Part shown: one piece after another, positions 1 through 55,279 of the stretch | Layout: every line of letters starts with the position of its first letter | Numbering within the stretch: position 1 is the stretch's first letter | IMG/VR virus record: IMGVR_UViG_3300011013_000014 | Coordinates: 1 to 55,279 of that record | Length of the DNA stretch: 55,279 nt | From: a virus | Taxonomy: Duplodnaviria > Caudoviricetes | Strand: one strand, 5' to 3' | Made by a program: the position numbers and the translations under genes | The notes under the pieces: generated by a model | Told to the model about the DNA's origin: nothing | Seen by the model: the letters and a program-made list of their open reading frames with translations, nothing else | Databases searched by the model: none

Positions 1-90
1 GAAGAGGTAAACGAGCTCAGATTTCAAAATGTAATGCTGGGCAAGAAAATAAAAGAATTAACTGAGATGAGGAAATCGTCTGACGGATAG
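1..90 (+). CDS. 3' end of a hypothetical protein (partial, begins upstream of the window)
   Basis: Open frame 1 from base 1 (EEVNELRFQNVMLGKKIKELTEMRKSSDG) to TAG at 88-90; same strand as all other genes. Confidence 0.6.
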   Translation, partial: EEVNELRFQNVMLGKKIKELTEMRKSSDG

Positions 91-94
91 TAAT

Positions 95-250
95 ATGAGC
101 GCATTACTAGCAATTCTAATTGTATTCTGTATAGGTGCATTTGGAAAGCTTGCAATTGGCTTTGTTCAGGTGGCAATAAAGGTAGCGGCTCCATTCGTAG
201 GAGCCGCTTTTGTATTTTACATGGCAATGGTAGCCTTTGGGATTGTTTAA
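95..250 (+). CDS. small hydrophobic (probable membrane) protein, 51 aa
   Basis: Own translation: MSALLAILIVFCIGAFGKLAIGFVQVAIKVAAPFVGAAFVFYMAMVAFGIV*; fills the gap between neighbours exactly; below the ORF-track cutoff. Confidence 0.6.
   Translation: MSALLAILIVFCIGAFGKLAIGFVQVAIKVAAPFVGAAFVFYMAMVAFGIV
184..211 (+). terminator. terminator-like hairpin inside the small membrane ORF
   Basis: AGCGGCTCC-attcgta-GGAGCCGCT, a perfect 9-bp stem followed by a short T run. Confidence 0.4.
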
Positions 251-251
251 T

Positions 252-836
252 ATGAAGAGCTGGCCTTTGACCGCGGACGAAGAGAGGGCGTTGCGTGCCC
301 ACCTGAATAAAAATATAGATTTAGAAGCTCTAATCACTAAGCATTCTAAGCACGTGGAAGGCACATTGGGCGTGCAGTCTACTCACAAAGCAATATGCCC
401 CAATAAAGAGCACAAGGGAGGAGAAGAGAGGACGCCGTCCTTTTTCTTTTCTACAGAAACAAACACATATAACTGCTTCGGTTGCCAGGTATACGGAGAC
501 GCATTTGACTTTATTAGCCTAGTTACTGGCCAGCCGGTACATATTGTTTTGGATGAGTACAAGCGAAAAGGCCCTTCTTTCTCTGATATAAAAGCACCGG
601 CTAGACCGAAGTTCAAGGTGAGAGATGTGGGTTATAAATTAGGCATCTCATTCAGGGAATATTTGAAAGCGCTAGAGGGCGCACCATTGCATTCTGCAGA
701 GGCAGAGTGGGTAGACAGTATGTTCCGGCGTATAGATGACAGGTTTTCGTGTCTTGAAGCAGATGATTACGAACAGGCCCTTAGTTTTGCTATGCAAATG
801 AATATGGAATTAGAAAGGAGACAAGAATGTTATTAG
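252..836 (+). CDS. CHC2 zinc-finger protein (stand-alone DnaG primase zinc-binding domain)
   Basis: CPNKEH...ERTPSF...YNCFGC...GDAFDFI matches the DnaG CHC2 finger; no TOPRIM domain; start placed at the ATG just after the previous stop. Confidence 0.8.
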   Translation: MKSWPLTADEERALRAHLNKNIDLEALITKHSKHVEGTLGVQSTHKAICPNKEHKGGEERTPSFFFSTETNTYNCFGCQVYGDAFDFISLVTGQPVHIVLDEYKRKGPSFSDIKAPARPKFKVRDVGYKLGISFREYLKALEGAPLHSAEAEWVDSMFRRIDDRFSCLEADDYEQALSFAMQMNMELERRQECY

Positions 837-2047
837 CAGTCATAGGAGACATGCATTATGGTGCAAATTACAATATGGGGCACACTCACCACAGGCAGCA
901 TATTAATACCAGGTTGCTTGATTACCATGAAACATTTTTAACAACCATAGATGAAATAACCGATGCAGGAGTGACCGCACTTGTACTCACTGGTGATATA
1001 TTCGAGCATCGTCGCCCTACATTAGTTCAGCAAAAGTTTTTCTCAAAGGCCCTCGCGTATGCATTTGCGTCAGGCATAAAAGACATCTATATAGTTATAG
1101 GCAACCATGATCAGCAGCGTATAAGCAGGACTAACACGCTTAGTTATTTGCAGGAGCTTAAACTAGGAAACCTACATATAGCAGACGAGCTAACGGGATT
1201 TACACTATCTCATGATGGGCAAGTATATGCAAACCTTATATTAATGCCTTATCGTGACAGAAAGTGGTATGGGGCAGATACTTATGATGAAGCACGAGCG
1301 TGCCTTAAAAAAGAATTAGATTATCACGTAAGAAGCATAGAGAATAATAGTCCCAAGATCTTAGTAGGGCATATGACCATTGAGGGCACCTTGCTTAGCG
1401 AGAGCCACCTTGATTTGAATTACGAGAATCAGCTTTATTTGCAAAAAGACATGTTCGGGGGTATAGATATTACTTTAATGGGGCATATACATGAGCCTGG
1501 CGTAATGTCCAAGGATCCTTACATAGCCTATGTAGGCTCTATGGAGAAGAGGAGTGGTCTTGAGGTAAACGACAAAGTTTACTGTATTGTTGACTTGGCC
1601 AAGGCCGAGGTCGATTTTCTCCCAGAGCCGTGCCGTAAAATATTCGATTTAAATATTGACTTCGGACACGTGGCTTTAGGTAAGGATTTGCATGACAAAA
1701 TACATGACCAAATAAGCAAAACAATAGATATTGACGGCTTGCCGGGAGCAATAATAAAGATATCTCTTAGAATTTCTGCTAGCGATAGCAAGTTTTGCGA
1801 CCTTAAAGAGCTAAGGTCGGAGATAATTGAACGATATAAAGTAAATAATTGTTTAGATATCATTCCTAATGTATTATCTCCTAGACAGGCAAGAGACGAT
1901 AGAATTACTGAAGGGATATCAGACATTGAGGCCTTCAAGCTATTCTTAGGCAATACTATAGATGAGCCAGAAAATAGGAAGAATATAGCCGCTATGGGGA
2001 TTGACATCATAAAGCAAATAGAGGGAGAACTAAATGTTGCCGATTAG
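827..2047 (+). CDS. sbcD: SbcD/Mre11-like metallophosphoesterase nuclease subunit
   Basis: GDMH, TGDIF, GNHD, GH and GHIH calcineurin-like motifs; directly upstream of the SMC ATPase. Confidence 0.9.
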   Translation: MLLAVIGDMHYGANYNMGHTHHRQHINTRLLDYHETFLTTIDEITDAGVTALVLTGDIFEHRRPTLVQQKFFSKALAYAFASGIKDIYIVIGNHDQQRISRTNTLSYLQELKLGNLHIADELTGFTLSHDGQVYANLILMPYRDRKWYGADTYDEARACLKKELDYHVRSIENNSPKILVGHMTIEGTLLSESHLDLNYENQLYLQKDMFGGIDITLMGHIHEPGVMSKDPYIAYVGSMEKRSGLEVNDKVYCIVDLAKAEVDFLPEPCRKIFDLNIDFGHVALGKDLHDKIHDQISKTIDIDGLPGAIIKISLRISASDSKFCDLKELRSEIIERYKVNNCLDIIPNVLSPRQARDDRITEGISDIEAFKLFLGNTIDEPENRKNIAAMGIDIIKQIEGELNVAD

Positions 2048-4124
2048 TCTGCATATGAAGAACTTCCAGTCTCATATAGACTCAAAGCTGGAGTTTGACT
2101 TTAACTCTGCCCTTATAATGGGAACTAATGATGAGGACGAGAGGCTCTCAAACGGAACTGGCAAAAGTTCAATCTTAGAGGCTATAGGGTTCTGCATTCA
2201 TAATCAAACTAAAAATAAAAACAAAGATGATGTCGTGCGCAGAGGAGCGGTAACTGCCTGTGTTGAGATGATGTTTTCTCACAACGACAGGGTTTTTAGA
2301 GTAGTGAGAACCCACAATGTCAAAGTATCAAAGATGGAAGTTGAGTTTGAAGAGATTTTGCCAAATGGTGAGATAATAAACAAAACTCTAGACACTAATA
2401 CTCTGACTAACAAGGCCATCCAGAATACCATAGCTTCAAATTATAATGTATTTATAAGCTCTTCTTATTTTAGGCAGGGACTGGGATTTGATTTCGCTGA
2501 GGGAACATTTAGTTCTAGGCAAGAACTAATTAGTTCCTTACTTGATTTGGACAAATGGAAGGCTTATCAGGAAGAGGCAAAGAGGCAGTACAAGTTACGT
2601 TCTAAGCGGCTAGACGAACTTAAAATTGAGATAAATAAAAGAGGAATAACGCAGGAAAAGCTAGAGTCTGTTGGTACAGAGCTTGATTCTCTTAATAAAG
2701 AGAAAGCAGCGTCTGCGATTAAGAATGCAGCCTTAGTAGCCCAAATAAAAGATATTGAAAATAAGTTATCGGCCAATTCGGGAGCTGTAAAGAGCATTAG
2801 GAAATATAGGGACTTGGAGCAAGAAATAGCGTTTGTTAAGCGCAAGCTGGATACATCTAGAAACGAGATAGCTTCTTTGGCCGCTCAATCCAGCAAGTTA
2901 GATGATGATTTGGCAGAATTTAGCAGCGCTAAGAACTCCCTTTCTCTTCGTATGGCTGAGAACAAAGAGTTTCTTTCTGGCAGAGATCCAATTGATACAG
3001 ATGCGATGGAGCGCCAAATTATTGAAGGAAAGGCCAAGAGATCCTCAGTATCTAAACAGGTAGATAGCCTGCTCAATGATAAAGAGTGCCTGATGTGCGG
3101 TCATAGCTGGGATGACTTAGAAGCGAAAGACGTAGAAATATCGCGTCGTAAAGAATATTTGAAAAAAATAGAGAAAATGCTCGAACAGGCATTGAGTAGT
3201 TTTGCCACCGCTAAAGACTTTTTAAATAGCACGCAGTCTGCAGAGCTTGAAAGCCACAGACTCTCAAGCGATTACGCACAAGTTTCTGAGCGTATGGAGT
3301 ATTGCTACTTGCGCAAAAGCACCGTAGATTCTAACTTAGAAGGAGCCCAGGAGGCTCACAGCTCCCTTGTAAGCTCCTTGGAGCAATTAGAGGAGCGCCT
3401 TGAGGGCCTTGACGAGATAAGCGGCATAGACGATGTGGAGCCCCTAGAGAGCATGCTCACAGGCAGCCGCAAAGAGTTTGATGCCCTTAGAGAGGCGGGC
3501 GGTGACTTAGTATACAGGCTAGGTGTTTTGGCCGGGGAAAAAAATATTTTAATTGAAAGCATTGATAGCTACGGAGACCTGGATACTGAGTTAAAAGAGG
3601 CAAATGACGACGTGGCAACCCTGGGTCGCTTAACCAAGGTTTTTAGCAGAGACGGAGTCCCTGCTATAATCATAGACAATGTCATTGAGGAGCTAACTCG
3701 CACTATTAATGAGTGGTTACATGAGTTCTGCACAGAGCCTACTTATATACACTTTGTAACCCAAAAGAAAAACAATAAGGGAGACTGGCGTGAGACCCTA
3801 GATATTGAAATACATACTCCCAGTGGAGTGTGCATGTTTGAGTCTCTTAGCGGTGGAGAGAAATTTAGAGTTGGATTTGCCATCAGGCTAGCCCTAAGCA
3901 CCCTTCAGGCTCGCAGAATGGGCGGAGAAATGCAGATGTTATTGCTAGACGAGGTTAGTTCTAGCCTGGACATGGCGGGCCTGGATTCCTTTCTTGGAAT
4001 TATTCGTAAATTAGAAAAAGACATGAAAGTACTCGTAATCACACATGATGATAAGTTAAAAGATGAATTTGATACCGTGATTACGGTAAGAAAAAATGCT
4101 GAAGGTAGCAGAATTGAGAGATGA
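2034..4124 (+). CDS. sbcC: SbcC/Rad50-like SMC ATPase
   Basis: Walker A NGTGKS, coiled coil with CLMC zinc hook, LSGGE signature, LLLDE Walker B, ITHD H-loop. Confidence 0.92.
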   Translation: MLPISLHMKNFQSHIDSKLEFDFNSALIMGTNDEDERLSNGTGKSSILEAIGFCIHNQTKNKNKDDVVRRGAVTACVEMMFSHNDRVFRVVRTHNVKVSKMEVEFEEILPNGEIINKTLDTNTLTNKAIQNTIASNYNVFISSSYFRQGLGFDFAEGTFSSRQELISSLLDLDKWKAYQEEAKRQYKLRSKRLDELKIEINKRGITQEKLESVGTELDSLNKEKAASAIKNAALVAQIKDIENKLSANSGAVKSIRKYRDLEQEIAFVKRKLDTSRNEIASLAAQSSKLDDDLAEFSSAKNSLSLRMAENKEFLSGRDPIDTDAMERQIIEGKAKRSSVSKQVDSLLNDKECLMCGHSWDDLEAKDVEISRRKEYLKKIEKMLEQALSSFATAKDFLNSTQSAELESHRLSSDYAQVSERMEYCYLRKSTVDSNLEGAQEAHSSLVSSLEQLEERLEGLDEISGIDDVEPLESMLTGSRKEFDALREAGGDLVYRLGVLAGEKNILIESIDSYGDLDTELKEANDDVATLGRLTKVFSRDGVPAIIIDNVIEELTRTINEWLHEFCTEPTYIHFVTQKKNNKGDWRETLDIEIHTPSGVCMFESLSGGEKFRVGFAIRLALSTLQARRMGGEMQMLLLDEVSSSLDMAGLDSFLGIIRKLEKDMKVLVITHDDKLKDEFDTVITVRKNAEGSRIER

Positions 4125-4125
4125 T

Positions 4126-4545
4126 ATGATTAATGATCTTGTTTCGGAGCACATTTTATATAACAAAGTCAAAGACTTAACTGTTGCTTTTGGAAAAAAA
4201 CGATCAGCCACAAGGCCCTCTCTGGTATTTCCAATGTCAGAAGAGTGCTCTGCCTTGGTAGTTGCCAATGCTGGCAAAGCGAGGTTCCGCGCCTTATATG
4301 ACATTGAAAAAAATACAATTTATCCTTCTATTAATGAAATTCATATCAATGATGGTAAAGTCGTTAACAGGCTTCCTAGGTCGGCCTATCTATCATTTGA
4401 TATAGAAGGAGAGGCTGTTGATGTCTACGTATTTTCTTCAAAAAAGGTAGGATTCGTGGCAGCAGATAGCGAAGACGCAGTGGTTAGTCTATTCAGGAGT
4501 TTTTCTGATGCAGATAAGCACCCGGTACAGGATACAGGAGAGTGA
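4126..4545 (+). CDS. hypothetical protein
   Basis: ORF in operon context; start moved to the in-frame ATG after the sbcC stop. Confidence 0.65.
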   Translation: MINDLVSEHILYNKVKDLTVAFGKKRSATRPSLVFPMSEECSALVVANAGKARFRALYDIEKNTIYPSINEIHINDGKVVNRLPRSAYLSFDIEGEAVDVYVFSSKKVGFVAADSEDAVVSLFRSFSDADKHPVQDTGE

Positions 4546-4846
4546 CTTAGAGTCTACGCTGGATGCCATTAAGAGCATAGGCTTTGTTGCTGCTTTGGAC
4601 CTGGCTTACAATGGCTCAATCGGCTTAATAAAGGAAGACAAGGATAGCACTCTGGCAACTAGGTTTTTATCTTGGAGCTACAACCTGTTATTAGACTCAA
4701 GAAAGGCTAAGAGTCACAAAGGTAGAGCGAGCGATTTACTACTATTGTCTAATTTTTATAGGCAGCTAGCACACAAGGTGTACTGGGTACAGAGAAAAAG
4801 AGGGAACATTGGTTTGATTAAAGATTTCATCCAAGTTATTGACTAA
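4508..4846 (+). CDS. hypothetical protein
   Basis: 112-aa ORF coupled to both neighbours. Confidence 0.65.
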   Translation: MQISTRYRIQESDLESTLDAIKSIGFVAALDLAYNGSIGLIKEDKDSTLATRFLSWSYNLLLDSRKAKSHKGRASDLLLLSNFYRQLAHKVYWVQRKRGNIGLIKDFIQVID

Positions 4847-5742
4847 TGCCAATTGTAACATTAACTTTTACTCCATCTGCAGACGAGACCATCTCGGGTA
4901 TTCCCAATACTGTTGAGATAGAGACAAATACTGCCGCTACTATTTATTACACTATAGATGGCAGTCTGCCCACATTGCTGTCTGAGGTCTATACAGAACC
5001 CGTAGTTCTTCCGACAAATGAGAACTCTATAGTCCTAAGCGCCATAGCTTATTTTCTGGATGGATACGGAAATATGGTCCCCAGCTCTGTTTTGAGCAAG
5101 CCTTATATGACTGACCAGTCCGACTTAGACAGAACTCGGCATTTGTTTTTTGAAGGCGTTGTTTATTCTTATCCTGGCGGAGCGGATATTCCATTCTATT
5201 ATGATGAAAATGGGGATGTGTCTGTCACAATAGACATACCTGCAGACCAATTAGAATTCATTGCTTCCGACCGAGATATTGATGGAGATTATATAGGCAC
5301 AGAAAACGAAGTAGAGCCGGTGCCTCCTAATGAGACGGCTACTTTAGTAGACAATGATACGCCTCTTTTTTCAACTCCAAATGCAGATACGTTCAGTCCT
5401 GAGGCTTTATACATAGAGATTGATGGCCGAGGGGGTGCGCCGGATCAGGTAGTCAAGTTAATAAATGGGCCATATATGTCCTTTAGGGATATGAGGGCAT
5501 CTTATGGCGGCATAGAGTTTTATAATATACAGGGTGCAAACTACATCAGCGGTGATGCAGTCAAGCACCATTACGATCGTGACAAGGGGACACTTGTGTG
5601 CTACTATCATGACAGTAATACTAACCGCTGGGTAAAGTCTATACAGGATTTACCGGACGCAACAGACACTACGCCCAGCTCCGTAGTAAGCAATCCCTTG
5701 GTATTTAAGTGGTTCTTATACGGGCGGCACCAGTCTGTGTAA
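4846..5742 (+). CDS. acidic protein with N-terminal chitobiase/beta-hexosaminidase C-terminal (Fn3-associated)-like domain
   Basis: ATIYYTIDGSLPT...YTEPV resembles the IYYTxDGSxP signature of CHB_HEX_C-like domains. Confidence 0.65.
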   Translation: MPIVTLTFTPSADETISGIPNTVEIETNTAATIYYTIDGSLPTLLSEVYTEPVVLPTNENSIVLSAIAYFLDGYGNMVPSSVLSKPYMTDQSDLDRTRHLFFEGVVYSYPGGADIPFYYDENGDVSVTIDIPADQLEFIASDRDIDGDYIGTENEVEPVPPNETATLVDNDTPLFSTPNADTFSPEALYIEIDGRGGAPDQVVKLINGPYMSFRDMRASYGGIEFYNIQGANYISGDAVKHHYDRDKGTLVCYYHDSNTNRWVKSIQDLPDATDTTPSSVVSNPLVFKWFLYGRHQSV

Positions 5743-5756
5743 AATATACGTGATTA

Positions 5757-6527
5757 ATGACAAAAAAGAATTCTAGTTTAACAGTTCTTAAACTAAGCGC
5801 TAGTGCTATCAAAACGTACGAAAGTTGCTCTCGAAAATATTACTATACTTATATCGATAGGCAGCCCAAGAAGGAATGGGCCCACCTAGAGCTTGGTAAT
5901 TTCGTACACGATGTGCTGGAGCATTTTCACAAAAAGGCGGTTTCTGCTCCCAGAGAGCAATGGGCCAGCTTAGTAGGCGAGCTTTGTGAGAGTATATCAA
6001 CAAAATATAATTTAATAGCCAAGGACGTTATTAGGGCCAGGGAAATGCTAATATGGTACTTGTCCATAGTATTTGAGCAGGGATTGCCACCTGTCTTGGC
6101 CAATGAGCAAAGTTTTAATATTCAGCTTGATGAGGGATTGGTGGTCCGCGGGTATATTGACCGAATAGATCAGCACTCCGAGGATGAGTTCGAGATAGTG
6201 GATTATAAAACGGGAAAATCTAAGTACTTAGACGACTTCCAGCTTTTAATATACGGACTTTATCTTCTCAATAAAGAGCCACATTTGGAGAGCTTTAAGG
6301 GATCCTATCTGGTCTTGGGAGAGGAAAAAGAAATATCATATAAGTTTACCAGAACAGATGTCGAGCGTTGTGTAGACAAAATAAAGCTAGTTGCCGATCG
6401 TATCCGGTCTGAAGTGAGCTGGGAGCCCAAGCCGCAGTTTCTTTGTCGTTTCTGTGATTTCAGAGCTATATGCCCTATAACTACTGATAAGAAGGCCACA
6501 GAGTGGGCCCAGCAGAGCACTCTTTAG
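5757..6527 (+). CDS. PD-(D/E)XK nuclease, Cas4/RecB/AddB-like, probable Fe-S cluster
   Basis: LSASAI..Y..C.RKY, GNFVH, GYIDRID, IVDYKTG, QL..Y and C-terminal CRFCDFRAIC. Confidence 0.88.
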   Translation: MTKKNSSLTVLKLSASAIKTYESCSRKYYYTYIDRQPKKEWAHLELGNFVHDVLEHFHKKAVSAPREQWASLVGELCESISTKYNLIAKDVIRAREMLIWYLSIVFEQGLPPVLANEQSFNIQLDEGLVVRGYIDRIDQHSEDEFEIVDYKTGKSKYLDDFQLLIYGLYLLNKEPHLESFKGSYLVLGEEKEISYKFTRTDVERCVDKIKLVADRIRSEVSWEPKPQFLCRFCDFRAICPITTDKKATEWAQQSTL

Positions 6528-6535
6528 CTTATTCC

Positions 6536-6556
6536 AGGGCCGGTCAAACCGGCCTT
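6536..6556 (+). terminator. short intergenic hairpin
   Basis: GGCCGGT-caa-ACCGGCC followed by T-rich sequence. Confidence 0.4.
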
Positions 6557-6575
6557 GTTAATTTTCAGGTGATAA

Positions 6576-7397
6576 ATGTTAGATATAGTTAGTGGACAAG
6601 AAAATGGTAAGAAGTGGATTGCGGGCACGTTGCCCATGAAGCACAACATTACCTTAGAGATAGATACCAGGACGGGCAAGGGAGTGATTGACGTACTGAA
6701 CTACCTCAAGGACTTTGTTGGGTACCAGGCCTCGAAAATATTTTTACCAGCACACTCTGTAGAAGACACAATACAGGAAATTTATACAATAGCAATAATT
6801 GCCATTCCAGAATATGACGCATCTAAGTGCGCGAATCTATTGACGTTTTTGCAGAACCACATACGCAATCGTATAATAAATCTTTATAAATTTGTCACTG
6901 AGCAAAGAAGGACGGCCGTGTGGGGCTACTTTAGATTTTTTAAAATAAGATGTCCGGCCTGTAAGAAGTATTTTTTAGCAGATGAGCTGTCTGATGACAT
7001 GTTTTCATGCAAGACATGCGGGCATACTCGGCAGGGAGAGGAGCGGTGGAAGAAGTATCCCATATCTATAGGAGTCCTTTCTTCTAATGAGATGTTTGAA
7101 TTGCCAGATGGTAGCCACACAACCATACAGGACCATTTTTCCTACGAGGATCTCGGGCACTTGGTAGGCGTAGAAGATAAAATGTCGGAAGATTCTGTAT
7201 TGTCACGCTCCGCGATTTTTTCTATAATCAAAAATTATGATGAATTCACACAGGCTGTTGCTAATATGATCATAGAAGGATATAATGTGTCTGAAATAGG
7301 AAGAGAGCTAGATGTGTCTAGCGCCAAAGTCAAGGCCAGATTGAATAAATTGTCAAAAAACAAGGGTTTAAGGGAGATTTTCCTTACACATAGGTGA
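6576..7397 (+). CDS. sigma-70-family-like factor with zinc-ribbon insertion
   Basis: Region-2-like EDTIQE...YD...TFL...IRNRI; region-4 HTH EGYNVSEIGRELDVS..KVK; CPAC...CKTC between them; SD AGGTG. Confidence 0.7.
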   Translation: MLDIVSGQENGKKWIAGTLPMKHNITLEIDTRTGKGVIDVLNYLKDFVGYQASKIFLPAHSVEDTIQEIYTIAIIAIPEYDASKCANLLTFLQNHIRNRIINLYKFVTEQRRTAVWGYFRFFKIRCPACKKYFLADELSDDMFSCKTCGHTRQGEERWKKYPISIGVLSSNEMFELPDGSHTTIQDHFSYEDLGHLVGVEDKMSEDSVLSRSAIFSIIKNYDEFTQAVANMIIEGYNVSEIGRELDVSSAKVKARLNKLSKNKGLREIFLTHR

Positions 7398-7401
7398 TGC
7401 A

Positions 7402-10400
7402 ATGCTTGCTGGAGCAGTAGTAAAAAGTATTTCTAATAATATAAATAAGTACGCTGAAAGTTTTAGGAATACTGGAGATCTTAAGTGGTTCTTGCGTTAC
7501 GCGCAAGAAGCTAGTTTGTATCGAAAGTTTACCAAGGCAAAACGAGTCAAGGACGACTTTTTTGTACCTCTCAACATAGATGATTTTTTGGGATTGCTTA
7601 AAGATGCCGCTGAAGTGCCTTCTGGCGACGAAGTCCAGGACTCACTTAATCAGCTAGTTGCAAGCGCATTATTGCGTCATTATGTTGATTTTGATGGAGC
7701 GGCACCAGCGTTCAAAACATACAATATGGGGCCCATTGCTGACACCTTGTCAGATCCTTTGCTGGTGCAGGACAATGATGATTTTGACAACGTTCGCACC
7801 CTATTTTTAAACAAGGTGAGCGATCCAGACGCTGACTTATCGGACGAGATAAAAGAAGTATTTGTTAGCATAGCTCGCAACGAAGAGCAGCTCCGAAATG
7901 CAATAGACTTCGTACTAACAGTAGCTTATCTGAATGCGTATAGCTATGTGGTTTATAGCAACCCCATACTCACCGTGCTGGACCCCGATCAGGTTTTAGC
8001 AGAGTCTCTTACCAAGACAGCCGCGGGCCCTAGTAAGCAGGACTTAAAGAGGCGTACGCCTAGTAAACGTGGTCCCAGGCTCAGCGACCTGCTAAATGCT
8101 GTACGCATAACAAGTGGAAAATTTGCACTGTCTTTAAGAAACACCATGAGGCAGATTGATGCTTACAGCAAACAAGGCATCCCAACCCCTTCTGCATTGG
8201 TCAGGCAGCATGATGAGTTGCTTAAAAATATCACATACTTGGATGCTTACATTGATTATCTTACGCGTCTAAAGAACGATCTACAGACCTTTATGACCTC
8301 TAACATTGAGAATCCTTATTTGAAGTATGGCGGGGGAGCAAGAGACTATATCACTGATAACCCACTGGTACGATCTGGTATTAAAAATGTTGAAAAGCTC
8401 GGCGACCTATTTCGTGCCCCTACTCCTAAAAAACTATTTGAAGTTGACGGGTGGGACGGGGCGAAGGTAAAATTCAGCCAGTTTGGCCTGCCGCAAAACT
8501 TATTTCATAAGCACTATGCTGCAAAAATGGGAGATCCTTCTTATCAAAAAGATATGGCGTCCAGTTTGTCTGACAATGCCCGGTTGGCTCAGGGCTATTT
8601 TAAAAATAGCAGATTCTCCTCGCGTTTAGAGGAACTAAAGTCCGTCATGCCAGGCGCTCCCTCTGCTCAGTTGGTAGATATATATGATGATATAAGCAAA
8701 CAATTATCTGCCTCCGTGCCGAATTTGTCTTCTGACCTAGAAGGAGAAGGCCTGGATGATTCTGGCGTGGGAGTTATTGAGAGTTATGAATCAGACATGG
8801 CTGAGTCTACCAGCAAGGCCAAGGCACTATTGGGCGAAAAATACGCTGCACAGGTAGGAGAAAACAAGGGTCGCTTTAATGATTTTTTAGATAAAATCAT
8901 AATACAGGATGCTTTACCACTTACTCCATTGGATTTAAAAGGACTTAGCGGTACGTTGTGGCCCAGCCCGGCAAAGTCTAAAAATGTAATTACAGAAACA
9001 TCAAAAAATATATTTCCAGTTTTGCATGATGTGTTAGACTCTGGCCAGTTCAGGCAGAATTATATTCAGAACGAATCAGACATGATAGTCTATGAGGAAG
9101 AGCATGCTGGTGGGGCGCCAAGCCAATTAGAGCATGAAATTGACAAGCATAAGAAGGAAATAAGCAAGGCACCCATTCTAAGAGATGAGATCGGCATCAT
9201 TAATTTACCAGTTGATAGCGTCGCATCGTACAAGGAATCGTTTGGAAATATGATTAATGACATTCTTTTTAATAACTGGGACCACACCAAGTCTATGTTG
9301 GACATGACAGACATTCCCGTGCAGGCGCTTTACGCATATCTTGGCGACCAATATATGGCGGTTGTAGGTACTGACATGGCGTGCAAAATAGCTTGTCAGT
9401 TTGGCGGCGCGCGTGAAAAGGCCGCTTACCAAGAAGAGGTAGAAGAGATAAGTACGACCTTTGGCGGAGGAAGAGAGGAATGCATGTGTTTTAATAAGCG
9501 CCCTCCTAATCCCGCTGCTTATGAAGAGGCCCAGTACTTCGTTAATGATTTAGCTCAACCACGTGAAAAAAAGAGGACTACGGCTCGGCATGCAGATAAG
9601 GCATTGGCGCAAAGAACTGTGCCTGGTATGTTGGAATACTGGCACAAGGACCCAAGTTTAAAATCTAGAGATGCGAGCAGGCCGAACTTGGCAGCTGTAA
9701 TTAGCAAGGGAGCTCAATCAGCTTTTGGGGCTCACATAAGGGATAACGGTCATAAGTTTGTTAAGGCCTTATTTATACAGAATAAGGAGCTAAGAGACGC
9801 TGCAATTAGGGCAGGAAAGAAATTAGACTGGGACGACCCTTCTAACCCGCTTCCTACTTCGCTACCCGAGTTAGCACATGTTACTGGCGCTTTTGCAGAC
9901 CCAATTCCTTCTTCTGCTAAAAAAGCAGGGCGCTTTGAAGGACGGCCGGACGAGGCTATGGATGTAGTTCCGGATGATGATATGTACATAGAAGGAATGG
10001 ATACGGCCAGTAATCATTTGAAAAGATTAATAGAGAGCGGGGCTATATTTGGCCTTGGCACTTCCGGCGCTATCAATCCTGTGCGTGAAATAAGAGAGGG
10101 ATTTTTTCAAAGAAAGCAAAAAATCATAAATGATGATGAGCGTTACGAAGAGTATATCGTTCCATACGATATAGAGAATAGAGAGACTGATAATCCTCGA
10201 AAGTATGATATTAAGGCTTCAGAAGTGCAGAGCGGTACGGACTTAGGTGCACCATTTGATGGAGAAGTTTCTTCCAAGTCAGACGCCGAAGCGCTTATAC
10301 GCGGGTTGTCAGATGACTTGCTTGAACCAGCTGTTAAATTGCAAATTATACAATTTATAAACAGGTCTTACCCCAGCAATGAGGATGTTGCCTATGCTAA

Positions 10401-11199
10401 CAATGCTAGTCTTGCTAAAGCACTAGCTCCGCTGGGAGCGTTTATCAATATAGAGCCAATTCTTAGCGAGCTAGGGCACCCTGACAGCGCCCCTACTGCA
10501 GGATTGCCAGGCGCACTAACTGGGTACTTGTCAGACATCACAAATGCAGTACGTAGCGTTTCACAGATTGTCAAGCGAAACCCATCAAGCGATATAGAGT
10601 CTTTGCAAAAAGACATTTACGAGCTAGAAGGCGGACGAGCTAGCTTAGGCGTATTGCTTGATCGGGCTACTGACTTCGGAGAGTCTGAGCTTGAAGAAAT
10701 AAGAGAGGATATTATCAGCCTAAACAAGGCTGCAGAACAGGCAGCATTTGTTTTAGATCAGTGGAAAAACATATATCAGCAATTAGGACAAATGGAGCAA
10801 AAACAAGATCAAGCGGGCCCTTTGAACCTTTTGGAAACTATTTTAAATGTTATTCAAGACCCTTCGTTTCATATAGCTGACGTACTCCCTGCTGACCAAA
10901 TTGGGGCGCGACTTGATTTGCAGTTGGCAGTCGAAGACGTGGCGGAATCTATTAGTGCGGGACGGTTTAGCGATGAGATGTTACCCGTACTTGCTCCACA
11001 ATTCGCAAAAGTAGTACAAGACATCAGGGAGGCCATAGGTGCTCAAAGACTAACTAGAGAATATGTGGCCGGACTTGTATCGTCCTTTAAGAGTATTAAG
11101 AACTATGCTGACACTGAACATGATCAGGGTTCTTATATGTTCGATGAAGATGATGTAGATGATAATTACACTAACGATAAGTATTATTCATTGCAGTAG
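7402..11199 (+). CDS. large hypothetical protein (1265 aa), possibly virion-associated
   Basis: Long ORF with SD AGGTG; no recognised catalytic motifs; contains KYA and KTA sites. Confidence 0.75.
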   Translation: MLAGAVVKSISNNINKYAESFRNTGDLKWFLRYAQEASLYRKFTKAKRVKDDFFVPLNIDDFLGLLKDAAEVPSGDEVQDSLNQLVASALLRHYVDFDGAAPAFKTYNMGPIADTLSDPLLVQDNDDFDNVRTLFLNKVSDPDADLSDEIKEVFVSIARNEEQLRNAIDFVLTVAYLNAYSYVVYSNPILTVLDPDQVLAESLTKTAAGPSKQDLKRRTPSKRGPRLSDLLNAVRITSGKFALSLRNTMRQIDAYSKQGIPTPSALVRQHDELLKNITYLDAYIDYLTRLKNDLQTFMTSNIENPYLKYGGGARDYITDNPLVRSGIKNVEKLGDLFRAPTPKKLFEVDGWDGAKVKFSQFGLPQNLFHKHYAAKMGDPSYQKDMASSLSDNARLAQGYFKNSRFSSRLEELKSVMPGAPSAQLVDIYDDISKQLSASVPNLSSDLEGEGLDDSGVGVIESYESDMAESTSKAKALLGEKYAAQVGENKGRFNDFLDKIIIQDALPLTPLDLKGLSGTLWPSPAKSKNVITETSKNIFPVLHDVLDSGQFRQNYIQNESDMIVYEEEHAGGAPSQLEHEIDKHKKEISKAPILRDEIGIINLPVDSVASYKESFGNMINDILFNNWDHTKSMLDMTDIPVQALYAYLGDQYMAVVGTDMACKIACQFGGAREKAAYQEEVEEISTTFGGGREECMCFNKRPPNPAAYEEAQYFVNDLAQPREKKRTTARHADKALAQRTVPGMLEYWHKDPSLKSRDASRPNLAAVISKGAQSAFGAHIRDNGHKFVKALFIQNKELRDAAIRAGKKLDWDDPSNPLPTSLPELAHVTGAFADPIPSSAKKAGRFEGRPDEAMDVVPDDDMYIEGMDTASNHLKRLIESGAIFGLGTSGAINPVREIREGFFQRKQKIINDDERYEEYIVPYDIENRETDNPRKYDIKASEVQSGTDLGAPFDGEVSSKSDAEALIRGLSDDLLEPAVKLQIIQFINRSYPSNEDVAYANNASLAKALAPLGAFINIEPILSELGHPDSAPTAGLPGALTGYLSDITNAVRSVSQIVKRNPSSDIESLQKDIYELEGGRASLGVLLDRATDFGESELEEIREDIISLNKAAEQAAFVLDQWKNIYQQLGQMEQKQDQAGPLNLLETILNVIQDPSFHIADVLPADQIGARLDLQLAVEDVAESISAGRFSDEMLPVLAPQFAKVVQDIREAIGAQRLTREYVAGLVSSFKSIKNYADTEHDQGSYMFDEDDVDDNYTNDKYYSLQ

Positions 11200-11213
11200 T
11201 ACTTGAGGTTTTA

Positions 11214-12503
11214 ATGAAAATAGAAGTAGAAGATACCGGCGGGCTTAGTCGCCGGATAAGCTTCGCAGTGCCAAAAGCCAAGGTGGAAGCAGAATGGGCT
11301 TCTTTCCTTGATGAGGTGCGCTCTAAAGTAGATGTTCCCGGGTTTAGAAAGGGAAAGGCTACTGATGAGGCACTTCAAGCGAAGCTGGGAGACGTGGCTC
11401 GCGCCGAAGTCTCTGGCAGGTTGATTTATAACGCAGTTGTGGACTCGATGCGCGATGAGGAGCTTCCCATTGTGGGCTCTCCTGTCCTTGTCGAATCTGA
11501 CCGAGCAACTGATAAGAGAAAATTCGCTGGTCACTTTAAGCTTGACGGTTCGTTCGAGTTTGCGGCTGATGTAGAATATGAGCCAGAACTGGACGTTACT
11601 GATTACATGGGTGTTGATGTCGTAGGAAAAATGCCTACGTCTGATGACTGGGTAGTAGAGCGTCTTGCTGAATACCAAGACACATTCGCAGAGCGAAATG
11701 AAGTTGAGCGTTCAATTCAGGTCAATGACGAGATAATCATTGATTTCGAGGGTTTTATCGGCGAGGAAACTGTGCCCAACAGCCGTGGTGATTACCAAAC
11801 GATGCTAGTTGGCCAAGGCGGGTTCATTCCTGGTTTTGAAGATGCACTGATAGGCAAGGTGGCAAATGAGCCATTCAGCTTTGATGTCACTTTTCCAGCG
11901 AATTACAAGTCCGAGGATATTGCAGGAAAGGAGGTGAATTTCAAATGTTTTATCCATTCAGTTACAGAAGTAACTGCACATCCTATCAATGATGAGCTTG
12001 CTCAGATGGTATCGTTCGATGATTTAAATGCTTTAAAGGCCGACTTGGCTAGTAAAGTAAGTGATGAGTTCGAAAAGCCTATAAAGGCTAAATTATTCGA
12101 ACAAATCATCAATCATGTAATCATTAAGAACCCATTCATTGTTCCCAATGCATGGGTAGAGTCAGAGACCGGAGTTACAGCGCAAAGATTAGGCATGAAA
12201 GAAATGCCTACAGACCCTGCTGTGATTGATAGTTTGAAGGAAGTGGCCAAGAGAGTAGTGCAGCAGAATTTTATCTTAGATAAAGTGTACGAAAAAGAAG
12301 AGAGCATTCATTTGACTCCAGACGACATTCATGCGTTTCTAGCAGAAGAAGCAAATCGTTTGGACAAGGATGTGGAATATTTGTTGTCACACCTGCGTAA
12401 CTCGGGACAGTATGAGGGCTTCATATCTTTTCAAGAGCACCAGCGTACTATTGATTTCTTATTAAACAATGCTAACTTCACAGAGGAGGTTACTGATGGC
12501 TGA
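11214..12503 (+). CDS. tig: trigger factor
   Basis: VPGFRKGK ribosome-binding loop, FKBP domain (IDFEGF, FIPGFEDALIG, FPANY..EDIAGKEV.F), full length 429 aa. Confidence 0.93.
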   Translation: MKIEVEDTGGLSRRISFAVPKAKVEAEWASFLDEVRSKVDVPGFRKGKATDEALQAKLGDVARAEVSGRLIYNAVVDSMRDEELPIVGSPVLVESDRATDKRKFAGHFKLDGSFEFAADVEYEPELDVTDYMGVDVVGKMPTSDDWVVERLAEYQDTFAERNEVERSIQVNDEIIIDFEGFIGEETVPNSRGDYQTMLVGQGGFIPGFEDALIGKVANEPFSFDVTFPANYKSEDIAGKEVNFKCFIHSVTEVTAHPINDELAQMVSFDDLNALKADLASKVSDEFEKPIKAKLFEQIINHVIIKNPFIVPNAWVESETGVTAQRLGMKEMPTDPAVIDSLKEVAKRVVQQNFILDKVYEKEESIHLTPDDIHAFLAEEANRLDKDVEYLLSHLRNSGQYEGFISFQEHQRTIDFLLNNANFTEEVTDG

Positions 12504-12714
12504 AAACACTGTTGTCCCAGTCTTTGGGTTCAAAATTCGTAAATTTACCGCTCTTCCTGGCAAGGGAGAGGAAGACATGGGCAAGATCCAGTTTATCTTA
12601 GAGGCACCTAAGGACGAGCTGCGTTCTACCGAACATGATGTTAATGACATTTTGGGAGCGATGAACATGCATCACTCCACGCAGGAGCCAATCTCAGTGC
12701 ATCTCCGGTTCTAG
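12496..12714 (+). CDS. hypothetical protein
   Basis: SD GGAGGT before ATG at 12496. Confidence 0.7.
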   Translation: MAENTVVPVFGFKIRKFTALPGKGEEDMGKIQFILEAPKDELRSTEHDVNDILGAMNMHHSTQEPISVHLRF

Positions 12715-12725
12715 TTATATGTTTG

Positions 12726-12759
12726 GCAGGCAGGGGTGAGAGAACCCCCTGCCTGCTTT
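12726..12759 (+). terminator. intrinsic terminator
   Basis: GCAGGCAGGGG...CCCCTGCCTGC 11-bp stem followed by TTT. Confidence 0.7.
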
Positions 12760-12778
12760 CAAATGGGGGCGAGACAAA

Positions 12779-13114
12779 ATGGAATCAGTTCAATTAAAAA
12801 CAGTACTAAAGCATTATCCCCTTAGCAGGTGTGCTACGTGTGATAGCCACGAATACATACTTCCGTTTCCCATAACAGGCGCTATTACTGACTTTTTGGT
12901 GGTTTTCGGGGAGCTAAAATATCCGGTCCCAAAGATAAGTCTGATAAAGATTTCAAATCCGCACATCCAGTTAAATAGCAAAGTAGGAACTAATAAAATA
13001 CGTATTAAGTTCAAAAAAGACCCCGAGAAAAGAGGGCTGTTCGAAATACAGTTGGCGGCCTATATATCCAAACACATGAGTGTGATCGTAACAACTGATG
13101 GCACCCTAAAATAA
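12779..13114 (+). CDS. hypothetical protein
   Basis: 111-aa ORF with a CxxC. Confidence 0.65.
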   Translation: MESVQLKTVLKHYPLSRCATCDSHEYILPFPITGAITDFLVVFGELKYPVPKISLIKISNPHIQLNSKVGTNKIRIKFKKDPEKRGLFEIQLAAYISKHMSVIVTTDGTLK

Positions 13115-13135
13115 TTACAAGAATCAGAGGTTCTA

Positions 13136-16100
13136 ATGTCATTCGTAAATCTACATGGGCATAGTTGTTACTCCGTGCTTGATGCTATCATTCCTATTAA
13201 GGAAATGTTTGAGCGCGTCAATGAATTGGGACAAAAAGCCGTTGCTATTACAGACCATGGAAATATGGCCTCAATGCATGAGGCGTATGGATTATACAAG
13301 CAATACAAGAAGGACGGAAGTTCATTCAAATTCATTCCAGGAAATGAGATTTACTTTGTAGAAGACTTAGAAGACAAGAAGGCCAAGAGAAGGCATCTAG
13401 TATTATTGGCGGCAAATGAAGAGGGATATAAGAACCTGCTTAGCATAACAGCTGAGGGCTATCTCAATGCTGTTACCGTAATGAATAGGCAATTCCCGCG
13501 TGTCACTGCTGATATTTTAAAGAAGTACAATAGGGGATTATTTGCCACTTCTGCCTGTGGCGGGTCACTCATAGCTGCTGCAATATGGGAGGGAGACCGA
13601 CAGAAGGCCCTTGACGCTGCCACGGTTTTTAAGAACATATTCGGCAACAGGTTTTTTATTGAGTTACAACCGCACGACCTCCATAGGGGTGACTTCAACC
13701 AGGGGGCTCTTAATGATCAAATTAAAACCGTGGCGGAAGAGTTAGACATTCAAATGATAGCCACTTGTGACTCTCATTACCTAACACCCAAGCATGAGCG
13801 ATACCACGATATGGTTCTTGCCATTTCTTCTAAGAAGGCTCTTGACGATCCTAAACGCCATAGGTACGCCAGTGTCGAACCATGTATTGTTTGCGCAGGC
13901 ACTAAGGTTTTTCCTCTTGACTCAGATACGGCGTGTGACCGGTGCATGGGGACTGGTTTGGGAAAAATAAAGCAGTGTGCGGAATTCTACCTAAAAACAG
14001 AACAAGAAATGTACGGCTATTTTGCCAAGAGGTATAATTCTGGATTCGCTAAACAATTAATAAATAACACGTCCATCATTAGCGACGCATGCGACCCGCC
14101 CGATTATATGGAGCCAGGGGAGTACAGACTTCCTATTTTTCCATGGCAAGATGAGGGTGACGCAAGCGAGTTTCGATCTTGGAGAGAAAATAAAGAAACC
14201 CTAGAGGGGCTGGCTGATGACGCCGCCTATTTGCGTTTTAAATCCTGGAAGGCCATGAAGGTATATTGTCGTGGTTTTGATAAAGATAAAATAATGGTAT
14301 ATTGGCAGCGCCTAAATAAAGAGTTAGAGATTTTAGAGGCCAGGAGCTTCAGCTCATATATCCTTATAGTTGCAGACTTTGTTAACTGGGCAAAAAATAA
14401 TGGCGTTCGGGTAGGGCCGGGGCGAGGCAGCGGCGCAGGCTCTCTAGTGGGATATTTTATGGGCATTCACGATGTAGATTCCATCAAATATAAGCTTCTT
14501 TTCGAAAGATTTCAGAGCCGATTAAGGCCAGACCCGCCCGATTATGACATTGATTTTGCGCCTTCCGGGAGGGATCGCGTTATTGATTATTGCAGGAGTA
14601 AGTACGGGCGTATGCATGTTGCGCAGATATCCAATGTCTTGCGTTTGACGCCAAAATTGGTTATAAAGGACGTATCTCGATCGTTACAGCTTGGAGGAGA
14701 TAAAAGCTCTGCTTTTAAAATTGCCAACGAGGTGACCTCAACTGTGAAAGACGAGATCGTAAAGGGTAACAAAAAGATAAAAGTAGACGATATGTCTACG
14801 GCCTTGGATTCTTCCAGAAGGTTGCGTGAGTTTGTAATAGAGTACCCAGAGGTACTAGATTATAGTAAGAACATTGTAGGGCTTCCAAAGACATTTGCCA
14901 CTCATGCTGGGGGGCTTGTAATATCAGATATTCCGCTAAATGAATATATTCCTCTTCGTTGTGATAAGGCGGGCAGTTTAATAACTCAGTACGACAAGGA
15001 CGCGTGTGAGGATGTCAAGCTAGTAAAGATGGACTTCTTGGCAACTGAAGTTTTAGATGTGATATCTGAGACTATTGAGTTAGCTTCTGGTATTGGAATA
15101 GGTGTGGCTGATACAAAAAACATGCCATTAGACGATAGCAACACTTACAGGCTAATTGCCACTGGGTACTTAGCAGGTGTGTTTCAGCTTGCAGGGAGCC
15201 TGACCTCTCTTTGCAAAGCAATAAAGCCCAGGAATATATATGATATTGCGCTAATTAATGCTCTGGGTCGGCCGAATTGCTCTCCAAAGGAAAGGGCTGA
15301 CTTTATTGCTCGTAGATTCGGCAAGCAAAAAACCACATATACTCATCCTGCATTGGAGCCTGTTCTTAAAGAGACGCTCGGCATTCCTATCTTTGATGAA
15401 GACTTGTTGCGGATAGCTAATCACGTGGCTGGATGGGACCTTTCCAAGGCTGATGGTTTGAGAAAGCTCACGAAGTTAAAAAGCAAGGGAGAGGCCCTGG
15501 CGGACAAGTTAGAAAAAGACTTTATTTCCGATACGGTATCAGTATCCAAGATAAGCAAAGACGATGCCACTACTATGTGGAACGATGTAGTGGTCCCATT
15601 TACCAAGTACGGATTTAATCTTAGCCACGCCATAGCTTACAGCATGATATCATACTATACTGCATATTACAAAGTGCACGCAACCGCTCCGTTTCTTTGT
15701 GCAGCTCTAAATAAAGAGACGCGGGGAAATAAACAAAATAGAAGCGAGCAGATAGACATACTTAAGCGAGACTGTAAGAGATTCAAAATAAGCATCAGAA
15801 CTTGTGATATTAACAAAAGCAAGCAGTACTATACAGTGCAAGATAAAAGCACTATTATTACTGGCCTAGGTGCAATTAAGGGAATAGGAGACAAGGCTCT
15901 TGATGCCATTATTTCTCATCAGCCATACGCTTCTTTTGCAGATTTTCTACATAGAACACCCTCTAGGACTGTCAGCAAGTCAGTAGTTATTGCCCTTGCC
16001 CAGGCTGGTGCTTTTGATAGTTTCGGCATTTCGAGAAAGTATGCAGCCACCCAATATGACAAGGTTCGTAAGATTATAATAAAAGACTTGAAGGCACTGA

Positions 16101-16651
16101 CCAAGAAGTTTGAAAGCGAGATCATGGTGGCTTCTGTAGGCGATGGTTATGGCCCGGATGAGTCACTGTACGCATTAGAGAAAGATTATTTAGTTAATTT
16201 CGTATACAGCCTAACGGGAGAGCACAAGGAAGAGTGGTCTTTACAAGAGAGGCTATCTGGAGAGAAGACAGTATTGGGCGAGTATCTGTCCGGCTCAGCA
16301 GAGGACATTTTCCCAGGTTTTTTTAAGGGAGGTATTTATGGTCAGTCATTTGTTAGAATTGCTAAGTCTCCAGACGGTGTTAATTTTAATATGGAAGGCT
16401 TAATTGTATCTATTAGAGAGATAGCTATTAAGAAGCCAGGAAGAAACCTGGGCAAGCTTATGGCTAAATTAAATGTGGAAAACCTCAGGGGAGAGACGGT
16501 AGACGTTACCCTGTGGCCCCAGGATTACAGTAAGTTCAAAAGGTTTTTGGGTGTGGGCATCCCTATTCGAGGATTATTCAAAGTGAATGAATATAATGGT
16601 TCAAAATCATTAGTGATGTTAAACTTAGAAGCTATATACAGAGAGAGTTAA
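13136..16651 (+). CDS. dnaE: DNA polymerase III alpha subunit (family C)
   Basis: PHP domain (LHGHS, TDHG, GNE, CDSH), GPGRGSGAGSLV, PDYDIDF, THAGG, KMDFL, YGFNLSHA, HhH and C-terminal OB fold. Confidence 0.96.
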   Translation: MSFVNLHGHSCYSVLDAIIPIKEMFERVNELGQKAVAITDHGNMASMHEAYGLYKQYKKDGSSFKFIPGNEIYFVEDLEDKKAKRRHLVLLAANEEGYKNLLSITAEGYLNAVTVMNRQFPRVTADILKKYNRGLFATSACGGSLIAAAIWEGDRQKALDAATVFKNIFGNRFFIELQPHDLHRGDFNQGALNDQIKTVAEELDIQMIATCDSHYLTPKHERYHDMVLAISSKKALDDPKRHRYASVEPCIVCAGTKVFPLDSDTACDRCMGTGLGKIKQCAEFYLKTEQEMYGYFAKRYNSGFAKQLINNTSIISDACDPPDYMEPGEYRLPIFPWQDEGDASEFRSWRENKETLEGLADDAAYLRFKSWKAMKVYCRGFDKDKIMVYWQRLNKELEILEARSFSSYILIVADFVNWAKNNGVRVGPGRGSGAGSLVGYFMGIHDVDSIKYKLLFERFQSRLRPDPPDYDIDFAPSGRDRVIDYCRSKYGRMHVAQISNVLRLTPKLVIKDVSRSLQLGGDKSSAFKIANEVTSTVKDEIVKGNKKIKVDDMSTALDSSRRLREFVIEYPEVLDYSKNIVGLPKTFATHAGGLVISDIPLNEYIPLRCDKAGSLITQYDKDACEDVKLVKMDFLATEVLDVISETIELASGIGIGVADTKNMPLDDSNTYRLIATGYLAGVFQLAGSLTSLCKAIKPRNIYDIALINALGRPNCSPKERADFIARRFGKQKTTYTHPALEPVLKETLGIPIFDEDLLRIANHVAGWDLSKADGLRKLTKLKSKGEALADKLEKDFISDTVSVSKISKDDATTMWNDVVVPFTKYGFNLSHAIAYSMISYYTAYYKVHATAPFLCAALNKETRGNKQNRSEQIDILKRDCKRFKISIRTCDINKSKQYYTVQDKSTIITGLGAIKGIGDKALDAIISHQPYASFADFLHRTPSRTVSKSVVIALAQAGAFDSFGISRKYAATQYDKVRKIIIKDLKALTKKFESEIMVASVGDGYGPDESLYALEKDYLVNFVYSLTGEHKEEWSLQERLSGEKTVLGEYLSGSAEDIFPGFFKGGIYGQSFVRIAKSPDGVNFNMEGLIVSIREIAIKKPGRNLGKLMAKLNVENLRGETVDVTLWPQDYSKFKRFLGVGIPIRGLFKVNEYNGSKSLVMLNLEAIYRES

Positions 16652-16652
16652 T

Positions 16653-17231
16653 ATGAAGTGTATGAATTGCAACGTTCCCGTTCCTCCTAATTTTGCCAAG
16701 GCAATTATAGATAATGTATGCCCCGCGTGCGGTAAAGACATTTTGGGGCCGTCAGAGTTTAGGGAGTTGATAAAAACAAAGAGCCTATTGCAGGATCTCG
16801 CTATTGATGATAATATGAAAATAAGCGTTTCGGCAGTTATTTCTCAAAGATACGATTTGGTTCCAAAAGGCACTGCTAGGCGCCCTGATGGTCTGCCAAG
16901 TGAGGAAGAGATAGACGCCACTGAGGGCTTGAGTGATGAAGAAAAAACGAGGCTAAAGGCCCTTAGGGAGGCTCAGGCGGCAATAAAAAATAAGCAGGAT
17001 GGCGCCATTGTTAAGGAGTGGGGAATGGATCATGGACAATTCGGCTCAGAAGGAGGTGGCTCTGAGGTAGCGATCGATATGGCCCTCCTAGACGATCTTC
17101 CCCTTGCAGGAATGGATATAGCCCCTTTAGCAGCTACCAATAGCAAAGAAAAATACCGTACGGATTTGATGGCAAAGGCCCATGCTTTAAAAGAGGATCC
17201 AAACATGTTCCGAGTACAACGTGCTGAATAA
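16653..17231 (+). CDS. zinc-ribbon hypothetical protein
   Basis: MKCMNC...CPACG at the N-terminus. Confidence 0.7.
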   Translation: MKCMNCNVPVPPNFAKAIIDNVCPACGKDILGPSEFRELIKTKSLLQDLAIDDNMKISVSAVISQRYDLVPKGTARRPDGLPSEEEIDATEGLSDEEKTRLKALREAQAAIKNKQDGAIVKEWGMDHGQFGSEGGGSEVAIDMALLDDLPLAGMDIAPLAATNSKEKYRTDLMAKAHALKEDPNMFRVQRAE

Positions 17232-17493
17232 TTATAAAATATACGAAGTAGGAGGAATAAAGTTTTCTCTTACCAAAAGAGAGGGCATAGAGTTTACGAC
17301 ATTAATATCTCAAATGTCAAATATACCAGACTTGAAGTCTATGGTAGAGACAGACAAGAATGGTTTCATAGTTTATTTTAGCCCAAGAGAAATAAGCTGG
17401 TCCCTCGTGTTTTTCATACAGAACCTCATGATAATGCAGAGATTAAGGGTTATAGACGACATGGTCAATGAAAAGGAAGAAAAGAATGACTGA
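17221..17493 (+). CDS. hypothetical protein
   Basis: 90-aa ORF with GTG start, overlapping both neighbours. Confidence 0.55.
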   Translation: MLNNYKIYEVGGIKFSLTKREGIEFTTLISQMSNIPDLKSMVETDKNGFIVYFSPREISWSLVFFIQNLMIMQRLRVIDDMVNEKEEKND

Positions 17494-18058
17494 TATTACC
17501 CCCGCAGACAGTCATCTGTCTGTACTTGAAAGCGAAGTTAGAAAGTCGCACAACCTTCCACTGAATCACCTTACGATGCGTACCTTATTGGATATTTCTA
17601 GAGAGATACCAGAGGATGCCAATAGCCTAAACGGGCCTTATGCTGAGTTTTTAGCAGGCAGGTTTTTAAAAGGGATGGACCTGTGCGGCGAGTTATACTC
17701 ATTGGCAGTTTCATACGAAATGAAAATGGACATAGCGAAGAAACGCGAATTCGCGGATGCAATGATAATTAGGGCAGTAGAGAGAAATTTAAAGACAGTT
17801 AAAGAGAAAGAATATTATGCTCATGCAGATGGGGAGTATATTGAGGCAGCGGAGGCGTTTGCTGCAGCAAAAATGTTCCGTCTTTTGTTAGAGCAGAAAA
17901 AAGATGCATTTTATAAAGCGCATTATTTGATGCGTAAAATCGCTGATAAGAGCACAGAAACAGAAACAGAAACAAGTTACAGCTATGTAGATCAGAATAA
18001 TAATAGCCCATCAGATGCAGTTAATGCATGGGTAAGGCATTCAACTTACAAAGAGTAA
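17486..18058 (+). CDS. helical protein, possibly UvsY-like recombination mediator
   Basis: KEYYAHADGEYIEA...LLEQKKDAF pattern resembles UvsY; next to SSB and near RecA. Confidence 0.45.
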   Translation: MTDITPADSHLSVLESEVRKSHNLPLNHLTMRTLLDISREIPEDANSLNGPYAEFLAGRFLKGMDLCGELYSLAVSYEMKMDIAKKREFADAMIIRAVERNLKTVKEKEYYAHADGEYIEAAEAFAAAKMFRLLLEQKKDAFYKAHYLMRKIADKSTETETETSYSYVDQNNNSPSDAVNAWVRHSTYKE

Positions 18059-18076
18059 CAAAAACAGGAGAATATT

Positions 18077-18757
18077 ATGGGAACAGCAGCTTTTGGACAG
18101 TTAACTTCATGGAACGACGTATCGCCTAGTGGCTCCGGGGGCGACTTTACTCGCTTGCCAGAGGACGGTGATTACGATTTTAGGTTTCTCACAGAGATTC
18201 CTTTCGAATACCCAGTTCATTGGGTAGAGAATAGCAGGGGAAAGCGAAGCAAAATCAAGTGCGCAGGTCGTGGGTGCCCTGTGTGCGAGCGCGGAGAGGT
18301 ACCTAAGAACGTTTATCTTTGCCATGTCATAAACAGGAAGCTTAATCGCATTCAAGTTTATGAGTTCGGCAAGCAAGTATTTGACCAAATTAAAAAACTG
18401 GCATTGAATCCAAAATGGGGTGATATTAGAGGATATGATGTTACTATTACTAAAGATGTTGCTTCAAAGCCCCAGGTATACAACGTTAGCCCTGATCCCG
18501 CGAAGAACAACCTTACTGATGAGGAAAAAGCAGACGCTATGGAGTTCATGAAGCGTATGGACCTCAATAAGCTTTCAGCTTCCGCAAAGCCCGAAGAAGT
18601 AAATCAAAAATTGGCAGAAATTGAGGGAGGCACGTTTGCTCCTGTCGCGGCAGGAACGGCCTTTTCACATAAGGGTAGCACCGGGACTGATAGTGCGGCC
18701 CCTGCAGAGGAGAAGCCTAATTGGGATTTTGAACAGAATTTTCCTGATTTTAGTTAA
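18077..18757 (+). CDS. single-stranded DNA-binding protein, T4 gp32-like
   Basis: FRFL, HW, C....CPVC zinc site, FG..VFDQI, D..GYDVTI.K, and acidic/aromatic C-terminal tail (NFPDFS); SD AGGAG. Confidence 0.75.
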   Translation: MGTAAFGQLTSWNDVSPSGSGGDFTRLPEDGDYDFRFLTEIPFEYPVHWVENSRGKRSKIKCAGRGCPVCERGEVPKNVYLCHVINRKLNRIQVYEFGKQVFDQIKKLALNPKWGDIRGYDVTITKDVASKPQVYNVSPDPAKNNLTDEEKADAMEFMKRMDLNKLSASAKPEEVNQKLAEIEGGTFAPVAAGTAFSHKGSTGTDSAAPAEEKPNWDFEQNFPDFS

Positions 18758-18777
18758 TAAAGACCTAGTTGCGTCTA

Positions 18778-18815
18778 GGGACCCGCAGGAAAAATACTGC
18801 GGGTCCCCTTTTTTT
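18778..18815 (+). terminator. intrinsic terminator
   Basis: GGGACCCGCAG...CTGCGGGTCCC 11-bp stem followed by T7. Confidence 0.85.
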
Positions 18816-18829
18816 GATAGGAGATTTGT

Positions 18830-19582
18830 ATGTTTGCTACCTTGACCAAGGGCCTGGAATACGCTAAAGACAAAATAAGCGAAAAAGCAATGTTATGGAG
18901 AGCAGAAGCACTACTTAATCTTGCTGGAATAAAGGCAGACGACGTGGATGTAGAAGATAATGCTATTTTATTCAAGACATTAAATGACAAAACAGCTTTA
19001 TTTATGGTGGATACGACAATAGGCCACCGACTAGAGAGCACTATTGCGTTCGACGCAGAAGCCAGCTCCTTAAAGGCGGTTTCAGACATAGCAAATGTAG
19101 CTTTTAGCCACAAGTGCTGTACTACCGGCCTTAAGGTATCTGGCCCGGGAAGGCTAAGAGTGTTAATAGCGTATCACCTAGGATCTGGACTTAGTAAAGA
19201 GGCTGTAGAAAATGGTGTAGAGCTCTTAGGCTTGTGCATAGAAGAAATTGTGGAAAATTTAACTCTAAAAGTAGATAATGCTAGCAAGGCCATGATAGAT
19301 ATCTCTATGTTTTCTGAATTTGATGCTATGATTTTCAATCCTAGATTAATAGGAGAGAGAAAAGAATTTCTTTATAGTACATGGGATAATTATGCTAGAG
19401 CAGTATTGCAAAATCAGGACGAGCTTGCATCAGTAGAGACTACAATTGATGAGATAATGGCTTGCAAGGAGTTTGAAGAAGTAAATGACATTCCTCTTGC
19501 TGAGATAGGCGATGTCGCAAGAAAAGAGCTTGGCTCTCATCAGGTAAATATGGAAATGGCGGACGATCTTAGCATTAATTGA
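18830..19582 (+). CDS. hypothetical protein
   Basis: 250-aa ORF with SD AGGAG. Confidence 0.7.
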   Translation: MFATLTKGLEYAKDKISEKAMLWRAEALLNLAGIKADDVDVEDNAILFKTLNDKTALFMVDTTIGHRLESTIAFDAEASSLKAVSDIANVAFSHKCCTTGLKVSGPGRLRVLIAYHLGSGLSKEAVENGVELLGLCIEEIVENLTLKVDNASKAMIDISMFSEFDAMIFNPRLIGERKEFLYSTWDNYARAVLQNQDELASVETTIDEIMACKEFEEVNDIPLAEIGDVARKELGSHQVNMEMADDLSIN

Positions 19583-19595
19583 TGTATCAAAAAAT

Positions 19596-20126
19596 ATGAG
19601 CATCGTATTATCATTGGACATATCCTCTCGTTCCACAGGCCATGCAGTTTTTAAAAATGGCAAATTGCTAAAGCGTAGCCTGGGCACTATAGCTACAAAA
19701 GCCAAGACCCATGGTGAGAGATTAGAGTTTTTTGAAGAATCTTTGTGGGCCCTTATTGACAAGTACCAGCCCACGCTTATTGTAGTAGAAGATATTTGGT
19801 ACGGAAGGAATCTAAAAACTTTTAGGATTCTATCTTATTATCATGGCATAGTACACAAGGTGTCATGGCAGCATAATAATGAGCTGCCTTTAATCTTAGG
19901 AACTTCAGAAGTCAGAAGTCTCATAGGCCAAGAGTTCGATATTAATCTTATGCCCAGTAAGAAAATAAGACTGCAAATGGGTATAGAGAAAACATCTAAA
20001 GAACTTACTTTTGATTTTATCAAAAATAAGTTTAAGTTTAAAGACTATGTGTTTAAGACACATAATGATATTACAGACGCAGTGGCCATTTGCTTGGCAC
20101 ATAGTTTGATAAAAGAGGTTGACTGA
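19596..20126 (+). CDS. ruvC: RuvC-like Holliday junction resolvase
   Basis: [16 protein letters not shown] and C-terminal DITDAVAI acidic RNase H-fold motifs. Confidence 0.82.
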
Positions 20127-21094
20127 TGGACCCATATAAGGTGCTAGGAGTAGCTAGTAATGCTAGTGAGAAAGAAATAAAAAAGGCTTATAGAAAAAAG
20201 GCCCATAAATACCATCCTGATAAATCAAGTGGTGATGAGACCAAGTTTAAGGAAGTAAATGAGGCATATCAGAGAATTACCGAGCCCGAAAGGTTTGCTA
20301 ACGAAGGAGGCTTTGGCGGGCCCTCTCCAGATATTGACGACCTGTTTTCTAGCATGTTCGGATTTAGGGGCCGTGGCAGGGCTAGGCGCGGGCAGGATTA
20401 TCGCGTAAGCCTTAAGATCTCCTTCAAGGAGGCCTGCATGGGATGTAAGAAGACCGTAGAGTTCTCCGTTAGCGAGCCCTGCGAGCCCTGTGAGGGCATT
20501 GGAGCGAAAGCCGGAGACTACAAGCCATGTACGACATGTGGCGGCACGGGCAAGCTGAGGCAGCGTAGCGGATTCTTGCAGCTAGAGGTGCCATGTAATA
20601 CTTGTATGGGCAAGGGCTCCTCTATTATTAAGGCGTGTAGTGAGTGCAAAGGAAGTGGAAGCGTGAATACTCCTAAGAAACACGAGCTATCCATACCATC
20701 ACTGCGTGAAACTGGCAATGTTCTCAGAGTGCGCGGAGGCGGTGAGCCAGCCCATGCCCAAGGAATGCAGCCAGGAGACCTACTTGTTCAACTACATGTA
20801 GAAAACAAGCCAGGTTTTTCCAGGAGTGGCACAGATGTAGAAACGGAGCTAAAAATAACGCTCAAAGAAGCCCTATTGGGTACAGAAAAAGAAGTAGATA
20901 CAATTCATGGCGCTACTACAGTGAAGGTACCAGAGTGTACTAGGCCAAAGCAGAAATTAAGTTTAAATAACAAAGGGGCCAAGAATCCCCAAAATGATCA
21001 ACTGGGCCGGCATCTGCTAAGGATAAATATAGATTTTCCAGACGTACTTGATGATGACCAAAAAGAAATGATAGGGAAGGTTTTTAATGACTGA
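20126..21094 (+). CDS. dnaJ: DnaJ chaperone
   Basis: J-domain with HPD, G/F region, four CxxCxGxG repeats, C-terminal GDL domain. Confidence 0.93.
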
Positions 21095-22241
21095 TACGGC
21101 AAGTATTTGGAAGGTTTTAAATAAAGAATATCAAGGAGATGCTTTCTTCCGAGGCAGCGACCCCCTTGTTTTTAACTGGGAAGTGATAGACTATCCCATG
21201 GCGTCTCTTGGAGATGCCTCTCACGTATGGGGACTGCCACTGGGCAAGATGTCTCAATACTACGGAAAAGAAGGCTGCGGAAAGACCTTTCTTGCCATGA
21301 TCATGGCAGCCCAGACGCAAAAGCAGTACCCAGACTCAGAGGTGTTGTGGATTACTGCAGAGACTAATTTTGATAAGCGGTGGGCTGCAAAAATAGGAAT
21401 AGATCTTGACCGTATTATTATTTCGCCTAAAAATGATGCAGCACAGATTTTTAATTTCTTATGTGGTAAGGTAAATGACAAGGGCAAGTTGCAGGTTCCC
21501 GGAGTTTTGCAGTTAGCAGCCGAAGGAAAACTAAATGTTAAGTTGATAGTTATCGATAGTATTGACCAGCTTATAGCGCCAAGTGAGAATACTAAGAATT
21601 TTGATTCCTCAAAGCAATTCAGCCCACTAGCAGGCTTCTTGCCCTTTGCTCTCAAGCGCACCAGGCCGCTTTTGGAGAAGTCCAAAGCAGCTATGCTATT
21701 TATTAACCAGGCCCGCGAAAAGATTGTTTCTTTTGGACCTGGCGGCATCACTTATGCCGGAGGCCGCGCCCTTAGGCACAATCTTGATTTTTCCATCAAG
21801 TTACACGCAAGTGCTGGTAAAGATGGAAAGCTAATGGAGGGTGATAAAAAAGTAGGGCACAAGATCTTAGCTACTGTTGAGAAATGCCGCGGAGGGCCTA
21901 ATGGGTGGCAAGCTGAGTTTTGGCTTAATTTTCACAAAGGGCATGTCAAGAGGGGTGAGGAGATTGCCAAGCTAGGAGCAGCCTATGATGTTGTAAAAAG
22001 ACCTAGTAATACAACGTGGGCCTACGAGGACGTATCCATGGTTGGCAAAGATAAGTTTTGGGGCTATTTGGACGAGAATGTAGGTGTTGCGGAAAATATC
22101 ATTAAAGAAATTAAGGAACGAAAAGCTAAGGGTGAAGATAGAGATAGCGCTGTTTTAGACAAGGATGATACTGAAGCAGTAGGACAGGTACAGGAAGTTA
22201 TGGAAACAGCTGATGAGCTAGATACAAAAGAGGAAAAATAA
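21087..22241 (+). CDS. recA: RecA/UvsX-like recombinase
   Basis: GLPLGK, Walker [15 protein letters not shown] Walker B, FINQARE, GGRALRH. Confidence 0.88.
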
Positions 22242-22600
22242 TGTTTATCGAATGCACAAACAAGGGCTGCTATGCTAGTGAAGAGCAGCTGTTAGACCCA
22301 GAAGAAAACGAAGTCTATTGCGTAGAATGCGGAGAAACTATCAACGTCCCTCCAACCACTAAAGCATTGCTAAAATCATTGGGGCAAATAAAAAAGGCAG
22401 TCAAGTCCGGCATACAGTATACATGCAAGTCATGTAACTTTACTGGAAAGCCACTACTTAAAAAGATGGCCGGCACTACGCATGCCGCTTATTGTAGAAA
22501 ATGTGACGCACAACTAGACGTGCACCCATCTTTCATTCAGGCTTTAAAGCTTATGAAAGAAGAGTACGGCGATGGAGATAAGGATGGAGGCTCCCTCTAA
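22241..22600 (+). CDS. double zinc-ribbon protein
   Basis: CTNKGC, CVEC, CKSC and CRKC. Confidence 0.7.
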   Translation: MFIECTNKGCYASEEQLLDPEENEVYCVECGETINVPPTTKALLKSLGQIKKAVKSGIQYTCKSCNFTGKPLLKKMAGTTHAAYCRKCDAQLDVHPSFIQALKLMKEEYGDGDKDGGSL

Positions 22601-23333
22601 GAAGGAGATACTAGCAAAAGTAATAGATTTTTGCCATGAGTATTTAATTCAAGACAAAGAGGTGTATGGCTACCTTAAAAAAGTAAGAAAGCTATCTGAT
22701 GAAACTATAAGTGAATTCAAATTAGGGGCCTTCCCACGTAATATATATCATGTAATAAGAGATATTGATCCCTGGGAGCTGCAATTAGCAGGGATCATGT
22801 GGAATGATCAAGAAACGGAAATGCTCACACCACGTTTCTTGCATAATCGGGTCATGATACCTATATATGATGTGCACCAACGCCCTATAAGCCTTATAGG
22901 GCGTTCCTTACTCACAGATGAGAAGAGAGCAGAGCTAGGAGTACATAAGTACACAAATACTAAGTTCTCAAAAGGTTCTTGTCTGTTTGGCCTAAATGCA
23001 GCTAAAGATCACATTAGACGAAAAAATGAGGCCATAGTAGTAGAAGGCAATTTTGATGTAATTACAGCGCATCAAAATGGATTGAAAAACGTAGTAGCAT
23101 CCTCAGGGTCCTGGTTTACCCCACATCAGTTTAATTTGTTATCCAGGTACACAAATAATATATCTATTTCTTTCGATAATGACAAAGAGGGGCAGAGGGC
23201 CGCAGAAAGAATATTAAAAAGAAACATTCCTAACGATGTAATTATCAAGCAGAAAGACATACCAGAGCCTTTTAAAGACCTAGATGAGTATTTCAAAGCA
23301 AAGGCCGCTTATGTAACTTATAATCGGAGCTAA
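22572..23333 (+). CDS. dnaG: DNA primase catalytic core (TOPRIM), lacking the zinc-binding domain
   Basis: YL..R.LS.E.I..F.LG, NRVMIPI, GR, KYTN, LFGL, VVEGNFD, FDND.EG, KDLDE. Confidence 0.88.
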   Translation: MEIRMEAPSKKEILAKVIDFCHEYLIQDKEVYGYLKKVRKLSDETISEFKLGAFPRNIYHVIRDIDPWELQLAGIMWNDQETEMLTPRFLHNRVMIPIYDVHQRPISLIGRSLLTDEKRAELGVHKYTNTKFSKGSCLFGLNAAKDHIRRKNEAIVVEGNFDVITAHQNGLKNVVASSGSWFTPHQFNLLSRYTNNISISFDNDKEGQRAAERILKRNIPNDVIIKQKDIPEPFKDLDEYFKAKAAYVTYNRS

Positions 23334-23402
23334 AAATGCCAACACTTCCTGACTCACTATCTGAAATCAACTGCTTTCATGCAGAAAGTTAGCGATTCGA
23401 AA

Positions 23403-23470
23403 GGGTTCAGGATTAGGCGGGTACCTCTTTTAGAGATCGCTTAATCCCGAACCCCCCCCCTTTTTTTTTT
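23403..23470 (+). terminator. long hairpin with C9/T10 tail, probable end of the replication operon
   Basis: GGGTTC-A-GGATTAGGCG...CGCTTAATCC-C-GAACCC followed by C and T homopolymers. Confidence 0.7.
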
Positions 23471-23544
23471 GTTTTTAAAGCAGGGAATTAATTTCCTGCC
23501 TTGTTGTTGAAAGGCCGTAAGTTTTTGTAAAAACGAGGTGACTT

Positions 23545-23976
23545 ATCGCCAAAAGTGACGTAGTACAGTTTAGGTATCGAGAAATATCTGTAGAGCCGTC
23601 TATAGTTAATAATTTTTCTATGCAGGATCAAATGCACCATACAGGGTTTAAACAGTCTGATGAGTTGCTAGATATGATGCAAGATTTGTCGGATAAGGTT
23701 AGAGAAATAATCGCCGGAAGGCTAACGATGCGGCAAAAACAGGTTATACAGAAGATTTTCTTTGAAGAACTTACGCAAACGGAAGTAGCATCCGAGCTTG
23801 GACTATGCCAGCCGACTATACATAAGATTTTGAAGGGCAACATTGATTACCAGAATGGAGGAAAGCGCTATGGTGGAGCATTAAAGAAGATTAAAAAAAT
23901 ATGCGACAATGACCCAGAAGTACAAAAGATATTATTTGATATAAATGAGCTCAAGAGAACATTAGAGATTGACTAA
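23545..23976 (+). CDS. sigma-70 region-4-like HTH protein (candidate late regulator), probable ATC start
   Basis: LTMRQKQVI...EELTQTEVASELGLCQPTIHK HTH; SD GAGGTG 4 nt before in-frame ATC at 23545; first ATG (23620) has no SD. Confidence 0.7.
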   Translation: MAKSDVVQFRYREISVEPSIVNNFSMQDQMHHTGFKQSDELLDMMQDLSDKVREIIAGRLTMRQKQVIQKIFFEELTQTEVASELGLCQPTIHKILKGNIDYQNGGKRYGGALKKIKKICDNDPEVQKILFDINELKRTLEID

Positions 23977-23978
23977 CC

Positions 23979-24950
23979 GTGGTGCGCCAGCTCCACATAG
24001 AAAGAAAAGAAATGCAAGAAGGATATAGATCTCAAAAGAACGATATGATCGGGCACATTTTTAATGAATGGACAGTAATGTCTTTTTCCCATGTTAAAAA
24101 CAAAAATGCTGCTTACTTCAACTGTAGGTGCTCTTGTGGCGAAGAAAAAGAAGTTCGCGGGGACCTGCTTCGCAATGGCAATTCAAAAGGTTGTAAAAAA
24201 TGCTCCCATGTGCGCAAGGCTAATGAGCATATGGGTAAAAAATTCGGTCACCTCACTGTTTCTAAAATTGATCCAGTCAAGACAGAAAAGTGGAAGCAGA
24301 TTTATGTTTGGGCCACCTGTGATTGCGGAAAAGAGACATCCACGAGCTTGAGTCGTCTCACCACGGGGAAGACTGGCACCTGTAGTAAGAGGTGCAGTAC
24401 TTTTTATGACTTACAAAAATACATAGGCCAAAAAATCGTTAGATTGACGGTAGATGATGTCTTTTATAAAGAGCCTAGAAATAGGCACTATTTTAAATGC
24501 AGCTGTAGTTGTGGAAATAACAAGGACGTACTGTTTAAAGATGTTATTGCTGGACGCACTACCAGTTGCGGTTGCGTAGCTAAAGAATATGCGGCATCAA
24601 TCACTGGTGATAACAATCCTAATTGGAAAGACGGTGCGACTCCCGAGCTTTTGCTAGCTCGTGCTTCCAAGGAGTATAGTAGCTGGCGCGGTGCGGTTCT
24701 AGATAGGGACGGGCACCACTGTCAGAAGCATGGTTGCAAAAATAATACCAATTTGTGCGCTCACCACATAGAGGGTTTTGCCAGCAATCCTAATTTGCGT
24801 TATGATATTGATAATGGGATTACTCTTTGCGACAAGCACCACCGCCGTTTTCATGTTGAGTTTGGCATTACTAAATTCACCTCTTCTAATTTGAAAGGCT
24901 TTATAGCGCAAGTAACTAATGATTCTATCAATATTCAACCTAATACTTGA
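23979..24950 (+). CDS. HNH homing endonuclease with three Cys-rich N-terminal repeats
   Basis: Three G..F..[WL]TV...C.CG repeats, GDNNPNWKDG, then CQ..GC...AHHI...NGITLC..HH..FH. Confidence 0.85.
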   Translation: MVRQLHIERKEMQEGYRSQKNDMIGHIFNEWTVMSFSHVKNKNAAYFNCRCSCGEEKEVRGDLLRNGNSKGCKKCSHVRKANEHMGKKFGHLTVSKIDPVKTEKWKQIYVWATCDCGKETSTSLSRLTTGKTGTCSKRCSTFYDLQKYIGQKIVRLTVDDVFYKEPRNRHYFKCSCSCGNNKDVLFKDVIAGRTTSCGCVAKEYAASITGDNNPNWKDGATPELLLARASKEYSSWRGAVLDRDGHHCQKHGCKNNTNLCAHHIEGFASNPNLRYDIDNGITLCDKHHRRFHVEFGITKFTSSNLKGFIAQVTNDSINIQPNT

Positions 24951-24982
24951 TACTAGATCTATCCGCCATATGGAGGCATAAT

Positions 24983-25450
24983 ATGTCAAATGATTTGGAT
25001 TGGCAAAGTTTAAATGGGGAATTAAATCCCACTACTAGCCGTTACCGGTTTGCAGACGTCAGTCACCTTTTCAAGAAGGTAGCCTTTGATGTTTATAAGC
25101 CACTAAATGAATCCGAGCAACTTTGGGTATTGGAAGAAGATGACAGCGGTGTTAGTTATATCGCTGCTTTATACGATGATCCAGACGACATTACAGTTGA
25201 GTCTAATAAAGATCAGATATGGAGTGCAGCTAGCGACAAAGACGGTAAAAACGTCACTTTGAGCTATAAGAACATGCCCATAACTAGGTTTGCCTCAGCG
25301 GAGTATGGGTTTGAGCCCGATGAAGCCATTGAATTCGCAACGTTTTTAGAAGCAAAGGCTACAAATAATTCTTTTGTAAAGAAACTGATGGTAGAGCTAC
25401 CTGAAGCTAAGAGGGAATTACTGACTGATTTACTTGGTCAGAATAACTGA
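24983..25450 (+). CDS. hypothetical protein, first gene of the late/head region
   Basis: SD GGAGG before ATG at 24983. Confidence 0.75.
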   Translation: MSNDLDWQSLNGELNPTTSRYRFADVSHLFKKVAFDVYKPLNESEQLWVLEEDDSGVSYIAALYDDPDDITVESNKDQIWSAASDKDGKNVTLSYKNMPITRFASAEYGFEPDEAIEFATFLEAKATNNSFVKKLMVELPEAKRELLTDLLGQNN

Positions 25451-25462
25451 GGGATTTAAAAT

Positions 25463-27013
25463 ATGACACATACAATCGATGTGAGTAAACTTGCTCGTGA
25501 GGCTGCAGAGCTTTTAAGCGGCCGTGAGTATTTTGTAAGCACAGTATTAGAGCGTGTTCGCCAAGCTGCTAACAAATACCCTCATGACGGCGCTATTAGG
25601 ACAGCTCAGAATGTCTTAGAGGGCCGCGTGGCCAAGCAGGGGTCCCTGGCAACGATCAGTCAGAATGATTTTAGCGAGATCTACCGTGAGGTTAGCGGAC
25701 TGGGCCTTGCTACTAATTTCCGTGAAACTCTAGGTGACTTGCTCATAGATGCTGCGCCAGAGCGCGACGCTCATTACAATGAGGATTTCGCTAGCTCTCT
25801 TCGTAGCAGTGGCACTGAGCTCGATATAAGCGATCCTGACATGGTAGAATCTCTTGCTGGCTTGTTCGGCGAGCCTTCTAATGTGGCTAAAGGGTCATTT
25901 GTTGATAATGGCCGCAAAGGCGTTGAATTAGAGCTGTCCTCCCTGGGGTTTTCCAATCCGTCTGTTGAGATTGCAGCCAGAAATGATAAATTTGTTGTTT
26001 ACGCAGCAGCAATTGAGTCTACTGGAGGGCGTTTTGCGGCCTTGATTCCGGCAGAGGTAAAACTGGGCACTGTGTTAATGCCCAGCGTGTTTGTCTCTGG
26101 CAGTGAATTTGTGGATTTCAATAAAAGCAATTTAATGGCCCATGCACAAATGATTTCGCAAGGCATGCGAAATGCTGAGCCGGCAAAGGTATTGTCCGCA
26201 TTAACCGCTAATGCTGTCAGTAAAGAATCTTTTGAGAGCGTCACAGCTGATATGAGTGATGACATAGCTCTCAATTCCCCTGGGCTGTATCAAAGTGATA
26301 TTGAGCCAGTACGCCAAGACATGCTTGAGCTTGAAGTTCCAAATCCCGAAGTTCCTGAGGCTTTGGCGCATTTAACCGAATCCATGGTTCGCGAGGCATT
26401 GGTCGAATCAGGTCTCTCTTATAATACGGAATTAATTACCAATGCCAAGGCCCTAGTATCTAGTGAGCTTCGCAGCATGGGCATTCCTTGTAATAAGGTA
26501 ACGGTAGCTTCTGAGTTTGATGGCGGCATTTGTATTGCTGCTAATTTGACCGGCCCAGGTGGTGTAAAAACCATTGAGGTGCCAGTAGAGGTTGTAAACG
26601 GTCGCATTTTAATGCCGAGCGTATTTACCTCGGGAGTAGTAGCCAAGCCCTTTGATGTATCTAGTCTGAAATCTTTTGCTAGTGATGATAATGGTGGTAA
26701 GTTTAGCGCTATCTACTCTGATAAATACGGCATGAGTTTTCCTGACTTGCATGACTTGACCCTTAAAAGCGCATCTTACGGCAATTTTGTAGACGTAGAA
26801 GAGTGTTTGGCAGTTATTTCTGAGAATTATGGCGACCAGCTACACAAGGTTGCATTTGATGATCTAATGGGCTTGCTCGCTCTTGGCTTTAATGACTCCG
26901 AAGAGTCTGATGGCATGGATAAATATATGAAAGAGGCCATTGATAAGGCTCAGTACGAAGAAGCCAGTATCAAAATGAGCAGTAATCTAATGTATCTTCT
27001 TCCAGAAGACTGA
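25463..27013 (+). CDS. hypothetical probable virion protein with a duplicated ~80-aa domain
   Basis: Two copies of EL.S.G...V......P.EV..G..LMPSVF.SG....F....L. Confidence 0.75.
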   Translation: MTHTIDVSKLAREAAELLSGREYFVSTVLERVRQAANKYPHDGAIRTAQNVLEGRVAKQGSLATISQNDFSEIYREVSGLGLATNFRETLGDLLIDAAPERDAHYNEDFASSLRSSGTELDISDPDMVESLAGLFGEPSNVAKGSFVDNGRKGVELELSSLGFSNPSVEIAARNDKFVVYAAAIESTGGRFAALIPAEVKLGTVLMPSVFVSGSEFVDFNKSNLMAHAQMISQGMRNAEPAKVLSALTANAVSKESFESVTADMSDDIALNSPGLYQSDIEPVRQDMLELEVPNPEVPEALAHLTESMVREALVESGLSYNTELITNAKALVSSELRSMGIPCNKVTVASEFDGGICIAANLTGPGGVKTIEVPVEVVNGRILMPSVFTSGVVAKPFDVSSLKSFASDDNGGKFSAIYSDKYGMSFPDLHDLTLKSASYGNFVDVEECLAVISENYGDQLHKVAFDDLMGLLALGFNDSEESDGMDKYMKEAIDKAQYEEASIKMSSNLMYLLPED

Positions 27014-27022
27014 GGTTTATGA

Positions 27023-27907
27023 ATGCTACTTACTTATTTAGCGAAAACAGCAAATTTACTAGACAGTGTTGGCACCGAACAGTCTACCCAGGCTGCGGAG
27101 GGCATAGATGCCGTATTGGCGAGCTTACACAAACAAGCTACTGATCCAGTTCTATCTTTTTATAAAGAATTAAACGAGTTGGAAAGCAAAATAGCTGCTG
27201 TGGCAGCAGCTGCAGATCAGTCAGGAGTTAAAGATTATATAGACGGCTTCGACGATTTGTTTGGCTCTGTTGGCCAAGCGGTAGCCTCCTTGGCTGACCG
27301 CATGCGTGGAGATGAAGGCCTCGATATAGCAGGGCGCTTGGATGCCCAGCATCCTTCTGTTGGAGATGACAGAGAGAACACAAGAGGAGAGCCCCTAGTT
27401 CCTTCTCCAATTGATTTAGGACAAGAGGGCGTATTAGCATCCGAAGTATTTAATCGATTAAGCAAGGTTGCAGACATTATTGATGAGGACGGCTCAGTAG
27501 AGGCTGCTAATATTATTGATGGAATCACTAAAGAGGCAATGGACTTGCCTAGCTATCCTAGTAGGATGGAGACTAGGGAGCCACTTTATAATGCTAAAAA
27601 GCGTAATGAAGAAAATATGTTCGAAGTAGTTAAGCGCGAGGTTACTGAAAACCGGCAAAAGCATCATCTAAGGACCATGCAGGACCACGCAGAGAGCTTG
27701 AGCACTCGTTATTCTCCTGAATTGCCCGGCGTGCAAGTGCTGCATGTTGCGGACGGTGTTTACCAGGATGCTCTTACTAAGAAGATTTATGATTTTAATC
27801 AAGGATGGTCTGGTACGGATGGCCAAAAATACCCAGGCGGTTCGGTCAAAAATCAGACCCCGGCCTTGACCCAATATTACTCCCCTTCGCGCCTGTTTGA
27901 TATTTAA
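27023..27907 (+). CDS. hypothetical probable head protein with several copies of the LA[ND]xLD module
   Basis: LAKTANLLDSVG...AEGID and LSKVADIIDEDG...ANIID, followed by KQA and KEA; LSTRYSPELPG domain. Confidence 0.75.
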   Translation: MLLTYLAKTANLLDSVGTEQSTQAAEGIDAVLASLHKQATDPVLSFYKELNELESKIAAVAAAADQSGVKDYIDGFDDLFGSVGQAVASLADRMRGDEGLDIAGRLDAQHPSVGDDRENTRGEPLVPSPIDLGQEGVLASEVFNRLSKVADIIDEDGSVEAANIIDGITKEAMDLPSYPSRMETREPLYNAKKRNEENMFEVVKREVTENRQKHHLRTMQDHAESLSTRYSPELPGVQVLHVADGVYQDALTKKIYDFNQGWSGTDGQKYPGGSVKNQTPALTQYYSPSRLFDI

Positions 27908-27926
27908 AATACGGCAGAGGGAGTGC

Positions 27927-27968
27927 TGGGGTTTTCTACTTGATTAGCAAGTAGGAGCCCCATTTTTT
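27927..27968 (+). terminator. intrinsic terminator
   Basis: TGGGGTTTTCTACTTG...CAAGTAGGAGCCCCA stem with G-U pairs, followed by T6. Confidence 0.7.
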
Positions 27969-27985
27969 ATTTAAGGAGACTTGGT

Positions 27986-28501
27986 ATGGATTTGGATTAT
28001 TTAGGAATGCGCAGGATACATAGGCTTACTCGTTTGGCAGGCGCCACAAAGGGAATGGCTTCAAAATTAGTTCCCTTGCTTGCATGTACTAGAGCGCTTG
28101 CTGTAGTTGCTCAGAGCTACCATTGGCGTACAGAGGGCGAGAGTTACTATTCTGATCATCTTTTATTTGAGCGCATTTATGGCGCAGCGAATGACATGAT
28201 TGATGGCCTTGCTGAGAAAATAGTAGGACTATGCGGGGACGGATCTTTAGTGGAAATTAATTTACAAACTAAATTAATCTCTGAGTTGGTAGAGAGTCAC
28301 TCTCCTCCTGACACGAAGTCAGAAGCATTTCCCGCCTCCCTATTAGCCTTTACAGAGCATAGTATTGATTGTATAAAGAAAGTGTTAGAAGAACTAAAAG
28401 GGTCGGATTCATTATCTGACGGTCTTGAAGACATGCTTCAAGGCATTGCTAGTAAGCACGAAGAGCATGTTTATTTACTGCAGCGCCGAATAGGAGAGTA
28501 A
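27986..28501 (+). CDS. dps: Dps/ferritin-like protein
   Basis: YHWRTEG..YYSDHLLFERIY...IDGLAEKI ferroxidase motif; C-terminal HEEHVYLL; SD AAGGAG. Confidence 0.8.
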   Translation: MDLDYLGMRRIHRLTRLAGATKGMASKLVPLLACTRALAVVAQSYHWRTEGESYYSDHLLFERIYGAANDMIDGLAEKIVGLCGDGSLVEINLQTKLISELVESHSPPDTKSEAFPASLLAFTEHSIDCIKKVLEELKGSDSLSDGLEDMLQGIASKHEEHVYLLQRRIGE

Positions 28502-28504
28502 TAG

Positions 28505-29209
28505 TTGGCACCTCAAAATAAAATCATAAATCACCCTTGTAGGGACGAAATCACAAGGAAGCTTACCAGCGGAGAGTCTGTAAGGGATATTTCTGCCTGG
28601 TTGGCTGATAAGTACCCGGCGACAACCCAGAGACATTTGCGCATTAGCCCCAGTAGCATCCAGCAGTTCAAACGAGATCATCTTAATTTGACGGGGCAGG
28701 TTTTAAAAGATATTAAGGACGCGTCTCGTCAGACTAAAGCTATTATAAAGGAAGAAGTTACCAAGGATATGGTGAGGCAAAGCACTGCGTACCAAGAAGC
28801 TATACAGGCTATAGCGGAAGAAAAGCTAGATGTTCAGCGTGAGCTAGTCGAAGTAGTACATATTTTGAAAGCAAAAATAGAGTATTTCTATAACAAATTA
28901 GAAATGCAGGATTTTAGCGAAAAACAAGAGAAAGCTTTTCAGAAATATTTAGATCAAATGATGCATTCTCTTGAGGCTTATAAGAAATATGTTGAAGGGC
29001 ATACGGAAACTACCGAACACAATATAAATGTTAATATCGTTACTGATCAAGTTGGTCTTATTCGTGAATCAGTTAGGGAGATACTTTTAGATATGGAGCC
29101 AGACATGGCAGTGTCCTTTATGGGCAAACTCAATGGAAAAATGAGGAATCTGTCTTATAACTCCGAAATGCACAGTCAGTTATACGATGATGGTATTACT
29201 AATGTCTGA
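28505..29209 (+). CDS. hypothetical protein with N-terminal HTH-like region (small terminase candidate)
   Basis: HPCRDEI..KL.SGES.RDIS.WL HTH-like start followed by helical body; the function is a guess from context. Confidence 0.5.
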   Translation: MAPQNKIINHPCRDEITRKLTSGESVRDISAWLADKYPATTQRHLRISPSSIQQFKRDHLNLTGQVLKDIKDASRQTKAIIKEEVTKDMVRQSTAYQEAIQAIAEEKLDVQRELVEVVHILKAKIEYFYNKLEMQDFSEKQEKAFQKYLDQMMHSLEAYKKYVEGHTETTEHNINVNIVTDQVGLIRESVREILLDMEPDMAVSFMGKLNGKMRNLSYNSEMHSQLYDDGITNV

Positions 29210-30713
29210 TGAATTGGATTTCAACTCCGAGATACAGGTGCTTTTAAGCTCTGGCACTCTCAATACCTATATGGCTCATTACCTTAGTGATATGGGCAAG
29301 GAAGGGTTGAATGAGAAACTGTGGCAAGAGGCTATGGATGATGCCATAGAGGCATCTGTAGCGGGCGTGGACTCAGAAGAGGAATTCCTTACTTTTTTCT
29401 ATATTGATCATTTTGTTGAGCAGGCATGCGAAGATATATTCGGTGTTAAATTGGATGATAAGGAAGAGGCGGAATTAAAATATTTCATGTTTGACTTGCG
29501 CGGGGAAGTGGACTTTGGCGCTTTATCAACATATCATGGCGCTGTATTGCAATGGTTACAAAGCAAAAAGGATATTGAAACGAAGGCACATCCAAATCGC
29601 AAACCCTCTTTTGTTCCTTTGAGTAAATACAATATAGAGAATTGGAAAGCATTGGCTGAAAGAATAGCCAAGTCAGTAATGGTAGGGTTTTCCAGGGCGT
29701 TTGCATTAAAAGAGGCATCTTCTACTTTGGGGAACCAGGAACGGTTTGATTTTCTCGTTTGGTACAAGTATTTTGTCACTGGAGAGAATACCAAGTATGA
29801 TGTAAATTCTCAAATAAAAGCTAAGAATAGGGAGATAAGAGCGATGGCACATTTGGAAAAACAGGCAATATCGTTTGATAGTCAGTATTACTATATTCCC
29901 AAGTATAAGGAAGAGCCTAAGCCGGCTATAAGCAAAGATCCATTTACTCCCTATGACGATAAGGATGCCTCTGATTTTCAATCTGTTAGAAAGAAATTAA
30001 TGAGCCGTATTTTTGCCATCGACAAGCTTCTTGAGAAATATCGCAAGGTGCTTCCTGTAGACCAGGTTGATGGCATTGAAGATGCTATGACTGAGTTGCG
30101 AAAAAAGGTACGCAAATTAAAGATGGCTACCACTATCAGTGACACTATGATTAAGACAGCCAATATATTACGAAATAAGTTTTCTTTTAGCGAGGGAGCT
30201 GATGAGCTCATTGCTATTGCTGCTGAGCAAGAAGGTAAAGACTTTGAGGAGCCCAGTGCTGGGCAAATAGTTTTAGATAATAGGCAAACGGAGCTGCGCG
30301 CCATCATAGAAGAGTTGTACGAAGTAAGTCATGCTCTTAAAAATAGGAACCTAGTAAGGCGTTTGGCAGAGATTGACATTAGGCTGCATGGAATAAACAT
30401 GTCTAGCTTTTTCCCAGAGATTACCGACGCCCAATCACGCCTCATTGATGCTTATGGTTACGCTAGTAATAAAGTAGATGATGTGTTGCCACGCTTGCAG
30501 GGCGGCATCGCCTTGGAAGCCTTAGAAGACAAGGTTGATTCTAGTGAAAAGGGCAAGTCCTTGGCTGATGAGGTAAAAGATATGTCTAAAAATATAAAGG
30601 TGCCTAGCGAGCCCAAGCCACAGGGCGCTCCCACTCAAAAGCCAGTCCCATCTCTTATCAAGGACGTAGAGCCTGCCGAAGTGGCTAATATAGACGTGCC
30701 ATTGGCGGGATAA
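29202..30713 (+). CDS. hypothetical probable head protein
   Basis: Long ORF; KQA and KMA sites; MIKTANIL....EGADEL variant of the repeated module. Confidence 0.75.
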   Translation: MSDELDFNSEIQVLLSSGTLNTYMAHYLSDMGKEGLNEKLWQEAMDDAIEASVAGVDSEEEFLTFFYIDHFVEQACEDIFGVKLDDKEEAELKYFMFDLRGEVDFGALSTYHGAVLQWLQSKKDIETKAHPNRKPSFVPLSKYNIENWKALAERIAKSVMVGFSRAFALKEASSTLGNQERFDFLVWYKYFVTGENTKYDVNSQIKAKNREIRAMAHLEKQAISFDSQYYYIPKYKEEPKPAISKDPFTPYDDKDASDFQSVRKKLMSRIFAIDKLLEKYRKVLPVDQVDGIEDAMTELRKKVRKLKMATTISDTMIKTANILRNKFSFSEGADELIAIAAEQEGKDFEEPSAGQIVLDNRQTELRAIIEELYEVSHALKNRNLVRRLAEIDIRLHGINMSSFFPEITDAQSRLIDAYGYASNKVDDVLPRLQGGIALEALEDKVDSSEKGKSLADEVKDMSKNIKVPSEPKPQGAPTQKPVPSLIKDVEPAEVANIDVPLAG

Positions 30714-30714
30714 A

Positions 30715-31467
30715 ATGAAATTAGCTGAGATTCTAAATGTATTACAAGGAGTTGCTGACCAAAATGGCTTGAGCAAGCCATATGTTGTGGGTGGAATTCC
30801 ACGCAATATTATATTAGATATTTTGGATAATTTAAACGATGTGGATATAACTACCGGCTCAGCAGATATTGATGAGCTGGCTGATTTGTTTGCTGAAGCG
30901 CTTGGTGTTGAAGCCAAGGTTTTAAAGGATGGCCATAAGAAGGTCATATTCGAGGGAATATCTATTGACTTTTCTAGTAATTTTATGTATCCGAACATTG
31001 ATGAAATGCTTTCTGATATGGGAGTTACTGAAATAAATGACTTAGCAAGAGAGACTTATAGTAGGGATTTTACAGTTAATACCCTACTAACTCCTTTGGA
31101 TTTTAGCTCTATTATAGACTTAACAGGCAAGGGGGTATCTGACGTTAATGAGAGGCTACTGCGCTGCCCCGTTGATTGCAACTTAGCATTTAAACATTCT
31201 CCAATACGTATTATAAGGGCGTTTTATTATAGTGCCAAGTACGACCTGGCCCTATCAGGAGACGTTCAGAAAGCCGTGGTAAATAATCTTGATTTACTAG
31301 CCGGGGTGAGCAAGCAGTATATGGGAGATAAAGTTAATAAAATAGTTGAGATGAAGCCTAGCGTGCTAAGCACCATGATCGAGCTAGGAGTGCTGCACAA
31401 GGTACCCATGACTAAAGAACTAAGTAAGGCTTTGATCAAAAACAGGCAAATAGGCAAGGTACTATGA
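30715..31467 (+). CDS. class II CCA-adding/poly(A) polymerase-like nucleotidyltransferase (short, divergent)
   Basis: YVVGGIPRN, DVDITT, SRDFTVN, IIDLTGKG..D...LLR and PIRIIRA motifs. Confidence 0.85.
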   Translation: MKLAEILNVLQGVADQNGLSKPYVVGGIPRNIILDILDNLNDVDITTGSADIDELADLFAEALGVEAKVLKDGHKKVIFEGISIDFSSNFMYPNIDEMLSDMGVTEINDLARETYSRDFTVNTLLTPLDFSSIIDLTGKGVSDVNERLLRCPVDCNLAFKHSPIRIIRAFYYSAKYDLALSGDVQKAVVNNLDLLAGVSKQYMGDKVNKIVEMKPSVLSTMIELGVLHKVPMTKELSKALIKNRQIGKVL

Positions 31468-32036
31468 GCGTTGCTGTGCATTTACGCAAGTCATTTCGGA
31501 GCATGCTTCTTGACGTGGAATTAGAAAGGCGCGCCGCGTTTGAGGAAGCAGACTTGCCAGCATTGCATTGCTGGAGTAAAACTAGTAATGACTTAGGCTC
31601 TGTACTTGCTTTGTCAGATGTTGACTTAATTAGATTTACTGCATTTGCAGTTGCAAGCAAAAGCAAGCCAAGTGGTTACTTATTGCCCAGAAAACAGGTG
31701 TTTAGGAATAATTATGATTATGGTGAGGGGTGGCCTACCATGATGGATGATTTTAGATCTGGAAAAATAAAGGGAGTGCGTGATTTTATTGAAAAGAAAC
31801 GCAATGATCCTCCTGTTATTAAGGACTTGTATGAGGGCGATGCTGGTAATAAGAAAAAGGCTGGCAAAAGTGGTAAAAAGAAGAAGAAGGAACGGGCTGG
31901 CCTGGCATTTGACCCCCTGCTCTTTGATTCTTACTGTAAGCAGAAATCAAAATATTGGAAAAAGAACCGCAAATCCCCCTCTGATGCTGTAGAGGATTTT
32001 ATCGAATACTCTGAAAGTGTGGATTGTTATCAATGA
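31464..32036 (+). CDS. hypothetical basic protein
   Basis: ATGA-coupled ORF with a Lys-rich segment. Confidence 0.7.
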   Translation: MSVAVHLRKSFRSMLLDVELERRAAFEEADLPALHCWSKTSNDLGSVLALSDVDLIRFTAFAVASKSKPSGYLLPRKQVFRNNYDYGEGWPTMMDDFRSGKIKGVRDFIEKKRNDPPVIKDLYEGDAGNKKKAGKSGKKKKKERAGLAFDPLLFDSYCKQKSKYWKKNRKSPSDAVEDFIEYSESVDCYQ

Positions 32037-32575
32037 CTGAATTGCCCATTATAAAAGAAGCTATAATACGATCGCCAGATGGGCGCAAGTGTCCTTATGG
32101 TTTGGAAATTGCAATTTCGTGTCATAATGCTGGTCAAAGCGTTGATCAAATGCAGGTGTTGGACTCTTTGCCGGCAGAGAAAAGAGATAGGTGCGCCGCT
32201 AGCAATAGAAAGGTTTATAGGCATCATCAAAATGGCGAAAGATGTGTTTATGCGGATAAAATAGTAGAGGGCAAAGACTTTGTTCATTGCGATCTAGGAG
32301 AGCCGGGTGAGCGCATTAGCGACACTCCCATGAGGCCAGCGCCTTATTATCCCAGAGTGTTTAACGGACTGGGGCAATCTGGCCTTTATAGCTGGCAGAT
32401 GGGAGATTATACTGATTATTCAGGCTCCTATCAGTTATTTGACTCGTTGTTCTTCGCCATGTATGCGTCAGGTTGGAAAATAGGAATAGAGAAAGTATCT
32501 TCTAAAGATTACAGTTCTAAATATTATTATGAAATAGATGGTATTTGGGCAGAAAATGATTCGGAGGCAGAATAA
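32033..32575 (+). CDS. hypothetical Cys-containing protein
   Basis: KEA near the N-terminus, then CPYGL...CHNAG...CVYAD...CD. Confidence 0.7.
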   Translation: MTELPIIKEAIIRSPDGRKCPYGLEIAISCHNAGQSVDQMQVLDSLPAEKRDRCAASNRKVYRHHQNGERCVYADKIVEGKDFVHCDLGEPGERISDTPMRPAPYYPRVFNGLGQSGLYSWQMGDYTDYSGSYQLFDSLFFAMYASGWKIGIEKVSSKDYSSKYYYEIDGIWAENDSEAE

Positions 32576-33483
32576 TGGAAATTGTAGATTTGGGTGAGCT
32601 ACCGCTCGATGTTGTAGAAGTAGAGCTGCCAGAGGGCGTTGAGGTAGAAGATCTTGGATCTGATATCCCTATGTTACCTGGAGCGTTAGAAGCAATTCTA
32701 GAACCAGAGGTAGAAGTGGAAGACTCTGCTAGGCCAAAAACGTGGGAAGAGGACAATGATCATGGTCAGTTTATCATATATATGACAAGACGAGTAGATG
32801 AAATTCCTCAACACAGCGGCCAAACAACTGTGGGGTGCGAGAAAGCTATTGCTTTCCTTAAACGACTGGATAAAGAAATAAGTCGTGCCGTGCAGTCCGA
32901 TGAAGATAATGTAATTGATGAGGGCGAAGCAGAGGGGCTACGGGACAAAATAAATGATTATATATCGAAATTAGATGAAGCTCTTGAACGGCTAATGTCT
33001 GATAAACGCCCCAAAAAGAAGGCGTCTGTTCGCCTTGGCAAGAATGTAGTTGCGCGCATGAATGATGGCGTTGATATAGGGTATTATATTCCAGTTATTC
33101 GTGATGATGAAGAAGAGCTCTTAAAAGTAACACTTGCAGAGCCTACCCCTGAACAAGTGCAGCTTTTTACATCAGCCGATGATGAGCGCAGTGGCCTTAA
33201 AAAAGAAGGGCAGACTGCAAAAATAGTCTTAATCGAGGATCCTTTCTTGCACAGCATTACTAGAATTTTAATTAATTCTCACGTTTCTGCAGGTAGGAAT
33301 ATTGAGGAAGTATATGATAATTTAAAAAAGAAATATGCATTTACTTCTCGCGAAGAGCTGAGCATACAGGAGCTCTTGCTGCAAAAAGGCATGCCAATTT
33401 TTAAGGATTTCGGTAGGATTGGAGAGGAAGCAGACCCTGCCGATGGCAAGGGCGTAGAGTTTTCAACTACTTATCAATCATAG
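32575..33483 (+). CDS. hypothetical acidic protein
   Basis: SD GGAGG; KKAS site at an apparent domain boundary. Confidence 0.75.
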   Translation: MEIVDLGELPLDVVEVELPEGVEVEDLGSDIPMLPGALEAILEPEVEVEDSARPKTWEEDNDHGQFIIYMTRRVDEIPQHSGQTTVGCEKAIAFLKRLDKEISRAVQSDEDNVIDEGEAEGLRDKINDYISKLDEALERLMSDKRPKKKASVRLGKNVVARMNDGVDIGYYIPVIRDDEEELLKVTLAEPTPEQVQLFTSADDERSGLKKEGQTAKIVLIEDPFLHSITRILINSHVSAGRNIEEVYDNLKKKYAFTSREELSIQELLLQKGMPIFKDFGRIGEEADPADGKGVEFSTTYQS

Positions 33484-33492
33484 GAGGCCGTC

Positions 33493-34086
33493 ATGAGTGA
33501 AATTGGAGCAAAAGAACTGCAGTGGATTTTATCTGGTCCTGCATTTGGTAGAAATAACCAGCAAGCAAGGCAGATGAGAGGAGAGCAAAAAGCCGATTGG
33601 ATGGAGGCTTTTATTATGGCTAACTCCAAAAATGACCCCACTATTAATGCAGCAACTGGCATTAAACACACCGTGGATTCTATTGTGGCTGAGCTTAGAG
33701 AACGAGTGCAATTGGATGCCTTTACCAAGCAGGCCTCGCTTACTCCCCCGCTGGCTGTAAAGGCTTCTGACGGTGATCAGAAAGCTATACTGGAAGTAAT
33801 GGCCGATTACGTTACAAGGCATTACCTGCTTCCTGAGCGCGGCAGAACGTCACTTCCTGCCTTGTTCGAAGCCATTAAGGATAGGTTCGGAACTAAAGTC
33901 ATAGTGGCAGCAGGCGGCCCAGATTATATTAAAGAATTGCTCGCTAAACTAAAAGGAGATCATGAAACTCCTAATTTGGCTGATGGCCTGCCCACTTATG
34001 ACGGACAGCCCCTAACCGTACGGTATGATGGAGATATGCGCGATAGCTCTAACTTTCTAACGCAAGACGCCGGCAGTGTAATTTAA
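33493..34086 (+). CDS. hypothetical protein
   Basis: SD AGGAGG; KQASLTPPLAVKA motif. Confidence 0.75.
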   Translation: MSEIGAKELQWILSGPAFGRNNQQARQMRGEQKADWMEAFIMANSKNDPTINAATGIKHTVDSIVAELRERVQLDAFTKQASLTPPLAVKASDGDQKAILEVMADYVTRHYLLPERGRTSLPALFEAIKDRFGTKVIVAAGGPDYIKELLAKLKGDHETPNLADGLPTYDGQPLTVRYDGDMRDSSNFLTQDAGSVI

Positions 34087-34095
34087 AGGTGATTA

Positions 34096-34578
34096 GTGGA
34101 AAGTGCAATATATCATATATTGGATGAAAAGGATAGAGAGCATATAGGTTCGGCAGTTAATTTTACTAAAAAAAAGGGCGCTCACTTAACTCTCTTGCGG
34201 AATAATAGACATTATAATCCAAAATTGCAAAATGCCTTCAACAAATACGGTGAAGGTTTTTTTGTATTCGAACCTATAGTTTATTGTGAAAAAGAAGATC
34301 TATTAGGGACTGAACAAGTACTAATCGACAATCTTGAGCTTCATTACAATATAGCAAAATGTACCACAGCACCAATGATGGGGCGAAAACATACAAAGGA
34401 AGCTATTGCTAAGAGTACTAAGCGCGGTAAAGATCACTCCTGGCTTGGTCGGGCGCATACAGATGAGACTAAAGCGAAAGCAGCTCGTGAGTCTGGAGTA
34501 AGCGCTTCTTGCATTACTTGTGTTTGTAGAGGTAAAGTGATATCCTCCGGTGGATTTGGATTGAGGTACATAACATGA
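34096..34578 (+). pseudogene. degenerate GIY-YIG homing endonuclease with NUMOD3 repeats
   Basis: AIY...HIGSA in place of GIY..YIG, expected catalytic Arg missing, H.N..LQNAFNKYG, YNI, two G..HT.E..AK repeats fused directly to a truncated HTH. Confidence 0.65.
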
Positions 34579-36416
34579 GTAATGTTTCTTTGAAAGCAAA
34601 GCCGGATGCGCATCTTGATCTTTTTAAAGATTTAAAAAAGGAGCTTGCGGTTCTTGATCCCGTGGCGTTTGCCGAAAACCATTTAATGATAGACGGGAAG
34701 CCGTTTAATATGACTGGTACGGGCTGGAAGTTTATGACAGATGTTTATCGCGAGATAGCAGCGCAGGCAAGCAGCAAAGATGCCAAGCCAATTGTAATCC
34801 TCAAATCACGCCAGATAGGCGCCACATTGCTCGCTGCTGTGCTTTCCTTGTACTTTACAGCATCTGGGCTTTATGGGTCTGTGCACGGAAGGCCGCCTAT
34901 TCGTGTGCTACATGTTTTCCCAACCCTAGGGCTTATGGGCAAATATTCTAAAGATAAATTGAGCACGCTAATATCTAGCTCACAAGAAAACTTTATTGAA
35001 AAGAGAGCGGCCCATAATGATCCTGACTTAAAAAGAACAACTCCGGAGGATACGCTTACTGAAAAAACTTTTGCTGGCGGTAATAAGTTAAGAATTGATT
35101 CTCTTGGTCGCGATGCTGATCGCTTGCGTGGCCTATCCGAGGATGTACTGTTTTTTGATGAAATTCAAGATATGGGGCAAATAGCAGTTGAGACGGCCTT
35201 GCGAGTATTGACCATGGCCCAGTATGGACCTCCAGGGCAGGGGGTGCAGCTGTATTTCGGCACTCCTAAAAACACGGGTTCCTATTTTTGGGAGCTATGG
35301 AATATTTCTGATCAGCGGTTCTACCAGTTGCGCTGTACTGACTGCGGCCATTATTTCTTTTTTTACACATTGGGAAATGATGAATGGCGCACAATCTGGA
35401 TTGAGGGTTTTATTATTCAGTGCCCGGAGTGTGGTCACAGACAGGATAAGAAGGACGCTATCGAGGGCGGTCGTTGGGAAGCTACGAAGCCTGGCAAGGA
35501 CAAGTATGTGGGTTACCACATGAATGTGTTGTTAAATCCTATATTTACCAAGGAAGCGGTATTAGACTTGGACCCCAATGTTAATCCTACTCGTAGTCAC
35601 CGTGCTTGGCATAATGAGACTATGGGCGACTTTTTTAGTAGCTCTAACATGACCGTGTCCTTTGAAGATTTGCGAGCTACTTGTTTGAATCCAGAACGAG
35701 GCTTGGCTCGCAGGGTCCGCAATGACAAAGATAAAGTTTATATAATGGGAATTGACTGGGGCGATAAGATTGAGGCCGAAGATGATGATGGCGGGAAGGG
35801 CAAATCTTATACCGTAATAGTTATTCTTTCCTTTGATAAGCGAGGATTTTTTACTGTTGAGAACGCTTGGAAGTTACCTAAAAATGATTTTGAGTATAAA
35901 ATTGAGGTAATAGAGCATTTGTTTCGTATGTTTAAGATCCGTGTTTGTGTAGCGGATTATATGTGGGGAAATGATGTAGTTACTCATATGCAGACGGCAT
36001 TAGATTACGGTACTAAGTTTTTAGGGTGTATTAATAGTGGAAATGTGGGTAGTACTCTGACTTATAAGCCCAAGCAACTACAAGTAACTCTGAATAAAGA
36101 TCTAATGCTGGATGAAGTATTTTCTATGATGAAGAAAGGAAAGGTACAATTCCCCGCTAAAGATGATTCTTACGACCGTATTGAGTGGCTTTTAAGGCAT
36201 TGTGCATCAATGGAAATAACAGTTGCTAAGCGCCACGGTAGTCCGGTAAAGAAATACGTAAAAGGCATAGGGCCTAATGACGGCTTGATGGCCCTTATGT
36301 ATGCACTGGTAGCATATAAGTTTATAGCAACTAATGGTTTTAAGGGCTTGTCTAGCAGCAAGGCTGACGGGCAGCGGCCAATGCCTTCGGTTGCATATAT
36401 ACCAGGAATGAGGTAA
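34575..36416 (+). CDS. terL: terminase large subunit (GpA-like)
   Basis: ILKSRQIGAT Walker A, LFFDEIQD Walker B, GTP coupling motif, CTDC/CPEC zinc finger, GIDWG nuclease motif, late ND. Confidence 0.9.
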   Translation: MSNVSLKAKPDAHLDLFKDLKKELAVLDPVAFAENHLMIDGKPFNMTGTGWKFMTDVYREIAAQASSKDAKPIVILKSRQIGATLLAAVLSLYFTASGLYGSVHGRPPIRVLHVFPTLGLMGKYSKDKLSTLISSSQENFIEKRAAHNDPDLKRTTPEDTLTEKTFAGGNKLRIDSLGRDADRLRGLSEDVLFFDEIQDMGQIAVETALRVLTMAQYGPPGQGVQLYFGTPKNTGSYFWELWNISDQRFYQLRCTDCGHYFFFYTLGNDEWRTIWIEGFIIQCPECGHRQDKKDAIEGGRWEATKPGKDKYVGYHMNVLLNPIFTKEAVLDLDPNVNPTRSHRAWHNETMGDFFSSSNMTVSFEDLRATCLNPERGLARRVRNDKDKVYIMGIDWGDKIEAEDDDGGKGKSYTVIVILSFDKRGFFTVENAWKLPKNDFEYKIEVIEHLFRMFKIRVCVADYMWGNDVVTHMQTALDYGTKFLGCINSGNVGSTLTYKPKQLQVTLNKDLMLDEVFSMMKKGKVQFPAKDDSYDRIEWLLRHCASMEITVAKRHGSPVKKYVKGIGPNDGLMALMYALVAYKFIATNGFKGLSSSKADGQRPMPSVAYIPGMR

Positions 36417-36421
36417 ATATT

Positions 36422-39400
36422 ATGAGTGGCAGCAGGTGGGAAGACGGATCGAGCACGAGCAATACTTTTCAGGAATTCCACGAAAATAGCAAGTGGGACC
36501 AGATGCATTATAATGCGCTCGCAAACCGAAGGGGGCTGGCTGTAGATAATAGCATTCAGCACGGACGGGGGTTGTCTCAGAGCGAGGCGGCCTTAATGAA
36601 TCGCAGGCAGTACGATGCTAGCATTTCCAATGATAATTTTAAAAAATTAAGTAGCACCCGCCAGGCTTATTTTGAAGACATGCAAGCCCGGGCCAATGAG
36701 GAACGGGGAGGCCGCCCTGATTTGGGCATAGGCTCTTCTTATAGTAGGGAATCAGAGCTCAGAAAATATGCTAGAGAGGAAGAAATAAGGAAGTTTTCCA
36801 GTGTGTCTGGAACAGGCGGCGGGTCCTTAGGGGCTAGCACAAATACAGTTCATATGGCACCGGAAGTATACTCCCCTTTATTTCTCACTCAAAATTTACA
36901 GCTGCCTAGGGACAGAATAACAGCGAATGCTTGGAATCGGGCATTTTATGAAACAAATCCTTACGTACGTAACGCTATCAACCTCCATGCTACTTATCCA
37001 ATTAGTAAGTTTAATTTAACTTGTGATGATAAGGAAGTAGAGAAGTTTTTCCTTGATATGTGTGAGCGCATTGATATACAAACAGTGATTCATCAAGTAG
37101 CCTTAGAGTACCACAAGATAGGAGAGGCATTTGTTTATGCTTCTTTTGATGAAACCTCTGGTATGTGGGACCAGGTGTACTTGCACAACCCGGATTATAT
37201 GAGGGTTAAGAGCTCTCCCATTCCAACAAAGGTCCCGTCTATTTCTCTAAGGCCTGATCCAGAGTTGCAACGGATAGTTAATAGCTCTGATCCTGAGCAT
37301 ATAAAGATGCGAGAACAGATAGATCCTAAAATCATTGATCATGTTATTAGGAATGAATATATTCCTCTGGATAGCTTTAATATCAGCCATTTGAAATTGC
37401 TGGCCTCTCCATATGATGTGCGCGGCACTTCCATGATAGTTAGTGCTTGGAAGGATCTAATGCACTATGATAAATTAAGAGAATGCCACGATTCTGAAAC
37501 CGAGGTATTGACTGAAAGTGGCTTCAGGAGCTGGTCTGAGGCCATTGAGCTGAGCAGCGTAAAAGCAGACGGCCCGAAGGCCAATGCAGACGAGCCGAAG
37601 CCCAAAGCTGGCATTAAAATTGCCTGTTTTAATCCAGAAAATGAGAGCATAGAGTTTCACGAACCGACCCGCGCTGTAGCTTACAAGTATGAAGGAGACA
37701 TGGTCCATTTTAATGGACAAAAAGTTGACATAATGGTAACTCCTAACCATCAAATGCTTGTACAGAAAAAGACCAAGAAAAAAGGGTGGTGTGAATGGAG
37801 TGATATTGCAGCTGGTGACATGACTATGGGGTCGCTTTACAGGTTTCGCTCTAAAGCAGGCTGGGAGGGTGAGACTTTAGACACGGTAGAATTTGCAGGA
37901 AAAGCTATAGATACTAATTTATTTATGGAATTTTTAGGCTACGTAGTAAGTGAAGGGTGTGTGTATCACAATGCTAAAAATCATGATAGCAAGGTATCTA
38001 TAAACCAACTACTTACTCAGCCCCATTATGAGCCCATGAGGGATAATTTTAAGAAAATAGCTACTATTTTTGATAGAAAGCTATCTGAGCGTACTTTTAT
38101 GCAATCCAGCGGCTATTCGGAGCTGTCTCCAAAGGAGATTTGGAGCGGTGTGATTTGTCACAAAGAAATGGTTGCAGAGTTTAAAAAACAGATAGGCACA
38201 GAAGGCAGGACTGGCTCGTATGATAAGCGCTTGCCTAGGTGGGTTTTCAAGCTAGCTACTGAGCACTTAGAGGTGCTGCTAAAAGCGCTGGTTGCTGGTG
38301 ACGGATCTATAATTCCCAGTCCTTATGGAGCGGCCGAAAATGGTTTCCGCTACAATACCGTGTCAAAACAGTTAGCAGATGATGTTAGTGAAGTGGCTTA
38401 TAGATGCGGATTCGTGCCTGCTGTGAATGAATACCAGCGTCCTGATCGTGATTTCAAAGAATACCTAGTGTCTTGGTCTGAAACTAACTATGGTGACTTT
38501 CCCTCTGTGTATGGCAATAAGAATCATGGTGGCGCTGACATAGACAGGGTTCCTTATAATGACTACGTGTGGTGCTTCGAGGTGCCTACGGGTTATTTTG
38601 TTACCCGTCGTAATGGAAAAATCACTATTCAGCACAATTGCAAATACAGCCAGGCTGACGGGCTCGTTAATCCGATTACTTTAATCAAAGTAGGCGCTGC
38701 TGGACCAGACGGATTTTACCCTAGGCAAGAGGAGCTAGATGCCTGGAGGCAGGTATTCGAAGCTGGGCAGTATGATAAAGATTTTAAAATAGTAACACAT
38801 GATGCTGTTAGTGTAGAGCGTGTTGGGTCCGCAGGATCTGTAATAGATGTCAGTGCGGACTTTAATCTTATTCTAGATAATATTCTTGTAGGCTTGATGG
38901 TTCCTAAATCGATTATGAATCAGGAAGGATCTTCCTATGCCTCTGCCTCGGTAGCTTTGGATGTTATGCGCCAGCGGTATAATAGTTTTAGGAATATGAT
39001 GTCCAACTGGTTGGAGAAGAAAATATTTGCTCCCATAAGCGAAGTACAGGGATTTTACAAGTTAGATGGTGGCAAAAAGAGATTAATCATTCCCAAAATA
39101 GAGTGGAACCACATGACTCTTTATGATCTTGATAATTATATTTCTCAAATTTCTCAGCTAGTAGACAAGCAGCGGGTCTCTCAGCATACTTTGGACTATA
39201 GTTTGGGCTTAAATCGTAATAACGAGGATGTGCATTTGCGTCAGGAAATGATCGAGAGTGCCATACGCCAGCAAGAGATGGCAGCTTTGGGCAAGTTAAG
39301 TTTGGCAGAATTGCGTGGTCTAGACCCAGAGAAGCCTGTAGTTATTCAAGAGCAAGGAGACGCCCTTCCTGGGCAGGCAATGCCTGGAATTCCTGGTGGT

Positions 39401-39562
39401 GACATGGGCGGTGGCCTTGGTGGTGGCGGCATGGGCGGACTACCTCCGTTACCTCCTCCTCCAATGGGCGGCGGGCTCCCACCTCCACCTCCCGCTGGCG
39501 GTCTTGATCTAGGGCCACTTCCTGGTGGCGGGGCCGACCTGCCTCCCTTACCTCCGGGCTAA
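36422..39562 (+). CDS. portal protein (intein-containing, Pro/Gly-rich C-tail)
   Basis: Directly after terL; portal-like segments FYETNPYVRNAI, EYHKIGEAF, RGTSMI, ILVGLMVP..I...GSSYAS. Confidence 0.8.
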   Translation: MSGSRWEDGSSTSNTFQEFHENSKWDQMHYNALANRRGLAVDNSIQHGRGLSQSEAALMNRRQYDASISNDNFKKLSSTRQAYFEDMQARANEERGGRPDLGIGSSYSRESELRKYAREEEIRKFSSVSGTGGGSLGASTNTVHMAPEVYSPLFLTQNLQLPRDRITANAWNRAFYETNPYVRNAINLHATYPISKFNLTCDDKEVEKFFLDMCERIDIQTVIHQVALEYHKIGEAFVYASFDETSGMWDQVYLHNPDYMRVKSSPIPTKVPSISLRPDPELQRIVNSSDPEHIKMREQIDPKIIDHVIRNEYIPLDSFNISHLKLLASPYDVRGTSMIVSAWKDLMHYDKLRECHDSETEVLTESGFRSWSEAIELSSVKADGPKANADEPKPKAGIKIACFNPENESIEFHEPTRAVAYKYEGDMVHFNGQKVDIMVTPNHQMLVQKKTKKKGWCEWSDIAAGDMTMGSLYRFRSKAGWEGETLDTVEFAGKAIDTNLFMEFLGYVVSEGCVYHNAKNHDSKVSINQLLTQPHYEPMRDNFKKIATIFDRKLSERTFMQSSGYSELSPKEIWSGVICHKEMVAEFKKQIGTEGRTGSYDKRLPRWVFKLATEHLEVLLKALVAGDGSIIPSPYGAAENGFRYNTVSKQLADDVSEVAYRCGFVPAVNEYQRPDRDFKEYLVSWSETNYGDFPSVYGNKNHGGADIDRVPYNDYVWCFEVPTGYFVTRRNGKITIQHNCKYSQADGLVNPITLIKVGAAGPDGFYPRQEELDAWRQVFEAGQYDKDFKIVTHDAVSVERVGSAGSVIDVSADFNLILDNILVGLMVPKSIMNQEGSSYASASVALDVMRQRYNSFRNMMSNWLEKKIFAPISEVQGFYKLDGGKKRLIIPKIEWNHMTLYDLDNYISQISQLVDKQRVSQHTLDYSLGLNRNNEDVHLRQEMIESAIRQQEMAALGKLSLAELRGLDPEKPVVIQEQGDALPGQAMPGIPGGDMGGGLGGGGMGGLPPLPPPPMGGGLPPPPPAGGLDLGPLPGGGADLPPLPPG
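37484..38638 (+). mobile_element. intein with LAGLIDADG endonuclease (385 aa) in the portal
   Basis: Begins CHDSETEVLT, block B VTPNH, LAGLIDADG-like LGYVVSEG and LVAGDGS, block F VWCFEVP, ends QHN with +1 Cys. Confidence 0.92.
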
Positions 39563-39565
39563 TGA

Positions 39566-39862
39566 ATGAAAGCATTAGATGGACTTATAGGGGCCTTGTG
39601 GTATGACCGCATGGCCCCCGTATTCAAAATACTGGATACTTTCGACAATATGGCGCGTGATGCTACTAAGCGAGGCAAAACTGAGTTAGTTCGCGAGTTG
39701 CGCACTCGTTTAACAGAGTGGAATGACTCTATTAATAATTCCCAAGTATATTACGATGATAAGACCAATGTCGTCTTGAAGAGCAATTTGACTCGTTCTA
39801 TGTATGAAATAAGAAAATTGGTTAACATTATAGATGACAGGCTAGGTGGTTTAAAAAAATGA
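39566..39862 (+). CDS. hypothetical protein
   Basis: 98-aa ORF filling the gap between neighbours. Confidence 0.65.
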   Translation: MKALDGLIGALWYDRMAPVFKILDTFDNMARDATKRGKTELVRELRTRLTEWNDSINNSQVYYDDKTNVVLKSNLTRSMYEIRKLVNIIDDRLGGLKK

Positions 39863-41217
39863 TCCCTCTTTCTTTAGCGAAGCGTAAATATGAAAAGCAC
39901 TATTCCGAGAAGCGCAAGACTGACTCGGGAGAGGTCCGTATCTACTCTGAAGAGCATGTGGCTAAGAGGTGGAAGAAAAAAGTAGAAAAACTTAAGCGTC
40001 TTGAAAAAGACGTTATTAAGTTGCGGAAAGAATACAAGGGCCATTTGACTGATGATAATGATGCTAAGACTCGCGCTACTGCTGCCTTAATTGGGCTTAT
40101 AGACAATACCGCTATTAGAATAGGCAATGAGGATTCTGTTGCAGAATCAGGTTCTTTCGGAGCTACTACTTTGCGTAAGAAGCATGCTAAGGTTAAGGGC
40201 AATAAGGTTCGTTTTAAATTCAAGGGTAAAAGTGGGGTCCAGCAAGACATCTTGTTGGATGACGCAGCTGTTGTATCTGAGATCAAAAAGCTACTTAGCG
40301 GCAAGGGCGCCGAAGATGAGATATTTGAATACGAGCCGGGCAAGAGAGTGTCGGGCAAGATTGTCAATAGTTATTTAAAGAAATTTGATATTACGGCTAA
40401 AGACCTCAGGGGGTTTCACGCCAATAAAAAAATGACTGAGGCTTTGAAAAAGACCAAAGATTTTGACAAAGCATTAGAGCAGGTTGCTAAGGAAGTTGGA
40501 CATGAGGCCAAGACCCTGATGAATCAGTATTTGGATCCAGATTTTGTTAAGAAGCACAAGAAGGAGTCTTCATTCCTGCCTCCTCTGAGCAAGAGGGGTG
40601 CGGATTATAGGGCCGAGTTGGAAGACAAGGTAGATTCTATTTTGAGTGGTAGTGGTGGCAGGCAAGATGCCGAGGCTCCTATTGGATTTGGCCCAGCTCA
40701 ACAGCCTGAACAGGGCAAGGGACATGTAGTCCCTCCCTTGACTGAGCGTAGCAATGCCGTTTTGCCGCCCGATCAAATGGAACCTGTTGGCAGGAATAGA
40801 AAAGTCGGGCCGCACCATATTACTGACTTTTACGGACCACGAACCCATCCCACTACTGGCAAGCAGCAATTCCATAGTGGCGTAGATTTGCGAGCTAGGG
40901 AAGGCACGGAGATTTTGTCAATATTCTCAGGAGTAATAACCAGTACGGGCCATGACAATCTAAGCGGCAATTATGTCAGAGTTAAACACCCCGATGGCTT
41001 TAATTCTTCCTATTCTCACTTGAGTGAGGTATTAGTATCCGAGGGGCAGGGAGTCAGTGCCGGCCAGGTAGTTGGGCTAGCAGGTTCTACCGGGCGCGTA
41101 ACTGCGGCCCACCTTCATTTACGTTTGGAGTACAATGGAGAAAAAATAGATCCAGCTCCTTATTTGCGACAATACACAGTAATTGGGCGTACTATCCAGA
41201 ATAGGAGCAATTCATAA
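39859..41217 (+). CDS. topoisomerase IB catalytic domain fused to an M23 metallopeptidase
   Basis: IRIGN, FKGKSG, KDLR, VGH and QYLDP (Topo IB R-K-R-H-Y residues); HSGVDL, YSHL and HLH (M23 zinc motifs). Confidence 0.88.
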   Translation: MIPLSLAKRKYEKHYSEKRKTDSGEVRIYSEEHVAKRWKKKVEKLKRLEKDVIKLRKEYKGHLTDDNDAKTRATAALIGLIDNTAIRIGNEDSVAESGSFGATTLRKKHAKVKGNKVRFKFKGKSGVQQDILLDDAAVVSEIKKLLSGKGAEDEIFEYEPGKRVSGKIVNSYLKKFDITAKDLRGFHANKKMTEALKKTKDFDKALEQVAKEVGHEAKTLMNQYLDPDFVKKHKKESSFLPPLSKRGADYRAELEDKVDSILSGSGGRQDAEAPIGFGPAQQPEQGKGHVVPPLTERSNAVLPPDQMEPVGRNRKVGPHHITDFYGPRTHPTTGKQQFHSGVDLRAREGTEILSIFSGVITSTGHDNLSGNYVRVKHPDGFNSSYSHLSEVLVSEGQGVSAGQVVGLAGSTGRVTAAHLHLRLEYNGEKIDPAPYLRQYTVIGRTIQNRSNS

Positions 41218-41495
41218 TGCCAGAGTGGATGGGCAAGGCCCAGGAGAAAGACTTTGAGGCCGCGTCAAAAATAGTGAAGAAAGATATTGGAAAGAATAAA
41301 TTAAAGGACGATGATTATGCCTTGGTGATGCACATATGGAAAAACATGGAAAAGGCGCATCGTGGCAATAAAAAGAAGAAGAAGAAGTCTGAATTGGTGT
41401 CGGACATGATTTTGCTAGCAAATGAATTAGATTCGCGGGCTTTGTTTAATCATGCTGATAAGATAGATTTAATACTTAGTGGTTTAGCTAGCTAG
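41217..41495 (+). CDS. small basic protein ending in the LA[ND]xLD module
   Basis: C-terminal MILLANELDSRALFNHADKID. Confidence 0.7.
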   Translation: MPEWMGKAQEKDFEAASKIVKKDIGKNKLKDDDYALVMHIWKNMEKAHRGNKKKKKKSELVSDMILLANELDSRALFNHADKIDLILSGLAS

Positions 41496-41528
41496 ACGCT
41501 AGATGCACTAATGTTCTCGGGAGATATT

Positions 41529-43811
41529 ATGGTTGAAAATGTATACGAGTCTTTAAAGAAGGTTTTGCTATCTAGGCTTGAGAAGACTGCAGCGAGCGAT
41601 GATCTAGGACGTTTATTAGGTCAGATGTATCGTCGTTTAACTGGATATGAGAACAAGCTTGCAAATGCGGATGACGTTATAAGCCGCGTTCAGTCAGCTC
41701 CTGAGAATTCACTTGTAAACAAAGATGAGCAGCTGAGTAAGCTCATGCGAGATCGAGAGCGTATTGCTGATAGTATTAATACTTTGCGAGAGCAGTACGA
41801 GATTAAACAATTACAATACACCACTGAGCAAGGCCAGCCTTGGTCAGAACCAGAGCTTAGGCGCCCTCCATTGCAGTACAAGGAAGAAGAAAGGGCGGCA
41901 CCCAGCCCTAGGCAGGATGGCCCCATGCGTAAAGAGCGTCGGCCTGAGATGTGGGGTAGTAAATCTAGGGAAGATCGTAAAGCCAGAGAGCGTGCTCTGA
42001 GTGGTGAAGAGCCTGCTATGTCTGTTAAGGTAAAGGAGGAAGTTCCATTATCTGTAAGCAAAGATGCTCCTTCAGAGAGCAAGGCTCCCAGTGGTAAAGG
42101 CCCTATGTCGTTTAAAGAATGGCGCGAAGGGGTGGGCAAATCCCATCCAGCAGCTATGGATCTTGAGACAGAGACTGATTTCGCTGTAAGGAACGAAAAG
42201 GCCAGTGAGCTTTTCGGTGCTTACAAGCAGTATTTGGACTCTGTTACTGGGCAGCGCAGTGAAAGTTTGAGACCGTCTCATTTAGACATTGTCAAGCCTG
42301 AAGAGCTCGGAGAGATTTCCGCTTCAGATATAATGTCTAACTTATTTAGTCATATTTTAAAAATAACAGGCGCTGCTGAATCTGGCGGAGACAGCGTTTC
42401 TGGACAGATGGTGCAATATTTGTATTCAGTTGTGCAGGGTGCAGAAACAGACGTCCCTGATTTTATCGCTTTTAGTAAGCGGGACTGGATCTCTCACAAA
42501 GGAGAGCGTTTGCATGGGTATGCGGCAAATAAATTAGTAGCTGATGATTTAAACCGTGTTGCCAAAAATCTTGGCAGTTTTCTTGGTGATTTTGGCACGA
42601 GGTTAGAAGAATTGCCAGCTTCTCCGAGTGATGCTGATCGTAAACGATTAGCTAACCAATTAAATACTCAACTTGATAGTGCTGCAGGCTCTATTGTGAG
42701 TAGCCTGGTAAATAATTTGGAAAAAATGAATAAGGCTGATGTTATGCATGGTCGTGGAGAGGGCGCTCGTCTTGCTCCGGGGGAAGAGGGGTTTTTAGAG
42801 CCCAAGCCTGAGGCTAAAGAGCGATACGAGCCATTTATAGGCGGAACTTCAAGAATGCAGGAGCTCATGGGTGTTGATCCTCAGCGACCCTCTGGCACTC
42901 CAGAGGACCTTGGAGTGCTAGACACTCGTCGCCCTACTCCTTCGGACTTGAAGATGCTTTCATTTGAGGAATGGGGCAGGAGTGGCGCTGGTAAGGACTC
43001 TGTAGATGCATGGAGGGCCGGAGGAGGCGGTGCGGATGGCTTGAGTGCGTTATCTGACGAATATCAGGCTTATGTTCAAAAGCAAAAAATGCTTGGTCGC
43101 CAAATGAAGGAACAGCAGTCTGGTACAGGCGGGCAAACTCGCCGCCGTGTAGCACCTTTGAGACGACGCAGGCAGCGCAGCAAGAAGCGCCCAGGTACTG
43201 AGGTCCAGCAGGAGCATGGCTCCATACCGGCCCCTATTGATCTCCCCGATTTGGAAACAAGCAAGGCTAATGACTTGTTAGAGAAGATAGCTGTTAGGCG
43301 CAGGCATCGCAGGCACCTGATGAAACACAAGATGGAGGGCCGCCCAGTTGTGCGTGACATTGCACCGGAAACCCCTCTGGACGATCCAGAAGCATTTAAG
43401 GGAGAGCGCGCTACGACACCCTCGGACGAAGTCATGGAAGGCATGCACGAGGGCGCCAGGCTTATGAGGGAGCAGTTGGGAGAGCGGTCCGACCTAGTAA
43501 CTGATGATTTGTATAAGACCAGAGAGGAATTGATGGACCTATATGAAATTGTTAAAAACCAACACAGGCATGCTAAGCGCCAGCATAAGGCGGGCGACAT
43601 AAGTGATGTCAAATTCGGAAAATATGAAGCCCTTTTAAATAATCTTAAATCAGATATTAAAAACGTAGAAATGAAAATAAAGGATGCCGAAAGATTCATG
43701 CAAGAAGAGGGAACCTATAGCGATCCTCTGGGCGGGCAATCTGATAGAATCAGCCCTGTAGACCCTCGCTTCACTCCCTCTCGTTCTAGGAAAATGCATA
43801 GCCAAACATGA
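41529..43811 (+). CDS. large charged hypothetical protein, probably virion-internal
   Basis: SD GGGAG; N-terminal LEKTA; Arg-rich patches; internal SFxEW repeat. Confidence 0.75.
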   Translation: MVENVYESLKKVLLSRLEKTAASDDLGRLLGQMYRRLTGYENKLANADDVISRVQSAPENSLVNKDEQLSKLMRDRERIADSINTLREQYEIKQLQYTTEQGQPWSEPELRRPPLQYKEEERAAPSPRQDGPMRKERRPEMWGSKSREDRKARERALSGEEPAMSVKVKEEVPLSVSKDAPSESKAPSGKGPMSFKEWREGVGKSHPAAMDLETETDFAVRNEKASELFGAYKQYLDSVTGQRSESLRPSHLDIVKPEELGEISASDIMSNLFSHILKITGAAESGGDSVSGQMVQYLYSVVQGAETDVPDFIAFSKRDWISHKGERLHGYAANKLVADDLNRVAKNLGSFLGDFGTRLEELPASPSDADRKRLANQLNTQLDSAAGSIVSSLVNNLEKMNKADVMHGRGEGARLAPGEEGFLEPKPEAKERYEPFIGGTSRMQELMGVDPQRPSGTPEDLGVLDTRRPTPSDLKMLSFEEWGRSGAGKDSVDAWRAGGGGADGLSALSDEYQAYVQKQKMLGRQMKEQQSGTGGQTRRRVAPLRRRRQRSKKRPGTEVQQEHGSIPAPIDLPDLETSKANDLLEKIAVRRRHRRHLMKHKMEGRPVVRDIAPETPLDDPEAFKGERATTPSDEVMEGMHEGARLMREQLGERSDLVTDDLYKTREELMDLYEIVKNQHRHAKRQHKAGDISDVKFGKYEALLNNLKSDIKNVEMKIKDAERFMQEEGTYSDPLGGQSDRISPVDPRFTPSRSRKMHSQT

Positions 43812-44155
43812 TTAAATCTGCATCAATATTAGCCCTTAGTGTGTTGGCCAGTGAGCTTGACTCTGCTTATTTTTTTAATGAGGCAGACGGGCTTGATGTT
43901 ATGGCAAAAAACATGCTTTCAGATGGTCCAGAGTCAGCATTAGAAAAAAAGATATTTAATCACATTTTGGACGCGGCTCATGAGTTTTTAGAGCACAACG
44001 ATATAGACGCAGATCCTCTGTCACTTGTTGAAGAGCTGGCCATGTCTTTCTATGACACCTTTGAACGTCATTTTGATGAGAATTTAAGCAAAGATTTAGA
44101 TGATGGTCGGTTTGGCCTTAATGACTCTACGGACCCTACAGGAAAAGCAGCATGA
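43808..44155 (+). CDS. hypothetical protein with N-terminal LA[ND]xLD-type module
   Basis: MIKSAS...LSVLASELDSAYFFNEADGLD. Confidence 0.7.
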   Translation: MIKSASILALSVLASELDSAYFFNEADGLDVMAKNMLSDGPESALEKKIFNHILDAAHEFLEHNDIDADPLSLVEELAMSFYDTFERHFDENLSKDLDDGRFGLNDSTDPTGKAA

Positions 44156-44562
44156 TCAAAGAGGGAGCTATGGAGAGCAGCGGGGTAACCGATTCGTCTT
44201 CCGGCAAAGAAATTATGATATCGACTACCGCACGCAAGTTTTTCAGAGAGCAGTTTCAGGAACATGCCAAAACTAGAAATGTTATTATAAACAGATACTT
44301 GGCAGATATGTTTTCTCAGGGAGCAGTAATTCATTCTTTTAAACCAAAAGGGTATGACCAGCTGGCTCCTAATGAGAAGCCAGATGAGACAGGAGAGGTC
44401 CGCTCTGTTGGTGGCGGTAAAGTCATAGGCATAGTGGCCTCCGACCATGTGCGCATCTTGGCAATAAAAGGCGGTATTTCAAATACTTTGCCATCAGTAG
44501 AACAAGGGAGCGCGCCAAGCACAGGCGGCGAAGTCGAAGAGGCATTGCGAGGTACGTTTTGA
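44152..44562 (+). CDS. hypothetical protein
   Basis: ATGA-coupled ORF. Confidence 0.65.
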   Translation: MIKEGAMESSGVTDSSSGKEIMISTTARKFFREQFQEHAKTRNVIINRYLADMFSQGAVIHSFKPKGYDQLAPNEKPDETGEVRSVGGGKVIGIVASDHVRILAIKGGISNTLPSVEQGSAPSTGGEVEEALRGTF

Positions 44563-44900
44563 ACAAAAATGAATTATTTTGGACCGAGCACTTGATTGAG
44601 GCTGCTTGTTGTAACACAGGGATGAGCCGGCGTCAATTAAAAACAGTAACTGCACGCATGCGCTCTATTGGGGGACTGACTATTCGGGCAAGCCTGACTA
44701 GTCTCGCTAATAGTTCTAATGCTGAAATAGTTAAGAAATTCACCCCGTATATACTCGAAGTAGCAGATAGCGAAGGTGGAGAAGATATAGATGAAGGGGC
44801 CGTAAAATTGCATGATAATACTAAGGACATGATTCAAAACCACCCTTATGAAGTTGTCAATGAGCATTCTGCTTTTTCAGTACAGGCTCCAATTGCCTGA
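44559..44900 (+). CDS. hypothetical protein
   Basis: TTG start after GAGGT. Confidence 0.6.
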   Translation: MNKNELFWTEHLIEAACCNTGMSRRQLKTVTARMRSIGGLTIRASLTSLANSSNAEIVKKFTPYILEVADSEGGEDIDEGAVKLHDNTKDMIQNHPYEVVNEHSAFSVQAPIA

Positions 44901-44938
44901 TCTATTAATACAGAACCACTTTAAGCGCGAGGGCCCTG

Positions 44939-45526
44939 ATGCGTAAACAAGCTATTCCCATTTACTCTATTGACATTACTGACAATGAGATGGCCCAGGC
45001 AGCTCAGACTCGTAAAGAGTTTGAGAGTCTGATTTTCCATATGGATGATGCTTTTCAGCATTTATATAAATTAGATTCGGCCTTAGAGAGCTTGAAGGAT
45101 AGTGCCAACTTTTCCAGCTTGGCGGATCTGTTTGTTAAGTTTAGAAGGAAAACCAAGAAGCTTTTTGATGTATTTATTAAGCAGTTAGAATCTTCTTTAT
45201 TTTCTATAAACAAAATGATTTCTGACTCTGAGATGGTACGAATTAAAGAAACCATTGTGGCAGAAATAAGAGAAATAAGAGATGGCGTGAATGAGATACT
45301 TCAGGTTTTAGAGGTCCCTACAGACCCTCAATTCATTCAGGATTATAGAGAAATTGTAGAGAGAATTGGCCACAGGGCTAATTCATTAGAAGAAGTTATT
45401 ACAGACCAGCTATATTCTCATATAGATCATGATATACTTGGCAAAATACGCCTAGGTTCGAAAAAACCTGCGCTTGTTATTAGGGGTGAAAAATGGGATT
45501 CGTTAAATATTCCGTTGCGAAGGTAG
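44939..45526 (+). CDS. hypothetical helical protein
   Basis: Starts MRKQA; near the end carries the RLGSKKPALVIRG motif. Confidence 0.7.
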   Translation: MRKQAIPIYSIDITDNEMAQAAQTRKEFESLIFHMDDAFQHLYKLDSALESLKDSANFSSLADLFVKFRRKTKKLFDVFIKQLESSLFSINKMISDSEMVRIKETIVAEIREIRDGVNEILQVLEVPTDPQFIQDYREIVERIGHRANSLEEVITDQLYSHIDHDILGKIRLGSKKPALVIRGEKWDSLNIPLRR

Positions 45527-45636
45527 AGGTGGTAGCTCAAGACAAAGAAGTTCCTGCCTGGGTAGCCAATGCTACTGTCAGTGCTGAAGAGTCTGCTTCG
45601 GAAGAGAGTGACGCAGAGGATGCTGTAGAGGAGTAG
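45493..45636 (+). CDS. small acidic protein, 47 aa
   Basis: SD GGGGTG; MGFVKYSVAKVEVVAQDKEVPAWVANATVSAEESASEESDAEDAVEE*; fills the gap before the HNH gene. Confidence 0.55.
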   Translation: MGFVKYSVAKVEVVAQDKEVPAWVANATVSAEESASEESDAEDAVEE

Positions 45637-45640
45637 TTGG

Positions 45641-46538
45641 TTGGAAATTGAGAAGAGCAAATATTCCATGCAGGATGTAAATAAATGGGCCGAGTCATAT
45701 AAGGACGTCGGTTCTTTTGCCGCTGTAGCCAGGCAGGCTGGTGTTAGCAGGGATACTGTAGGGCGGTGGCTAACAAAGTATAAGGACCTATTTGGTATTG
45801 TTTTCTTAAAAGATGTGAAAGCAGAATTTGAAAAACAAGGCCTGCGAAAATGCACAATATGTAATGACACTAAAAAACTTGTTTGCTTTGGCAAAAATAA
45901 TGCTTCAAGATGCAAGCCATGTGGTTGGAAAATAAGTGCTGAATGGCGCAATAATAATAGAGTCAGATCTAATGCTATATCGCGAGAATATAATGCAAGG
46001 AGAAGCGGAAGGGACCATGCTTTGGCAATTATTAATGGGCAAAAACGGTGTATTGACTGCTTGATGGCTTATGATATATCAGCCTTTTATAATGCACGTC
46101 GAACAAAAAAAGATGGCACCAGGGCCAAGGTAGCAAGGTGTAGGAAGTATTTTCTTGCTCGCGTTTCCAACAGAAGAGTTAATGATGTGGGATTCAAATT
46201 AGCTACTCATTTACGGACTAGAACTAGGCAGGCTATTAAGAACGGACAAAAAAAAGGGCTCGGCTGTTAGAGACCTTGGGTGTTCAGTCCCGGAATTAAA
46301 AACTTACTTAGAAGAAAAGTTTTATAAAAGCAAGGATGGCCAAAGCATGACTTGGTCCAATTATGGTTTCAATGGCTGGCATATAGACCACATAAGGCCA
46401 CTTGCCGCTTTTGATTTGGCTAATAGGAGTGAGTTTTTAAAAGCTTGTCATTTTACTAATTTGCAACCATTATGGGCGGCGGATAATTTTAAAAAAGGCA
46501 GTAAAATTATGTATGATGTAATGAAAAACGAGGGGTGA
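45641..46538 (+). pseudogene. frameshifted HNH (endonuclease VII-like) homing endonuclease
   Basis: HTH and CxxC repeats; removing one base near the A8 run at 46248-46255 joins to KGSAVRDLGCS..EL..YLE.KF...MTWSNYG..WHIDHIRPL...CHFTNLQPLWA.DN. Confidence 0.8.
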
Positions 46539-46545
46539 GGTAATA

Positions 46546-49500
46546 ATGTTTTTAAAACAAGCCACTGCTGTGGGATTTGAGCCAATTAATGGTGCCGCCA
46601 GAGACGCGGCCTTGTCTGCTTATGCTGATGAAATTAATGAAATGCTTGTCAAGCGTGCCAAGAAGGCCAAGAGGCTGATGCCAAAGCCGGATGATTTCAT
46701 TTTGGGCCATTGCATTATGATGCACGCAGGAGAGACGACCCTAATCAATCAAGCCACTGGCGAGCCAATTCTGAACAAAAAAGGGAAGCCTGTTTCTGGT
46801 TGTTTTGAGAAAGTCGTAGATGGCAATGGAAAAGACAGTGTGAGGTGGGTTTCTGCTGACGGTATAATGCCTTATAAAAATATGAACGGAGATATTTTTC
46901 CTGAAGAAGATTTAATTGCTAAGCACAAGGAGTGGATAGGAAAGCCTCTTTGCAAGGATCATATTAGCAGCTCTGTTGATGGCATACGCGGCATAGTGGT
47001 AGATACTTATTATGATACCAAGTTTAAACGAGTGCATGCTTTGTTTGCTCTTGATCGTAAAAACTACCCTGAGCTTGCTGCAAAAGTAGAGCGTGGTTAT
47101 GCAACTTCTGTTTCCATGGGAACGGCAGTGGGCAAGGCTATATGTACAGAGTGTTCTAATATAGCTACTACCGAGGCAGAGTATTGCGAGCATATACGTA
47201 AAAAGAGTAATTATGGTGAAATAAATAAAGATTTATCTCCCATAGAGCTCAGCTTGGTGGTCACAGGCGCAGATCCTGCTGCTAAGGTAAAAACTGTACT
47301 TGCTAGTTTGCGCGATTATGTAGCGCAAGCAGAAAATGAATTTCATGAGATTGCGAATGGCAATTCTGCTGATAAGCAATCTCTAGATAGTATCCTAGCA
47401 TCTATCAGAAAAGCGGAAATCAAGCTTGATGATGTTAGGATTTGCAAGATGGCAGATTTAGATCTTGATCATCTTGCAGAAAATATAGTGAATTTGGAGA
47501 GTCGTAAAAAGGGAGACCCTAATATTGAATTCTATGCACAACAGCTGCCTCAGGGAGTTGAAGAGTTGGCAGGAGTTCAGGATCAGGGATTATTGAGACG
47601 ACTTCTTCATCAAGCTAATAAACATGATCTTGAGTTTTATCAAAATGTGTCTGACGCTTTATCTCAGCTTGAAATGGCTGAGAGTGGCGAAAATGAACTA
47701 CTAATAAATAAAACTCATGATAACGGTGACGTTGGAAATCCTGGGCAAGAACATACTGTTGGCTTTACTGACAGTTCAGGATATACTCTTAACGAAGGGT
47801 TTTCCGACGATTTATCTACTGGCGATCTTTTGCCAATGGATAATAAGCCGCCACCGGGTGAATACATGCAAGGGTTTAGCTCCTTGTATACTGAACTGGA
47901 CAAAGTTGGAACGTCTGATGAAATCACTAGCCTGGAAAACAAGTTAGCTGGCTTAAAAGACCAAATTCTAAGTCTTGAAAAAACTCTTGAATACAATAAG
48001 GAGAAACCAATGAATTTTGATGAGATGAAGGAGCGTTCAATCAGTCGCCGTCTTGCATATCACCAGGGTACGGAGCCCAACCAGAAGTATGAACTTATGG
48101 GAGATCAGGATAAGATCCGTAACACGATGGATAAGCAAATGGTGGGAGATGAACTCGACTATGGTAGTGATGCTGAGGCATTAGCTGCTGGTGACAAAAG
48201 TAAGAAAGAACTAATGCAACGTGCTGCGCTTGAAGAGCGTAAGTTGCGTCGTGCTGCTTTGAGGGCCCAGATTGAAAAGGCCGCTAATAATGGAGAGATT
48301 GTTTATGATAAATCAGGGCAGCCTGCTGGCGTCAAAGGCACTGATGGCAAGTTCCGCGCAGTAACCCAGTCCGCTGATGATGGCGAAGAGGGTAAGAAAG
48401 AGTACAAGAAAAAGGCCTATTACCAGGGGTCTGAGGAGCCGAAGCCAGGTCAACCTCAGTATGAAAACTCTGGCAACCAAGACAAGGTTCGCAGCACTAT
48501 GGACAAACAAATGGTGGGCGAAGGTATGGAGTCTGGATCGGACGGCTTGCACCCTGGTTACAAGGGCAATTCTGATGAGTCAGTTAAAAAGTACTGGCAG
48601 CGAATGGCTAACCTGAAGGGCAAGCTCGTTAAGGGCGCTGCTTCTGACGCGCGTTGGGACATTTTTGCTGATGGCGAAAAAGTACTTACCGTTAATGCTA
48701 GCGATGTTTATGGCGCTGTTTGGAATGATAAAGTTTCTAAAGAGGCCGGTGCGGCTACTCACGGAGAGTACTTTCAAAACAAGGATTATGGCAAGCGCCT
48801 TCTGAATCTTGTACGCGAAGCAGAGGGCCCTATGGGCGCTGCTGAAGCACTTGAGCTCCCCGATGAGGCTGGCATGGCCGGTAAGGCTGGCATGGCCGGC
48901 GATGATGGGATGAGTGGAGCGAAGGATAAGGTTCTTGCTGCCATTTCGGCAGCACAGGATGCATTGGCCGATGCCGAGGCTGCTCTTGGTGCTTCTGGAA
49001 TCGTAGACGTTGAGGTCCCTGCTAGCGAAGACAACTTGGGCGGCCTGCCTATTGCTGCTTCTGCGAAACACTTAATTGAGGTTCGTGCCGAGGTTGAAGC
49101 CTCTATCGAAGAACTTTCATTTTTGGGCCAAAACATGAGTAATGATGAGTCAGTAGCCAGTGCTGCGACTGAGGCTGTTAATGATGCTAACGCAGTTATT
49201 GCTTATTACAAAGGCCTCGTTACTGAGGCTAAAAGCTCTACTGAGAAAACCGCATCTGATATGTTGCAAGACCTGCTCAAAGTTCGCGCTGCCAAGCGTG
49301 CTGCTGTAGCTGCCAAGGCTATTAGGACCACTGCTAATGCAGACCTGAGTAATGCAGGGGTTGATGAGCTGATTTCTGCCGCTTCTGATGAATGGGCAGA
49401 TCTTCCTGATGACTGGGCTGATTTACCAAAACCAGAGGTTGATACGACGCGTCCTGGAGATGCTTACGATATGCTTGTTGATGATATGGCCGCTAAAGAC

Positions 49501-50541
49501 GGTAAAGACAATGATGATGATAAGGATGACGAGGGCAAAGACGAGGACGATAAGGGTGATGAGGACGATAAGGGTGATGAGGACGATAAGGGTGACAAAG
49601 ATGATAAGAAAGACGATAAGGACGAAGACGAAAAAGATGCCGATGGCATGATGTATGCCAAAGACGGCAAATACAAGGAAGACGATAAAGAGGGCGATGA
49701 GGACGAGGACGAAAAAGATGCCAAGGGTGGTAAATGCCCTGAAGATGATGTCTCTGTTGAAGAAGAAAAAATGATGGAGGTCAAAGTTGAGGAGCATAAT
49801 GAGGATGCCGGCGCGCACAAAGAGTCTAGCAAAACATGGCGTAATCGCCTAGTTGCCATGGCGAAAGGTGAGTACCAGTCTACTTATGAGGAAGCTCGTA
49901 CTGATGCCGGTGCAAAGGTTGCTGTAGACGCTAATGTCTCTGATGACCTTGACCTGGTTGAAAACCTCCACACTCAGCATGCCAAGCATGTGGATGTCGC
50001 AACTTCCGAGCCTCGCAATGTTCGACTGGCTAAGGCGCTTAATAACGCTATAGTCAAGGGAGCTGTGGATGCTTCTAAGTTGGACGACCTTGTTGCTCTT
50101 GGCATGGTTGATGCTGACGCGGTTAAATACTGGAATGATCTATATGGCGAGGGTGACCAAGCCAGTGGCGCATTTGGTAATGAGCTTTCCAAAGAATTTG
50201 GGAATCATAAGAAAACCGCCTCTAACAAGGACAGCCTAAATGAGCATGAAGCTCGTTTGCGCCGCTCTTTCATGCTCGGATTGGAAGCCCAAGAAAAAGG
50301 CCTTATCAGTAAGAGCGCTTCTGCTCTTAATGAGTATGTAGATAATGTCTCTACGCTCCCTGACGAGGTATTCCAAAGTGTAAGGAACATTGTTTCTCAG
50401 CACAAGAAAGCTTCGGCTTCTGTCACACCTCAGGTAGGTATCAATCACGACACCACTGGAGAGCAGGAAACTGTTGTTAGGACTGCTTCAGTCCGCAACG
50501 GATCCCCTTCTGTCCGTGATCTCGCTGGTATCTTTAGCTGA
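46546..50541 (+). CDS. prohead protease fused to a long scaffold-like region
   Basis: NMNGDIF, WIGKPLCKDH (His), VSMG (Ser), CTEC..CEH and IELSLV..GADP.A resemble HK97/assemblin-type proteases; followed by an acidic, Ala-rich repetitive region. Confidence 0.78.
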   Translation: MFLKQATAVGFEPINGAARDAALSAYADEINEMLVKRAKKAKRLMPKPDDFILGHCIMMHAGETTLINQATGEPILNKKGKPVSGCFEKVVDGNGKDSVRWVSADGIMPYKNMNGDIFPEEDLIAKHKEWIGKPLCKDHISSSVDGIRGIVVDTYYDTKFKRVHALFALDRKNYPELAAKVERGYATSVSMGTAVGKAICTECSNIATTEAEYCEHIRKKSNYGEINKDLSPIELSLVVTGADPAAKVKTVLASLRDYVAQAENEFHEIANGNSADKQSLDSILASIRKAEIKLDDVRICKMADLDLDHLAENIVNLESRKKGDPNIEFYAQQLPQGVEELAGVQDQGLLRRLLHQANKHDLEFYQNVSDALSQLEMAESGENELLINKTHDNGDVGNPGQEHTVGFTDSSGYTLNEGFSDDLSTGDLLPMDNKPPPGEYMQGFSSLYTELDKVGTSDEITSLENKLAGLKDQILSLEKTLEYNKEKPMNFDEMKERSISRRLAYHQGTEPNQKYELMGDQDKIRNTMDKQMVGDELDYGSDAEALAAGDKSKKELMQRAALEERKLRRAALRAQIEKAANNGEIVYDKSGQPAGVKGTDGKFRAVTQSADDGEEGKKEYKKKAYYQGSEEPKPGQPQYENSGNQDKVRSTMDKQMVGEGMESGSDGLHPGYKGNSDESVKKYWQRMANLKGKLVKGAASDARWDIFADGEKVLTVNASDVYGAVWNDKVSKEAGAATHGEYFQNKDYGKRLLNLVREAEGPMGAAEALELPDEAGMAGKAGMAGDDGMSGAKDKVLAAISAAQDALADAEAALGASGIVDVEVPASEDNLGGLPIAASAKHLIEVRAEVEASIEELSFLGQNMSNDESVASAATEAVNDANAVIAYYKGLVTEAKSSTEKTASDMLQDLLKVRAAKRAAVAAKAIRTTANADLSNAGVDELISAASDEWADLPDDWADLPKPEVDTTRPGDAYDMLVDDMAAKDGKDNDDDKDDEGKDEDDKGDEDDKGDEDDKGDKDDKKDDKDEDEKDADGMMYAKDGKYKEDDKEGDEDEDEKDAKGGKCPEDDVSVEEEKMMEVKVEEHNEDAGAHKESSKTWRNRLVAMAKGEYQSTYEEARTDAGAKVAVDANVSDDLDLVENLHTQHAKHVDVATSEPRNVRLAKALNNAIVKGAVDASKLDDLVALGMVDADAVKYWNDLYGEGDQASGAFGNELSKEFGNHKKTASNKDSLNEHEARLRRSFMLGLEAQEKGLISKSASALNEYVDNVSTLPDEVFQSVRNIVSQHKKASASVTPQVGINHDTTGEQETVVRTASVRNGSPSVRDLAGIFS
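48010..50541 (+). CDS. putative nested in-frame scaffold protein (843 aa)
   Basis: Strong SD TAAGGAG 6 nt before in-frame ATG at 48010 (Met489), where the repetitive region starts. Confidence 0.6.
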   Translation: MNFDEMKERSISRRLAYHQGTEPNQKYELMGDQDKIRNTMDKQMVGDELDYGSDAEALAAGDKSKKELMQRAALEERKLRRAALRAQIEKAANNGEIVYDKSGQPAGVKGTDGKFRAVTQSADDGEEGKKEYKKKAYYQGSEEPKPGQPQYENSGNQDKVRSTMDKQMVGEGMESGSDGLHPGYKGNSDESVKKYWQRMANLKGKLVKGAASDARWDIFADGEKVLTVNASDVYGAVWNDKVSKEAGAATHGEYFQNKDYGKRLLNLVREAEGPMGAAEALELPDEAGMAGKAGMAGDDGMSGAKDKVLAAISAAQDALADAEAALGASGIVDVEVPASEDNLGGLPIAASAKHLIEVRAEVEASIEELSFLGQNMSNDESVASAATEAVNDANAVIAYYKGLVTEAKSSTEKTASDMLQDLLKVRAAKRAAVAAKAIRTTANADLSNAGVDELISAASDEWADLPDDWADLPKPEVDTTRPGDAYDMLVDDMAAKDGKDNDDDKDDEGKDEDDKGDEDDKGDEDDKGDKDDKKDDKDEDEKDADGMMYAKDGKYKEDDKEGDEDEDEKDAKGGKCPEDDVSVEEEKMMEVKVEEHNEDAGAHKESSKTWRNRLVAMAKGEYQSTYEEARTDAGAKVAVDANVSDDLDLVENLHTQHAKHVDVATSEPRNVRLAKALNNAIVKGAVDASKLDDLVALGMVDADAVKYWNDLYGEGDQASGAFGNELSKEFGNHKKTASNKDSLNEHEARLRRSFMLGLEAQEKGLISKSASALNEYVDNVSTLPDEVFQSVRNIVSQHKKASASVTPQVGINHDTTGEQETVVRTASVRNGSPSVRDLAGIFS
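49543..49596 (+). repeat. 3 x 18-bp coding tandem repeat (EDDKGD)
   Basis: GAGGACGATAAGGGTGAY three times, inside a D/E/K low-complexity tract. Confidence 0.9.
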
Positions 50542-50563
50542 GGTACTTTTAATATACCCTAGT

Positions 50564-50634
50564 GGCGGGGACACATACATATTGGCACAGAGTTGCATTA
50601 TGGTGTCCCCGCCCCTTTTTTTAAGGGGCTTTTT
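50564..50634 (+). terminator. overlapping hairpins / terminator after the protease-scaffold gene
   Basis: GGCGGGGACAC...GTGTCCCCGCC followed by T7; overlapping GCCCCTT...AAGGGGC followed by T5. Confidence 0.65.
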
Positions 50635-50635
50635 C

Positions 50636-50803
50636 ATGTTTGATTTTTATTTAAAATACATCGGTAGTAACCTTGATCTGCAAGACATAGTTGATTTAAA
50701 AGTCAGAGGACTCTCTAGTGAAGAAATAGAGGGCTATTTGGATTTTTTCCAATATGACAATAAGTACGGTGCTCAGCATGAGCAAAATGGAGAAAAACAA
50801 TGA
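50636..50803 (+). CDS. small hypothetical protein
   Basis: MFDFYLKYIG... placed after the hairpin; stop overlaps the next ATG. Confidence 0.45.
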   Translation: MFDFYLKYIGSNLDLQDIVDLKVRGLSSEEIEGYLDFFQYDNKYGAQHEQNGEKQ

Positions 50804-51069
50804 ATACATTCTTGGGAAGTAATAATCGTGAGTTGGAACTAGTCCATGCTTTAGCAGATAGCTTTCAGCTTACTGATTCAATTAATAAGACAGCCAGTGT
50901 TGCTGAATCAACAGTGCTTCCTGAGCCTATGAGCTCGCTTGCATCTGTGGTTGAAACACTGGTCAAGTGCGCTGATGCGCTTGATGGTGCAGGAGAGTCT
51001 ACTGATAAGGTAGACAATGTTCTTTCTTTTATTGAGAAAGAATTTTTCTCAACCTCTGCTGCAGAATAA
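50800..51069 (+). CDS. small protein made largely of a KTAS site and the LA[ND]xLD module
   Basis: SD GGAG; INKTAS...LVKCADALDGAGESTDKVD. Confidence 0.72.
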   Translation: MNTFLGSNNRELELVHALADSFQLTDSINKTASVAESTVLPEPMSSLASVVETLVKCADALDGAGESTDKVDNVLSFIEKEFFSTSAAE

Positions 51070-51081
51070 CAGGGGGCCCTA

Positions 51082-51774
51082 GTGTCGCTTAAAGTAATAC
51101 AATCAGGGCTGGGGCGCCCTGTGCAATACCCAGTAGATCCAAACGATGTGTTTGAGCCTGGTATGATTGCACAGTTGCGCGTTATAGGCAATGATGTCTT
51201 TTTGGGAGTGTCAGATGGCACTGCCCCAATGGGCATTATTGATGATATAAAAACAGTAGCTTTTACCCAGCGAGTAGTTGATGAGATTGTTGACATAGCA
51301 GTCCCGTCAAGTACTTTTGATGGTTATAATTTTGTTAGCACAGCGGTGTTCTCAAATGAGCTTATGAATGCGCACATAGTGGCCAACAGCTTTGTTGCTG
51401 ATTATCCTGGATTGCAGTTAAATCCGGTTAATGGAGTCATAAGGGCCCCGATAGGTAGCGTTCTTAATTATACCTCACCAGGCGCAGGTCAGCCAGACAC
51501 TATACGGACTAAGGTAAGTTATGCATTTCAAGTGCCTAATATTCCGGGTGAGGACACGACTGTTGGCTCAGGGCGGATGACGGTTTGGATTACACGCGGT
51601 GTGTTTGAAACAGACCAGTTCGAGCTGGTTCCTTACTCAGTTAATGCTACTCTTTTTGTAAGTTCTGCAGGAAAGCTGACGACCGAACAAACGCGTAGTG
51701 ATCAGCCAGGGGTAGGGATGTGTACTTTGCCGCCCACCAGTCATAATGCTAAATTACAATTTATTTGGTTTTAA
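51082..51774 (+). CDS. head decoration/cement-like structural protein
   Basis: Beta-rich: FEPGMIAQL, SDGTAPMGI, DTTVGSGRMTVW, FETDQFE, LFVSSAGKLTT; located after the scaffold. Confidence 0.5.
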   Translation: MSLKVIQSGLGRPVQYPVDPNDVFEPGMIAQLRVIGNDVFLGVSDGTAPMGIIDDIKTVAFTQRVVDEIVDIAVPSSTFDGYNFVSTAVFSNELMNAHIVANSFVADYPGLQLNPVNGVIRAPIGSVLNYTSPGAGQPDTIRTKVSYAFQVPNIPGEDTTVGSGRMTVWITRGVFETDQFELVPYSVNATLFVSSAGKLTTEQTRSDQPGVGMCTLPPTSHNAKLQFIWF

Positions 51775-51786
51775 AAGGAGCTCTCA

Positions 51787-52152
51787 ATGACATTTGATAC
51801 ACCAGAAGATAATTGGAAGAATAGCGAAGTTATGCGTAATTTTGTTGAGTTTTATCCTACAGAAGAGAAGAGCATAAGTGCTGAGGCAGATAGCCAGATA
51901 CAAGTAGAAGCCTTTAGCGAAGAGTTTGATGAAAAATATGATTATTTTGATGATATGTATAACCAAGTCACTTTGCAGGCTCTTGGGAATATTGATACAG
52001 CGATAAGTCGTTTGTCGTCCGTAGCGCAGTCAGCGGCAGATAATGGTAATATAAAAGCGGCTTACCTTGTAGAAAGAACAATGCAGGCGCTTAGAGATGT
52101 GGAACCGAATTTGATGCCAGAAGTAGTAAGTAATGAAATAGGAGTTAAATGA
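51787..52152 (+). CDS. hypothetical protein with a degenerate repeated module
   Basis: SD AAGGAG; LSSVAQSAADNG...AAYLVE. Confidence 0.7.
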   Translation: MTFDTPEDNWKNSEVMRNFVEFYPTEEKSISAEADSQIQVEAFSEEFDEKYDYFDDMYNQVTLQALGNIDTAISRLSSVAQSAADNGNIKAAYLVERTMQALRDVEPNLMPEVVSNEIGVK

Positions 52153-53093
52153 TGCGTCATATAAATATGGAAGACAGTGAGGTATTTCAATTGTTTTCTG
52201 AAATTGCTCACAAAAATGGTATTTTAGACAAGAAAGCCAGCCTTTTATATCCTGATTTCGATATCAGCGAACATAATCCAGAATTGGATATCAAAGTAGC
52301 TGTGGCCTCTGAGCACCAAATGTATGGCGTTACTAGTGAGAGCGGAGAAGACCTGGTTGGATCTGCTCATCCTGGCGGCGGCATTAGTGTGGATGACTCA
52401 GCCAGTGGCGACCTTTCTAAGGTAGAAACGATTGTAGAGCAACATAAGCGGTGGCGAGATGTTGCAGAAAGTATGCCCACTGGAAAAGTGGCCTCTTTAG
52501 CTAAGGAGCTCGTAGCCCTTGCTGATGCGCTTGACGAAGGTGGCTTTATAGAGTTAGCAGACTTAATAGAGAAAGAGGTAATCAAGATTGCTCTCCCTTT
52601 AGCTAACGCCCAGGAAGAAGGTGCTCTGGCCACTCTTCCTGGGGAATGGGAAAAAGAATTAAAAATAGAAAAGCCAGAATTAGATATCGGAAAACATAAA
52701 CCGGTAAATTTGCCAGAAGGACTTCCTGGGTCCGGCGATAAGTTTCCCTGGAACAAGGATAAAGTGAAGGAACTTGTTCCAGAGCCAATTGAGAATAAGC
52801 CACTGACCGATAAGCAGAAAATGCTTAATATTCAGAGGTTGATCAATAAAAAGGTAAGTGGCTTGCATCACTCCTATCAAGTTCCGGAGAACGGATATTT
52901 GGGAGATAGCCAGACGTATGACATGGCCACTAAAGTGTTCGGTCTTAGACCCGGCGTGCATTATCGTAATTGGGATCAGTTTGCGAGTGCATTAAAAGGC
53001 GCAAAGTTGCCAGACTGGGCATATATTAAGACATATTATGGCGACATGTTAAACGAGCATGGTAAGGCGCCGTACGAGGTGGCTGATGTCTGA
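52149..53093 (+). CDS. probable virion protein with AHPGGG and LA[ND]xLD modules and a possible peptidoglycan-binding-like C-terminus
   Basis: KKAS, AHPGGG, KVAS, LVALADALDEGG..LADLIE, KIA; IQRLIN...ENGYLG..T. Confidence 0.72.
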   Translation: MMRHINMEDSEVFQLFSEIAHKNGILDKKASLLYPDFDISEHNPELDIKVAVASEHQMYGVTSESGEDLVGSAHPGGGISVDDSASGDLSKVETIVEQHKRWRDVAESMPTGKVASLAKELVALADALDEGGFIELADLIEKEVIKIALPLANAQEEGALATLPGEWEKELKIEKPELDIGKHKPVNLPEGLPGSGDKFPWNKDKVKELVPEPIENKPLTDKQKMLNIQRLINKKVSGLHHSYQVPENGYLGDSQTYDMATKVFGLRPGVHYRNWDQFASALKGAKLPDWAYIKTYYGDMLNEHGKAPYEVADV

Positions 53094-54129
53094 TCCAAGA
53101 AAATACTTATATGATATACACCCTGTGGGTTCTGAGTCTCAGAACGCCATGGCGCATCCTGGTGGGGGCACTGAAACTGTAGAGATTGCCTCCGGAGAGG
53201 GCCTTGTGGAGGACTTGTATGAGTCTCACTTGGTAGCGCTAGAAATAGCTTACAGCACTCCGGTAGCTAGTGAGTTAGCCAAGCTGGCTAACGATTTGGA
53301 AGATCAGGGACTTGTTAGCTTGGCTAATAATGTCGATGATACTTTGGCTAATTTCGTAAAACAAGCAAATCCGCTAATGAAGGAGTTGCGCGACGCCCTG
53401 GGTGTGCTGCGCTCAATAATTCGGGGTGCTGATTTTGGCCTAGTCGCTTCTATGCGCGACGCTAAGAGCATTATGAAGTCGTGGATTTCAGATGTGGAAT
53501 CTAATACTAGAATGGGAAAGTACGATGATGCACTTATTGCAGTAAATAGGCTTGGGAGCGAAGAGCTTCTCACTGGTTCTTTTGGGCAGATATACGAGGT
53601 TGATCTTGAAAATGATTTAACAGAGGATAATTATTTTGAATGGGTTCGAAATGTGGCCAAAACAAAGGCTATTTTGGAGCAGCTTGGCCAGCCTAAATCA
53701 GCCCCCGAGGAAACACATAGACAGCGCGTAGAGAAGGAGTCTGTTCAGCCTGCTGCCACTCCCAAGGTGCCTGCTAAGGTGCCTGAGTTCTCTCCAGAGA
53801 GCAAACAGAGGTATGATATGTTAATGGTAGAGGTGTCAAAGATTAATGACTTATGGACAGCCATAGATTATCAGCTAGATGAACGCTCTGGCAATATCAT
53901 AGATGCTGATCAGTTGGCCAAATACGAGGCTAGTGCGCGCAGCATTACTCAAAGGTACATACAAACACTTACATATTGGAAAAAACACCGAGAAGCAATT
54001 AGCTCTCCGCATGAGCTCAGTATGAGAAGGTATGGTGATGTGTTAAGTGTTGTGAATCGTGTATTGTCTACTTTGGTAAAAATGAATTCAGAATTAGATA
54101 GAGCTTATAATGCTTCAGTGAATGGCTGA
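53086..54129 (+). CDS. probable virion protein with AHPGGG and LA[ND]xLD leader ending at KQA
   Basis: SD GAGGTG; leader paralogous to the upstream gene, unrelated C-terminal body. Confidence 0.72.
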   Translation: MSDPRKYLYDIHPVGSESQNAMAHPGGGTETVEIASGEGLVEDLYESHLVALEIAYSTPVASELAKLANDLEDQGLVSLANNVDDTLANFVKQANPLMKELRDALGVLRSIIRGADFGLVASMRDAKSIMKSWISDVESNTRMGKYDDALIAVNRLGSEELLTGSFGQIYEVDLENDLTEDNYFEWVRNVAKTKAILEQLGQPKSAPEETHRQRVEKESVQPAATPKVPAKVPEFSPESKQRYDMLMVEVSKINDLWTAIDYQLDERSGNIIDADQLAKYEASARSITQRYIQTLTYWKKHREAISSPHELSMRRYGDVLSVVNRVLSTLVKMNSELDRAYNASVNG

Positions 54130-54147
54130 ACAGGGGCACAGTGATTT

Positions 54148-55279
54148 ATGTCATTAGACGAATTAATTAGCGATGTTGCTAGCGGCGGCACGGGGGCGGG
54201 CAGTGGGCGCCAAAGAATAACGTTGGACACGGTTGATGTTAGTCCTAGCTCTGAGACCAGGCAGCGAAAAGCTCCTGAGTCTGGCAATTATTTACAAATA
54301 ATTGCTTTGCAACAATTCCTTATAGCTAGAGAATTACCAGTAAGCGTTAAGAACCCTTATGGTGCTGACGGTAAGTTCGGGCAAACCACCAATAAATCAT
54401 TGATTACATTCATTACTGATTCTTCGAAGCATAAGGATGAATCTGATGTTGCAATTGCAGCCGCACTACAGAGCAGTGGACTGGTAAGCGATAAATGGCA
54501 AATAACAGCAGGAAATCTACCTTCTGTATATAATTTAATAAAGCACAAAGGCACTGCTCCTCCTAAGAAGAAAATAGTTAAGGCTCCCTCTGGTCTTTCA
54601 ACACTTGAGTTTACAACCATGGGCAAGACTGTGAATATGCCATTGTTGGTTGCTATGAAGTCTTTGGGCAATCTGGATAAGGTTTTAAAAGATTTTATTA
54701 TTAATCCATTGATGAAAAGGGAAGGGATTGAGGTACCAGCTGGTTATAGTGGATATGACTTAAAACAACTTTTGCGCATGTTGCGGCAAATAAAGGTCGA
54801 TATGATGAACGCCCTTACCAGCAACCCTCTGCATGGAACTAGCCGGCGCTTCCAATACGGGGCTCATTTGCTTGATAATAGCATGATGACGCTTATAAAT
54901 CGATATGATGTGAAACTAAAACAACAAGGTACTAAGGCGCCCAAGGTAAAGGCTATAGATGAAATTAGAAAAGACTATGCTGAGTATTTGTATTTGGCCG
55001 GTGATGCTAACTTGCGCAGCATGCTAGAGACGCGGGCTCTTCGCGTATTCGAAGGCCATGGAGCTGTGGATAAAGATGGCAATATACGGTCGAAACAATT
55101 ATATGTGCATGCTAAAGAGCGTGTTAGGCGAGAGATGGAAGCTCTTTTGAAAAGATATAAGGGGCGCATCGTTCCTAAGGACAGTGCTCCAGGGGTCCCT
55201 AAGCCTGAAGCCACCTCTCCTTCATTGGATAAAGCAATAAGCAAGCTTCCTCCTGCGGGCAAAAGGCCGGCGGGAGAGA
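54148..55279 (+). CDS. protein with a peptidoglycan-binding-like domain (partial, runs off the window)
   Basis: Own translation: MSLDELISD...IIALQQFL...GADGKFGQTT..SL..F, matching the PG_binding_1 pattern; no stop seen before the window end. Confidence 0.65.
   Translation, partial: MSLDELISDVASGGTGAGSGRQRITLDTVDVSPSSETRQRKAPESGNYLQIIALQQFLIARELPVSVKNPYGADGKFGQTTNKSLITFITDSSKHKDESDVAIAAALQSSGLVSDKWQITAGNLPSVYNLIKHKGTAPPKKKIVKAPSGLSTLEFTTMGKTVNMPLLVAMKSLGNLDKVLKDFIINPLMKREGIEVPAGYSGYDLKQLLRMLRQIKVDMMNALTSNPLHGTSRRFQYGAHLLDNSMMTLINRYDVKLKQQGTKAPKVKAIDEIRKDYAEYLYLAGDANLRSMLETRALRVFEGHGAVDKDGNIRSKQLYVHAKERVRREMEALLKRYKGRIVPKDSAPGVPKPEATSPSLDKAISKLPPAGKRPAGE

Follow-up and report, generated by a model that had tools for sequence, protein, structure and literature searches.

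Why should a bacterial virus encode a DNA topoisomerase and a peptidoglycan peptidase in one polypeptide, in a gene lying close behind that of its portal protein? The question is raised by an open reading frame (ORF) in the IMG/VR virus record IMGVR_UViG_3300011013_000014, the whole 55,279-nt stretch of which was analysed and is termed the window here; all positions refer to it, and all features described are encoded on the + strand. The ORF joins a type IB topoisomerase (Topo IB) module to an M23 zinc peptidase domain, an arrangement of which no description was found in the literature. The record is a fragment with an estimated completeness of 15%, so the source phage probably has a huge genome of several hundred kb.

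Integrity of the fusion gene

The fusion gene (39859..41217; protein P0001) begins with ATG and encodes 452 amino acids with zero internal stops, while the strand opposite it is riddled with them, and GC3 is even across the two halves that meet at the junction. A 5,157-nt contig that was assembled independently, possibly from the source sample, covers positions 39400–41600 with 0 differences and 0 gaps. The preliminary description of this DNA had reported a single uninterrupted Topo IB–M23 ORF and proposed a search for others of the same architecture. The ORF is indeed intact, and the search returned 25 further proteins with 44–63% identity to P0001 from independent JGI, ENA, NCBI and Logan assemblies, which together with P0001 make up a family of 26 members.

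An artefact of assembly or gene calling, for which the preliminary description had allowed, or a fusion with one dead half, is a negligible prospect given these 25 independent homologues of identical architecture, the matching contig, the even GC3 over the junction and the invariance of both active sites described below. No evidence in its favour was found, although in L020 an in-frame TAG codon lies between the Topo and M23 halves. When TAG is translated as Q, a single 452-aa ORF is restored and two upstream ORFs merge as well, and to judge from this pattern the codon is probably read through; the idea that Topo and M23 are naturally separate proteins in L020 was accordingly rejected. A separate M23 product arising from an internal start in P0001 was likewise rejected, as Met307 has no Shine–Dalgarno-like sequence upstream.

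The topoisomerase module

The constant Topo IB module comprises residues 1–262 (39859..40644), as delimited by Pfam, the structural model, fold matches and an alignment with giant relatives, which align to P0001 from residue 15 to about residues 230–329. According to the secondary structure of the model, it is made up of a basic N-terminal β-hairpin segment, the catalytic domain and a trailing helix (residues 243–262). The Topoisom_I profile (PF01028) matches residues 38–209 (E 1.3e-28; 100.4 bits versus a cut-off of 23.7), and the catalytic pentad of R87, K124, R184, H215 and Y224 is invariant in all 26 family members. The codon of Y224, which lies in the motif NQYLDP, occupies positions 40528..40530 by arithmetic from the ORF start, in agreement with the location given for the tyrosine in the preliminary description.

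Comparisons with VIA-align matched the fold of the module to Topo IB of D. radiodurans (3m4a; Z 22.7, rmsd 2.6 Å over 198 residues, 25% identity), variola virus (2h7f; Z 22.2, 232 residues aligned) and human (1k4t; Z 21.5), with model residues 4–241 superposing on residues 20–291 of the poxvirus chain. The N-terminal domain of bacterial Topo IB (PF21338) is absent from the phage protein in Pfam searches at E up to 1, the profile match to Topo IB begins at residue 71 of the variola and residue 79 of the D. radiodurans enzyme, and all that lies ahead of the core in the AlphaFold model is a β-hairpin at residues 15–29. Of the N-terminal domain that ordinarily clamps the DNA, the module retains a mere remnant. 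With most of this clamp missing, full DNA relaxation activity, which in type IB enzymes is independent of ATP and passes through a 3′-phosphotyrosyl intermediate, is no more than assumed.

The peptidase domain

The M23 (LytM/lysostaphin-type) zinc peptidase domain is formed by residues 315–452 (40801..41214) and was identified by Pfam, by its site residues and by its fold. Peptidase_M23 (PF01551) matches residues 337–432 over the full length of the profile (1–96; E 8.8e-28; 96.8 bits versus a cut-off of 28.7), the site residues H339xxxD343, H387 and H418xH420 are all present, which provide the zinc ligands (HxxxD and the second His of HxH) and the two catalytic histidines, and VIA-align superposed the domain on ShyA (Z 19.4, rmsd 1.8 Å over 120 residues) and LytM (Z 18.4, rmsd 1.3 Å over 117 residues). 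H387, H418 and H420 are invariant in the 26 family members. H339 and D343 are aligned in 22 of them, and the remaining four carry an HxGxD motif at the C-terminus, in a putative arrangement of the domain with its halves swapped. The model of one such member (P0007) has a pLDDT of 59, with a C-terminal β-domain (residues 301–426) at pLDDT 63–88 that matched generic barrel-sandwich folds alone (Z about 5–6), as expected since the aligner is order-dependent. Both active sites had been described as complete in the window protein, and the Topo pentad and the zinc-binding and catalytic residues of M23 are kept throughout the family (26/26).

The M23 domain is predicted, from its residues and profile, to cleave peptidoglycan, and it would gain access to the wall either by ejection or by way of a holin. 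M23 domains are present in structures or models of phage virions, namely in an 'Internal protein' (9k2v_E), a 'Gp16' (9m7n_A) and a 'hub' (8kea), and are also found in phage tape measure and baseplate hub proteins.

The tether between the two domains

The AlphaFold model of P0001 (pLDDT 80.7) contains two confident domains separated by disorder at residues 265–312, where pLDDT falls below 50. The disordered tether, set from pLDDT at residues 263–314 (40645..40800), includes the sequences GSGG and VVPPLTE. Such an element could be the processing site of a virion polyprotein, as the preliminary description had proposed; the prohead protease would cut it in the linker, and the wall-opening M23 enzyme and the Topo IB, now separate, would both be ejected on infection. 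We regard this as rather unlikely. In T4, the prohead protease trims head-packaged enzymes, Alt among them; disorder leaves the tether exposed in the model, and the position of the gene in a head module, with a PHROG match to head-maturation proteases nearby, would also suit processing. Several virion proteins of phage PaBG are proteolytically processed, according to the accessible text of PMC7412058.

The linkers of the family provide little that a common protease could recognize: they range from 21 to 70 residues (median 32.5), their sequence is variable, and no cleavage motif common to all 26 was found in the alignment. Prohead proteases of the T4 type cut at L/I-x-E and those of the phiKZ type at S/A/G-x-E; the LTE at about residues 294–296 of P0001 was considered as such a site and rejected, since the alignment shows no conservation there. 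Directly before the tether, at residues 235–247, lies the linker motif KESSFLPPLSKRG, which the preliminary description had called shared. The motif is present, but it occurs a single time: no second copy was found in the six frames of the whole window, the next best matches differ from it at 6 of 13 positions, as expected by chance, and no other window gene therefore shares it. More favourable to cleavage is a short PP element (hydrophobic-hydrophobic-PP-hydrophobic / PPL[ST]xK), which occurs 7 times in 5 close members (twice each in P0001 and P0025, once each in P0003, P0013 and P0021) and totals 9 matches across the 40,395 aa that make up the family proteins versus 0 in 17,640 aa of other window proteins. 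Most members of the family and almost all of the giants, however, lack it. In addition, the candidate protease, a 1331-aa protein described below, is assigned as such by PHROG match only, and nothing observed requires cleavage.

The tethers are glycine-rich in P0001 (GSGG) and in P0019 (GGGG). That the M23 domain might cleave its own tether at such sequences is pure speculation.

Genomic neighbourhood

The fusion gene is part of a head-morphogenesis block, with terminase and portal genes upstream and a gene for a protease-like protein downstream. The terminase large subunit (34575..36416; phrog_675, E 4.4e-63; GpA_ATPase) has ≤27% identity to that of any annotated phage, and the fusion protein has no close relative in culture. 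The terminase gene is followed by the portal gene (36422..39562), the product of which has 1046 aa versus about 634–667 aa in relatives and is matched by portal PHROGs at residues 97–339 and 769–956; a probable intein lies inside, as indicated by LAGLIDADG_3 at residues 619–676 and a weak Intein_splicing match at 397–739. Between the portal and fusion genes there is one small helical ORF of 98 aa (39566..39862), the stop codon of which overlaps the fusion start (ATGA), with an AGGTGG site present, and the fusion is therefore two genes past the portal, as first described. An ORF of 65–112 aa with divergent sequence is found at the equivalent place in each of the 10 IMG/VR loci whose record extends upstream.

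On the downstream side, a 92-aa ORF (41217..41495), which is translationally coupled to the fusion gene by a TAATG overlap and conserved in two related loci (L002, L003), precedes a 766-aa ORF (41511..43811) of no recognisable family or fold, for which searches gave no Pfam or PHROG match and no usable Atlas match (pLDDT of the Atlas model, 0.50). The head-maturation-protease-like protein is encoded 5 kb downstream of the fusion gene (46546..50541). It has 1331 aa and 31% identity to gp19 of Bacillus phage G, and its prohead-protease-like N-terminal region (residues 112–254) matches phrog_18299 (E 1.3e-11) and phrog_2774 and gave no meaningful sequence match in the PDB. The window also encodes a stand-alone CCA-adding-type nucleotidyltransferase (30715..31467; phrog_2244) with 23–26% identity to three giant relatives of the fusion protein (L005, L006, L007), within their PolyA_pol head domains. 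A holin-like gene beside the fusion was not evident from PHROGs and Pfam, the neighbours being small soluble ORFs.

A location beside the terminase and portal genes would also be compatible with a late cytoplasmic protein that is never packaged, in which the Topo part relieves torsional stress on concatemeric DNA during replication or during packaging by the terminase–portal motor and the M23 part is an endolysin, or part of one, that passes through a holin at lysis. In two loci (L044, L045) the terminase gene lies immediately upstream of a stand-alone Topo gene, the PHROG matches of the M23 domain include families annotated 'endolysin', and P0001 has no detectable signal peptide or transmembrane segment (maximal 19-residue hydropathy of 0.95), which fits a holin-dependent endolysin equally well. 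Moreover, in the accessible part of Iyer et al. 2021 (PMC7824862) the Topo I of jumbo phages, which has a tyrosine-recombinase-type catalytic domain, is classed under DNA topology. This explanation is nevertheless unlikely in our view. It gives no reason why a lysin should be fused to a topoisomerase, or why RNA-repair, kinase, SET and NUDIX modules should replace the lysin in the same gene slot; the neighbourhood supplies no evident holin, and the M23 partner is confined to one clade of the family.

The wider family of Topo modules

The preliminary description had missed a larger pattern, in which the M23 domain proves to be one of many alternative partners of the Topo IB module. This module stays constant in a phage-specific multi-domain family, and the remainder varies. 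Among the best 150 representatives from an exhaustive search, 111 have the Topo module but no M23 domain (907 aa in the median, 3,381 aa at most) and 6 have both. Alternative partners include PolyA_pol/CCA plus HD, 2H, LigD_N phosphoesterase, RNA_ligase plus cREC, HAD_SAK_1, SET, NUDIX and Kinase-PolyVal (the last in P0037, with E 3.7e-63), and single relatives bear up to 6 Pfam families each; ART-PolyVal matches in L026 and L074 (28.7 and 30.8 bits) are slightly under the cut-off of 31.2. The phage Topo modules group in a clade separate from 7 bacterial sequences. Matches to the module were obtained from 6 of 50,697 phage records, and a scan of 185,579 species genomes gave 16 candidate stretches, 2 of which encode a relative; both are contigs of metagenome-assembled genomes (MAGs), and one is clearly phage-like.

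The order of terminase, portal, small ORF and Topo gene is found in 10/10 IMG/VR loci with upstream DNA and also in the 485-kb phage LR745208 and a MAG contig (L096). For 80 metagenome loci the picture is more varied: a portal gene ends ≤1,500 nt upstream in 23 (10 of these being distant relatives with gaps of 36–106 nt) and lies 3.1–6.3 kb upstream in 7 more, and no portal was found with a lineage-built profile in 48. When 25 of these 48 were checked with PHROGs, at least 8 proved to have a short Topo gene that stands alone in the company of DHH, Ku, PNK, ligase and RNR genes, and hence the Topo module is not bound to the head block everywhere.

Such company raises the question of whether the module is mainly an enzyme for processing and re-joining nucleic-acid ends, as part of a phage repair kit, rather than a DNA swivel. 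We consider this very unlikely, and give the same low credence to its more specific form, a highly doubtful one in which an injected, ATP-independent kit would use the Topo tyrosine to capture 2′,3′-cyclic or 3′-phosphate ends of tRNA, RNA and DNA and join them to 5′-OH ends. In that scheme the fused 2H, LigD-phosphoesterase, CCA/HD, cREC and HAD modules might help to undo anticodon-nuclease and DNA-nicking defences at entry, and the kit of the clade to which the window belongs would have been reduced to the Topo module and the wall-opening M23 domain. Vaccinia Topo IB can form a 2′,3′-cyclic phosphate at a ribonucleotide and join 5′-OH RNA ends. Repair-type Pfam domains (PolyA_pol/CCA, HD, 2H, tRNA_lig_CPD, LigD_N, RNA_ligase, cREC and HAD_SAK_1 were counted) occur in 16/80 metagenome Topo ORFs, RNA/DNA-end-repair domains occur also in 5/7 IMG/VR Topo proteins without M23, and the stand-alone forms adjoin DHH, Ku, PNK and ligase genes. 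These are associations only, however, and the domains may be fused simply because they are delivered together as cargo. The module retains the whole pentad and the fold of a DNA topoisomerase, P0001 itself has no repair domain, and a literature listing showed no paper that links Topo IB with RNA repair.

Proposed role and significance

A constant Topo part joined to a varying remainder follows the plan of polyvalent proteins, for which packing in the phage head and injection with the DNA have been proposed. By this analogy we propose, with moderate confidence, that the fusion is a polyvalent-type protein that is packaged in the head and injected, with the M23 domain opening the wall and Topo IB acting on the incoming DNA. 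The prohead would take up the protein in the vicinity of the portal, and the protein would leave with the genome. Where the phage enters, peptide cross-links of the wall would be severed by the M23 part, and the Topo part, which would be independent of ATP and Mg, would stay on the incoming DNA and relieve the torsional stress of ejection and early transcription, like the encapsidated poxvirus enzyme. The prohead protease might cut the tether, but packaging and injection would not require this, since the two domains, on a flexible tether, could act while still joined. Related phages swap the second half for RNA-repair enzymes, which suggests a toolkit that enters the host with the DNA.

If virions contain the fusion protein, it would be the first counterpart in a bacterial virus of the encapsidated topoisomerase of poxviruses, and a DNA-topology enzyme would join the list of phage-injected activities. 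The matter bears on torsional stress during the ejection and first transcription of genomes of several hundred kb. With a constant Topo IB encoded next to the portal gene and exchangeable cargo of wall-lytic, RNA-repair, kinase, SET and NUDIX type, the family offers a compact and testable system in which the delivery of counter-defence enzymes by huge phages can be studied. The family is in addition a source of M23 lysins and of small Topo IB enzymes that have no N-terminal clamp domain.

Comparison with known systems

Topo I occurs as a stand-alone protein in cultured jumbo phages. In PaBG (gp84), phiRSL1, Lu11, Motura and PhiXhv-12 its gene is located among structural genes and has a gene for a SprT-like peptidase in its vicinity. 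In PaBG, PaBG_00084 adjoins gp83, gp81 and gp80, all three of which belong to the virion proteome; gp84 itself is not among the virion proteins identified by mass spectrometry in the accessible text of PMC7412058, where identification extended to no more than 14 abundant gel bands. Resemblance of the cultured-phage enzymes to the window protein is limited to about 29% identity in the catalytic part, and to the Xanthomonas/Erwinia group; the PaBG enzyme is related by fold alone, and none is fused to M23. The best structural match of the phage module is the Topo IB of D. radiodurans (3m4a, 2f4q), which is matched from chain residue 88 onwards; bacterial homologues have the PF21338 domain, unlike the phage protein.

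For the M23 domain, the parallel lies with capsid-internal and ejection proteins. In these, of which T7 gp16 and the capsid-internal protein of Anabaena phage A-4L (9k2v_E) are examples, an M23 or other peptidoglycan hydrolase domain forms part of a protein that the virion stores until infection sets it free. These proteins have about 900–1,060 aa and no topoisomerase, and the likeness is limited to the M23 domain.

In overall organization the fusion resembles the polyvalent proteins of phages and conjugative elements, which combine unrelated enzymatic domains in a single polypeptide, are encoded near late virion genes and have been proposed to be injected (Iyer et al. 2017, PMC5512222, as far as its accessible text extends). 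P0001 combines disparate activities, those of a DNA transesterase and a wall peptidase; it is encoded among late or virion genes, those of the terminase, portal and protease-like protein, and its homologues contain domains of polyvalent type, namely Kinase-PolyVal, 2H and the weakly matched ART-PolyVal. It differs from polyvalent proteins in that the constant module is Topo IB. In P0001, searches with Pfam at E up to 1 and with PHROGs detected neither a MuF anchor or other known head-targeting domain nor a zincin processing peptidase; in the giant relatives, long regions carry no annotation. In the accessible main text of PMC5512222 'topoisomerase' appears once, in the title of a reference, and 'M23' nowhere.

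For the Topo IB module, the precedent is that of the poxviruses (vaccinia H6R and variola; 2h7f, 3igc), the enzyme of which has the same fold and catalytic pentad. The differences are considerable: identity is 18–19%, and the phage module has a hairpin remnant, is fused to M23, belongs to a gene of a bacterial virus and is only putatively packaged. The precedent of packaging on which the preliminary description had drawn stands, in that the H6R topoisomerase is counted among the 'known virion enzymes' of vaccinia virus in the accessible part of PMC1540416. Vaccinia Topo I is packaged and acts mainly in early transcription, and a virion role of this kind is what we propose for the phage fusion.

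Two enzymes in one reading frame

The fusion gene (39859-41217, + strand) is an uninterrupted ORF of 452 amino acids with an ATG start, and the strand opposite to it is closed. Residues 38-209 of its product, P0001, match Topoisom_I (Pfam, E 1.3e-28) and residues 337-432 match Peptidase_M23 (Pfam, E 8.8e-28), both far above the curated cut-offs. The Topo IB catalytic residues are R87, K124, R184, H215 and Y224, the last lying within NQYLDP (codon 40528-40530), and the M23 residues are complete (H339xxxD343, H387 and H418xH420). ORF, Pfam matches and residues all agree with the preliminary description of one open frame carrying both sets of active-site residues. An AlphaFold model of P0001 built from 26 input sequences (pLDDT 80.7) contains two confident domains, with disorder at residues 265-312. 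When compared with this model using VIA-align, Topo IB of D. radiodurans gave Z 22.7 (rmsd 2.6 Å over 198 residues), variola Topo IB Z 22.2, ShyA Z 19.4 and LytM Z 18.4 (rmsd 1.3 Å over 117 residues). No transmembrane or signal segment was found in P0001, and a candidate internal start at Met307, which has no ribosome-binding site, was rejected.

The gene had been placed two genes after the portal, and this is borne out by the order of portal (36422-39562), 98-aa ORF (39566-39862) and fusion gene. The last overlaps both of its small neighbours (ATGA and TAATG), overlaps through which it is translationally coupled to each. A further statement, that the linker motif KESSFLPPLSKRG is shared, did not hold: since it occurs as a single copy in the six frames of the window, the next best stretch having 6 of 13 positions mismatched, it is not common to another window gene. 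P0001 joins two enzymes, both intact, by a flexible tether and is encoded at a head-block position.

The fusion as a genuine architecture

The Topo-M23 fusion is a genuine architecture rather than an artefact. With a word-indexed search of 5.8 billion proteins, 25 other proteins with both Pfam domains were recovered (44-63% identity; from assemblies of JGI, ENA, NCBI and Logan, on contigs as long as 368 kb), which refutes the assembly artefact that had been considered at the outset. A separately assembled 5,157-nt contig covers 39400-41600 with 0 differences, although its run may be the source sample, and GC3 is even over the Topo/M23 junction.

The Topo pentad and H387, H418 and H420 are kept in all 26 Topo+M23 proteins, and H339 and D343 are aligned in 22. 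The exceptions are four homologues (P0007, P0013, P0021 and P0025) in which the C-terminal half of the M23 domain (YxHL...HLH) precedes the N-terminal half (HxGxD...), the latter ending at the protein C-terminus. This arrangement looks like a circular permutation that retains all ligands. In one related contig, L020, the Topo-M23 gene (1923-3281) and the gene before it (712-1926) are each interrupted by a single in-frame TAG. If TAG is translated as an amino acid, the former becomes a 452-aa Topo-M23 ORF and two upstream ORFs are joined into one of 404 aa. A neighbouring 606-aa gene has no TAG, and the pattern suggests stop-codon recoding or suppression in late genes of this phage.

A protein with a PHROG head-maturation-protease match is encoded 5 kb downstream of the fusion gene. 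No conserved cleavage site was found across the 26 linkers (21-70 residues). A short hydrophobic-PP-hydrophobic element is present in five close members, with two copies each in P0001 and P0025; in P0025 and P0021 it sits where domains meet. It is missing from most other members. Protease cleavage of the tether is possible, but we consider it rather unlikely.

A constant topoisomerase module with variable cargo

Among 11 IMG/VR loci, four encode Topo+M23 (410-442 aa), and in the others proteins of 1,290-2,634 aa contain the Topo module (the equivalent of P0001 residues 15 to about 230-329) together with PolyA_pol/CCA head, HD, 2H (2_5_RNA_ligase2) and LigD 3'-phosphoesterase domains and weak matches to M15 peptidase and LigD Prim-Pol. 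From metagenome contigs the best 80 of 180 relatives were retained; their Topo ORFs span 248-2,962 aa, 17 are cut by a contig end, and some loci duplicate one another or earlier proteins. M23 is present in four of these 80 ORFs (Pfam) and at least one RNA/DNA-end-repair domain (PolyA_pol, HD, 2H, tRNA_lig_CPD, LigD_N, RNA_ligase with cREC_REC, HAD_SAK_1) in 16. Further partners are SET, ASCH, PAP2 and DUF5661, with ART-PolyVal just under the cut-off, and database proteins join Topo to Kinase-PolyVal (E 3.7e-63) or NUDIX. The best 150 matches of an exhaustive profile search of 1.84 billion representatives comprised six Topo+M23 proteins, 33 with M23 only and 111 with Topo but not M23 (median 907 aa, 68 above 700 aa, maximum 3,381 aa). 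A constant Topo module is combined with variable cargo.

In trees of 111 unique Topo modules, with seven bacterial Topo IB sequences as outgroup, M23 is confined to one clade (29 tips; FastTree 0.64, SH-aLRT 93.2). A clade of portal-adjacent giant proteins (14 tips; 0.99, 95.6) and a third clade (61 tips; 0.54, 100) were also recovered, with no supported branching order among the three. The module matched 6 of 50,697 phage records (tblastn). In a 185,579-species genome collection only two of 16 candidate stretches encode a relative, both on MAG contigs, one of which has a portal, a 48-nt gap and a ~2,087-aa ORF with the Topo module. On these counts, the module is specific to phages.

The stand-alone CCA-type nucleotidyltransferase of the window (30715-31467) shares 23-26% identity with a homologous domain in the Topo giants of three loci (L005-L007), so an activity that sister phages build into the portal-adjacent giant as cargo is a free gene in the window lineage. 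A 2,806-aa Topo giant (L076, 3935-12352) carries an intein directly past its PolyA_pol head domain (Intein_splicing E 3.7e-10, LAGLIDADG_3 E 2.3e-12).

Gene neighbourhood

The order terminase, portal, 65-112-aa ORF and Topo-bearing gene was found in all 10 of the 11 IMG/VR loci that have upstream DNA. A portal profile made from the window lineage detected a same-strand portal ending no more than 1,500 nt before the Topo gene in 23 of the 80 metagenome loci (17 of the 51 whose upstream flank is 2,500 nt or longer, and six with shorter flanks); ten of the 23 are distant relatives with portal-Topo gaps of only 36-106 nt. The portal is 3.1-6.3 kb upstream in seven more loci and ~5 kb downstream in two, and this lineage-built profile found none in 48.

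PHROGs were run on the neighbours in 25 of these 48 loci and in the 485-kb phage LR745208, which encodes in order a terminase, an inserted transposase, a portal, a 134-aa ORF, a 508-aa Topo ORF and a prohead protease. Two of the loci (L044, L045) have a terminase directly upstream of a stand-alone Topo gene and two (L035, L059) a protease downstream. Eight (L034, L040, L042, L057, L058, L061, L066, L072) have short stand-alone Topo genes in a differing context, with DHH phosphoesterase, Ku, polynucleotide kinase, NAD ligase, RNR or RNA-ligase-like neighbours; the remainder of the 25 gave no informative matches. In L042, L057, L058, L061, L066 and L072 the Topo IB gene is beside a DHH phosphoesterase, in some cases with a Ku-like gene or polynucleotide kinase. 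This end-repair neighbourhood is recurrent in huge-phage contigs. By these results, the head-module position is strong in the window clade and recurrent elsewhere, but not universal.

The phage and its head block

The record is a linear viral fragment of 15% estimated completeness, and on this basis the genome is probably several hundred kb. Other products of the window are SbcCD, a Pol III alpha-like polymerase, UvsX, primase and sigma-like proteins. The phage has no close cultured relative; the terminase (34575-36416) is at most 27% identical to those of Bacillus siphophages. Two sigma-factor-like genes in the replication region (6576-7397 and 23620-23976; Sigma70_r2 and PHROG sigma matches) suggest that middle or late transcription is under the phage's own control.

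The portal is 1046 aa, compared with about 634-667 aa in relatives, and probably holds an intein, since its insertion (~residues 340-768) matches LAGLIDADG_3 and, weakly, Intein_splicing. Further inteins may explain other long versions in relatives, namely a 970-aa terminase in L003, a 1413-aa portal in L006 and the portals of L021 and L023. Homing-endonuclease-type genes also interrupt the head block. A NUMOD3-bearing gene (34096-34578) lies just upstream of the terminase, and an endonuclease VII/HNH-like pair (45641-46270 and 46347-46538) lies directly before the protease-bearing gene. The 1331-aa product of the latter (46546-50541) is prohead-protease-like only at residues 112-254, a region 31% identical to Bacillus phage G gp19. 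The remaining ~1,000 residues are without annotation and complete relatives exceed 880 aa; the product may combine a protease with scaffold or further head components in one chain.

Comparison with known systems

In Xanthomonas phage PhiXhv-12 a 668-aa topoisomerase follows a SprT-like metallopeptidase gene (4181-5020 of its locus), and a head-tail connector gene lies 2.7 kb downstream of the topoisomerase. In PaBG the Topo I gene PaBG_00084 is flanked by the virion-proteome genes gp83, gp81 and gp80 on the one hand and a SprT-like gene (4975-6321 of its locus) on the other. Since trapped Topo I is among the DNA-protein crosslinks that SprT/Spartan-type proteases remove, the two may form a functional pair in these phages. 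A passage of Iyer et al. 2021 (PMC7824862) on DNA topology names PaBG, phiRSL1, Lu11, Motura and NCTB as carriers of a Topo I specific to phages, and PaBG Topo I is missing from the 14 abundant virion bands identified in Table 1 of PMC7412058.

The phage Topo module is equivalent to the clamp's catalytic half, matching variola Topo IB from about residue 20-71 on and the human enzyme at 404-750, and lacks the N-terminal domain of bacterial Topo IB (Pfam). The isolated vaccinia catalytic domain is still active, with weaker DNA binding. The earlier statement that poxviruses package Topo IB for early transcription is in keeping with passages that describe the vaccinia enzyme as a 'known virion enzyme' (PMC1540416) and state that it 'primarily functions in early transcription' (PMC12188299).

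Polyvalent proteins are encoded near late virion genes and, in a passage of PMC5512222, are proposed to be injected. By this published logic, P0001 would be packed in the prohead and exit with the DNA. The use of M23 in virion proteins fits such packaging: M23 domains are found in the PDB entries 'Internal protein' (9k2v_E), 'Gp16' (9m7n_A) and 'hub' (8kea), and in tape measure, baseplate hub and internal proteins in BFVD. The literature searched yielded no description of a phage topoisomerase IB with M23. Among the matches listed, those for type IB topoisomerase in bacteriophages were telomere resolvases and recombinases, and those from the jumbo/huge-phage and RNA-repair literature contained nothing on Topo IB fusions; the main text of Iyer 2017 (PMC5512222) mentions neither Topo IB nor M23. 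We rate the Topo-M23 protein as belonging with the polyvalent or ejection proteins, which are already known, and its Topo-M23 variant as new.

Follow-up and report, generated by a model that had tools for sequence, protein, structure and literature searches.

To our knowledge, the filling of giant-phage heads with internal or ejected proteins is understood in two model groups only, T4 and the phiKZ-like phages. The capsid targeting sequence (CTS) of T4, associated with the work of Mullaney and Black in 1996, reportedly recurs on otherwise unrelated internal proteins and would direct them to the prohead's scaffold core. This signal spans about 10-19 aa, is strictly N-terminal, ends in a prohead protease site ([LI]xE), is removed on maturation and suffices for loading a foreign protein into the prohead. 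The available sections of one report (PMC10052503) describe prohead proteases of the T4 and phiKZ/SPN3US types, whose cleavage after Glu strips internal or ejected proteins of their targeting propeptides (20-254 aa). In those sections, SPN3US gp53 and gp54 carry long N-terminal propeptides of 111-254 aa, the protease is gp245 with the motif AxE, and propeptide removal is demonstrated by mass spectrometry (PMC10052503).

The window, a 55,279-nt stretch of viral DNA (IMG/VR record IMGVR_UViG_3300011013_000014), is a fragment of an uncultured giant phage. Two of its genes, ORF A and ORF B, are adjacent with an 8-nt overlap (Table 1), and their products share a single module of ~95 aa. This similarity is statistically solid. 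BLASTP aligns the two proteins with 31 of 97 residues identical (E 1e-7), the next segment reaching only E 12, and hhalign comparison of the family profiles (A2 against A3) yields one common stretch of 90 columns (E 4e-13). A module profile made from 12 proteins of families A and B, with scaffolds left out, was compared with the 1055 six-frame segments of the window. It matched ORF A (1e-39) and ORF B (1e-29), followed by segments at 41205-41492 and 50782-51066 (1e-4 each) and the scaffold (6.5e-4); the next match was at 0.1. An earlier note on this DNA had described the shared sequence as a leader that runs into VAS, LA[ND]xLD and then KIA or KQA, beyond which the proteins are unrelated. This continuation is present, nothing outside the module is common to the two proteins, and the positions it gave are accurate: Y58 of ORF A lies at 52323, Y9 of ORF B (ATG at 53086) at 53110, and V1138 of a 1331-aa ORF at 49957. 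The start of ORF A at 52152 has GGAG 7 nt upstream and its homologues begin with MRH, while the start of ORF B at 53086 has GAGGTGG upstream and its homologues begin with MS.

Table 1. Features of the module-bearing region and of other carriers in the window.
Feature	Position	Strand	Remarks
92-aa protein, C-terminal hairpin unit	41217..41495	+	Module profile E 9.9e-5, positions 28-92
115-aa protein, candidate weak N-terminal hairpin-like stretch	43808..44155	+	E 0.88 only; seen by eye
Putative prohead protease-scaffold fusion, 1331 aa	46546..50541	+	
Scaffold copy, degenerate: AHPGGG absent; VE, next helix and P kept	49882..50076	+	Module profile E 6.5e-4
Terminator-like hairpin 3' of the scaffold gene	50611..50629	+	Consensus scan only
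89-aa protein with hairpin unit (about 50887-51033)	50800..51069	+	Module profile E 1.1e-4, positions 45-91
121-aa protein, N-terminal helix unit (about 51811-51849)	51787..52152	+	N-helix profile E 0.0066
ORF A, family A, 313 aa	52152..53093	+	N-helix, module, variable tail
ORF A N-terminal helix unit, aa 1-34	52152..52253	+	N-helix profile E 1.1e-10
ORF A first unit (AHPGGG ... VE ... E.H ... A ... P)	52317..52487	+	Half-1 profile E 4.6e-24
ORF A second unit (LAxxLDxxG...A..D helical hairpin)	52488..52592	+	Hairpin profile E 1.3e-8
ORF B, family B, 347 aa	53086..54129	+	Module at the very N-terminus, ~250-aa unrelated tail
ORF B module	53104..53364	+	Module profile E 1e-29
ORF B first unit	about 53107-53262		Half-1 profile E 4.8e-17
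ORF B hairpin unit	about 53263-53355		Hairpin profile E 8e-10

The 1331-aa ORF is the putative protease-scaffold fusion of this phage. Its N-terminal part (about aa 34-288) matches the head maturation protease family phrog_18299 (E 1.3e-11) and is nearest to gp19 of Bacillus phage G (31% identity over the protease part, E 2e-19); the remainder is low-complexity and acidic, with ~240 conserved residues at the C-terminus. About 195-215 aa from this C-terminus lies a segment that resembles the module and is shorter than it. ORF A aligns with scaffold aa 1122-1165 (19/46 identical, E 4e-4) and ORF B with aa 1137-1210 (25/75 identical, E 0.003), and hhalign of the module against the scaffold alignments (A4 against A6) gives 92.3% probability and E 5.6e-7 over 59 columns. 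The scaffold-free profile matches seven of ten scaffolds at the homologous place with E <= 0.01 (W, L003, L004, L007, L008, L010 and L011), with per-genome E values of 2.6e-5 and 5.2e-5; the scaffolds of L005, L006 and L009 miss this threshold, yet they align in A6. The related scaffold segment proposed in the earlier note is thus significant and conserved, with the qualification that the copy in the window is without AHPGGG and aligns from VE onward. The scaffolds of L007, L008 and L010 retain FHPSGG or AHPQGG, followed by a VE-type motif, [FI]E[TR]I. Judged by these alignments, the module is homologous to a segment of the scaffold C-terminal domain in this phage clade. Since the two proteins are unrelated outside the module and the scaffold similarity is significant, neither of the outcomes that had been named as speaking against the original proposal, full-length homology or an insignificant scaffold match, was obtained. 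A separate scaffold tandem repeat of ~85 aa (GLHPGY) was considered as a source of further first-unit copies and rejected (hhalign probability 0.3%).

The module is built from two units. The first, AHP...VE...P, is loop-rich with a short helix ending in P; the second, LAxxLDxxG....A..D, is an acidic hairpin of two antiparallel helices. In ORF A the module is joined by a third unit, a helix at the N-terminus. Across 21 module sequences A-H-P and V-E are invariant. The residue three places ahead of this E varies, and two residues ahead of it K, L, V, F, Y and other residues are found. Both units are acidic, with mean net charges of -4.0 (first unit) and -2.4 (hairpin). These units are separable, so that the single cassette envisaged earlier does not hold: the hairpin is also found alone in several small proteins nearby, it stands at the extreme C-terminus of several small proteins, and the N-terminal helix occurs without the module as well. 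All 20 matches of the N-helix profile in the window and loci fall at ORF N-termini, and shuffled sequences gave 0 matches with this profile and with the hairpin and half-1 profiles. In the 121-aa protein encoded just upstream of ORF A, a weak hairpin is seen at about 51985-52092 (E 0.57 to 1.1); its homologues in L005, L006 and L009 match the hairpin profile at 2e-5 to 3e-5.

Structure prediction with AF2 agrees with this division. In ORF A the hairpin is modelled with helices at aa 112-129 and 133-157 (pLDDT 88-95), and the N-terminal helix at aa 10-21 (10-residue-block pLDDT 82 for aa 1-10 and 95 for aa 11-20). AHPGGG...VE comes out as an exposed loop whose 10-residue-block pLDDT of 55-73 means low to moderate confidence. 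The scaffold model shows the same order as the module, a loop and then a helix that begins just past VE. A compact domain is not supported, because both models have low pTM (0.34 and 0.29). Foldseek searches with the model of ORF A aa 1-160 returned 43 rows at E <= 10 from the PDB and 273 rows from BFVD, none at E <= 0.001; at E 0.46, the BFVD list is headed by an uncharacterised protein (407 aa) from an uncultured phage. VIA-align wide with the same model found generic helical hairpins only (best Z 7.0). A PDB search by sequence retrieved only designed helical proteins (best E 0.0026), the scaffold query retrieved nothing useful there, and the ESM Atlas gave one viral cluster with a score of 0.79, under the noise level.

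The module is conserved far better than the parts joined to it in families A and B. In family A (eight members found), mean pairwise identity falls from 50% ahead of the module and 48% inside it to 20% beyond it, and in family B (four members found) it is 55% in the module against 20% beyond it. In families A and C, the N-terminal helix, a spacer and the module together make up ~150 aa at the N-terminus. Beyond these families, the module matched 1661 metagenomic protein clusters (50% identity), which lack genomic context and cannot all be claimed as phage head genes. Of 159 carriers, 80 have it at the N-terminus, 68 internally and 11 at the C-terminus, counts that are blurred where carriers may be gene fragments. 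With the module masked, the attached parts of these 159 carriers fall into 39 single-linkage groups. The idea that different payloads follow the module is thereby borne out, and that of an N-terminal leader is not general; the very word "leader" is too narrow in view of the internal and C-terminal carriers. A strongly hydrophobic 19-mer is present in 45 of the 159 carriers, standing about 10 aa after the hairpin in family C, and PG_binding_1 or endolysin-like matches were found in P0013, P0060, P0048 and a 1054-aa protein of L005.

At present the module family is unnamed in Pfam and PHROGs. No Pfam-A family lies over the module in any of 51 carriers, and of 21 module pieces at most 2 matched any one family at E <= 1. 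In PHROGs v4 the module had no family in the proteins tested (0/15 and 0/14), and the family B tail has no match in Pfam or PHROG. With ORF A as the query, tblastn against 50,697 phage records stayed empty at E <= 0.1, so that we know of no cultured member, and a nucleotide search (blastn) with the region likewise failed to match any phage. Viral contigs scanned with a single ORF A or ORF B protein yielded no relatives; such a scan succeeded with the family A alignment. A literature search found no description of the module. Rfam has no match in 46000-55279 nor in the region of the interrupted capsid gene of L003.

Gene order places the carriers in a consistent setting. In L003 the scaffold gene is followed by genes for proteins of 113, 228 and 100 aa, A, B, proteins of 307 and 470 aa, C and a 237-aa protein, and then by the major capsid gene (phrog_2522). 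L004 has an intact capsid gene, and in the window the portal lies at 36422-39562. Each related giant-phage record has two or three copies of the full module, always within the head cluster, and the full module is confined to that cluster in the four related records searched whole. Hairpin-only matches are also seen at a distance from that cluster: in G001 at 240 and 283 kb, in G003 at 15, 59 and 66 kb, and in the window at 27023-27907. Bacillus phage G, which has the nearest protease, has 0 module matches in its whole genome.

Our preferred reading, of moderate confidence, is that a docking module derived from the scaffold brings internal or ejected proteins to the prohead, perhaps with a cut by the prohead protease at VE. 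The genes between the protease-scaffold gene and, in relatives, the major capsid gene would encode accessory head proteins, several of which bear a module that either descends from the scaffold C-terminal segment or shares ancestry with it. During prohead building, the module may attach its carrier to the core of scaffold, or to whatever the scaffold segment itself binds, so that varied working parts (peptidoglycan-binding-like, hydrophobic or membrane-type, and helical) could be incorporated. From this we infer a location in the head, most likely as internal or ejected proteins. A less certain step is cleavage: the protease domain of the fusion may process the scaffold as well as the carriers close to, or exactly at, the V-E that they have in common, where the predicted loop gives way to the helix. 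A simple model in which an N-terminal leader is removed and the payload freed fails for some carriers, because of the internal and C-terminal placements. In N-terminal arrangements, cleavage at VE would keep the hairpin attached to the payload, and in C-terminal ones it would separate the two.

In a rather unlikely alternative, the module stays and fixes its carriers permanently to the inner face of the capsid or to the portal in the mature head, the scaffold binding the same site transiently. A docking domain, rather than a propeptide, would be expected to work at N-terminal, internal and C-terminal positions alike; the hairpin is confidently predicted and well conserved, and the third residue before the E does not follow any recognised cleavage motif consistently. 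However, an invariant V-E in a predicted exposed loop, common to a scaffold that departs, fits processing more easily, and so acidic a module would sit uneasily beside packaged DNA. A further alternative is that the carriers are auxiliary scaffold or core proteins, of the kind represented by gp67 and gp68 in T4. If so, with family C as a membrane-anchored initiator that lets go of the prohead once the module is cut, then homology to the scaffold, gene position between scaffold and capsid genes, the long family B tail without Pfam or PHROG match and the hydrophobic segment right after the module in family C would all be accommodated. According to the available sections on SPN3US, proheads probably depend on the protease to come free of the inner membrane (PMC10052503). 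Peptidoglycan-binding-like parts make little sense in a cytoplasmic scaffold, however, and tails of 20% identity are extremely diverse, unlike essential core parts; we consider this explanation unlikely.

It is quite improbable that the module is unconnected with head assembly and serves instead as a general element for oligomerisation or envelope targeting in proteins acting on the host envelope, with an incidental neighbourhood and scaffold likeness. The hairpin-only matches far from the head cluster point in that direction, and the hydrophobic and peptidoglycan-binding-like parts would suit envelope proteins too, but in the four related records searched whole the full module was met only in the head cluster, and the homology to the scaffold is specific to the first unit. 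The adjacency and overlap of ORF A and ORF B could also recall tandem duplicates whose C-terminal parts diverged, the scaffold likeness being due to chance. This is extremely improbable and is already contradicted: profile-profile comparison finds nothing outside the module, families A and B are each conserved in relatives while the module recurs in many other architectures, the scaffold match is seen in seven of ten scaffolds, and shuffled controls gave 0 matches.

A bolder version of the proposed docking, which we put forward as doubtful, would be a kit of three address units that can be shuffled: the N-terminal amphipathic helix, the scaffold-copied AHP...VE and the acidic hairpin. By imitating scaffold contacts, such a kit might load at least a dozen kinds of protein into the prohead across a large clade of uncultured giant phages, membrane-inserting and peptidoglycan-binding ones included. 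V-E would then be a prohead protease site unlike the T4 and phiKZ rules, and in hydrophobic carriers the same cut may free the prohead from the membrane. The homology to the scaffold suggests that address labels may arise by copying of scaffold pieces. If docking holds, the module, or the hairpin alone, is a candidate tag for packing chosen proteins into capsids, and the invariant V-E offers a testable candidate protease site. The module also provides a sequence-defined handle on head filling in a third, uncultured and apparently large phage group.

Like the T4 CTS, the module is a common sequence on unrelated proteins, with putative cleavage at E by a prohead protease of the same broad kind. 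Unlike the CTS, it is ~95 aa long, consists of two or three separable units, occurs at any position (68 internal and 11 C-terminal carriers of 159) and is homologous to the scaffold; by length and position it falls outside the T4 definition. Where T4 has [LI]xE, the module has an invariant V-E with a variable residue three places before E, and no sequence relation between the two was found in PHROG or the phage records. As far as the available sections of PMC10052503 go, the phiKZ/SPN3US system is similar in belonging to giant phages and in segment length, and its carriers are packaged and ejected proteins, as those of the module putatively are. Paralogues there have a long N-terminal propeptide region in common, to which the N-terminal ~150 aa of families A and C may correspond; in other carriers the module is internal or C-terminal. 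The same sections report no scaffold homology for the phiKZ/SPN3US propeptides, in contrast to the module, and AxE (or [SAG]xE), the motif of their gp175/gp245-type proteases (PMC10052503), is not conserved here, there being no conserved A, S or G two residues before the invariant E. The clade differs as well, the protease here being nearest to those of Bacillus phage G (gp19) and cluster C mycobacteriophages, and no homology links the module to phiKZ/SPN3US families (PHROG 0/15 and 0/14; no tblastn match).

Other scaffolds and labels offer partial parallels. The P22 scaffolding protein has a C-terminal helix-turn-helix coat-binding domain, a basic hairpin. The module hairpin is likewise a small helical element, putatively for docking, and is C-terminal in several small proteins, but it is acidic, and the P22 hairpin is not among the Foldseek or VIA rows, which hold generic hairpins only. 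In herpesvirus UL26/UL26.5 and lambda C/Nu3, protease and scaffold genes are nested or fused and sequence is common to the products via in-frame overlap. They resemble the window in joining protease to scaffold and in placing a scaffold segment on more than one protein, but here the common element is a homologous module that has diverged, lies on separate genes and is attached to unrelated partners. Encapsulin cargo-loading peptides are short, usually C-terminal, and bind the shell directly, with neither scaffold nor protease; we know of no sequence relation between them and the module. Both would nevertheless be address labels that load diverse cargo, putatively so in this phage, into a shell of the same capsid fold.

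The ~95-aa module lies in two adjacent ORFs, A and B, at coordinates that the earlier note had given exactly, as arithmetic on the translations confirms. Pairwise alignment of the two proteins covers 97 residues (32% identity, E 1e-7), with no alignment elsewhere. A profile of the family of ORF A (n = 8 members) and one of the family of ORF B (n = 4) meet in a single 90-column match (97.9% probability, E 4e-13) and nothing further. Since both comparisons match the module only, whole-length homology is refuted, and the view that the proteins are otherwise unrelated holds. Identity in the module versus the partner part is 48% versus 20% in family A and 55% versus 20% in family B.

The module is built of units. 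The first reads Y..T.E.GE.L...AHPGGG, followed through a variable loop by G.VE..xE.[HQ]....[IV]A...P; among 21 sequences drawn from three protein families, A-H-P and V-E do not vary. The second is an acidic hairpin (L..LA..LD..G....A..[IV]D..I). An N-terminal helix (W/L..SEV[MF]..F..IA.E.GL) occupies the protein's extreme start in family A and is missing from family B. Unit-specific profiles run on the window and nine related loci, with shuffled sequences as control, returned 25 matches for the first unit, 44 for the hairpin and 20 for the N-helix, against 0 each in shuffled sequence; the N-helix matches lie at ORF N-termini in all 20 cases. The hairpin also occurs alone in small ORFs of the window (see table) and in small proteins of its relatives, often at the C-terminal end. 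All genes in 50800-54129 bear at least one unit, apart from a well conserved 230-aa ORF (51082-51774). The single leader cassette proposed earlier is thus replaced by separable units.

In the predicted structure of ORF A residues 1-160 (56-sequence alignment; mean pLDDT 75, pTM 0.34), an N-terminal helix at residues 10-21 (10-residue-block pLDDT 82 for residues 1-10 and 95 for 11-20) is followed by a disordered spacer, a short helix ending at A-H and a loop spanning PGGG to VE (residues 73-93, block pLDDT ~55-73). A helix at residues 94-107 then leads into a confident antiparallel hairpin (112-129 and 133-157, pLDDT 88-95). The model of the scaffold C-terminus (16 sequences; mean pLDDT 60, pTM 0.29) has the same order, from disordered loop through V-E to a 13-residue helix. 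Fold searches singled out no relative, and the matches were generic helical hairpins.

The window (55,279 bases) is rated 15% complete by CheckV, which points to a genome of several hundred kb. Its credible genes are all on the + strand, and the major capsid gene is absent from it.

Features of the window that bear on the module and its surroundings
Feature	Position	Strand	Remarks
294-aa ORF	27023-27907		outside head block; two hairpin-like stretches by eye, weak profile scores (E 0.037 and 0.64)
Homing endonuclease gene, free-standing	34096-34578		directly upstream of terminase gene
Large terminase	34575-36416	+	head-gene block, right half of window
Portal, 1046 aa	36422-39562	+	head-gene block
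Topoisomerase-IB-like / M23 peptidase protein, 452 aa	39859-41217	+	head-gene block, directly after portal gene; eukaryotic-type topoisomerase I catalytic core (PF01028, E 1.3e-28), C-terminal M23 peptidase (PF01551, E 8.8e-28)
Several unknown genes	between 41217 and 46546	+	head-gene block
Hairpin alone, 92-aa ORF	41217-41495	+	profile; hairpin is the extreme C-terminus
766-aa ORF	41511-43811		V-E-N-V-Y-E-S at residues 8-14; no homologue in nine loci
Endonuclease gene, free-standing	45641-46270		HNH / endonuclease VII-like; directly upstream of scaffold gene
Putative protease-scaffold fusion, 1331 aa	46546-50541	+	phrog_18299 and phage G gp19 matches
Tandem duplication in scaffold, aa ~480-720	47980-48700		~85-aa unit (AY.QG...DKQM.G.G.E.GSDGLHPGY...)
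GC hairpin with T run, terminator-like	50611-50629		70 nt 3' of scaffold gene
Hairpin alone, 89-aa ORF	50800-51069	+	profile
230-aa ORF	51082-51774		no known family; none of the three units
N-helix and weak hairpin, 121-aa ORF	51787-52152	+	profiles
ORF A, 313 aa	52152-53093		most likely start; GGAG 7 nt upstream, homologues begin MRH
ORF B, 347 aa	53086-54129		most likely start; homologues begin MS

No gene of the block is better conserved than the 230-aa ORF (45-64% identity in 9/9 loci), whose product may be a structural head protein. The terminator-like hairpin suggests a transcription boundary ahead of the carrier genes. The V-E-N-V-Y-E-S of the 766-aa ORF resembles V-E-D-L-Y-E-S of ORF B and might represent the V-E site in a minimal, N-terminal form.

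The first ~290 aa of the putative protease-scaffold fusion correspond to a prohead protease (phrog_18299, E 1.3e-11; 31% identity to Bacillus phage G gp19, E 2e-19). Beyond lies a long, acidic, low-complexity region with a conserved C-terminal domain. Pairwise E values between module and scaffold are modest (4e-4 for ORF A, 0.003 for ORF B). Run on the window's 1055 six-frame segments, a profile trained on families A and B only picks out the scaffold (E 6.5e-4), with the first unrelated match behind it at 0.1. Across ten scaffolds, the window's own and those of nine related loci retrieved from viral contigs, it matches the homologous place in seven (the window, L003, L004, L007, L008, L010 and L011) and has no match at E <= 0.01 in L005, L006 and L009. 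Aligning the 21 module sequences against the 10 scaffold C-termini gives 92.3% probability and E 5.6e-7 over 59 columns. The window's copy has lost the HP-GG part; L007, L008 and L010 retain FHPSGG or AHPQGG, then a VE-type motif ([FI]E[TR]I). As the profile, multi-locus and alignment-versus-alignment tests all hold, the similarity noticed earlier is significant, and by sequence the scaffold holds a genuine homologue of the module, though a degenerate one. The ~85-aa scaffold duplication is kept in 9/9 full-length scaffolds; as a relative of the first unit it is ruled out (hhalign 0.3% probability). One 879-aa scaffold homologue (P0164) is named 'ribosomal protein S15P/S13E' in one source, probably a mis-annotation.

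The module profile matches 1661 clusters (50% identity representatives, in a library that carries neither names nor genomic context) at E <= 0.001, 656 at <= 1e-10 and 36 at <= 1e-30. Among 51 carriers (proteins bearing the module), none has a Pfam family over it; of 21 module pieces, no Pfam family matches more than two, and PHROGs likewise offer no family that covers it. ORF A has no tblastn match at E <= 0.1 in 50,697 deposited phage records, Bacillus phage G holds no module copy, and full-text literature searches by module motif strings found no paper. Four related giant-phage records, searched whole, give 6-10 profile matches each; the full module is found in 2-3 genes per record, in the head cluster only. 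In L003 the scaffold gene is followed by three small genes, then by A and B; after two unknowns come a carrier of a third family (family C, 481 aa), one further gene and the major capsid gene (phrog_2522). This capsid gene is in pieces in three loci (L003:16847-19890, L005:15361-19840, L009:14208-16288), with LAGLIDADG homing endonuclease ORFs between the pieces in L003 and L005, and intact in L004, L006, L008 and L010. The insertions may be introns or inteins; over the L003 region, Rfam matched no family of introns.

Among 159 carriers (12 family A/B proteins and the best-matching of the 1661 clusters), some of which may be gene fragments, the module begins at residue 110 or earlier in 80, lies internally in 68 and in 11 reaches to within 25 residues of the C-terminus, so the N-terminal position implied by 'leader' is not general. 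The N-helix is detectable in 109. Possible fragments aside, four carriers (P0136, P0141, P0144, P0152) stop just past the hairpin and possess either an N-terminal helix of their own or, further upstream, a membrane-like segment. Single linkage with the module and first 35 residues masked yields 39 groups: one of 82, probably over-merged, others of 14, 8, 6, 6, 3, 3, 3, 3 and 2, and 29 singletons. A strongly hydrophobic 19-mer occurs in 45 of the 159, in family C ~10 residues past the hairpin. Peptidoglycan-binding or endolysin-like matches are found in a 1054-aa carrier of L005, P0013, P0060 and P0048; the last has DUF6582 (PF20223, E 4.9e-16) at residues 225-285, directly after the module.

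These sequence relationships fit a candidate docking module of scaffold ancestry, which would dock diverse accessory proteins into the prohead. This reading draws on the location of the genes between scaffold and capsid, the module's homology to part of the scaffold, its strong conservation beside very loosely conserved partners, and its free combination with unrelated ones. The last observation, with the single 90-column match of the two families, sits poorly with a mere duplication of ORFs A and B, a very remote prospect despite their adjacency. Hydrophobic and peptidoglycan-binding-like partners, with an M23 peptidase gene nearby, suggest that carriers may work on the host envelope once ejected. 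The same partners could mark an envelope-related element unrelated to heads, which is improbable beside a full module found in head clusters; slightly less so, yet still unlikely, is that the carriers belong to the core as auxiliary proteins, a membrane anchor among them.

For the docking module, the invariant V-E is a reasonable candidate site at which the fused protease might cut, as it occupies an exposed boundary between loop and helix and recurs in a scaffold that must be degraded. Prohead proteases of a related kind cut after Glu, that of T4 at [LI]xE. The SPN3US enzyme does so at AxE (PMC10052503). A simple propeptide model is disfavoured because the residue three before E is not conserved, and because the variable module position would give a single cut consequences that differ between carriers. 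A module retained as a permanent anchor is compatible with both points and accounts less easily for the invariant V-E; it is doubtful, if the least so of these alternatives.

In proposed function the module comes closest to the T4 capsid targeting sequence and to the long propeptides that phiKZ-like phages have on ejection proteins. It probably belongs to neither, as judged by size and position rules, cleavage motif and sequence. In families A and C, N-helix, spacer and module together take up ~150 aa at the N-terminus. New here are the domain family, which is large and unnamed, its composite build from shuffle-able units and its homology to the scaffold itself.
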